Positions 1-64,000 of a DNA stretch of 64,000 nucleotides are shown here, one piece after another. Position 1 is the first letter of the stretch; the number at the start of each line of letters is the position of its first letter. A program made the translations under genes and the position numbers. The notes under the pieces are model-generated. The model was not told where the DNA came from and searched no databases. It saw only the letters and a list, made by a program, of their open reading frames with translations. Source of the DNA: Zygnema circumcarinatum SAG 698-1b (taxonomy: Eukaryota; Plantae; Zygnematophyceae); NCBI GenBank assembly GCA_037447605.1, contig CM074822.1:1263492-1327491 (forward strand), given 5' to 3'.

Positions 1-2613
1 GACCACACCTCCCCTCCACTCCCAACAACAAACGTGGTGTAATCACCAGCCGCCACGTGGCACACTTTTGTCGTTTCCGGCCCTCCCAAACCCTCCACCA
101 CTCTCGGAAAAAGCTCACATTGGTCGCTCCCATGTCCCAAACATCCATGCCGACCCCATCCCCATGTGGCCACTCTCCCATCCATAGAGAGAGCGGCTGC
201 ATGCCACGCGCCAGCGGCGACTGCCATTGGCTGAAAATTTAGGGTTCCAAAATGCTCAATTTTCCGAGGCAAGCGTTCGTCGCTTCGGCTTCCATGACCG
301 AGCTTTCCACCGAGACCGCAACCGACAGACCAGACAGATCTGGGGAGGTGGGAGAGGGGAGAGAGGTAGAGAGTGGGAGAGGAGGAGAAAGGGAGAGAAG
401 GAGAGAAGCGAGAGGGGAGAGGGACAGTGGGTAGAGGGGAGAGGGAGAGAGGGGAGAAGGCGATAGGGGAGAGGGAGACAGACAGGGGAGAGGAGAGAGG
501 GGAGAGGGACAGTGGGTAGTGGGGAGAGGGAGAGAGGGGAGAAGGCGATAGGGGAGAGGGAGACAGGGGAGAGGAGAGAGGGGCGAGGGACAGTGGGGAG
601 AGGAGAGAGGGAGAGGGAAGAGGGGGGAGGGAGAGAGGCGAGAGGGAGAAAGGGAAGAGGGCGAGAGGGGGGAGGAGAGTGGAGGAGAGAGAGAGAGTGG
701 GGGTGAGAGTGGCGGTAGGGAGAAAGAAAGGGGGAGATGAGAGGGGAGAGGGAGTGGAGGGAGCGAGGATGGGAGATGAAGAGGGGGAGGGGAGAGAGGT
801 GCGGGAATAAGGAAGGGCGGGACAAAAAGTGGAGAAAAGGGAGAGAAGGAAGAGTGAGACGGAGGGAGGCAAGACAAAAAAAACAGAGAAAGACAGGAGA
901 TAAACAGTTAACATTAGGATTTTTTTACTAGAGACAAAGAGATTGTATGAAGCCCTCTGTCTCTCTCCTTCCTCCGCTTTCTACTCTCTTCTCCCCCTTC
1001 TCCTCCTCTTCCCCGCTTTTCCTTTCACACTCACTCTCCCTCCAACTGCCTCTCCCTCTCTCATCCCAGATCCCTCCTCAACCCCTCAGTCCTCTCTCCC
1101 TCTCCCTCTCCCTCCTCCCTCCATAACCCCTCCCCCTCTCACATCCCTCGATCGCCCCCGCTCCCGCACCTCCCCCTCACCCCCATTCTCCGTCTTCCTC
1201 CCTCTCCCTCTCCCTCTCCCTCTCCCTCTCCGCCCTCCCTCACCCACCTGCCATTCTCTCCACAGGCGAGAGCCAGCAGATAACAATGTCCCCCTGCGAT
1301 CTGCACCACTGGCAGGCTGCCAAGTGGCCCTTCCAGGACACGTGGCATCATGTCATTGGAGTCTGTCGCGTGGCCCAGCCTCTCCTTCTCCCCCCATGCC
1401 AGAGTGTACACCCTCCCCTCTCGCGATAAAACTGCTGTAAAAAAACTCCCCATAGAAACCTGCAAAATTCCAATCCTTCAATTCACATTAAAAATCAAAA
1501 ACGTCCTTTCATACCCCCCTTTCTTTCCTATCTTCCTTTCCAGAACCTTATCGTTTGATAGCCCATTTCCCCCTCTCCTCCCCCTCACCTTTTTTCCTCC
1601 CTTTTTTATATCAAACATTAAAAATTTAAATTAAAACTTAAACTGTAAACTTTAAACTTCAAACTTTAAACTTAAACTTTAAAACTTTAAACTTAAGCTT
1701 AAAACTTTAAACTTAAACTTTAAACTTTAAATGTAAATTTAAACTTCAACTTTAAACTTTCACTTTTAAACTTAAACTTTAAACTGTAAACTTTAAACTT
1801 CAAACTTTAAACTTAAACTTTAAAACTTTAAACTTAAGCTTAAAACTTTAAACTTAAACTTTAAACTTTAAATGTAAACTTAAACTTCAACTTTAAACTT
1901 TCACTTTTAAACTTAACTTTAAACTGTAAACTTTAAACTTAAACTAATAAACATTAGAATGAATGGTTACACTGCTACTACTAGGGTTACCGTACATTGT
2001 ACCTGTACGGTCCAGATGCCCTTGAGAGGCTCCACACGTGTGGGAGCGGGAATCCCGCGGGGCGAGAGCGGGCCCGCCTCCTCCTGCTCGCCAAAGCCGT
2101 CACGTCCCGCGCGGTAGACCTCCCCCCCCGCGCCGACCAGCATGGTGCGGGACCGACCGGCGGCGACCTGGACGATGCGGACGCCCAGAAGGGACCTGAG
2201 GGAGAGGGGAGAGAGAGGGGGAGAGGGTGGGAGGGGGTGGGAGAGGGTGGGAGAGGGCTGAGTTGGGGTGGGAGAGGGTGGGAGGTAGCAGGAGGGCTAG
2301 AGATACGACGAGGTGGACAATTGAGGAGGGGCGAGGAGTGGGAGACGTGGTTGTGCGGGGGATGGGGGGCAGGAGAGGGGTGAGAGACGGAAAGAGGGAG
2401 AGAACGAGAGGACGGGTGAGATAAGGTCAACGGGGGTGTGGGTATAACGACGGGTGGGAGACGTGGGAACAGTGTGGAAAGGTGGTGAAGGGGAGAGAGC
2501 GAGGAAATGGAGGAGTTAGGACAGGAGAGGAGGGAGTGAAAGAGAGAGAGTGGATGGGGGGGAGCGGGAGTTGTATCAAAAGATAGGGGAAATTAACATC
2601 TATAAAGAGATGC

Positions 2614-2675
<62 letters not shown>

Positions 2676-3822
2676 AAGTCAATGCAGAGGAAGTGTACAT
2701 TAACCGCCGAGGGCGAAACTCTGTCGCTGTGGATCCATGTCCGAGCTGTCCAGCGTTTCCGTTCCCAAAGGTCCAAACAGTTCCGTTGCGGCTAACGGCC
2801 GCACTATGGGCACACCCGGCCACCACTTGGCTTCTCCCTCTCCTGCTACGTGGCAGGGGTCCGTACAGCATGCGCCACGTGGCATCAGGTGGGGGAAAAG
2901 GAAGTACTCATTTGCTCGGAAACTGTAACTGAAGAAGCAATATCCTTGTTATTGGTATTTAGGAGAAAATGCATCTCTAAGAAGGTCTATATATATATTG
3001 AGATTGCAGCGCTATATCTGGAGTGAAAGCAATACTTAGATTTCTGAGTTCAAGCTCGATTTGGAGAGGTAGTTCTTTCAGATTTTGGGCCAACCAGAAG
3101 CCCCTGACTTCAAATATATACACATGCATATATATATATGTTTTCCTTTCCTTTAAAAGTTGTAGCTGTTTAAATTCGACGTACCGGCAACAAATTTCTC
3201 CCGCTTGGAAGAAGCGCAAGAGAAGCTTCCAGGAACCTCCGCACCGCGTCTTTAGTGCCTCCCTTTCGTCCTCTTCCATGGCCGCAAACGACAAACGGCG
3301 CCGACACATGTCAAAAGCCGCCACTTCGGCCACTGACAGAGTGACATCTGGCGGGAATCCGGCAGGGATCCGGAAGAAGGTCCACGTGGCCTGCACATTT
3401 GACCAATGGAGCGGCGCCACGTGGCAGCAATCAGCCTTCTACTCTTTGCTATATGACTAAACACGAAGAACATACCAAGTACATTGTAACCCAAACAGAC
3501 AAAAACACACATATATGAAGGAAAAGATGTGGCACATATATGTGTATATATACATACATGTAAAACAAGTATGAGGAAAAAATCGATAAAATCTTACCTC
3601 AAGTTTGGCCAAGTCCTCTGCTGCCAATCCCGACTCGACAAGAACACGCAGGGCCAGCTCAGGATTGGCTGAAAGGAAAAACTCTCCTCCCCCATTGGTC
3701 CCAGTGCTACTGCTGCTGACGTGGCGCCTCCACAGGCGTTCCCCTGTTGGAGGCGACGGAGTGCCTGGTTCCATGTCTGTGATCGAGCGTTCCGTAAATT
3801 TTGAACTTGTCAGACTGCCCAT
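1..3822 (-). CDS. RCC1-repeat (regulator of chromosome condensation) family protein, plant type with N-terminal extension; 3' end beyond window start. Exons: 3598-3774 (or to the upstream ATG at 3822), 3185-3390, 2699-2842, 2003-2195, 1248-1459, <1-339
   Basis: The exons join in frame across GT-AG introns and give successive RCC1 blades: QVVAGCAHSAAVSRNGTVWTFGNGNAGQLGHG, VQVAAGRSRTMLVGAGGEVYRAG, SVWSVGCGLGGKLGHGS, AVAAGAWHAAALSMDGRVATWGWGRHGCLGHGS. The N-terminal FFLSANPELALRVL...RCGGSWKLLLRF resembles plant RCC1 proteins as I recall them. The start codon is uncertain. Confidence 0.9.
1620..1950. repeat. Extremely AT-rich (TAAACTT/TTTAAAC) intronic satellite with about 140-bp higher-order period
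   Basis: The marker AAACTGTAAACTTTAAACTT recurs at 1641, 1781 and 1921, inside the RCC1 intron 1460-2002. Confidence 0.9.
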
Positions 3823-6800
3823 CTGCCCATCACTCAAAGCAGAGCCAAAAAAGGGGAGCCAGTGAGAATGGAACATCAGCCTCATTAAAGGGAGCTGATA
3901 AGGAAACATGAGGATCAGGCAAAAAGGGGCGATTGTTTTTTTGGGGGGGGGGGGGGGGGNNNNNNNNNNGGGGGGGGGGGGGGGGGGGTAGATGTGGAAT
4001 TGGGTCAACCACGAAGATCAACACATTGTTGGATTCTCTGTCTCATGGGGAGTTCAATGGTACCTTCAGCGGATCAAGTGATGCATCCGATGCAAAGATC
4101 CAACGGCTCAAACTTTCCCTCCCACTAAAGCAGGCATTCATTCCTTTCTCTCACGATTTACAGACCGGAAAAATCTCAAAAATCGACCGGTAGTTACTTC
4201 CAAATATGTAGTCACGATTTTGATGACAAAAAATACGGCTTCCAAACCATTGTGACTTCTGTCACCTTAAGACTCGCAGGCAAACGCTAAGTAAAGTTGC
4301 ATGTATGTGAACGGCTTCAGATGTGGCCAATGGGCGCGCGACGCGTGGCCATGCAGGGTGCAGCCCGTACGACCGTACGCATTTGTCTCGTGCAATCGTA
4401 CTGCTAACGTGTACGGATTTCGTACCATCCTTTCGTACTTTTCGTACTTGGTTTGTACGGTAAAAACTGGTTTCTGGTCCAAGAAAGGCATGACCAAGGG
4501 TTTTCGGTTTGGTGGTCAACGACCTCACTTTGACCATGAATATCTCTTCAAGCGTTGAAGTTATTGATGTTTGAAAACTGATATGAGAATCTCGACAGTC
4601 AGAATTTCACTATGCCAAGTTTCGGTTAAAATCGGAAAAAATCCAAAATCTTTTGCTTTTCAAGGGTCAAATTTACGGTCCTAGTTAACTTGGGAGAATG
4701 CTTCTTAAATTTTTAGCACGTTGCCTTTCCGACATTTGATCCCCCAACAACCTATTGAATATTTGCATTCATCTGGCAAAAAAAAAAAAGTACAATTCTC
4801 GCTACAAACATAGATGGATGCATGCCATGTCCCGCATGGAGCCATGTGTGGGATCCCATGCCGAGGCATGTTATGTCCCCCCCCCTCCCCCAAAATAAAA
4901 AATATCAGCAAAACCACATACAATTGTCACTTCACCCATGTCACGCCATGATGGAGTGTAATGCCATGTATGTCATAGTCAAGTTACAGCATTCCAACTG
5001 TCACGTCTCATCATCATGTCAGGTCACATTCCTGATGAAATCCACTGTCATATCATTTGCATTTAACAGAGATAGTTGATGAAAATTCAACATAATTTAT
5101 GCAGTTCTAGGCAGGTTTGCTGACAGCGTATTAGCAAGTCTTCTCAGATCACATCAATGCAGAGATCAAAGAGAGAGAAAGGCAAATGCGGCGCAACAAG
5201 CAAGCCACGAATACAAAAAGCAGCATCTTATGAAGTCAATATCTTCATAACATTCAGACAGCCATTCAGGTCATTCCAGTAAGTTCATTTTTTCTTCTCG
5301 CAAATGATTGAAAATAAGAAAGAGCAGAACGGAGGAATGAAGCCTACCGAGCTTTCTGAAGCAGCCAGGATGACGTGTCAATATGTTGCCACGTGTCACC
5401 TCGTAACAATGCCACGTGAACTGGTATTCGCCTCAGTCTCCTCCGTCCTTCTCTGCCCGGGAGCGGCAGAGAAGGGAGAAGAAGAGAAGAGAGAGAGAGA
5501 GAACGTGGAGTGAAAGACAGAGAGAGGGAAACGACGGAGAGAGGGAGAACGCGAGAGAGAGAGAAAAGGTGGAGCGAAAGGCAAAGAGGGGGGGACGAGG
5601 GGGAGAGAGAGAGTGATAGATAGAGAGAGGGAGAGAGCGCGCGAGAGAGAGAGGGAGAGAGAGAGAGACGGAGGAAAATATAGAAGAACGACGAACGGAG
5701 TACGGACCCGGGAAATCAAGGAGAGGAAAAATGAGAGAAACAGAGAGAGGGAGGGAGACTAAATGAGAGAGAGAGGAGGATGCGAGAGCTCTCCAAAAGC
5801 TGCCTATGGCCTCCTTATTTTCCACTATCCTGCAGCAGCCATGGCTCCTCTCTCCTCTTCGCTACTGCTCTGCCCCTTCCCCTTGGTAGATGGACCTCTC
5901 TACGTCCTAATTTTAGGGTTGGCAGAAGTGCAGGGGCGTATATGGCATGCAGGGCTGCATGTATGTATGGATGTGTGAACATGTAGGGGCATGGATGGAT
6001 GGATGGATGGATGGATGGATGGATGGTAGATGTATGGACGTATGTTGTATGTACCAATGGATGTATGGATGATGATATGTATGTATGCATGTATGTATGG
6101 ATGGATGTATGGAGGAGATTAGAAATTTGGCAGCATCTGCGAGGGAGCCCCTGCTGCATGCAGAGAGGCTCGGAATTCTGCAGGCAGGGAGGGGCAGTGA
6201 CCAGTTTGGAAAATAGTTTTTCCCATAATGTGGAAGAATTTTGATACGGACAATGATCATTATAACTGACCGCAGAGTATGAAGAGATCTGATTGGCCTA
6301 TGTAAAGGTTTCATCTGTTCCAAAACTCTGGGAGCCAATGAAAAGTGTCGGGTAGGTTGTGGAAAAAAAGGGCTTTTCTGGATGGATCATTCACCACGTG
6401 GCTGATTTTTGGAGCTCGGACAGACCACGTGACACTTGCCACGTGGCAATGAGTCAGCAGTAATGTACGGGAAATGTCCGTACATTAATGCGTCCAAAAA
6501 TGACCCGTTAGATTCATAAATGTCGATACCTTTTGTCGGTTCTTGATGACGTGGACTGCCTCTAGCACTTTAACGAATCAGGGACTGCCACGTAGGAAAC
6601 GATATATGCTCAACAGGCAGTTGAAACGGCTGCTGGCATAAAAAGGGATGGTAGTGACGTCAGTCCTCTATCCTGGTCAGAAACGGGTAAGTAACAAATT
6701 CCTAATTTAATAAAAAAATCTGACGGTCATTGCTTCTCGAAATGAGAATGGTCGGTCAGATTCACTCCGAGGGGCGAAACATTTCCTTTTATTTCTGCCC

Positions 6801-8155
6801 GTATATTTGGGCAGAAAAGATACTGATTAAAAAAAGCTTCACAGTTCGGACCAGTGGATCGGCAACCATTGGACAACCATTGGATGGCAATGGTTGGACG
6901 TCTACTGGTTGGCAACCAGTCGACTGGTTGCCAACCAGTGGCATCCACTGGTTCCAAACCAGTCGAATGGTTGTTTCGGTCCGCAACCACTGGTTGGCAA
7001 CCAGTCGAATGGTTGCCTACCAGTGGATCCACTGGTTGGCAACCAGTCGACTGGTTTGGAACCAGTGGATGCCACTGTGAGCGGCCTCAACTCCCTTTAC
7101 CACTCTTCACAGACAATCAGTCCTCCATTGCTCTCATGGAGAATCCGGTGTTCCACAAGAGGAGCAAGCATTTCCGGATCCAGTACCATTACGTGAGACA
7201 CGAGGTGAGGGAAGGACTTGTTGACATCAAGTTCATTGGAACCAGGGAGCAAGCAGCCGACATGCTGACGAAGGAGGTCAGTGGTGAGACCTTGAGGATT
7301 AATTCAGATCTCATTGGGCTGGGGCCCTTTAGGAACTAAAGTGCCAAAGAGGGGGAATGTTAGTGTACATAGCTAGTTTAGATTAGCATGTTTGTGTTGG
7401 CGCTTAGTTCTTAGGGGTGTGCTTCTAGGTGTGAGATGTATGGGGGCGGACTTGCTTCATGGTTGACTCAAGAGCGTGCGCGCGGAGGCGAAACCGACCG
7501 ACAGCCGTACGGACAGTACGGACAGGAGTCCGACATTCAGTACCGCTCCGAGGAATCGGTCTTAGAGTACAGAATCGTGGAATGATGCGGCGGCGGAAGA
7601 CGGCGGAGTCGGTGGAGGCGGCGGAGCCTACTTTGAGTACGGAAGTTAGTCCTTGTGAGTGACGGCGGGATGTTCAGCCCGACGGTAAAGTACATGGCCA
7701 TCTGGGTTAGAGCGGTGGTGTTGGTACGTTGCCAGGCTAGACGTACTTTGCATAGCAAGACACGAAGTAGTTTATTTAGGTTGTTTGAATAAGGTTGTTG
7801 CATGCATGGTCCCGGCGTGTGTGACGTGACATTGTCACGTCACAGCCCCATACTATATAGTGACAGTGGGTGTGTAAGATAGTAACCTTCGTAACCTTCT
7901 TGATGAGCATTGCAAAGCTACGGCAGTTTGAGGCATGGCTTTGGCAACAGGAGGTGGACCTTTGTGAGGAGTCTCCGTGTGTGGAGAGCTGCCTCTGTCA
8001 CGGCTGAAATCTAACTCCTTCAGCCTGCGCGGAATAACACTCGACCAGCACTCAGAGTTCAGAGAGAGAGAGAGAGAGAGAGTTTCAGAGGGTGGCGCAG
8101 CCCCCGGCAGGGGTGCAACCGAATGCCGGTACGTTGGTTGGTTGGNNNNNNNNNN

Positions 8156-10244
8156 GAAGGGAGGCCTGTATTACCTTCATTATAGGAGAGAAGAAGATGA
8201 GGGTGTGATGGCTGTAACTGAGGGTGCAGTAAATCTTTGGCATCGTAGACTTGGTCATCTAAACCATAGGGGACTGCAACAGCTTGCTGCAAAGGGGCTG
8301 GTCCGCGGGTTAGACGTTGACGTAGTTGAGAAGGAGCTAGGCTTTTGCAAAGAGTGTGTAGAGGGGAAAGCGCACAGGAGACCTTTCTCGAGGAGTGGAG
8401 AGGAGTCATTTCACGCGCAAGAGAAACTGGAATTGGTTCATACCGATTTGTGTGGACCCGTGACACCGGCAACGAGCGGAGGAGCTCGCTACTTCATCAC
8501 CTTCCTCGACGATTTTTCGAGGAAAATTTGGGTGAAAATTCTCAAGTACAAATCTGAAGCTTTCGGAGCGTTCAGAGATTGGCAGACTCAGATGGAGCGA
8601 GAGAGCGGTCAGAACATGAAGACGCTCCGCTCGGACAACGGAGGGGAATTCAAGTCGAAGGAGTTCGGCGGGTACTTGAAGGCTCGCGGAATAAGGCATG
8701 GTACTTACGCTCATACTCCCCTCAAAGTAATGGGCTGGCGAGAGGGTCAATAGGACAATTTGGGGACATGGCACGAACCATGCTGATAGATTCCCCCTTC
8801 CCGGCATCTTTTTGGGGAGAGGCGGTGATGACCGCAACTTACCTTAGAAATAGATGCCCATCATGCATTGGCAAAGATCGGAGTTCTGAGGTGTGGAGTG
8901 GGAAACCCGCGATTGTCCCACTTGAGCAGGCCTTGGCTGGCAGTGAAGCGATTGCAGCGGCGAAGAAAGTTCGACCCCGAGCGGAAGGAGTACCTTCTGA
9001 AGCTACAACATGGGCGATCACCCTCTTTGGGTGTGAACCCTCGAGCAAACGAAGTCGCGAGCTCGAGAGGTGATGGATGAGAAGAGTGACTCGGTAGGTG
9101 AGACCACCCAAAAGGCGGGTTTGGAAATTATTATGCGAGGATGTGGAGACCAGCGAAAGAAGAGGGCATGGGCGCCTCGAGGTCCCGGCTTGAGAGGAGA
9201 TCAGCATGCGAGGAAGGGGCGAGGAAGTGAGCGGAAGCAGCGCGAGCGTGGAGGCTGGCCCGTGGGAAGTTAGCCAGGGAGCATGGCGGGGAGCGCAACC
9301 GTCGGCGGCCGGAGGCGGCACCGCTATACACTCACCTGTCTGACGAGGAGAACTCGGCCGAAACTGTACCTTTGCATGGGCAGGAGTCTGAGGATTTGGA
9401 GACGGCTGAGAGAGAGGCTATGTTGTCGAGCATGCCTCCCGGGTTTGTCCCGGGGATTTTCTTCAACACGAGGCGGGAGGCGCAAGGACCTCGGAGGAGC
9501 ACCGTGTGTGGTGAGAGGAGCCTGATCACTTTCACAGGGCCCAGCGGTTGCCTAACCTAGATGCGAGGAAAAGAGTGACTCGGCGGACCTGCAGCGGGGA
9601 GCTGCCTTGTTTTTATGATCACGAACCGCAAACCTTTGAGGAAGCGCACGACGGGGTCGATGGAGAGAAGTGGCGAGCAGCAATCGACAGCGAGTGGGAC
9701 AGTTTGATGGAGAATGGCACATGGCGACGAGGGGCTGCAGAGAGGGCCATTAGGAATGCAGTGGGTGTTCAAGGTAAGCGAAAGCGGGCGGAGGTAATGC
9801 GACCGTTACAAGGCGCAGCTGGTGGCGAAGGGCTTCAGCCAGGCGTACGGAATCGACTACACGGAGACCTTCGCCCCCGTGGTGAAGTTCAACTCCCTCC
9901 GTGCCCTAATATCGATTGCAGCAGCCGAGGGGATGCACGTACATCAACTCGATATCAAGACCGCGTTTCTGTACGGAGATCTCGCTGAGGAGATCTACAT
10001 GGTACAGCCCGAAGGGAAAGTTGTCCCGGGGCAGGAGCATCTCGTTTGTCGTCTTGTGAAAAGTNNNNNNNNNNGTGATTTCCGCTGTGCTTGTCTTGTA
10101 GCTTCATTCTGTTGTTATGGGCGATGAGTGAAGTAAGATAGAGCTTTGAGTGTTTGAATGTCTTCATCCGTGGGAACTCAAGTTCCAATGGAGGGCGACA
10201 CCCGAGGTGGCGCCGGAAGTGGGGAGCAAACCCCTGCTTCAACA
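8156..10244 (+). mobile_element. Ty1/Copia fragment (GAG-pre-integrase, integrase, RT N-terminus, LTR 3' end) lying inside the chromovirus 3' LTR
   Basis: LWHRRLGHLN...CKECVEGK; LELVHTDLCGP...FLDDFSRK...LRSDNGGEF; RT YTETFAPVVKFNSLR...HQLDIKTAFLYG. The LTR end CCCCTGCTTCAACA at 10244 matches 26884. There are frameshifts and gaps on both sides, so the assembly order is partly uncertain. Confidence 0.75.
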
Positions 10245-10596
10245 CCTTGACCACTCGGCCCGCGCCCGGGGTGAGAGTACTAGGACGGAGTAAGTCCTAA
10301 GTACACCTCCCGTGGTTGACTGTAGCGTTTCGCTACATTACTCCCCTTTGTGAGAATGTGAACGCCCTCGTTCACAGGTGTGGGGTGGTAAAGGCAGCTC
10401 GTAGTTTCAACGGCACGCGTCAAACTCTACGTGATAACCGGGAGGGCTCAGCGATAATCCCGGTCAAGTCCCTTTCCGAGTTGCGCGGGGACGGCTCAGG
10501 AACCCCCCGAGCCGCCCTCGCCCGCTCTCCTGCGGCCTGCGCCTCCCAGTACAAGTGTATGAGCTCTTGGCAATTGGTCAAGTTGCCCTCGGCTTC

Positions 10597-12440
10597 TTAT
10601 GTGCTATGCTCAACCCCATAGCCCAACCATTTCACGAGGTATTCGTGACGGGAAGAACGACCCCTTCTCACAATTCGGTGGGCTTGAATGGTTTCAACTT
10701 CATACTCAAGTTCACCTTCAAGTTCCACTGGTGGGGGAGGTGGCTGGATCCTCCCATCGCTACGGTAGACCTTTAGCAATCCCACATGAAAGACCGGATG
10801 CACCTTCATGTGAGCTGGTAAATCCAACTTGTAAGCGACATCATTGATTCGCTTCACGACCCGAAAAGGTCCGATGNNNNNNNNNNGACGAGGATGGAGT
10901 CATGCCCCCGAGGTGTCACAGGAAGATCTGTGATCAAGTCCATACCCACACTGTCCCATTTCCGAAAAGGAGGTGTGAGGGGTTGCAGCTGGCCAGGGAT
11001 CCTGCCAGTGCGGGGTTTGTTTCGTTGACAAGTGGGACAAGCGAGTACATACGCTTTCACATCCCTCGAGAGTCCAGGCCACCAGAACTCTCGGAGCAGT
11101 GCCTCACGGGTTTTGGCAACTCCCATGTGACCTCGGTACGGAGGATCATGTAGCTCACCCAGAATGAGCTGCCGTACAGTCCCGGCCTTGGGCACGACCA
11201 ACTGCTGGCCGTGGTACCAAAATCCGTTTTTAGACACCACTTTGTCCTTATAGCCATTACCTTGGCCATCCAGGAACAAAGGATTACCAGTATACCCCTC
11301 CTGGATCATCTGTTTGAGATCAGAGAGAGCAGGAGGGTTGACTGCGTCACTGGTGGAGNNNNNNNNNNCACCGCCATGTCCTCAGGGCGTGGACCACTGC
11401 AAGCAGTTCCTGTTCTGTTGCAGAATAGTTGCGCTCAGCGGGATTCATCTTGCGACTTTCATACGCCAAAGGTTGGCCATCTTGAAACAAGACGGCACCC
11501 AAGGCGAATCCCGAAGCATCACAAACCACTTCATAAGGCTTGGACGGGTCCGCTAAATGGAGAGTGGGTGCGGTAACAAGTGCATGGCGCACACCTTCGA
11601 ATGCATCCTGGCATTCAGGGGTCCATGTAAAGGGGACACCGGAACGTGTCAAATTAGTCAAGGGAGTAACCAATTTACTAAACCCTTGGATGAACTTACG
11701 AAAATAATTCGCAAAGCCCAAAAAAGACCTCAACTGATGCAAGTCAGTCGGTGGCGCCCAAGTCTCGACCGCTGAAACTTTGGCAGGATCACGCCGAAGA
11801 CCCTGATCATTGAGGATATGCCCAAGATAAAGCAACTCGCGTTGCATGAAGTGACACTTCTTCCTCTTAGCATAAAATTGGTGTTTCCTCAGGGTCTCAA
11901 ACACTTTCCGAACGTGTTCAAGATNNNNNNNNNNTTCTGGCTGCTTCCGCTTATTCTTTCCTGCCATCTTGGCAGGAGCTGAGGGTCCCGCCTTCCACGA
12001 CCCTGTCACTTCCGACCTCGGTGGAGGCCGGGAAGGTCCTGCATCGCCTGCAGGGGCGGTGTCCAACTGAATGGCTGCATCAAAGTACAGCTCAGAGTCA
12101 GCGGGGTCCCACGGTTTCAGAGTCCGTGGGTTAGTTCGTAGCTGCTTCCTCAGGTGTGGTTTAAGGCCATTCCTGAAGTGGAAAAAGAACTCAGCCTGAC
12201 CAGGCTTGTGGGTGGTGATTTGTGGCACCACTTGTCGCAGGTCTCGCAGAAACTGCTTGACACTGCCGGTTTGGACCATGTTCTGAAATTTATCCCGGGC
12301 CTCCAAGCCGGGATCCANNNNNNNNNNGGGACGGCCGCAGTCTCCGAGTTCTCCTCCATCACCTCGTCCCGGGGGACAGGTGGTGGAGGTGGCGGCCCCG
12401 AGGGCCCCGGGTCCCCTCCGGCCCGGCGAGTGGTCACCAT
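10597..12440 (-). CDS. Chromovirus gag-pol fragments (gag, RT C-terminus/RNase H, integrase H2C2 finger, chromodomain), broken by N gaps
   Basis: Gag-like QTGSVKQFLRDLRQV. RT/RNase H LRSFLGFANYFRKFI...VVCDASGFALGAVL...EQELLAVVHALRTWR. Integrase HDPPYRGHMG...CPTCQRNK. Chromodomain EYEVETIQAHRIVRRGRSSRHEYLVKWLGYG. Confidence 0.85.
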
Positions 12441-14465
12441 GACCCACTAGGTTCTCCCGATGGAGAAGGCCGCAACGCGGCTCTGATACCAAATGTCACG
12501 GCTGAAATCTAACTCCTTCAGCCTGCGCGGAATAACACTCGACCAGCACTCCGAGTTCAGCGAGAGAGAGCGTTTCAGAGGGTGGCGCCGCCCTGGGCAG
12601 GGGTGCAACCGAATGCCGGTACGTTGGTTGAGTGACGACAGTCACCCTCGCCCCTTTACGCTTCCCCCGTTGAACCTCCTACCAAAGATGGAGGATTCGG
12701 GCGGTCGCCCGCTGGCAACCCGCCATTTAACCGCTCTCACCCGAATGTCGTAGAAAATGCATAAATGCCGCTGCTGCTTCCGGCGGGCAGCGCGCTGCTG
12801 ACGCTGGGCAAGCACTTCGCTGCAGACGCCGGTGCACGGGCCGATCCTACGCTGGGCGCGCTGGGTCCGGACACAAATCATTCCGTACCAACTGGCCACC
12901 AGAATTGTAATGGACGACGTTACGCCCAAAAACGTTACAAAACCCTTGCGACTTTCGCAAGGTTCGATCCTAAGACCTATCTGGTCCTAGGTGGTCCCTG
13001 GCGCCTTGACCACTCGGCCCGCGCCCGGGGTGAGAGTACTAGGACGGAGTACGTCCTAAGTACACCTCCCGTGGTTGACTGTAGCGTTTCGCTACAGCCT
13101 CACGTGAAGGTGGAGTTATCATGTGTTGAAAGCTTGGCTAGGCTTATGGGGGCTTGAGCTGGAAAGCTTGTCATGATTAAGGAGTTTTAGGTTGGGAGCT
13201 TTCTCCTACATTTTTCTATCCCTCCTCTTGTGTGTTGTGTATGCACTTGAGTGAAAAATGAGTGAGAGTGCTGCGGGCACCAGGAGGGAAGTTTCCATGG
13301 ATAGTGAAGAGGGGGAAAGGGTTGGAGATGAATTTGCTTCTCATCCCTCTGCCCCACTATAGCCTATAATCGGCTAAGGCAAATGAATGGTTGTTTCGAT
13401 CCTAACCACGGTTGGCAACCAAATGTAATGGTTGTTTCGATCCGCGCACTGGTTGGCAACCAGCTCACAGTTTGGAACCACTGCATCCACTGGTTGGCAT
13501 AAACTATTCAACTAAGGAACAAGTGGCATCCACCGTTCCAAACTAGTCGAATGGTTGTTTCGATCCGGCCGCACTGGTTGGCAACCAGTTGAATGGTTAT
13601 ATCCATTAAATCAAATGGTTGGCAACCATTAAATCACTAGTTTTCAACGGTTGGCAACCCACCAAAAAACACATACGACCCATTTTTGAGCCCCTACATC
13701 TCCCTACACGTTTGACTTACAGTAAACTATTAGTTTCCTCGTTTTGAAGTACTCACGGAACCCTAAGCCTAGCCTGAACCTCGCAAAGGACTGCCCTCAC
13801 ATTCTGATTGTTTCACAAAGGCCAAGACTCATGCGCTTTACTACGATGTAACAAAACAAATAAAAATAAATTCAGCAAAGCATGTCCATCCACCCAAGAG
13901 TAGCTAGAAAATGAGCACAAAACACATTGTCAAGTAAGATTCGCATCCTCGTAAGATCACATACAGTTGAAAAAAATTCATATCACAAATTTCAGAGCGT
14001 GCAGTTTTGCTTAAAATAAAAAGACTGCCAAAAGCAGTGGAAGTTTCAAAAAGAAAATTACGAAGCACTTCAAAATTACGAAGGAACATGCAGAATTGTT
14101 GGATGAAATGCAATTACCAGTAAACCAGTGATCCAATGGTTGCCAACCATTGGATCACTGGTTCTGAACCAGCTCAATGGTTGTTTCCAGTCCCGCTGCC
14201 GTTGGCAACCATTCGACTATAACTGATGCCATCGAAAGTATTGAGCTGCCAACCAGTGGCTCCGATCTTAGAAACAGCCATTCGACCGGTTTGAAACCAG
14301 TGGATACTGGTTCGCAACCAGTCGAATGGTTGTTTCATCCGTGTAATTGGTTGGCAACCAGTCGAATGGTTGCCAACTAGTGATCCACCGTTCCAAACCA
14401 ATGGTTGTTTCTGCTTCTGGGAGCCACTGGTTGGCAAACCATTGGAACCAGTGGATCCACTAAGC

Positions 14466-17400
14466 TGAAGCAGGGGTTTACCTCACTTCCGGGCGCCACC
14501 GGTGTCGCCTCCATTGAACTTGAGTTCCCACGGATGAAGACATTCAAACTCTCAAAGCTCTATCTTACTTCACTCATCGCCCATAACAACAGAATGAAGC
14601 TACAAGACAAGCACAGCGGAAATCACAATGAGAGAGTGTTAGGAGAAAGCTCACGGCTCTAAAACTCCTTATAATAAAACTGTCTTCCCACAATGAAGTT
14701 CTCCCACTACTTCAAGGTCCCTCTCACTCACTACCTCACGACACAAGTGTAGGCAGCCTAGCAGCACGAGCAGGCACAGAATAAGACCCGAGACTATGAC
14801 AAAGTAGTGCGGGGTGGGTTACTCCCATAATAAAAACTATGCACTATATAATATGAGTCCGTGACGTGACACACATGTCACGCCGCGTCCTCCATTGCAA
14901 ACCCATGCACTGAGTCTGGAGTGGGCTTGACTCGTAAATAGCTTTATCAGCTAGCTGCCTGTAAAACCTACGGGCGCGCCACCCAGCCTCTTGTCGGATC
15001 GCACATCCGCCCGCATAGCTGCCATTTCCTCGCCAACGCCTTCGCAGTTTCGCCGACAATTCTCGCCGAGCACTCTCAACTCGCTGACCCACATTGCAGC
15101 GTGGTCCACGCGGGCGCATTCCTGCCCGCCAAATATCTTATGTCGCTTCACAAGCCGCACTTTTGCGCCCGCAGCCAGCGCCTCGCTGTCATGTACTCAA
15201 TCAGAGTCGCCAAGGCCCTGCATCATGCTAATCCGCTGCCGCTGCCTCGACTAATCAATAAAGTTAAGCGCATTCGTGATCTAATTTTTACTTCTGTGTC
15301 ACGCCACACCAATCATTGCCTCAGATCACAAGACTCAAGGCAAGACTCACCAAAGTCAGAGCACCGACATTACTAAATCTAAGAGCACTACGCCTAGCAG
15401 ATCTCATGTTCTACAAACTGAGCACCACAACAGTTATTGTGTGCCATACAATGTCTAACTATCATACACTAACACTAACAATCCCCCTCTTGGGACTCAG
15501 TTCCTCATGGGCCCTAGCCCAATCAATCTGCTGTTCACTAGTAGTGTCTCCCCACTGACCCCCTTGGTCAACATGTCTGCAGCCTGCTCTTTTGTTCCTA
15601 CAAACTTCACCACTATCATCCCTTCCTCTACCAACTCTCGCACATAATGATATTGCACCCTAATGTGCTTGGTTCTCTTATGAAACACAGGGTTCTCCAT
15701 GAGGGCTATAGATGACTGGTTGTCCGTAAAAAGAGTCAATGGTGTTTGTGGTTGCTTACATTCATCAAAGAAATGTTGGAACCACATCCCCTCCTTCGCT
15801 GCATGGCACGCTCCCATGTACTCTCCTTCGGTGCTCGACAGCGCCACCGAATCTTGTAACTTCGAGCTCCATGAGATCGCGCCTCCTCCGTTCAGGAACA
15901 CAAATCCTGACGTCGATCGTGACGTGTCAACATCACCTCCCCAATCAGAGTCGTGTACCCATCACTCAAGTTGGCCTCCCTCTCAAATCTGAGATCAGAA
16001 TCCAAGGTCCCTTTTCTATGCACCTGAAAACTGGGCTTCACGGCTCCCAATGTTCGTGACCGAGCCTTATGAACCGACGTTGAGCTTCACGGCTTTTGCC
16101 AAGTCGACGCAGTACCTATCATCAGATATTAAATTCCCATTGCCGACATCTGTAATGCACTCGTAGACATTCTCTCTTCAGACTCCTCCGTGATCTGTCG
16201 CCGCATCATATCTCTCATTAACGTGATTCGATCTCCATCGAACTCGAGCAAGGACGGCACTCCTCCATTTTGAACCTGGCAAGTACATCTGCGGCGTACT
16301 TCTTCTGACAAAGAAATAAGCTGCCGTCCTGCCCCCTCTTCAACTGCATTCCTAGGAGATACTGTGCCTCCCCTAGATCCGACATTTTGAAGTTAACTTC
16401 CAAAAACTGTTTCAAATCATTGATTCTCTCCAATGAGAGGCTCACCATTATGAGGTCGTCCACGTAGATCCCAACGTACATGAGATCTGCCTCTTCCCCT
16501 TGTCGGTAGACGGAATGATCCGTCTCGAATCGCGCAAATCCGTTACTCCTCAAGAGGTCATCAATTTTCTCGTACCAAATCCTGGGCGCCTGTTTCAGTC
16601 CGTACAGACTCTTCACAAGACGACAAACGAGATGCTCCTGCCCCGGGACAACTTTCCCTTCGGGCTGTACCATGTAGATCTCCTCAGCGAGATCTCCGTA
16701 CAGAAACGCAGTCTTGATATCGAGTTGATGTACGTGCATCCCCTCGGCTGCTGCAATCGATATTAGGGCACGGAGGGAGTTGAACTTCACCACGGGGGCG
16801 AAGGTCTCCGTGTAGTCGATTCCGTACGCCTGGCTGAAGCCCTTCGCCACCAGCCGCGCCTTGTAACGGTCGACACTCCCGTCCGCCTTTCGCTTCACCT
16901 TGAACACCCACTTGCATCCAATGGCCCTCCTTCCCCTCGGCAGCTCCTCAAGTCGCCATGTGCCATTCTCCAGCAAACTGTCCCACTCGCTGTCGATTGC
17001 TGCTCGCCACTTCTCTCCATCGACCCCGTCGTGCGCTTCCTCAAAGGTTTGCGGTTCGGTGATCACAGTGGGCAGCTCCAGGTCCGCTGAGTCTGTGGTG
17101 GCACCTTCCCTGCATTTCCAGGTTAGTCCGCGAAGGCCTGTAGCATCAGGCCTTCCTCACCACACGGGTGCTCCTCCGAGGTCCTTGCGCTCTCCGGCTC
17201 CTCGTGTTGAAGAAAATCCCCGGGACAAACCCGGGAGGCATGCTCGACAACATAGCCTCTCTCTCAGCCGTCTCCAAATCCTCAGACTCCTGCCCATGCA
17301 AAGGTACAGTTTCGGCCGAGTTCTCCTCGTCGGACAGGTGAGTGTATAGTGGTGCCGCCTCCGCCGACGGGTTGCGGCTCTGCTTGCGGCCTCGGGTTCA

Positions 17401-17626
17401 ACTCCCACGGCCGCTTCCACGTTCGGCGTTGCTTCAAGCTCAGCTCCCGCGCTCTCAGGCGTGCTGATCTCCTCTGAAGCTGTGACCTGAGAGGCGTCCA
17501 TGCCCTCTTCGCTGGTCTCCACATCCTCGTACACAATTTCCAAACCTGCCTTTGGGGTGCGGGTCTCACCTAGCCGAGTCACCGCCCCCTTCTCATCCAC
17601 CGTAACGTCTCTCGAGCTCTGCACTT
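14466..17626 (-). mobile_element. Ty1/Copia, 3' part: RT (16218-17066), RNase H (15497-15901), PPT, 3' LTR 14466-15480; 5' part lost in a gap
   Basis: EPQTFEEA...WVFKVKR...YKARLVAKG...YVDDL; GGAISWSSKLQDSVALSSTEGEY...HKRTKHI. PPT AAGAGGGGGAT precedes the LTR start TGTTAGTG at 15480. The LTR is similar to the solo LTR at 25885-26884. Confidence 0.85.
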
Positions 17627-17636
17627 NNNNNNNNNN

Positions 17637-20600
17637 GCCAAGTCCAAAACAGCCAATCCAAAGGCTGACGCCGCGCCGCGTCAGTTTCGATTCGCGCGCA
17701 GTTTCGCGCGTCACGTCACAGCTTCGATTTGCTCCGCGTCCGCGTCCGCGCCACGTCACATTTCAAATCGTCGCGTTGCGCCTCGTCACTTCTGACTCCG
17801 CCGCGCCGCGCCTCTCCACCGACCAAAGTCCGTACCGCCGCCTGTCGGTCTAGGCGCACATCGCCGCCAAGGGCCACACACAACACACACACACAAAACT
17901 AATGTCCCAACAACAACTTGTCTAGTGACTAACTACTATACACTAACAATCCCCCTCTTTGGGACTTTTAGTTTTGCATGGGCCCCAGCCCAACCAACCT
18001 GCCATTCACCAACAGGGTTTCTCCGCTAACTCCCTTCGTTAGCATATCGCCGGCTTGCTCCTTCGTGCCTACGAACTTCACATCGATCAAGCCCTCCTCG
18101 ACCAACTCCCGTACATAATGGTACTGCACTCTGATGTGCTTGGTCCGCTTGTGAAACACAGGGTTTCCCACCAGGGCAATCGATGATTGATTGCTCCGAT
18201 TGAACAAAGGTAATCGAGGCGTTGTTCTCTCTTCACATTCATCAAAAACTGCTTTGGAACCATCGCCCTCCTTTGCAACATATTGACAAGCACCCATGTA
18301 CTCGCCTTACGTACCGATGCGCTACCGTCCCGCAGCTTGGGCTCCGCGAAATTGCTCCACCTCCCATGCAATTAAATGAAACCTGAAGTCGAGCGCGATG
18401 TATCTACATAACCGCCCCAATCTGAGTCTGAATAGCCAATCACTCTGGTTGGCCCTCTCATACGATCCCATAATCAAAAGCGTCCCTCTCACATATCAGA
18501 ATATGCTCTTCCACGGCCTCCCATGCCGAGGGCCCGGTTTCTCCATGGTCGGCTGGCCGGCGAGCTCAGCTGGCGGGTCGGACGGCGTTCCAATCATCAG
18601 GTACACATCAGACTCCCGATCGCAGGCACATGGACTCCGAACATCTTCTGGCCTCTGCTGCACTTTCGAAGGTGACATCTCAGCCGGCCGGTCCCGAATG
18701 CCCATCTCCGCCGAGCGGGCATGGCCTAGAATCCTCCATGTGGAGCCGGGCAAGAACATCACGATGCATACTTCTTCGACCGCGAGAAATAAGCTGCCAT
18801 GCGCCTCTTGGTGCATCCCAAGCGGAATCACTGGCGCCTCCCAAATCGACATCTTGAAATTCGCTTAGGAAAACAACTCTTTCAAGGCTGATTCTTTCAG
18901 CGAGAGCTCACCATTATGAGATCATCAAGCGTAGATCGACAAAACATGATGTCAGCCCCCTCTCCTTGGCCGGTACCGCGGGAATGATACGTTTGGTCGA
19001 TTGAAACCATTCCTCCTCAGAAGATCATCTATCTTCTCGTACCACACTCTGGGCGCCTGCTTCAAACCATATAGGCTCTTCACTAGTCGACAGACTAGGT
19101 GTTCCTTTCCTAGGACCACCTTCCCCTCTGGCTGCTCCATGTAGATCTCTTCCGTTAGATCTCCGTACAGGAATGCCGTCTTGATGTCCAACTGATGGAC
19201 ATGCATTCCTTCAGCCGCTGCGATGGAAATCAAGGCTCTCAAGGAATTGAACTTTACCACTGGAGCGAACGTCTCCATGTAGTCAACCCCATACTGCTGG
19301 GCGTATCCCTTCGCCACTAGCCGCGCCTTGTATCTGTCCACGCTTTCGTCTGCCTTCCTCTTGACTTTGAAGACCCATTTGCAGCCAATAGCTCGCCTCC
19401 CTTGAGGCAGCTTCTCCAACCTCCACGTGCCGTTCTCTATCAAGCTGTCCCACTCGCTATCGATCGCCACCCGCCATTTGTCGCCATCGACTCCGTCGTG
19501 CGCTTCCTCAAAGGTCTGTGGTTCCGTGATCATAAAGCAATGGGCAACTCCCACAAGGTCAGCTGAATCTGAAGGCACTCTTTCATGAATGAGGTTGTTC
19601 TCAGGCGAAGACCGATCTGGTCGCCTCCTGTCCCGACTGCTCTTCCGAACCTCCTTCGCGCTTCGTCCTCTCGGATAAAAGTAGAGTCCGGGTACAAAAC
19701 CTGGAGGCATGTTCGCTAACATAGCCTCTCTCTCGGCCGCTTCAAGGTCCTCAGACTCTTGCGTGTGCAGCGGCACCGTGTCCACGGAGTTCTCCTCTTC
19801 CTCAATCAACTGAGTGTGCACTGGAATCGTCTCCGTCGAATTCTGCGGCTCCTCTGCATGCGCCTCTTCTGGCGACTCTCCAACATCAGCAGGCTCGCTT
19901 GACGCAGCTGCTGGCTCGGCTCCTTCACTTTGTGATGTGCTGGCATCCTGCACAGTGACATCACGCTCTCCACTCGTCTCTCCCTCCTCATACACGATCT
20001 CGAAATCCGCTTTCGCTGGAGGAAAGATCTGAGAGTCTGCAACACGCTCAACAGCACTTCCCTCATCAATTGTAATGTCCCTCGTGCTGTAACAACTCGC
20101 CCCCTGGCAGGCTGCTCTGAACGTTGAAGTGCCAAAGAGAGGAGGGGGGAGAGAGAGGGAGACGAGCGTGAGCTCAATGCTGGTACAAAGAGCCCGGATG
20201 GTCTCCCATCCGTGCGCAGTCATATAAAAGCTCCCAGATTGAACCCACCGGCATGGGGGCCGGGAGGCGGGGCTGCTTAATCGAAACCGCCCGGCGTGGC
20301 GAGATCCCTTAATGATTATGTCGGCTAAGGACAACGATAGTCTCGCCCATCTCACGGGGCAGCGTCGCCAACGCGGCGCGCGCGTCGTCTGCCAGCTGCA
20401 ACTAAAATAAGCGAGTGAGACTTGTCGGCTAAATGCAGAGTGCAGTGGTACTTATCGAAAGATGCCGCGCATCTCGCCCAGATCGCGCCCGCCCGGCGCA
20501 TGCCTGCGGCGCGTCGCGGCGGCGCGGCCCCGAGATCTGGCCGCGGGATCCGCATATGTCGGTGCGGCCGTACGATCCGTACGGCCGACGTCCCACGATC

Positions 20601-23600
20601 AAAAAGAGATCCCTTGCCAGCGGCAAGGTCGAACCCAAGACCTCTTGTGAGACGGCGGCGTCCTATCTGCTGGTGAGATGAAGGAAAAGTCATAGTATCA
20701 CTATGAGTATGCCTCCAGGGTCACGCTGTAGCGTTACGCTACACGTGCTCAGGACCTCCTGCAGTCGAGGGTTCCACACCCTATACGTGCGGCTGTTGGT
20801 GTTATAGCCGAGAACATAACCCTCCACCGCTCGGGGGTCAAACTTCTTCTTCTGTCGCGCCTTGGGCAGTGCAGCCCAGCATCGCGCGCCAAAGGTCCTC
20901 AGGTGGGAAACTGTGGGCTTTCTCCCACTCCACATCTGCTCAGGGACCTGGTCTTTCAGAACAGAAGACGGACATCTGTTTCTAATGTACGCAGCAGTAG
21001 AAACCGCTTCTCCCCAAAAAGAAGCTGGAAAGGGGGAATCAATCAACATGAATTAGGAGCCATGTCCCCAATGTCGATTCACTTTCGCTTCGGCTGCTCT
21101 ACGCGTACTCACGAGGGAATAAGAGGCCGACTCATGCACTTATACGCGGTTCTTGGGGAACTCTGCGACTCCTTCGATTTAGTGCCGCCATTTATGCGAG
21201 CGCCAAAGCCTTGACTTGTCCTGATTACTGTCTCCGCACGGCTCCAGCCAATCTCGAAGGCTCGAAAGCCTGCGACTTGTGCTTGAGGAAGCGTAATCCA
21301 AATCTTCCTCGAGTAATCGTCGAGGAACGTGACGAAGTAACGTGCTCGGCCGTTGGTCGCCGGTGTAACTGGGCCACACAAGTCAGAATGTACCAATTCC
21401 AACTTCTCTTGCGCTCGATAGGACTCGTCTCCACTCCTCACGAATGGTCTCCTGTGCGCCTTGCCCTCCACACACTCCTGGCACAACCCAAGCTCCTTCT
21501 CCACTACACCCGGGGTCTAGCCCACGGACTAACCCCTTCTCAGCCAACTGCTGCATCCCTCTATGGTGTAAGTGACCAATTCTTCTATGCCATACATCTA
21601 CGGCATTCTCTGAGATTGCATTGGCATGCTCATAATTCTCCCTCTTGTAATCAAGATAATACAGCCCTCCTCTCTCATAACCCTTAAACAACTGTCTCCC
21701 AGTTTCTGTATGGATGGCCACGCGCGGCTTCTCTCAAGCAGGAACCTTTGTATCGCCTGCTTACACACTTGGCTATGAGACATGAAATTACGCTTTAGCT
21801 TCGGGGGTGAACATCCTGAGTGGCTTAACTTCTCTTGTATGTCTTCTTCGTGATGGTCGGCCCGTCTCAGTATCATCCTCAGCCTCGCCTCTAAATTACG
21901 AGGCGACTCCTTCACGGTTCTTTGAATGAATTTCGAAATTGTCTTCTCCAGGATACAGCCGAGCTTGGAGAACATCGATGTGTCTCCGCACATATGCGTA
22001 GAAGCGCCGGAATCAATCAGCCACGGCCGCTTCGGATCCTCTACCTGAATCCTTCCCACAAACGCATTCTCAGTATTCTCTACCAGCAAGAGGTTGTTCT
22101 CAACTGCTACCTTGCAGTCTGAACTCCTGTGGCCTCTCTTCTTGCATTTGAAGCAAGTGCCACTGAACGCCTTCTTCTCCTTCTTGCTGGATGAAGTCGC
22201 GTTTCCTCCCTTCTCTTGGCTGCCTCTGTTCTTGAAGCAATCGCTGGAGTAGTGGCCGATCTTGCCACACGTATAACACGTAATCGCCGAGCGTTCTCCT
22301 CGGGCTGACTTCGGGGCGCCTCCTCTTCGATTCGGTCGAGTGTGCAACGCAAGCACTTTCTCCTCAGGGCTGCCGACATCCTGAATGGAGTCCTCCTCCT
22401 TTATCCTACGCTTGACTTGCTCAAGAGTCATCGTGGTATTAGTCAGGACTGTCCTCAAAGCCGCCACTGCCACATCGAATCTACTGGTCAAACCCCCTAG
22501 AAACTGGCTTATCTTATGGTCTGCCTCTAATGGTTTCCCAAGGGCTATGAACCTCTCCATCAGGGCATCCAAACCTGACCATATAAGCCACAGTTTTCTC
22601 ATGCGGAAGTCATCTTCATCTTGCCTAGCTAGATGTAAGACGGCGATCGTCACATTGTCTTTTACATCATACATTTCCTCTAGGCACTTCCACATAGCAT
22701 GAGAGGTTTTTAGATCATATAGCATAGAGGACGGACTTCCTCTTACGCTCATTACAATCTGCGTCAGGGCCTTGTTGTCCTTGGCTCTCCATCGTGCGAG
22801 CGCCACGTCGTACTCCGACTGCTGCTCCGCTGAGGCTCCAACCGGTAACTCCGGCGCCTTGATGCTGCCATCAACATACCCAAGCAACCCCTTGCCGACA
22901 AGCGAACCAGCACCATCTCCATGCTTTGTAGTACGCGCCCATCAAAGGCGGAATGCTGAACTTGGCGGTAGTCCTCCGGTCTCCATGAGCTCGATACCAC
23001 TTGTTGGAGTGCGAGGGACTCCTCCTTTGCTAGCGTCGGATTCCTCCATTCGGGTCACCCTCCATCGGAGTTCGCGTTCCAATCGACGATGACATTTCCA
23101 AATCCCTCACATTCACTCATAGCCCATTTTACTCACAGAGTGAATCACAGCAATAATGCACAGCGGAATAACAGAGAGAAAAGGATAGGAGAAAGCTCCT
23201 GGCTCTAAAACTCCTTAATAGTGAATTCACTCATACATTGAGAGACCCCCTCTCAAATCGGCCGCTCAGCAATCTCACAGCTCACTACCTCACAGCACGA
23301 GTAAGTGTAGTGTCGCAACACGAGCGAACAGCATAACAGAGACTACAACAGCCTGAATGAATTGTTTGCCAACAACAAAAAACAATCCTTAAGTACTATG
23401 TCACTACACACGTGACAACAACATGCNNNNNNNNNNCCTCCAAGATAGATGACGCGTCAATCCTCGCGTCGTCTCACGCCACCGACAATTCGACGCAGCT
23501 CCGTACAGTTCTGAATCGCGCGCCGACAATCTGACGCCACTTTGCGCCAAGTCCAAAACAGCCAATCCAAAGGCTGACGCCGCGCCGCGTCAGTTTCGAT

Positions 23601-23861
23601 TCGCGCGCAGTTTCGCTCGTCACGTCACAGCTTCGATTCGCTCCGCGTCCGCGTCCGCGCCACGTCACATTTCAAATCTTCGCGTCGCGCCTCGTCACTT
23701 CTGACTCCGCCGCGCCGCGCCTCTCCACCAACCAAAGTCCGTACCGCCGCCTGTCGGTCTAGGCGCACATCGCCGCCAAGGGCCACACACAACACACACA
23801 CACACACAAAACTAATGTCCCAACAACAACTTGTCTAGTGACTAACTACTATACACTAACA
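17637..23861 (-). mobile_element. Near full-length degenerate Ty1/Copia: 5' LTR 23002-23861, PBS, gag with zinc knuckles and protease (21598-22887), integrase, RT, RNase H, 3' LTR from 17948
   Basis: PBS TGGTATC at about 22993-22999. CYTCGKIGHYSSDC and CFKCKKRGHRSSDC knuckles. WLIDSGASTHM protease. Integrase LELVHSDLCGP, RT and RNase H motifs with frameshifts. 17637-17948 matches the 3' part of 23437-23861. Confidence 0.85.
20088..20743 (-). mobile_element. 656-bp solo LTR of the TGTAGCG (chromovirus-related) group, inserted in the Copia pol region
   Basis: TSD CGTGC at 20083-20087 and 20744-20748. Termini TGTAGCGTAACGCTACA...GTTACA on the minus strand. Removing it restores Copia EVLST-RDITIDEG. 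Confidence 0.85.
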
Positions 23862-24891
23862 GTTTTGGTCTTGAGCCACTGGTTGGCAACCAGTCGACTG
23901 GTTTGTCTAATGGTCCGATCTGTGAAAAGCTTCCCTCATTCACACGCAACGCGTTTGTCGGTGCTCCAAAAATCCATCGCTCGTGGAGCAAGTTCACGGA
24001 GTCAACGAATAGGACAAAGTGACGACAAATACAACCACAACGGCAGAAAACAACAGGCTGCGGATCAAGATCCTCGTGCGTTGCCTTTTTATAGAAATGT
24101 CTTCGAACCTTAATTATATGAAGTGAACTGAATTGAAAACTGATCAAACACATAAGCTGTATGGGTATGCGATATACCCCATTTTCTGCGCATTCGATCC
24201 AACGAAACCTACAACCAACCAGGTTGCGCGACGTGGCCATGTCAGACTTGCGGGAACTATACCCCATTTCCATTAAAATCATCTTTGACAACCTAATCGA
24301 ATCCGTAGGTCACATAAAACATTGAAATCGAACGCTGTCGTACGTAGAAAACGATACTTGGCAAAAACTGAATGGTTACGCGATATACCTTATTTTCAAC
24401 AGGCTGCGGATCAAGATCCTCGTGCGTTGCCTTTTTATAAAAATGTCTTCGAACCTTAATTATGTGAAGTGAACTGAAACGGAAACTGATCGAACACATA
24501 AGCTGTCGAATATTGTGTTCTGTTCAGTTGCGCAAGGGGCGATTTAGATTTCTGATTAGCGGAATTGGAAACCGGTTATCGCTTTTGATTGGAAACCGGT
24601 TGTTGTTTATAATTGGAAACCGCTTATCGCTAATAGGGGGGGTCAGACCTTGACCATCGCTTACGAAATTCAAAGATTCTTTATACGGAAAGGTATTGAT
24701 TTTGTTTCCAGGTTTCGGATCGGAAGCCGCGGGTCCCCCGAACCTGTCATTTCTCGTCAATACCACGGAGTAGGTTACAAAAATGCCCCCAAATTTCCGA
24801 AATCCGCCGAAATCCGCTCGCCGAAAGTTACGAAAGTACTCCTCTACAGCAGGGTCGAGATGTCAATGGAGTATCTGTTTGTTGTCAAACA

Positions 24892-25334
24892 TGTTAGTGT
24901 TAGTGTGCTATAGTTAGACATTGTATGGGTTCACACTAACATTGTTGTGGTCCTCAGTTGGGAAACATGAGATCTGCTACTAGTAGTCCTAGGAAATACG
25001 GTCGGGCCAAATGTCGGTGGCCCGTACGCTTTTCGGGCGCGGNNNNNNNNNNTAGTGAGTAAGGGGAGAAGTAGCTAGTGAGAGGGGGAGAACTTCATGT
25101 GGGTGACATTCTTATTATAAAGGAGTTTTAGAGCCGTGAGCTTTCTCCTACACTTTCTCGTGTGTGATTTCCGCTGTGCTCATCTCTGTGTTCATTCTGT
25201 GAGTTATGGGCTATGAGTGAAGTGAGATAGAGTGAGAGAAAGTGAAGATGTCTTCATCGATGGGAACCGGAGTTCCAATGGAGGGCGACACGCGAGGTGG
25301 CGCCGGGAGCAGCGAGCAGATCCACGCTCCAACA
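24892..25334 (+). mobile_element. Copia solo LTR (internal gap)
   Basis: TGTTAGTG...TCCAACA with TSD AAACA at 24887-24891 and 25335-25339; no PBS or PPT. Confidence 0.8.
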
Positions 25335-25884
25335 AAACATACTGACGTTTTGTGAACTTTCATACCCCCAATTAGGACCAACGTAAAAAAACGTGTCACA
25401 AGTTTGACAAAACAAGCTGTTACGGTTTACCAACACACACCGGTACAAACATGCCATTTCGAGCATTGCCAACCGACAATCACAATCTCGCGATTACGAA
25501 AACCGTATAATAACCGTTTCGGGCGTTGTCAACCGAACCATTCCAAATCTTGCAATTAGGTGGTATCAAACTTAACAAAAATTGACGGAAAAGGAACGTT
25601 ACGTTATGCTAGTGGTCTCGTAAACCTACGATGGCGCCGACCTATTTCTGGCACATCCATACAGTTCCGTCGCACGGCCCGGTCCCCTTAACATTTTCCG
25701 GCCGCCGACCCCGCTTGCCGTACGCTCGAACCAGCAGGCCCACTACGCGAGTGGCCAACGTGGCGCGGCGCGATTTGTCGCCGACATTCCATCGTCATTT
25801 CGCGTTGCCGCTTCGCGCTCCGCGTCTCGCGTCCGCGGCGCGACCAATCCGCGCCGTCCGTCCATACTCCTCGCGCGCGCTAGG

Positions 25885-26884
25885 TGTTAGTGTTAGTGTA
25901 TGATAGTTAGACATTGTATGGCACACACTAACTTGTTGTGGTACTCAGTTTGTAGAACATGAGATCTGCTAGGCGTAGTGCTCTTAGATTTAGTAATGTC
26001 GGTGCTCTGACTTTGGTGAGTGCGCCGCGAGTGCGCGGAGTACGAACGAGCGGCGCTGATTGGTCGCGGCGGTGACACNNNNNNNNNNGATTGGTCGAGG
26101 CGCGGCCGCGGATTCGCGAAGTACGGACGCGAGCGACTCTGATTGGTCGCGACGCGGGCGCGAAACGCGGAGCGCAAAGTTGCGGCGCGGAAACGACATG
26201 GAAGATATTTGGCGGCGAACCGGAATGCGCCACGTGGACCACTCGCGATGTAGGTCCGCGAGTTCGAGTGTACGGCCGAGATGTCGGCGGGCGAAGACTG
26301 CGAAGGAGCGCTGGCGAAACGGCGAACTGTACGGACGGATGTACGATCCGACAAGAACTAGGTCGGCGCCGCCGTAGGTTTACGAGGCAGCTAGCTAGTC
26401 GCTATTTCTGAGTGCGCCCACTCAGACTCAGTGCATGGGTTTGCAATGGCGGACGCGACGTGACATGTGTGTCACGTCACGGACGCCATATTATATAGTG
26501 CGTAGTTTTACTATGGGAAGTAATCCACCTACACTACTCTGTCATAGTCTCGGGTCTTACTCAGAACCTGCTCGTGCTGCTAGGCTGCCTACACTTGTGT
26601 CGTGAGGTAGTGAGTAAGAGGGACCTTGAAGTGGTGGGAGAACTTCATTGTGGGAAGACAGTTTTATTATAAGGAGTTTTAGAGCCGTGAGCTTTCTCCT
26701 AACACTCTCTCATTGTGATTTCCGCTGTGCTTGTCTTGTAGCTTCATTCTGTTGTTATGGGCGATGAGTGAAGTAAGATAGAGCTTTGAGTGTTTGAATG
26801 TCTTCATCCGTGGGAACTCAAGTTCCAATGGAGGGCGACACCCGAGGTGGCGCCGGAAGTGGGGAGCAGACCCCTGCTTCAACA
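25885..26884 (+). mobile_element. Copia solo LTR (about 1 kb)
   Basis: TGTTAGTG...TTCAACA with TSD CTAGG at 25880-25884 and 26885-26889; homologous to LTR 14466-15480. Confidence 0.9.
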
Positions 26885-26939
26885 CTAGGCGCACAGCTTA
26901 AATGCTGACGTCATCCAAACTCGTACTTTGCAGTTTCGC

Positions 26940-27008
26940 ATGTTCAACAACTGAGAACCACAAGTTAGTGTTGTTCCATATCCTAACTATCATACACTAA
27001 CACTAACA
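26940..27008 (-). mobile_element. Truncated Copia LTR 5' end
   Basis: The reverse complement starts TGTTAGTGTTAGTGTATGATAGTTAG, like the LTRs at 15480 and 25885. Confidence 0.6.
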
Positions 27009-27563
27009 GCTGTTACGGTTTACCAACACACACCGGTACAAACATGCCGTTTCGGGCATTGTCAACCGACAATCACAATCCCGCGATTACGAAAATCGTA
27101 AAAAAAATGACCACATCCTCTGTTAGTGTATAGTAGTTAGTCACTAGACAAGTTGTTGTTGGGACATTAGTTTTGTGTGCGTGTGTTGTGTGTGGCCTTT
27201 TGGCGCGAGGCGCTTAGACCGACGAGCGGCGTGTACGGACTTTGGGTTGTGGAGAGGCGCGCGCTGGGCGGAGCCGGTGACGAGGGCGCTGACGTAATAT
27301 TTGAAATGTGACGTGGCGCTGGACGCTGACGCTGAGCTTAATCAAAGATGTGACGCCGACGCCAAACTGCGCCGGGCGAAATTTGGAAGGCGACGTGGCG
27401 CCAAGGCCAGCCTTTGGATTGGCTGATTTGGACTTGGCGCCAAGTGGCGCTGCATTGTCGGGCGCTGCTGACATTCAAAACTGTACGGAGCTGCGTCGAA
27501 TTGTCGGTGGCGTGAGACGACGCGAGGATTGACGCGTCATCTATCTTGGAGGCAAGGTCAGAT

Positions 27564-28015
27564 TGTAGCGAAACGCTATACATGTGTTGTATGGCCTAGT
27601 ATTTACATCCGCGGTTGCCTTTTAATGGTAAAGCACTGGTGTGGATACCGGGAGGTCTTGTGTTCAAACCTTGTAGTTGGCAGGTTTGTTACATTGGTAT
27701 CAGAGCCAGTGCCCGGTATTTGTAATCCACCCTAAAAACACCGTGATCTCTGAGCATGGTACGGAACCCGTTCCTTAGTGGCCTGAGGGGCTAAGGCCGT
27801 AGTCCATGTGTTGAAGGAGCTTGAACGCTGCTCGTGAAAACCCTTGAGTGCGCTCGAGGACGAGCCCGGTTTAGGTGGGGAGGAATGTAGCGAAACGCTA
27901 TACATGTGTTGTATGGCCTAGTATTTACATCCGCGGTTGCCTTTTAATGGTAAAGCACTGGTGTGGATACCGGGAGGTCTTGTGTTCAAACCTTGCAGTT
28001 GGCAGGTTTGTTACA
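27564..28015 (+). mobile_element. Complete 452-bp TRIM (terminal-repeat retrotransposon in miniature)
   Basis: Two 130-bp LTRs (27564-27693 and 27886-28015; TG...CA; one mismatch seen). PBS TGGTATCAGAGCC after the 5' LTR, PPT GGTGGGGAGGAA before the 3' LTR, 192-bp non-coding interior, TSD CAGAT at 27559-27563 and 28016-28020. Confidence 0.95.
27611..27682 (+). pseudogene. tRNA-derived sequence (A-box/B-box) inside TRIM LTR; second copy at 27933-28004
   Basis: Numbered from G27611 (no position 17) it keeps A14, G18, G19, A21, U33, G53-U54-U55-C56-A57-A58, C61 and G1-C72/C2-G71 with A73, plus a GAGGTC variable loop. The acceptor and T stems are degraded, so it is unlikely to be a functional tRNA. 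Confidence 0.7.
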
Positions 28016-29005
28016 CAGATCCTGCGGCGCAAGACGTGGATTGAACGGAAGGCTGAGTCGGATCCGACGCGAAGCGTGCTATATACCGGATCCGCGGTGA
28101 GTCTACGAGACTGACTCCGCCGCAGGATTAAAGATCGATAGGCCCTTGCAGCCGCTAGTCGAGCAAGTTGTGAAGCTTCAGAGCATGTTGTTGTCACGTG
28201 TGTAGTGACATTGTATATAAGGATTGGTCTTACTTTGTGTAGGCTCATTCCACTCAGGCTGTTGTAGACTCTGAGAAGCTGAATGCTCGTGTTGCTTAAC
28301 ATTACACTTGCTCGTGCTGCAAGGTAGTGGGCTTTTGAGTTTGCTGAGCGGTCGATTTGAGAGGGTGTCTCTCAATGTATGAGTGAATTCATTATTAAGG
28401 AGTTTTAGAGCCAGGAGCTTTCTCCTATTCATTTCTCTCACACTACTGCGGCATTATTTGTCGATTCACTCGCGAGTAAAATGGGCTATGAGTGAATGTG
28501 AGAGATTTGAATATGTCATCGTCGATTGGAACGCGAACTCCGATGGAGGGTGACCCGAATGGAGGAACGGACGGCAGCAGTGGAGGAGTCCCTCCACCAA
28601 CATCCTCGTCCAAAGACGATTGTCCAAATAGAGCCGTTTCGTTCCGGTACGGTGACGTTGACGACGTTTCGATGACGAAACGGTCACGGAACAACCGCGT
28701 TTTTTATCTTCCCCTGTTCTTCACGTCCTCCCGACTTCCATTTTCTTACACTCGCCTGTCTAGCTGAAGCTGCTCCCCCTAAAGCTTTTGTGATGGCAGA
28801 TGCCGTTAAGGAGGCGAGACTGCAAGCCAAAAAGGACCGAGCAGAGCTTGAAAGGTTATCCAATCTATGCGCATATTTTCGGAGTTCATTAGAGGAGGAA
28901 CTGCTGTTCCTGACGAAATCAAGGGAGGAGCTTGTCAAGTACGTAAATCGTGTGTACCGCCAATTACCGTGGCTTTTTGTGAGCGTAAGTACCAACCGGT
29001 CAAAG

Positions 29006-29059
<54 letters not shown>

Positions 29060-30132
29060 TTACTCAGTGTGAACTGAGTGGTTTGGCTGAGCCCTGCCAA
29101 ACCACTCAGTTCATTATTGAGTTTTTGAACTGAAACTGGAACTGGTTGGCCTGCTTATTTGGTAACGAGGGGTCTTGAAAAAACCGACAAATAGTGATTG
29201 GTGAAGGAAGGAGGAGGAAGGAACATGGAGTGTGGTGGAAGGGAGAATGGTGGAAGGGCGAAGGAAGAAAAAGGAAGAAGGAAGGAAGAATGAAGGAAGG
29301 AAGGAAGATGAAGAAAAAGAAAGGAAGGAAGGATTGACGAAGGAAGAATGAAGAGGAAGAATGAGGGAGAAAAAAAAGAAGAGGGTGTTGAGGAAGGATG
29401 GAGGCTACTAACTAACACGTCAGTCAGTCAGTCTGTCAGTCTGTCGGCCAGTCTGTGAGTCCGTCAGTCAGTCAGTCACTCAGAAGTCAGTCAGTGTCTG
29501 TCAGTCAGTCGATCAGTCAGTCAGTCAGCTAGGTTGTCCGTCCATAGTCAATCAGTCCTCAAGACAGTCCTCTGGACTTTAAAGATTTTGCTGGAAAGAT
29601 GGAAACGCTGGAAATTTCGAAAAGCTGGAAATTTGGAAAAGCTGGACATTTTGAAATGCTGGACATGTGGAAATTTGGAAGTTTGGAAGTTTTGGAAATA
29701 ACCAAAAAAAAAAAAAAAAATAAAGATGATAAAGATGAGATCATGTTGTACATAACGTTCGTACTTACGCTTCACTTATGTGTTGTATAGCAAATAACCC
29801 TGGACGAGTTTCGGAAGGACCCGGTCCTGGAGATGACGATGTTCGAAAAGATCGAAAAAATTTCGGAAACATAAGATCTTGATGAAGACAGGTTCGTACT
29901 TACGCTTACACTCATGTATTGTATAGAAAATAACCCTGGACGAGTTTCGGAAGGACCCGGTCCTGGAGATAATGATGTTCGCATTCTTCATCATTTTCTT
30001 CTTCCCCTTTTTATCTTTCTTTTTCTTTCTCTTGCTTTTTTGTTGTTTTTTAATATTTTCTGTGTGAGAGTGTGTGCATTTGTGTGCCTGTGTTTGTGTG
30101 ACTGTTTGAAAATCAAACTTTTTATTAAAACG

Positions 30133-30900
30133 TGAGGCCACATGTTGTAATATTTAGATTGATTATGTTTTTTTTTTTTAAAACCACACACAAACTGCGA
30201 CGACAGAATGAGGCCACATTCTGTATTCGCAGATTGTGACTGGTTATTTCTTGGTTTGTTGTAATAATTAAATTGTTTTTTTTTTTAAACAAACCAAAAA
30301 GAAAAAGAACACTCTCCATATTACAAAATAAGCCCAATGTTGTAATATTAAGATTTTTTTTTCTCCCTGTGACTGAATTTGTGTGTGTGTGTATGTGCGT
30401 GTGTGACTTTTACAAACAAAAAAAAAAAAAAAAAATCAAACTAATTAATACAACATGAGGCCACATGTTGTAATATTTAGATTGATTATGTATTTTTTTT
30501 TTAAACAACACACAAACTGCGACGACGAATGAGGCCACATTCTGTCCTCGTAGTTTGTGTGGTTTTTTCTTGGTTTGTTGCAATATTTAAATGGGTTTTT
30601 TTTTTTAAAACAAACCAAAAAAAAAAAAACACTCTCAATATTACAACATAAGGCCAAATGTTGTAATATTAAGATTGTTTTTTTTCTTTTTTTTTTCTCT
30701 GGAACTGTGTTTGTGTGTGTGTGTATTTGTGTGTGTGACTTTTACAAACAGAAAAAAAAAAAAAAACAAATCAACCTAATTAATACAACATGAGGCTTCA
30801 TGATGTAATATTTAGATGATTATGTTTTTTTTTTTTAACCACACACAAACTGCGACGACAGAATGAGGCCTCATTCTGTCGTCGCAGTTTGTGTGTGGTT
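30133..30900. repeat. Tandem repeat of about 325-335 bp units, each with an internal palindrome
   Basis: Unit marker TGAGGC(C)...ATGT.GTAATATTTAGAT at 30133, 30456 and 30791; a perfect 64-bp palindrome at 30837-30900. Confidence 0.85.
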
Positions 30901-32757
30901 TTTTTTTGGTTTTTTTCCCATTTTAGGGCTACATGGCAACACCTGATTGGATAACCAAAAAACCACATTTCCTACAAACAATCCAAAAACACACAACAGC
31001 ACCAACGTGGCAATTTCTGACTGGATAAGAGGTATACCACATTCCGTTCGTGCTAACCAATGAGAATGCACCACGTAGCAACTTTAAACACGCTGCGACA
31101 CATACCATATTTACAACAATACGTCCCGTAAAACATTCAAACCGAACACTGTCGTACATAGAAAACGACACGTGGCAATGAAAGAATGAGTACGCGATAT
31201 ACCCCATTTTCTGCGCATTCGATCCGACGAAACGCACAACCAATCAGGACGCGCGACGTGGCAACGTCAGACTTTGAGAAACTTCGTTTCGGCGGTTTGC
31301 GAACTTTCCGGCGCGGTTTTCAACTTTTTTATTCAACTAAATGACAAAAGTTGAATCATGAAAACGCACCCTAAATAACACTTTCCTACAAAAATTGACA
31401 AAAAATATGCTTTCCGTATGCCCCTTGGTGCGGTTTGGGCCCTGGGGCGGTGTGACCAAAAACGACAAAAATAAATCAACTAATTCGTACTGCCTGTATG
31501 TGCGGTTTAGGGGCCAGACAGGTGAAAGACGCGCCAGACGACAAACATCTAAAACCGTCTTCCGTACTTTAAACGGTCGGTCTTGACAATCACCAATGTG
31601 ATCTTTTCTGGTGTGTGACGAAAATAACGACAAGAAAAATCTTCTCGTGTGTACTATCGATTTGCTGTCATAAGCCTGTAACCGTATGACACAAAAAATG
31701 ACAAAACATGTCGCCCAAATCTGTTTGTTTGCTCAGCTGCAGCACTGACCTGATTGGTTCACCAGTGTGGACAAGAGACATTCGTACGAACGTTGACTTT
31801 TATTTCTGAACGGGGATTTTGCCTTCGTAGTAAAACTCTACAAGCGCTATTATCTCTCCTCCTACAAGCGCTTGCTTAAACTAAGTACTGTTTTGAAGAC
31901 AAATCAACCGAACCTCGAGTACTTTTTCTGAAATATAATCCTTCCGAAACAATGTAGTCAGTAGCACTGACGAATTTCTCGAAACTAACGAACCATAGAA
32001 CTGCCGACTCCTATTAGTCGGACGTGCAACGCCGTAAAGTCCGAAGGACCAGTACTCCCTCCCCGCTGCAGCGGTAGCCCGCCACGTGTCTTCCACAGAA
32101 ACGACAAATATGTCGTACAAACGCACTAGCTCTTCCTACGTCATTTTGAACTCTATCCTTTGGTCCAACTATACTCCGTACATTGGAGACGTGACATGAT
32201 TGACTTGTAGCTTGCTGCGTCCGCTTAGAACAAAGAATAGGCACGACCAGAATCCGCAAGAAAACAAACCAGCCCAAAGCGACAAAAAGGGAGGTCCGCG
32301 GGTAGGTGTTGGAGGCACGACAACCCCCCCCGATCCTCGTCGTGCCCCTCACGTCACGTGACTAAGAAGTCTGTCAGAGCCGTGACTCAACGTGACGTGA
32401 CTCGTACTTCCAATATTTATCCTCCTGCAAGCAAACAAATGCGGCCGTACGCTTCGCAAATGTAGGCCGTACCGTAAGGCTCGCTGACGTGGCAGGGGCA
32501 CCGAGGGGCACGGTTCTGGGAGTTTCCCGGCAGGTCGTGCCCCGGGCATGCCCCTTGGCAGGCATGCCCTTGGCCGGCATGCCCCTCACGCCTGCCTTCA
32601 ACACTATCCGCGGGGCTTTGTGGAAGGGAGGTGCGGCGGGAGAGAGGGACAGGGAGGGTGGCTAAGGGGTCGGTTAGGCGGTTACTCAGAAGCCTGTGAG
32701 AGAGGGAGAGCTGGTTTGTCAGTCGGTAGAGTTCAGAGACGAGGGCGGTGGAGCGCA

Positions 32758-35700
32758 ATGGGCCGGCAATGGGTCGGATGGGTCACGCTCGTCCTCCTCG
32801 TTGTGGGATGCTGCAAAGCGGAAGGTGAGGGGGGGGGAGGGGGGGAGGGCAGAAGGGGGAGGGGAGAGGGATAGGGTGGGAGGAGAGGGAGGGGAGGGAG
32901 GCAGGGGCGGACGGGGGGGGGAGGGGGCAGGAGGGAGGGGAGAGGGGTAAGGGGGGGAAGGAGGGGGGCAGGGGAGGTGGGGAGGGGAGGGCAGGGGGGG
33001 GAGGGGAGTAAGGAGAGGNNNNNNNNNNAGGGGGACGGGAGGGAGGGGTGGGGGACAAGGGAGGGCAGGGGGGGAAGGGGCAAGTGGGGTGGGGCAGGGC
33101 AGGGGGGGGGGACGGGAGGGAGGAAGGGGAGGGCGAGGGTTGGGAGGAGAGTGGCCGTGGGGGGAGGGTAGAGGGTGAGGGGAGGAGGGGAGGGGGAAGG
33201 CGGGGGGGGAGGGCAGGGGGGGGAGGGTGGGGAGGTAGGGAGGACAGGGGCGGAGAGGAGGGGGGAAGGGGAGGGCATGGGGGGGAGGACAAGGGGGGGA
33301 GGGGCCGTTGGGGGAGGGTAGAGGTTCAGGGAAGGTGGGGTGGGGAAGGCAGGGGGACAGGAAACGGGGGGGGGGGGCAAGGTGGGAAGGGCAGGTGGGG
33401 AGGGGAGGTAAGAGGGGGACGGCAAGGGGGAGAGGAGGGCAGGCGGGCAAGGGGGGAAGGAAAGGGGGAAGGGCAAGGGGGAGAGGACAAGGGCAAGGGG
33501 GGAGGGGCCAAGTGTTGGAACACGTGAGGGAGAGCAAAGTCAATGAGGAAAGGCACGGGAGGAGGACAATGGGGGGGAGGGCAGGGAGGGTGGCCAAGGG
33601 TGGAGTACAAGCGGGGAGGGCAAAGGTGAGGCAGGCGGGGGGGTTGGGCTGGGGTATGGGGGCGAGAGTAGGGCGGGAGGGCAGGGGGGGGGCGGGCAAG
33701 GAGGGAGGACGAGCGGAAGGTAGGCAAAGCGGGAGGGCAGGGGGTAGGACAAGGGGGGTAGCGGAGGCAAGGGGGTGAGGGCAAGGGGGGAGGGGGTTGG
33801 GAACACGGGTGGGGAAACGTAGTTTGGGAGGAAACAAGAGAGAATGGTGTAAAGAGGAGGAAGGTGTGATTTAGACTTGGGAACGAAAAGAAGAGAGCGG
33901 AGCAGTGAGAGAGAGAAAAACGAGTGGTTAAGATCAAAAGTGAGGAAAAGATGGATAGGGTGTGATTCAATGGAGAAGATGGAAAAAGTGAAAAGTTCGT
34001 TGGTATCGAAACGAAATAAGAAAGAGAGAACCGGGAAGATAAACCAAGAAAAGGATCAACGAGAAAGGAAAAATGGCGTCATGGGCGTAAGCGAATCAGG
34101 AGAAATGAAGGGTGAGACAAAAAAGGGCGGGATTTTGAGACGGAGTCAGCAAGAAAAATAGACTAAGAGAGCCATTGCAAAAGAAGACAATGAATTAAGG
34201 CAGTGTGGATTACAAGAGGTTGGACAGGAGAAGGTTGGTACTGTACAGTCGTTACATAAGCATCAGATTCAATGCGTGCGTGTTTATCATGTTTGAGGTG
34301 TATCTCCCCCAGTTTCTCCGTGTGTTTTTTTGTAATTGTTTTTCGACTAGGGATTGCAGACAATCTGGCACTCCGTAAGCCCGCAAGTCAAGAGAATACT
34401 TGGTGGTACTGGACCGCTGATAGGGCTGTGGACGGCTACAACGGCAATGGCAGAGCAGATGCTGGAGAAGATACATGCGCGAGCACATATCATGGAAGGT
34501 GGTGGAAGGTGGATTTACTTGGTATTGCAACGGTGGACAGCGTTGCACTGTATGGGAGGACAGATGTCGCCCAAGAACGGATGAATGGAGTGTCGGTGTG
34601 GATCGGTCCTAACAATGACGCGTGGAATGGAGAAGGGAACACAGAGTGCGACCCCACTAACGTGTTCGTGTTCAACCCCACAAACAATGGCTTCCCGTTC
34701 ATCAAGAAGTGTTCCTCTCTGGTCGGACGTTACGTTTGGGTGTTCGTTCTCGCCTACACTGACCTCACTCTATGCGAAGTAAAGGTTTATGGAACACTTC
34801 AAGGTATGTGTTGGATTGTTTCAGACGGATGCATTGAGGTTCTCCACTTTGCGTGTTTCTTTCGTTGATGCCGGTTATGACTTAGGTAAGTGCGCCTTTT
34901 TTTCATTGACCAATGCATTGTCCATCGGCTACTTTCTAAAATGGAAAGGATTCACTTCTTGAGACCTAGTTCTTCGTGTGCGGATTTGCAGCACTTGCTC
35001 CACCGCCGCCAAGCCCGCCATCTCCACCTTCACCTCCGAGCCCACCTCCACCACCACCACGACCTCCAAGGCCACCGCCATCACCTCCACCGAGAGGTGA
35101 GAGGACCAGATGAATTCGTTTGTAGCAATGTGTTCAATCAGGTTCAGGTGCGTTGTTCCAAAAGTGGTTCTATGCATGCCGCTTTATTCGACCACCTCCT
35201 TCAGACTTCGCGCCTCGGTTGTGTCTTTTGCTTCTGCGCGTTTTGTTAACAAGTTGAAATCTAATTTTCTTTTCCCACTCCTAAAGAAATCTAAATGTTA
35301 CATTCGTCGGTGGTCTACTGAAGTAATGTTTATCACTATTAAGTTTTGTTCCTGAATTCATGATCTATCAATTGAGATGATAGAGAATCGAAGACGTGGA
35401 TAAAGTTGTCCGGATGGTTAAGTGCGACTATTTCTTGTCGAGCAGTGGTTTTGTATTTGGATGAGTTATTTGAAGTTTTATGCATAGGAACGTGAATAAG
35501 TTTGTTTTTTGAATGAAAAATTGCATTTTTTTTTCACAGTAAGATGACCGTATACACTTCTGCTTGTTTCTATCTAATTGTTTTCCAATTGGAGATTGCA
35601 GAGAATCTGGCTCTTCGTAAGCCCGCATCTCAGGCAAGCACCTACTATTATATGACTGCTGATCAGGCTGTGGACGGCTATAACGGAAATGGCAAAATAA

Positions 35701-38700
35701 GTTATGGACAAGATAAATGCGCGAGCACTACCGATGCTATTCGGAAACCAATGTGGTGGAAGGTGGATTTACTTGGTATTGCAACGGTGGACAGCGTTGC
35801 ACTGTATGGGAGGACAGATTACAACCAAGACAAGTTGAATGGAGTCCAGGTGTGGATCGGTCCTAACAGTGAAGTGTGGAATGAAGAAGGGAACACAGAG
35901 TGCGACCCCACTAACGTCTTTGTGTACGGCCCCAAAAGCAATGGCTTCCCGTTCGTCAAGAAGTGTTCCTTTTTGGTCGGACGTTACGTTTGGGTGTACC
36001 TTCCAACCTTCAATTCCCTCACTCTATGCGAAGTAAAGGTTTATGGAACACTTCAAGGTATGTCTTGGATTGTTTCAGACGGATGCATTCAGGATTTCCT
36101 CGTTGTGTGTTTCTTTCGTTGATGCCGGTTATGACTTAGATAAGGGTGGCTTTTTTTCTTTGACCAATGCATTGTCGCTCGACTACTCTCTAAACCGGAT
36201 AGGAACCACGTCTTGATACCTAGTTCTTCGTGTGCGGCTGTGCAGCACCACCTCCACCACCTCCAAGGCCACCATCTCCACCACCACCTCCAAGCCCACC
36301 GCCACCACCTCCATCTCCACCTCCACCTCCGAGCCCACCGCCATCACCACCACCATCTCCAAGGCCACCGCCATCACCTCCGAGCCCTCCAGAGAGTGGT
36401 GAGAGAGTAAAACCCTAAAAACCCTTAAAACCCTAAAAACCCTACAAAGGACGATATGACTCCGTTTGTAGCAATCTCGGTTGTGTCTTTTCCTATGGAG
36501 CGATTCCTTATCAAGGTGAAATTTAAATTTCTTATCAAACTCCGAAATAAATCTGGTGAGGGTACATTCGTCGGAGTTCTAGCGAAGTCATGTTCATCCT
36601 TATTAGTTTGTTCTCCAAATTTCATTCTCGGTCAATGACGATGATTGAAAATCGAAGAGGCGGATGAAGATGTTTGTTTGGTTAAGTCTGAATATTTCTT
36701 GTCGAGTAGTGGTTTTGTATTCGGATGAGTTACACTTTGTTGTTAGGAATGTCATTATCTTATTTTTGTGGATGAAAATTTGCATTCGTCAGTATGTTTC
36801 ACAATATGGTGATCGCATATATACTTCTGCTTGATGGTATCTGATTGCTTTTCAACTGGAGATTGCAGGCAATCTGGCACTACTTAAGCCCGCATTTCAG
36901 GAGGACGATTATTACGATTGCTATTGCGAAGGACTGGGGTCGGGGAGCTACTTGGACGCTGATAGGGCTGTGGACGGCGACGCCAATGGCAATCTTTTTT
37001 GGGGAAAGTGTTCAAGCACAGATTATGGGCAGTGGTGGGGGGTGGATTTACTTAGTAGTGCAGTTGTGGACAATGTTGCACTGTATGGGAAAACAGGCTA
37101 CGCCGAAGCGTTGAATGGAGTGCAAGTGTGGATCGGGTCTGACAATATCGCGTGGAACGGAACAGGGAACACAGAGTGCGACCCCACTAATGTTTTTGTG
37201 TACAGCTACCCCGACGGCTACCCGATCTTAAAGAGGTGTTCCTCGCTGGTTGGACGTTACGTTTGGGTGTACCTTCCACGTCCTAGACTTACTCTCTGCG
37301 AAGTAAAGGTTTTTGGAACATATTTAGGTATGTCTTGGATTAACCCAGACGGATGAATTTATGAACTCCTCGTTGCACGTTCCTATTTTTAAGCCGGTTA
37401 TGACTTAGACTAAGTCATAGACATAGACCCACTTCAGTTGCAGCTTTCTTCCATGCTGAATGTGGAATCGGCCCCCTTTGATTATTTTCGCGTCTGCTCG
37501 TTGTGAAACTGATTTGAGAGAGGTTGGTCCTTTTCGAGCAACGAGTGTTGGCTGGGATTGAGAGACAGAGGGAGAGGCGGAACAAGCGGGAGAAAGAGTG
37601 AAAGATAAAGAGGAGAAGAGAGTAGAGGAAAGGATAGATTTAGAGAGGAGGGGGGAAGGGAGGGTTGGAGAGAGAGCAAGCACCTATGCATCCAAGGAGA
37701 GCGTCCAAGAGGACGATTGAAAGGAGAGCAAACTAAATACCTCGAATATAAAGGCAGAGAGGTTGATGACAGGAGAAAAGAATTTTGAGCATTTTCGCCA
37801 GCGATGGGGATGGAAATTCTCGTTTCTTTTGTCCGTCGAACACAGGATCGTACGTTTTTGGGGTTTTGCAGATTATTGCAGGTTTTACCTTGCTCAATTA
37901 AAATTCTTGTCGATCAACTACTCTCTTAGACGGATAGGAGCCACGTCTTGATACCATGTTCTTCGTGTGCGGCTGTGCAGCGCTTGGTCCACCTCCGCCA
38001 AGCCCACCGCCGCCACCTCCAAGCCCGCCCTCTCCACCTCCACCTCCGAGCCCACCTCCAAGCCCACCGCCACCACCTCCACCTCCAAGCCCACCGCCTG
38101 GAATTCTGAGAGGTGAAACGAGATGACTTCATTTGTAGCAATGTGTTCAATGAGGGTAAAGGAATACTGAGAGGTGAGAGGACGAGATGAGGTCATTTGA
38201 AGCAATGTATTCAATCGGGGTCAGATGCGTTGTTCCAAAAGGGGTTCTATGCATGCCGCGCTATACGACCTTCAAACCTTGCACCTCGGTTGTGTCTTTT
38301 TTCCTTTTGAGTGATTCCTTATCAAGTTGAAGTATAATTTTCTTATCTCCCTCCTGAAGAAATCTAAAGGTTACGTTCGTCGGTCTTCTAGCGAAATCAT
38401 GTTTATCTTTATTAAGTTGTGCTCCAGATTTCATGCTCAGTCAATGACGATGATTGAGAATCGAAGAGGCGGATGAAGATGTTTGGATGGTTAAGTCTGA
38501 CTATTTTTTTTCTAGGAGTGGTTGTGCAGTTGGATGAGTTACACTTCTATGTATAGGAATGTCGTTATCTTGTTTTTTGTGAATGAAAAATTGCAATTAT
38601 GTTTCACCATAAGGTTACTTCATTTACATTTTGCTTCTGTTTGTTTGTATGTAATTTTTCCAACTGGTGATCGCAGACAATCTTGCTCTCTATATGCCCG

Positions 38701-40291
38701 CATTTCAGTCGAGCACTGCAGACTACTGGAATGCTAATAGGGCTGTGGACGGCTACAACGGCAATGGCAGATTTGGTGCTGGAGAAGATACATGCTCGAG
38801 CACTGACGTTGGGCCACCAAATTGGTGGTATTTGGACCTCCGTCATAATGCAACGGTGAACACTGTTTTGTTGTATGGGAGAACAGATCGCCGTCAAGAA
38901 CGGTTGAATGGAGTGCAGGTGTGGATCGGTCCTAGCAATTACAGGTGGAATAGATCAGGGAACACAGAGTGCGACCCCACTAATGTTTTTGTGTACGGCC
39001 CCACAAGCGATGGCTTCCCCTTCGTAAAGAGTTGTTCCTACCTTGTCGGACGTTACGTTTGGGTGTACCTTCCAACCTACACTTTCCTCACTCTATGCGA
39101 AGTGAAGGTTTATGGAGCATTTCTAGGTATGTTCTGGATTGTTTCAGACGAATTCATTCAGGAACTCCTCGGTGCACGGTTTCTTGATGCCGGTTATGAC
39201 TTCGATTTGTGCGATTTTGTGCTGAATCGACCATTTTTTCTGTGTGCCTGCCTGCTTTCAACGGATGTGAGGGAGCTTGTTCTTTTCAAGCAAATGCAAC
39301 GTTTTTCCTCACGCGGATGTGTTGGATGCTCAAAGCGCGCGTTTCCAAAATTTCCCAAGAATTGGGACAGTTTGTGCTCGGTAGCTCGAACCTTTGGCGA
39401 TGCATCAGTGTGGTTAAGCGTGGTTGCAGGTCTCATATGTTATTTTTGCAAAACTATGGCACCTTATGCGGACCCAATCTTTTTCCTGCACTGCATGTTG
39501 ATTTGAGTTTTACCGTTTCTCTGTGGTGTTCAGCAAGTAGCACCCCAGCCAGTTTCTCCTACCCGACCTTTACCTTTTCAAGTGAAATACTTCGTCGATA
39601 TTCAGCAAAGATCGTTCCGTGGAAATTGCAACTAACAAGAGACGATAAGAGTCTTACTGGAATTGGACTCTATCAAAGTCCAATCGAACTTCTACGAGAC
39701 AATGCGACTGGGGGATGCCAAGAGGCTTCATTCAGCACGAATTTCACCTTTAAAATTTCCAGCAGCAATGCACGGACCGGCGATGGGTTCACATTTTTCC
39801 TTCTTACGTCAAATGCAGTGCTGGGTTATTTCGGTCGATCAAATGGTGGAAATCTTGGATACACGTACAACTCTACATTAAGAAATTCAGTGGGGAGTGC
39901 AGCAATTACGTTTGATACCTATCAAAACGTCGATCTTGGAGAGCCTGCCAGCCGTTTCGTGGGCGTGCGTGAAAACTTTAAGAGAACCGCCAAGCTTCAA
40001 ACCACAACTCGTCTCGATAATCTTACCTCTGAGAAGTATGCTTGGATTGACTACGACGGCGCCTTGAAACTATGGAGCGTGTACCTCGGTGGCCCCTTAG
40101 GTATCAAACCCGCGAACCCGCTGCTGACGCACTCGGCGGCGCTTTGCAGCGTGTTGCGGCCAATCACGTGTGCCGCATGTGCGGGGCTGACGACTGCTTA
40201 CGTCGGCTTCAGCGCCGCGACCGGGGGCGCGACAGCACAGCACGAGATATTGAGTTGGGACTTTGAGAGCACTTGGCCTAGCACAGCCTAA
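32758..40291 (+). CDS. Secreted mosaic lectin, 1007 aa: signal peptide - FTL1 - Pro/Ser linker - FTL2 - linker - FTL3 - linker - FTL4 - legume (L-type) lectin. Exons 32758-32824, 34360-34803, 34992-35096, 35602-36057, 36246-36398, 36869-37327, 37981-38112, 38677-39126, 39534-40291
   Basis: All introns are GT-AG and phase 1, and the exons total 3024 nt in one frame. F-type lectin signature NLAL.KPA.Q...A..AVDG...WW.VDL...V.LYGRTD...C...GRYV.V...L.LCEVKV occurs four times. SPPPP-type linkers. L-lectin motifs FSTNFTF, GDGFTF, ITFDTYQN, AWIDYDG, YVGFSAATG, HEILSWDF. The first exon (MGRQWVGWVTLVLLVVGCCKAE) is less certain than the rest. Confidence 0.88.
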
Positions 40292-41866
40292 GGAAGGGAT
40301 TGGAGGAGATCAGGCGGCCACGTGGCAGATCTTACGGCGTGAAATGGTTGTCTTGTCCTTAGGAGGTGGCCAGGTGCAGATCGAACGGCGTGAAATGGTT
40401 GTTTTTATATATAAGAGGCGGCCATGTGGAAGATCGAACGGCGTAGAATGGTTGCCTAGTGTTGTGCATGTTGGCAGCAAGTGGGAGTACTGGAGGCTGC
40501 CAATTGGTGGGTGGTTATTGGCTGCCTTCGAATGTGAGGGGCAGGCAGTCAGAGACTCTAATGGGGAGGTGGTAGAGCTAGAGGGGAATGTGAGCTTTTG
40601 AGATGCTGGAAGAGGGGGAGAGAGAGAGTTGGAGGGTGCTGTATAGGCCTGATATGATGGGTGATAGCAGGTTTTGTACTTTGTGTTGTGTGGGGGAGAA
40701 AATTTTGTAGCGAAAATTGAGCAGTAATGGTTGTGTTGTGCGGTGTGAGTGAAGGGCCTGTGCTTCGATTGAATTATCGGGTATTTAATTATTAGTTATT
40801 ACATGTAGAATGTGACCTGTGAGTCTAGACCGGATGCAGTCCCCATCAGCATCCGCTTCTCCTTCTCGAGCGCTTCCCTCTCTGCTCGAAGCCGGGACCT
40901 CCTGCTTCAAGATCTCCGCCTGCAGCACTGGAGGGAGCTCAGAAGTTTAAGGTTCCAATCTTTTAGGGTATCACTTTATGCGTCTCTGACTCTCTCTCTC
41001 CCTCCTGCTTTCCCTATCCACTTCTCCCTCTCCCTCTCCCTCTCCCTCTCCCTCTCCCTCTCCTCCTCCCTCTCCCTCTCCCCTTCCCTCTCCCTCTCCC
41101 TCTCCCTCTCCCTCTCCCTCCCTCTCCCTCTCCCTCTCCCTCTCCCTCTCCCTCTCCTCTCCCTCTCCCTCCCTCTCCTCTCCCTCTCCTCTCCTCTCCC
41201 TCTCCCTCCCCTCTCCTCTCCCTCTCCCTCTCCCTCTCCCTCTCCCTCTTCCTCTTACTCTGCCTTATATCCACCACAATGTCTAATGATAACTAGAAAA
41301 AAGACTTGCTGAAAAGACCCGAGCGGGGGAGGATCCAAGCGTTGCAGGGAGATCCACCAGCCCCCCAGAACCCTTTGTTAGTTTCAGTACAGCTGCCCGC
41401 GTCAGCGTACAGCATCTACAGATAGACCAGCACTTACCTACCCATCACTGAGATCAATGATATTCGATGGAGGGATAATAGCATTGATCTCACGATGGCA
41501 AAGCCATCAATTGTACAGGGATAAAATCATGGGGAACCAATAGAATCGTTCACAAAGGACCTAAAAACAAAAAGAAAGAGCTAATAACCGGAAAGCGACT
41601 TCTAGGCCCAACAACACGGCGCTAGAACATTGTTCGGCACGTCACGCGAGGGAGGGGGTGGAAGACCGCCGGGCCGGGCTCCAACAACCGCGGCACGCCG
41701 AACTTACCGCGGCACTTACCTACCCATCACTTTGATTTTTTTTTTTTTTTTTTTCTTTGATTGCGCTTAAAAGTTGGCGTAGCCTAATTTTGAGACAATA
41801 CGACCGTATGACCGTACATATACGGTCGTACGAATGTTCATTTAAAACGGTTGTAGGGTATTTTAA

Positions 41867-42810
41867 GGGTAGTGATATTTCCACCCCTTTTTTGGATCCA
41901 AACACCCCTTCCCGGCCGGGCAGATGTCAAAAAGGATTAAAAGCGGAAAATGGCTTTTTCACACCTTTTTGGAATCGATACCACCCTCCATCGGCAGATT
42001 TATTGCTGCGAAACAAGGAAAATGATAACCCATCACCCCATTTGAATATCCCGCTTACCTGATTTTTTTTTCACGCGTGCGGTCAATCGCAGCCGTCGAT
42101 TCCCTCGCAGATCGCAACACGGCAGATTACTATTTGATCGGCAGCCGGGCTCGGTCACAGCGCGGGGCACCTGCCCACGTATCCCGCCAAAGTCGTCTCA
42201 AAAGTTTGTCCGTACAAATGGCGTACGATCGCAATGTGAGGAACCCAAAATTTTGTACATTGAGATCTTGAACCAATCATAATTTTCCACGTCAAAAATG
42301 AAACACGTGGCAGATGTTGATTGGCTGCGAGCTAAAATTGACGAGATCTCGGGCCGAGGGACGCGCGCACTCGCACTTGCGATTTGGCTTTGACGGGACT
42401 CGTGGGCGCTTTCCATTCGCTAAGATCGAGCCCGGCTGCAGATCGAACGGTGATTTGCAGTGGTGCGATCTGCGAGGGAATCGACAGCTGCGATTGACAC
42501 ACACGTGTGAAGGACGGACACCCGCGAACGATCTTGTGGCGGACGGATCTTCCGCTCCGAGCGGATTCGGGCAGGCAGATAATTCTTTCCCTCAAAAAAA
42601 AAATTCAGGGAGGCGGGATACAGTATTCAAAATGCGGTGACGTGGTATCATTTTCCTTGGTTAGCAAAAATAAAATCAGCCGACGGAAGAAGGTAGGTAT
42701 CGATTCCAAAAAGGTGTGAAAAAGCATTTTCTGTTTTTAATCCCTTCTGAAATCTGCCCGGCCGGGAAGGGGTGTTTGGATCCAAAAAAGGGGTGGAAAT
42801 ATCACTACCC
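41867..42810. mobile_element. 944-bp non-autonomous Mutator-like (MULE/MITE) element with about 200-bp TIRs
   Basis: GGGTAGTGATATTTCCACCCC... at the left end and its reverse complement ending at 42810; TSD TATTTTAA at 41859-41866 and 42811-42818. Confidence 0.85.
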
Positions 42811-43389
42811 TATTTTAAAAGAGTTTTAAAACTCTGAGAGGGTGGGGTTCCATCAGGGTGTTTTTGGGTCGTTTTGGGCGTTTTGCGGGTTACTGTACTA
42901 CGGTAGTGCGTGAAGGGCTCGTTCGGTACGCCGGTACATGGAGAATCTCCAATGGCGAGTACACGTGGCGCGTCGCCATTGGAAGTTTATTAACGACGTT
43001 TAAGAATTTCTGTTCACATGGTAACCAATAGAATATGAGAGAGATCAATGCGATCCTTCCTTTAATAGATATATGTGAACGGCTCGAAGGGGGATTGATG
43101 TGGTATTGATCTCACGATGGCGAGGCCATCAAATGTACAGGGGGAAAATAATAAGTAATCGATTCACTATATGTACACGTGGTGGCTCGAAGATTTTCCA
43201 CGTGTCGCCATTTGCTTGGTCCACGTCACTTCCTTCATTGAACGTGGAGCCTTCTCTGGCTGCCATGTGTCCTATCCCATCAGACTGCAGGACCTCCCTT
43301 CCCTCGCCCACACCAGCTCCAACGTCCAAACTTTGAAGACTCACCCCTCCCTCTCTCTCTCTCTCTCGCTCTCTCTCGCGTCTCCCGCC

Positions 43390-45039
43390 ATGGCGCCACG
43401 CCTTCTCTCACTCCGGAGAATCTTCCCGCAGCCAGCCATGGCTGCCACGTGGCAGCGCCTCTTTCCAGAGGAAGCGGTAGCAGCACAGCGGAGCCTCCAC
43501 AGCGCTGCCAGCCTCGGAAGCGGCAGCTTCCGGGAATCTTCTAGGAGGCCAGCCCCAGATTTTTATTACAGAGAGTAAGCTTAAAACCCGTTCGCCCTTT
43601 CCTTTTCTCTTGTTTTCATATGCATGTGATTTTGCTTGATCAATAATACAAAATTTTGTTTCTTTTAAGAATAAAATTCCGTAGTTTTTTTTTTCAGATT
43701 GCAAAATTTTTCTGCTTATTGAGGATTTGCGTTATATTGCATTGCATGGGATGGGCGCTCCAGAGTAGGAACATTCAGTACCAATATTTGTTCAAATGAG
43801 ACGGCTTCTGGAGCTACAAGCACTTCAAATTTTGAAGCGGAAAATCGACGGAAGACGCTGAACAGGTGTGATCATAGAACCTGTTACGCCCTGAACCCTG
43901 AACTCGGATCAGAGGCAGAGGCTTTGGACTTTGAAACTCTCAATCTTAACACCCCTCAATCTTCTGAAGCTTGTCAACTGCAGATTTGACTTCCTCAACC
44001 TGAGAACACCCTATCATTGCAAACCCTAATCGAGTATACATTTTAACTTTTGTGCAGTGGTTAACCATGGTTAACCAACATTTGACTGCCCTCAGGAATG
44101 AGTTTTCAAGGCTTTCCAAACCCTATCCCTATTTTTTTCCGTTCCAAGCACACATTCAGCCCTAACGAAAGGCTGTTGAGATAAGCAAAGGGCTTGGAGA
44201 AGTCAGCATTAAATATTTGTTTTCCCCTTCGTTTTTCTTCTGTTGCCCTTTCGCAAAACAGAATTTTGTATCGAAGCCGTCAACGTGGGTACTTGGAGTT
44301 GGACCTTCTCCTTGGAAAGTGGGCAGATGAAAATATTACAAAACTGGACCCTCACATGATGAATGCGCTTGTGGTACTTTTGGAAGAGGTAAGTTAAACT
44401 GTAATTTCGGTTCACCTTTTTGCTGTCCTTATTTGAATGAAGTATCAAAAAAATTTCCCTCTTCTCTCTCTCTCTCCCCCCCTCTCCCCCTCACCCCCCT
44501 CTCTCTCTCTCTCGTTGCAGTGGGTGCGTTCTTTCTTAACTGAACTAATGCCTTTGTACAGAGAAAGGCTGAGTGTGCTTGTGCTCCACGTCATATATCG
44601 ACTGAATTTGAACTGAACGGAACGGAGGTTCTATGTGGATGCAGGAAAATCCGGATCTTTGGAAATGGCTGACAGGCCAAGGGGAGGCTCCTCCAGAGAC
44701 GGCGTCCAATCCGGTGCTGCCACCTGACCTCCGTGCTGCCTCCATGTTCCATGTTTCTCCAGTTTCCATCTCCTTCTCGAATTTTTCCTTTACATTTCCA
44801 ATTTTTGCGATGGAAATTAGTAACCCACACTCCCATTTTTCTCTTTTTTTTTTTGCTATTTTATCATTCGTATTATTTTTACTTTTCAGGTGTTTGTGGC
44901 GCTGCATAAACAGATTATGAACAGTCTGGCAATGCATTCGGACCCCCAAACGAGGGCGAGTCCGGGGTCTGCGTGGGTGAGGGGATGGGAGGACCGTGAC
45001 AGGAGGATGCCAGGTGTCACGCCCACAGGAAACCAATGA
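43390..45039 (+). CDS. SDHAF2: Succinate dehydrogenase assembly factor 2 (Sdh5 flavinylation factor), mitochondrial. Exons 43390-43574, about 43764-43865, 44262-44388, 44645-44713, 44890-45039
   Basis: RRKTLNR-ILYRSRQRGYLELDLLLGKWA...LEE-ENPDLWKWLTGQ...NP-VF..LH...WVRGW...GNQ* matches the plant SDHAF2 pattern, and the N-terminus looks like a transit peptide. The exon 2 acceptor is uncertain (43764 or 43779). Confidence 0.92.
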
Positions 45040-45548
45040 GAGGAGAGGGGATGGAGGCTGATCAGTGGTGGCGACAACATGCACGGAAAATGTGAAAATG
45101 TGAGGGAAGAAGGAAGATGGGGTGGTGTTGGGAAAGATGTGGAGGAAGGAAAGCATGGGGAAGAGTGTTTTTCAGGCTCCCCTTATATGTGAACTCTAAT
45201 ATTGTTGTTCATGTTGTTCACGCTCATGTTCATGCTGTTGTTGTACAACCTTTGTGCATGTGCATGTACTAATGATTGACCACCACGTGTGATGAGAACA
45301 CGGGCGTTTAAACTGAACGGCGCTCCATGTGCTCACATCGGATACGGTACAGTTGCAACAGAGTGCATGGCCGTCCTTCGCTTGTGTCCCTCCGTGGCGA
45401 GGGGTTCGCATGTTTCGCATTGTTCTCTTCTCCATGTTGTTGTGGAACATGTTGTTGTACCTTTCATAAAATGGTCATCATGAGATCATTGTAAATTGAT
45501 CCCCTCATTCTTTATATCCAAACAGATTCGCTTTCCATGTAAAACCTT

Positions 45549-59400: not shown

Positions 59401-59710
59401 CTCCCACTCCCTCTCCCACTCCCTCTCCCACTCCCTCTCCCTCACCCAGTCCCAGTCCCACGCCCCTCCCACTCCAACTCCCACTTTCACTCTCACTCCC
59501 ACTCCCACTCCTACTCCCACTCGCTCACCAACTTTCACTCGCTCTCCCACTCGCTCTCCCACTCCCACTCCCTCTCCCACTCCCACTCCCGCTCCCACTG
59601 CCTCTCCCACTCCCACTCCCCCTCCCACCCTCTCCGGCACCTGTCCTTGGTGTCACGTCACCAAAGAGAATAACGGCCAGAGCCATCATCCATGCTCGGA
59701 CCCAATTCAT
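53471..59710 (-). CDS. A1-family (nepenthesin/TAXI-like) aspartic-protease-like protein, 470 aa, with altered catalytic motifs. Exons 59641-59710, 58588-58657, 58233-58312, 57077-57285, 56594-56616, 55891-56250, 55444-55587, 54460-54760, 53806-53954, 53471-53477
   Basis: The exons total 1413 nt in frame. Signal-like [17 protein letters not shown]; propeptide [13 protein letters not shown]; [29 protein letters not shown]; [15 protein letters not shown]; FSTCF; [17 protein letters not shown]; FFDSR; [32 protein letters not shown]. Confidence 0.88.
58795..59630. repeat. (ACTCCC)n / (GGGAGT)n hexamer array in protease intron 1
   Basis: About 830 bp of near-continuous ACTCCC with CTCTCCC variants. 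Confidence 0.92.
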
Positions 59711-62157
59711 GTTTTTTGAAGTTTTGAGACTTTTACACTTCAATCAATTTCCCAATCGTACTTGAGCTCGTCGAGAGAGAGAGAGAGAGAGGGAGAGAGA
59801 GAGAGAGAGTGGAAGAGAGAGGGAGAGAGGGAGAGAGAAAACGGAGAGGCGAGGGCGGTCCGCCGACGGGACCGAAGTGGCAGTCAAAGTTGCAGGACTG
59901 TATCGATTAATATCGTTTCGAAACGTATCTGTGTATATCGTATTATATCGCATATTTTTATATCGTATCGTATCTTCCGTATAGGCCGAGGCAGAAGGTG
60001 GAGAAATAAGTACGAAGTTGTACGGTAGCCTCACCGGTCAACCGCTGTTACGGTCGCAGTTGCGTCTTTTTCACCTGTTGGCCGTTGACCGTTGACCGAT
60101 TGGCGGTCAGGGAATGAAAAATTTCGGCTTGTCATGATGACGATCAAAAGTGATCCGGCCGCGTCTGCCACGTAGGCATCAGTTTGCCACGTGGACGCTG
60201 CCCATTGGCGGTTTTCCTTTCCTTCCTTTGCAGGTTGAATAGCAGAATTCAAGAACACAAGTTTCAAGTTCTTTCTTTCCAATCCCCGATTCACTGAGAC
60301 TGCTTCTACAGATTCATTGAATGTAGCCATGATTTCACCAAAGTCAAACAAAAGAACATTCCCAGACATCGAATTTCAACATTGCATGACCAACAACAAC
60401 ATGGACACGTTCATGAGCCTCACAAGAAGTTGAACGAAGTTAACTATAAATTACAAAAGTTGTTGAACAAAAAAATGAAGGTAGGTACTTCGCAGTAATT
60501 GCACATTTTTAAGCTTCAAAAGTAGGTAAACCCTAATATAGATATATAGATATGTCGCAATGACACGAGAGCTCGTGGCTCCAACATGGTACATGGTTAG
60601 CCCAACAACAATGAGGTGGCTGACTAAACTAACCAACTAAGGGCTCCATATCAAGCGACTTGTTGGCTGTAAGCCAAAGCCAACAAGTCACTTTTTTCAT
60701 GCTTTATTCACGCTATGCAAAGACCTGCGTTCAGACCTTGCTTTCACTTATTCAGAAAAAACGAACAATAGAACGTAACGGACAAAATGTAGTAACCATA
60801 ATCACAACGAAAAGACAACTTTTTTTTTTTTTTTGGTGGGGGAGGGGGGGGGGGGGGGGGNNNNNNNNNNCCCTCTCCCACTCCCACTCCCGCTCCCACT
60901 GCCTCTCCCACTCCCACTCCCCCTCCCACCCTCTCCGGCACCTGTCCTTGGTGTCACGTCACCAAAGAGAATAACGGCCAGAGCCATCATCCATGCTCGG
61001 ACCCAATTCATGTTTTTTGAAGTTTTGAGACTTTTACACTTCAATCAATTTCCCAATCGTACTTGAGCTCGTCGAGAGAGAGAGAGAGAGAGGGAGAGAG
61101 AGAGAGAGAGTGGAAGAGAGAGGGAGAGAGGGAGAGAGAAAACGGAGAGGCGAGGGCGGTCCGCCGACGGGACCGAAGTGGCAGTCAAAGTTGCAGGACT
61201 GTATCGATTAATATCGTTTCGAAACGTATCTGTGTATATCGTATTATATCGCATATTTTTATATCGTATCGTATCTTCCGTATAGGCCGAGGCAGAAGGT
61301 GGAGAAATAAGTACGAAGTTGTACGGTAGCCTCACCGGTCAACCGCTGTTACGGTCGCAGTTGCGTCTTTTTCACCTGTTGGCCGTTGACCGTTGACCGA
61401 TTGGCGGTCAGGGAATGAAAAATTTCGGCTTGTCATGATGACGATCAAAAGTGATCCGGCCGCGTCTGCCACGTAGGCATCAGTTTGCCACGTGGACGCT
61501 GCCCATTGGCGGTTTTCCTTTCCTTCCTTTGCAGGTTGAATAGCAGAATTCAAGAACACAAGTTTCAAGTTCTTTCTTTCCAATCCCCGATTCACTGAGA
61601 CTGCTTCTACAGATTCATTGAATGTAGCCATGATTTCACCAAAGTCAAACAAAAGAACATTCCCAGACATCGAATTTCAACATTGCATGACCAACAACAA
61701 CATGGACACGTTCATGAGCCTCACAAGAAGTTGAACGAAGTTAACTATAAATTACAAAAGTTGTTGAACAAAAAAATGAAGGTAGGTACTTCGCAGTAAT
61801 TGCACATTTTTAAGCTTCAAAAGTAGGTAAACCCTAATATAGATAGATATGTCGCAATGACACGAGAGCTCGTGGCTCCAACATGGTACATGGTTAGCCC
61901 AACAACAATGAGGTGGCTGACTAAACTAACCAACTAAGGGCTCCATATCAAGCGACTTGTTGGCTGTAAGCCAAAGCCAACAAGTCACTTTTTTCATGCT
62001 TTATTCACGCTATGCAAAGACCTGCGTTCAGACCTTGCTTTCACTTATTCAGAAAAAACGAACAATAGAACGTAACGGACAAAATGTAGTAACCATAATC
62101 ACAACGAAAAGACAACTTTTTTTTTTTTTTTGGTGGGGGAGGGGGGGGGGGGGGGGG
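59570..62157. repeat. Near-identical 1.29-kb direct duplication (59570-60860 and 60871-62157) covering the protease upstream region and first exon
   Basis: The copies are identical apart from a 4-bp TATA indel near 60540/61840, and each ends in poly-G at an N gap. Confidence 0.85.
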
Positions 62158-62182
62158 NNNNNNNNNNTTTTTTTTTTTTTTT

Positions 62183-62945
62183 TTACTTTGATTTTGACCT
62201 TAGAACGCGCACTGCTACAAGGGCGACCACTCCCACAGCGGCTGTAGCCAGTAGCAGCGTTCGGGAGGCCCTCCATGACATGATGACAGGAGGGGCCTCC
62301 TGGGGAACTTCAAGCAGACTGTCAATCTGCATCCAAAACCAGCTCAACAATGAGAGCAGGAACCCTAACCACCCTACCCAAAAGATACACCAAAAAGTTG
62401 TTTGACCAACTGACCAACCGACCAACCGACCAACGAACCAACCAGCCAACCAACCGACCAACCAACCAACCAACTGACCAACCAAGCAATTAACCAACCA
62501 AGCAATTAACCAACCAACCAGCCAACCAACCAACCAACCAACCAACCGACCAACCAACCAATCCACCGACCAATGAACAATGATGGACCCACATAGTAGC
62601 CATTGAATGGCGAATTTCTGATTCTGAAAAACTCCCATGGTGTAGGTTGATGGGGGTTGAAGGGACTAAGGAAGGAGGGCCTCACATCAATGTCCTCTCG
62701 TCCCCAATTCGCTCTCATGCCTTCCATGTGCCCCTTCCCCACTACCGCCACCACCCTCGTTCTATTCGCTGCTGCTTGGCGTAACGTAGCCGCCATGTAC
62801 CTGCAAAAAGTTTCAACCAAATCTCAATCATTCCTATAGACAAAAGGAAGCACCCACCAAAAATATCTACGCCCAAGAGCATGATTAAGGTTGAGAGGGC
62901 CCACAAAAGCCAATATAAAAAAGTATGTGAGAGCGAGAGAGCGAG

Positions 62946-62982
<37 letters not shown>

Positions 62983-63669
62983 GAGAGAGAGAGAGAGGGC
63001 TGAGGGACGGGCGCACAGGTCACGCTCTTTCACGAGCGTCTCCACAATGGAGGGAAACGACTTCCCGAGTTCGCCCATCGCCAGGGAGAGCACGTCTCCA
63101 TTCTTCAACTCCTCCAACTGCAAGTGTGAACGGAGAGGGAGAAGGAGAGGGAGAGAAAGGGGGAGCGAGAGGGAGAGTGAGAGGGAGGGAGACGAGAACG
63201 TAGGGGGAGGAGGACAAACCTTAAGTTGAAGAAAGACAATAAAAAAAGCACAAGACTACTGAAGCTTGGCGCGCATTTTGAGACTGAAAAATAAAAAAAA
63301 AGGGAGAGGAAGCCAGTATCGAGCAAAAGAGTCACCCTTCTTTCCCTCCCACCCTTTATTCCCTCGTCCTCCCAATGTCCCTCCCTCTTCCCTACCTTGA
63401 CTCCACCTTCGGTTTTCCCTATTTCCTCCTCCTATTCTGGCTTCACTCTCCCCGAATCTCATCCACTCTCTCCCCCCTCTCCCTCCCTCCCTCTCTCAAA
63501 AAACCCTTCTGTAATCATCTCACCACCCCTCTCTCACCTCCTCGTCCCTCCCTACCTCAGATACGAGCTTCTCCCCTGAAGGAAGCCATATTGCAGAAAC
63601 CAAAAGAGAAAAGAGAAGCTTCATCCTCTCGAATGAGCTCAACCGAGCCCACGTGCGACGAAGTGTCAC
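62183..63669 (-). CDS. TRABD: TraB-domain-containing protein, 3' part (5' exons beyond window). Exons 63556-63669, 63017-63117, 62686-62800, 62183-62326
   Basis: [18 protein letters not shown]; [21 protein letters not shown]; [13 protein letters not shown]; C-terminal hydrophobic anchor [20 protein letters not shown]. The splice phases are consistent. Confidence 0.9.
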
Positions 63670-63790
63670 CTACCTCCCCTCCTCTTTAAAAATAAGAAAA
63701 TTATTCGGACTTCAGTAATGAAAGGCTAAACAGAATCATAAAAAATATTGAATATAAACCTAGCCTTGATTGTATTCTATAAATGTTGGT

Positions 63791-63897
<107 letters not shown>

Positions 63898-64000
63898 AAG
63901 GGAAAGAGAGAGAGGGAAGTAAGAAGAGGAAGCGAGTGAGAGGAGTGGCGAGACAGAGAAAGGGCGAGGGAAGAGCGAGGGAAGCGAGAGAGAGGAGCGG

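What the first reader, a model, noticed from the sequence alone, without database searches (positions are those of the whole stretch)
32758..40291. Unusual secreted lectin: four F-type (fucolectin) domains on extensin-like Pro-rich stalks plus a legume lectin
F-type lectin domains are best known from animals and bacteria, legume lectin domains are the typical plant carbohydrate-binding module, and SP3-5 linkers are hydroxyproline-rich cell-wall glycoprotein motifs. I do not recognise this combination in one 1007-aa polypeptide. With no transmembrane or kinase domain, it is a candidate multivalent extracellular cross-linker for wall or mucilage assembly, mating-type agglutination or microbe recognition; the function is inference.
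Basis: partly seen in the sequence, partly recalled or inferred. Interest (0 to 1): 0.75.

Follow-up and report, generated by a model that had tools for sequence, protein, structure and literature searches.

The report
Algal four-module lectin on proline stalks
An alga's intact gene encodes a secreted protein with four animal/bacterial-style sugar-binding modules on stiff proline-rich spacers and a plant-style lectin at the end, a combination found nowhere outside this genome, though whether it binds sugars and what it does are untested.

Summary
Window 32758-40291 (+) holds an unbroken nine-exon gene. All introns are GT-AG, all junctions are phase 1, and the exons sum to 3024 nt (1007 codons plus stop).

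The layout is:
- a signal-peptide exon;
- four F-type-lectin (FTL) exons separated by three Ser-Pro(n) linker exons (71-76% Pro);
- a C-terminal legume (L-type) lectin exon.

The assembly gap lies inside a purine-only (AGGGG)n tract of intron 1 and touches no coding frame.

FTL identity is solid. FBP32 matches at E 2.6e-25, and the AF2 model's 11 best PDB matches are all F-type lectin domains (TM 0.78-0.82). The L-lectin matches PF00139 at 1e-35.

The "fucolectin" label is not earned. The fucose-binding His is Ser in all four modules, and FTL3 has lost the whole basic triad. The L-lectin lacks two of four Mn ligands.

No FTL plus L-lectin fusion appeared in the top 150 hits from 1.84 billion representatives, in two word searches, or in a published survey of plant lectin architectures.

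This scan has already noted two paralogues on other DNA of this genome (3 and 9 FTL modules), so this is a family member. Expression could not be tested. The function, a multivalent extracellular binder, is inferred. I class it as a new variant of known kinds, of moderate interest.

The parts
32758..32824 (+). Exon 1: start codon and 22-residue signal-like peptide (MGRQ + hydrophobic core + KAE), ending in phase 1 at donor AAG|GTGAGG
   Evidence: Kyte-Doolittle 9-mer up to 3.18; it is the only ATG/hydrophobic/phase-1 candidate with a consensus donor in the 8.4 kb upstream of exon 2. Its assignment to this gene is inferred, not shown by RNA.
32825..34359 (+). Intron 1 (1535 nt as assembled), with a ~1 kb purine-only (AGGGG)n-like tract and the assembly gap at 33019-33028
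   Evidence: The gap is flanked on both sides by the same low-complexity array.
34360..34803 (+). Exon 2: FTL module 1 (147 aa in frame at 34362-34802); Ser at the His position; RTDVAQER
   Evidence: PF22633 7.2e-08, PF00754 2.1e-07; FBP32 3cqo 2.6e-25, AAA 1k12 5.6e-12.
34992..35096 (+). Exon 3: Pro-rich linker 1 (34 aa, 71% Pro, SPP/SPPPPPP motifs)
35602..36057 (+). Exon 4: FTL module 2; Ser at the His position; RTDYNQDK
36246..36398 (+). Exon 5: Pro-rich linker 2 (50 aa, 76% Pro, five SP3+ motifs)
36869..37327 (+). Exon 6: FTL module 3, the most divergent. It has an 11-residue Cys-containing insertion, and the basic triad is lost (Ser; KTGY-AEAL)
37981..38112 (+). Exon 7: Pro-rich linker 3 (43 aa, 72% Pro, five SP3+ motifs)
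38677..39126 (+). Exon 8: FTL module 4; Ser exactly 26 residues before RTDRRQER; modelled structure has the F-type fold
   Evidence: pLDDT 87.6; top 11 PDB matches are all F-type lectin domains, TM 0.78-0.82.
39534..40291 (+). Exon 9: legume (L-type) lectin domain and TAA stop, joined to FTL4 without a Pro-rich linker
   Evidence: PF00139 1e-35, 123.9 bits; pea lectin and 110 other legume lectin chains.
34804..39533 (+). Introns 2-8. Introns of the same position in the repeat unit are 74-89% identical, so whole cassettes (intron + FTL exon + intron + linker exon) were duplicated in tandem

Best explanation
This is a real, intact gene for a secreted, soluble or wall-bound modular glycoprotein.

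Shown by the sequence:
- A signal peptide is followed by four F-type-lectin-fold beta-sandwich modules. They are separated by three 34-50-residue Ser-Pro(n) linkers, and a legume-type lectin domain sits at the C-terminus.
- Each module and each linker is one phase-1 exon.
- The gene grew by tandem duplication of an intron-FTL exon-intron-linker exon cassette. This layout allows copy number to change without breaking the frame.

Inferred:
- The linkers are hydroxylated and O-glycosylated in the secretory pathway into stiff polyproline-II rods.
- Those rods space five binding modules along a thread, so the protein acts as a multivalent extracellular binder or cross-linker of glycans. The targets could be the alga's own wall or mucilage polymers, or foreign surfaces.
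- The ligand is probably not simply fucose. The fucose-binding His is Ser in every FTL module, as in other FTLs with changed specificity such as the GlcNAc/GalNAc-binding bryohealin.
- FTL3 may be a non-binding spacer.
- The L-lectin keeps its sugar-contact Asp/Gly/Asn and Ca ligands but not a full Mn site.
For: - Gene structure: nine exons, all GT-AG, all phase 1, 3024 nt with a single terminal stop.
- Domain identity: Pfam; PDB sequence matches to FBP32, AAA, S. pneumoniae fucose-binding modules and lectinolysin.
- Fold: AF2 model of FTL4 at pLDDT 87.6, whose 11 best Foldseek PDB matches are all F-type lectin domains.
- L-lectin: PF00139 at 1e-35 and matches to legume lectin chains.
- Structural residues kept in all four FTLs: two disulfide Cys pairs, AVDG and LCEV.
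- Selection: at the 6.5-13% per-lineage divergence implied by the introns, the chance that all four FTL exons stay stop-free by substitution alone is 5e-3 to 4e-5.
- Secretion without an anchor: N-terminal hydrophobic core, no other TM-strength segment, no kinase ORF downstream.
- Cassette duplication: homologous introns are 74-89% identical, and the four FTLs form a 100%-supported clade.
- Earlier scan notes report 3- and 9-module paralogues nearby (not tested here).
- Literature: FTLs with altered motifs bind other sugars (PMC12221842, PMC5712786).
Against: - No RNA or protein evidence was obtainable.
- dN/dS between the four FTL exons is high (0.51-0.77). That fits relaxed constraint as well as diversification.
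- The canonical sugar-binding residues are incomplete in both domain types, so carbohydrate binding itself is unproven.
- The linkers lack Tyr, so covalent extensin-type wall cross-linking is not expected.
- Exon 1 is joined across an intron that holds an assembly gap. An alternative in-frame ATG at 34272 could start the protein without intron 1.
Confidence: 0.6

Rival explanations
1. The protein is real and secreted, but its beta-sandwich modules no longer bind carbohydrate. It would then be a structural hydroxyproline-rich wall protein, or a binder of non-glycan ligands. Precedents from my own knowledge: F5/8-type C relatives that bind lipids or proteins, and L-type lectin receptor-kinase ectodomains reported to bind ATP or peptides.
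For: - His is replaced by Ser in all four FTLs, and FTL3 has lost the whole triad.
- The vicinal Cys82-Cys83 pair that contacts fucose in AAA is absent (PMC5712786).
- The L-lectin lacks the Glu and His Mn ligands.
- dN/dS is 0.5-0.8.
Against: - The Arg-X-Asp-X4-Arg/Lys half of the motif is kept in three modules, as are the Ca-site motifs.
- The L-lectin keeps the Asp/Gly/Asn sugar contacts.
- Non-His FTLs with other sugar specificities are documented (PMC12221842).
- About half of the related FTL domains collected here also lack His at that column (the alignment is fuzzy in that loop).
Confidence: 0.25
2. The nine-exon model is an artefact or a decaying copy. Either the exons belong to more than one transcript, or the locus is an unexpressed duplicate of the larger expressed paralogue.
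For: - No transcript evidence was obtained here.
- dN/dS is fairly high.
- The locus sits next to retroelement-rich DNA.
Against: - There are zero stops or frame shifts in 1007 codons.
- All 16 splice sites are canonical and all in phase 1.
- The neutral-drift simulation makes four intact FTL exons unlikely, at 5e-3 to 4e-5.
- The modules are 55-73% identical to each other, so they are not assembly duplicates.
- A proper signal-peptide exon with a consensus donor in the matching phase lies upstream.
Confidence: 0.12

Closest known systems
F-type lectins (eel agglutinin AAA 1K12; striped bass FBP32 3CQO; tandem multi-FTL proteins of amphioxus, Xenopus and hemichordates)
   Same: Homologous domain (E 2.6e-25 to FBP32). 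Same jelly-roll fold (TM 0.82). Two structural disulfides, the AVDG and LCEV Ca-site motifs, and Arg-X-Asp-X4-Arg/Lys in three modules. Tandem arrays are common in the family.
   Different: His52-equivalent is Ser in all four modules. There is no vicinal Cys-Cys. The best single-domain score to any of 1.84 billion representatives is only ~75 bits. The four modules form their own long-stemmed clade. Long SPn linkers and an L-lectin partner were not seen in any hit.
Bryohealin/BPL-1 and the multi-FTL proteins of the green alga Bryopsis (e.g. GMH44734.1, 9 FTL domains)
   Same: A green-lineage secreted FTL array with Pro-containing linkers. Bryohealin is an FTL that binds GlcNAc/GalNAc rather than fucose and aggregates cell material (PMC12221842; bioRxiv 10.1101/2023.11.22.568388).
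   Different: Bryopsis linkers are short (8-18 aa) or only moderately Pro-rich. There is no L-lectin domain. Its domains score lower against the window profile (27-48 bits) than animal ones and do not group with the window's.
Legume (L-type) lectins and the ectodomains of plant L-type lectin receptor kinases
   Same: PF00139 at 1e-35. Asp/Gly/Asn sugar-contact positions and Ca ligands align with pea lectin. The nearest language-model clusters are streptophyte legume lectins.
   Different: At most 37% identical to anything found. It sits on a very long branch between the plant clade and the metagenome (apparently mostly bacterial) clade. Mn ligands Glu119 and His136 are replaced by Thr and Phe. 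It has four Cys. There is no TM or kinase. It is fused N-terminally to FTL modules, an arrangement absent from the surveyed plant architectures (PMC6362431 Suppl. Table 3).
Chimeric lectin-extensin glycoproteins of Solanaceae (potato/tomato lectin), and algal HRGPs with globular heads on Hyp-rich rods (volvocine pherophorins, Chlamydomonas agglutinins). This comparison is from my own knowledge and was not tested here.
   Same: The design principle: carbohydrate-binding or adhesive globular modules held apart by Ser-Pro(n) rods in a secreted wall glycoprotein.
   Different: The lectin domains are unrelated (hevein or pherophorin versus FTL and L-lectin). Here there are three separate rods, each encoded by its own exon. 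There are no Tyr cross-link motifs.

Membership tests
F-type lectin domain (FTLD) | Sequence homology to characterised FTLDs | tested here: met
   FBP32 at 2.6e-25 and 6.6e-25; AAA about 5e-12; S. pneumoniae modules 1e-08 to 2.5e-10. PF22633 and PF00754 are above gathering score in all four modules.
F-type lectin domain (FTLD) | F-type jelly-roll fold | tested here: met
   AF2 model of FTL4 has pLDDT 87.6. The 11 best Foldseek PDB matches are all FTLDs, TM 0.78-0.82, rmsd 2.2-3.2.
F-type lectin domain (FTLD) | Fucose-binding motif His-X(24/26)-Arg-X-Asp-X4-Arg/Lys (PMC5712786) | tested here: not met
   The His position is Ser in all four modules (C-[AS]-S-T versus C-T-H-T). In FTL4 the Ser lies exactly 26 residues before the Arg. 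R-X-D-X4-R/K is kept in FTL1, FTL2 and FTL4, but FTL3 has K-T-G-Y-A-E-A-L.
F-type lectin domain (FTLD) | Cation-binding motif h-h-D-G-x and C-terminal Cys-Glu | tested here: met
   A-V-D-G and L-C-E-V are invariant in all four modules. The x position is Tyr in three modules and Asp in FTL3, rather than always a small hydrophilic residue.
F-type lectin domain (FTLD) | Vicinal disulfide Cys82-Cys83 that packs against fucose | tested here: not met
   The positions are V-A, Y-N, Y-gap and R-R, against Cys in about 72% of 556 related domains. The pair is also absent in S. pneumoniae modules (alignment).
F-type lectin domain (FTLD) | Binds L-fucose | not testable with these tools
   Needs recombinant protein with a glycan array or ITC.
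Legume (L-type) lectin | Lectin_legB domain | tested here: met
   PF00139 at 1e-35, 123.9 bits versus a cut-off of 26.3, covering profile positions 3-238 of 250.
Legume (L-type) lectin | Sugar-contact Asp81, Gly99 and Asn125 (pea lectin numbering) | tested here: met
   D-G-F-T-F-F, G-G-N-L-G and Y-Q-N align to these positions. The residue before the Asp is Gly, not Ala.
Legume (L-type) lectin | Complete Mn/Ca double metal site (Glu119, Asp121, Asp129, His136; Asp121, Phe123 O, Asn125, Asp129) | tested here: not met
   Glu119 is Thr and His136 is Phe. Asp121 and Asn125 are kept, and Asp129 aligns to Glu (alignment). Ligand numbering is from my own knowledge of pea lectin.
L-type lectin receptor-like kinase | Transmembrane helix and cytoplasmic kinase after the lectin domain | tested here: not met
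   The stop codon comes 5 residues after the domain. The strongest 19-mer hydrophobicity is 1.47. There is no Pkinase hit in the + strand ORFs of at least 70 aa scanned, up to 8 kb downstream.
Extensin (HRGP) | Repeated Ser-Pro3-5 motifs | tested here: met
   2, 5 and 5 SP3+ motifs in the three linkers; 71-76% Pro.
Extensin (HRGP) | Tyr-containing cross-linking motifs (YXY, VYK) | tested here: not met
   None of the three linker exons contains Tyr (translations).
Extensin (HRGP) | Prolyl hydroxylation and Hyp-O-arabinosylation | not testable with these tools
   Needs protein chemistry.

The most novel reading that the evidence does not exclude
Streptophyte algae carry a lineage-specific, exon-shuffled family of secreted FTL plus L-lectin proteins on hydroxyproline-rich rods. 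Module number (3, 4, 9) and binding loops would diversify quickly, giving a variable extracellular recognition repertoire for microbes or mating partners. This would be a plant-lineage counterpart of the diversified animal F-type lectin repertoires, and a precursor context for the L-lectin ectodomain later used by land-plant receptor kinases.
Probability: 0.15. Interest if true: 0.7.

Novelty: new variant of a known kind. Interest (0 to 1): 0.45.

Why it matters
F-type lectin domains are reported as absent from land plants. In one survey of 26 green algae they were found only in Bryopsis and Volvocaceae (PMC5712786; bioRxiv 10.1101/2023.11.22.568388). Earlier scan notes place this genome in the streptophyte algae. 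I did not check that here. If they are right, the family extends the domain into the lineage that gave rise to land plants.

The gene also joins the FTL domain to the legume-lectin domain, the ectodomain of a major land-plant receptor-kinase class, in an architecture not listed in the published survey of plant lectin arrangements (PMC6362431).

Every module and linker is a phase-1 exon, a textbook substrate for exon duplication. That makes the family a tractable case for studying how multivalent wall or adhesion proteins change valency.

In practice it offers defined single modules for glycan-array work on algal wall, mucilage or microbe recognition.

The value is limited for now by the absence of expression and binding data.

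Tried and rejected
1. Word-index protein searches found no close relative and no transcript fragment. Queries were the L-lectin exon (range 138-439 aa), FTL4 inside a stop-free stretch (156-495 aa) and the L-lectin inside a 363-aa stop-free stretch (200-635 aa). The only FTL hit was P0025 (37% identity, FTL plus coiled coil).

2. I ran the profile search of 1.84 billion representatives because the novelty claim rests on the absence of relatives. It gave 5646 hits. The top 150 are multi-FTL proteins of animals, bacteria, Bryopsis and unknown organisms. None carries an L-lectin or linkers as Pro-rich as these.

3. A metagenome contig scan with the FTL profile found no confirmed relative.

4. Trees left the origin of both domains unresolved, so I make no claim of bacterial, animal or vertical origin. 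The L-lectin sits on a 2.08 branch between the plant clade and the metagenome (apparently mostly bacterial) clade. The four FTLs form a clade on a 1.2 stem with no supported sister.

5. The first AF2 run, using only the four window modules as the alignment, was poor (pLDDT 61.5). I replaced it with a 26-row alignment.

6. Region-wise dN/dS showed no clear contrast between hypervariable loops and a conserved core, so I dropped that idea.

8. The joined 1007-aa model was never built or searched.

9. I rejected the read-through start at ATG 34272 as the main model. The equivalent hydrophobic translation occurs at the pyrimidine-rich 3' ends of introns 3, 5 and 7, but it is not excluded.
Full report
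**Observation**

I read window 32500-40500, translated all three forward frames and located the splice-site contexts. The nine exons are:

| Exon | Coordinates | Content |
|---|---|---|
| E1 | 32758-32824 | signal-like peptide |
| E2 | 34360-34803 | FTL1 |
| E3 | 34992-35096 | Pro-rich linker 1 |
| E4 | 35602-36057 | FTL2 |
| E5 | 36246-36398 | Pro-rich linker 2 |
| E6 | 36869-37327 | FTL3 |
| E7 | 37981-38112 | Pro-rich linker 3 |
| E8 | 38677-39126 | FTL4 |
| E9 | 39534-40291 | L-type lectin, TAA stop |

Every intron is GT..AG, most with a TGCAG-type acceptor. Every junction is phase 1. The exon lengths add up to 3024 nt, which is 1007 codons plus stop.

I checked continuity arithmetically from coordinates and phases. 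Each exon was searched separately by reference.

**The gap**

The run of N at 33019-33028 lies in intron 1, 195 nt after the E1 donor. Tandem Repeats Finder shows one purine-only (AGGGG)n-like array from 32823 to 33304, spanning both sides of the gap. The gap is therefore an assembly break inside a low-complexity intronic tract. No coding frame crosses it. Only the length of intron 1, and formally the link of E1 to the rest, depend on it.

**Exon 1**

E1 encodes MGRQ, a hydrophobic core (9-mer hydropathy up to 3.18) and KAE. It ends at AAG|GTGAGG in the phase that exon 2 needs.

I scanned the 8.4 kb upstream of exon 2 for ATG-started, hydrophobic, phase-1 segments. Only this one has a consensus donor.

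An in-frame ATG at 34272 could start translation without intron 1. Its hydrophobic peptide, however, is the translation of the pyrimidine-rich 3' end of the intron. The same kind of peptide appears before FTL2, FTL3 and FTL4. I take E1 as the start at about 80%.

**Domain identity**

- All four FTL exons pass Pfam's gathering scores for PF22633 and PF00754, and E9 hits PF00139 (Lectin_legB) at 1e-35.
- Against PDB sequences, FTL1 and FTL4 match striped-bass FBP32 (2.6e-25 and 6.6e-25), eel agglutinin AAA (about 5e-12), the S. pneumoniae fucose-binding modules and lectinolysin.
- An AF2 model of FTL4 from a 26-row alignment has mean pLDDT 87.6. Its 11 best Foldseek PDB matches are all F-type lectin domains (TM 0.78-0.82). 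CBM32, chitosan-binding and galactose-oxidase N-domains follow.
- E9 matches pea lectin and about 110 other legume lectin chains.
- The three linker exons are 34, 50 and 43 residues long, 71-76% Pro, with 2, 5 and 5 SP3+ motifs and no Tyr.
- FTL4 is joined to the L-lectin directly, with no Pro-rich exon between them.
- No 19-mer after the signal peptide reaches TM-like hydropathy.
- No kinase or other Pfam domain was found in ORFs within about 8 kb downstream.

**Binding residues**

The FTL fucose motif is His, then Arg-X-Asp-X4-Arg/Lys. The Ca motif is h-h-D-G-x (PMC5712786).

- In the gap-free FBP32 alignments, the His column holds Ser in FTL1 and FTL4. The four-module alignment shows C-[AS]-S-T in all four.
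- In FTL4 the Ser lies exactly 26 residues before the Arg, the same spacing as His52 to Arg79 in AAA.
- The Arg-X-Asp-X4-Arg/Lys half is kept in FTL1, FTL2 and FTL4. It is lost in FTL3 (K-T-G-Y-A-E-A-L), which also carries an 11-residue Cys-containing insertion.
- The vicinal Cys-Cys pair is absent.
- AVDG, LCEV and two structural Cys pairs are invariant.
- In the L-lectin, the Asp81, Gly99 and Asn125 sugar contacts and Asp121 are kept. Glu119 is Thr and His136 is Phe, so half of the Mn site is gone (ligand numbering from my own knowledge of pea lectin).

Both domain types are clear family members by homology and fold. Neither meets the full functional motif, so the name 'fucolectin' is not justified. 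Carbohydrate binding is plausible but unproven.

Bryohealin, a green-algal FTL, binds GlcNAc/GalNAc rather than fucose (PMC12221842). An altered motif therefore does not imply a dead module.

**How the gene arose, and whether it is under selection**

- Introns in the same position of the repeat unit are 74-89% identical over most of their length. The unit of duplication was the whole cassette: intron, FTL exon, intron, linker exon.
- The FTL exons are 74-83% identical at the DNA level and 55-73% at the protein level. Pairwise dS is 0.23-0.53 and dN/dS is 0.51-0.77.
- There is no clear contrast between regions of the domain.
- The high ratio would fit relaxed constraint. A substitution-only simulation at the 6.5-13% per-lineage divergence implied by the introns gives 5e-3 to 4e-5 for all four exons staying stop-free. 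All 16 splice sites are also intact.
- The frame has therefore been kept by selection.
- In a domain tree, the four modules form a 100%-supported clade on a long stem (1.2 substitutions per site) with no supported sister among animal, bacterial, Bryopsis or unknown FTLs.

**Relatives elsewhere**

- Three word-index searches, covering 138-635 aa, found nothing above 37% identity. They found no protein combining FTL and L-lectin Pfam domains.
- The novelty claim rests on absence, so I ran the profile of the four modules against 1.84 billion representatives. It returned 5646 hits. The best single-domain score is only about 75 bits.
- The named top hits are amphioxus, Xenopus, lungfish, bonefish, acorn worm, opossum and turtle fucolectin arrays, one Bryopsis protein, and bacterial or unknown metagenome proteins.
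- None of the 150 listed hits contains an L-lectin detectable with the window's domain. None has linkers as Pro-rich as these.
- The Bryopsis protein GMH44734.1 has a signal peptide and nine FTLs. Its linkers are short or moderately Pro-rich, and it has no L-lectin.
- A metagenome contig scan found no relative.
- The L-lectin sits on a 2.08-long branch between land-plant sequences and a clade of metagenome proteins, many of which carry PEP-CTERM (PF07589) motifs and so look bacterial. Its origin is unresolved.
- The language-model atlas places the L-lectin nearest streptophyte legume-lectin clusters and the FTL nearest chordate fucolectin clusters. It shows no combined cluster.

**Literature**

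- FTLDs are reported from diatoms, brown and green algae and algal viruses, but not from higher plants (PMC5712786).
- A survey of 26 green algae found them only in Bryopsis and Volvocaceae (bioRxiv 10.1101/2023.11.22.568388).
- F-type modules were recently reported in Chlorophyta receptor-kinase ectodomains (PMC12757656).
- The survey of plant lectin architectures across 38 genomes lists legume-lectin arrangements only alone, doubled, or with kinase, RING or transferase domains. It lists none with an FTL or galactose-binding-like domain. It counts one legume lectin in Klebsormidium and none in Chara (PMC6362431, Supplementary Tables 2 and 3).
- A full-text search found no paper linking F-type lectins to streptophyte algae. 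The only paper holding both kinds of term was the lectin survey PMC6362431.

**What the scan knew already**

Earlier notes place this genome in the streptophyte algae (unchecked by me). They describe two paralogues on the same sequence. One has three FTL modules plus an L-lectin, 215 kb beyond this window. One has nine modules, 73 kb beyond it. A follow-up agent called the nine-module gene expressed but imperfectly assembled.

I could not test either claim. They mean this finding is one member of a local gene family, not a singleton. The copy here has no frame breaks.

**Interpretation**

Shown:
- an intact, selected, nine-exon gene;
- a signal peptide, four FTL-fold modules, three SPn linkers and one L-lectin domain;
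- no membrane anchor and no kinase.

Inferred:
- secretion;
- prolyl hydroxylation and O-glycosylation of the linkers into stiff rods;
- multivalent binding or cross-linking of extracellular glycans.

The ligand and the biological role are unknown. The role could be wall or mucilage assembly, adhesion or mating, or microbe recognition.

The main rival is that the modules have lost sugar binding and the protein is structural or binds other ligands (about 0.25). An artefactual or dead gene model is unlikely (about 0.12).

**Verdict**

This is a new variant of known kinds. Two well-known lectin folds and an extensin-like linker are combined in an architecture not found outside this genome, in a lineage where FTLs were not reported. 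Interest is moderate (0.45). It is an unexpected architecture for plant-lectin and cell-wall specialists and can be tested experimentally. There is no functional or expression evidence yet, and the scan has already seen it in two paralogues.

Noticed in passing
window 32823-33800: Intron 1 begins with about 1 kb of purine-only (AGGGG)n-like sequence on the coding strand (GC skew about +0.5), and the assembly gap sits inside it. Similar strongly G-skewed blocks lie at about 50-52 kb and 56-58 kb, and a C-skewed block at 58-60 kb. These tracts could form G-quadruplexes or R-loops and seem to be where this assembly breaks.
   Followed up: partly
window 36409-36448: A short plant-telomere-like array (AAAACCCTA x 4.4, 90% matches) sits inside intron 5 of the lectin gene.
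   Followed up: no
window 40312-40454: A 52-bp unit is repeated 2.7 times (80% matches) starting 21 nt after the stop codon, in the likely 3' UTR. No function is known.
   Followed up: no
window 7977-22887: The upstream DNA is rich in retroelements: copia-type RT (RVT_2), gag and zinc-knuckle ORFs, integrase, and a gypsy-type RT-RNase H ORF.
   Followed up: partly
window 34360-39126 (exons 2-8): All seven internal exons are symmetric phase 1-1. Skipping or duplicating any FTL or linker exon would keep the frame, so alternative splicing could produce isoforms with fewer modules.
   Followed up: no
proteins P0025, P0048, P0110 (metagenome/Logan, organism unknown): These are a separate group of FTL-domain proteins. 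P0025 carries a long coiled-coil tail, and P0025 and P0048 have domains with Ala in place of the motif His (C-T-A-T). In the domain tree they cluster together, apart from animal and bacterial FTLs.
   Followed up: partly
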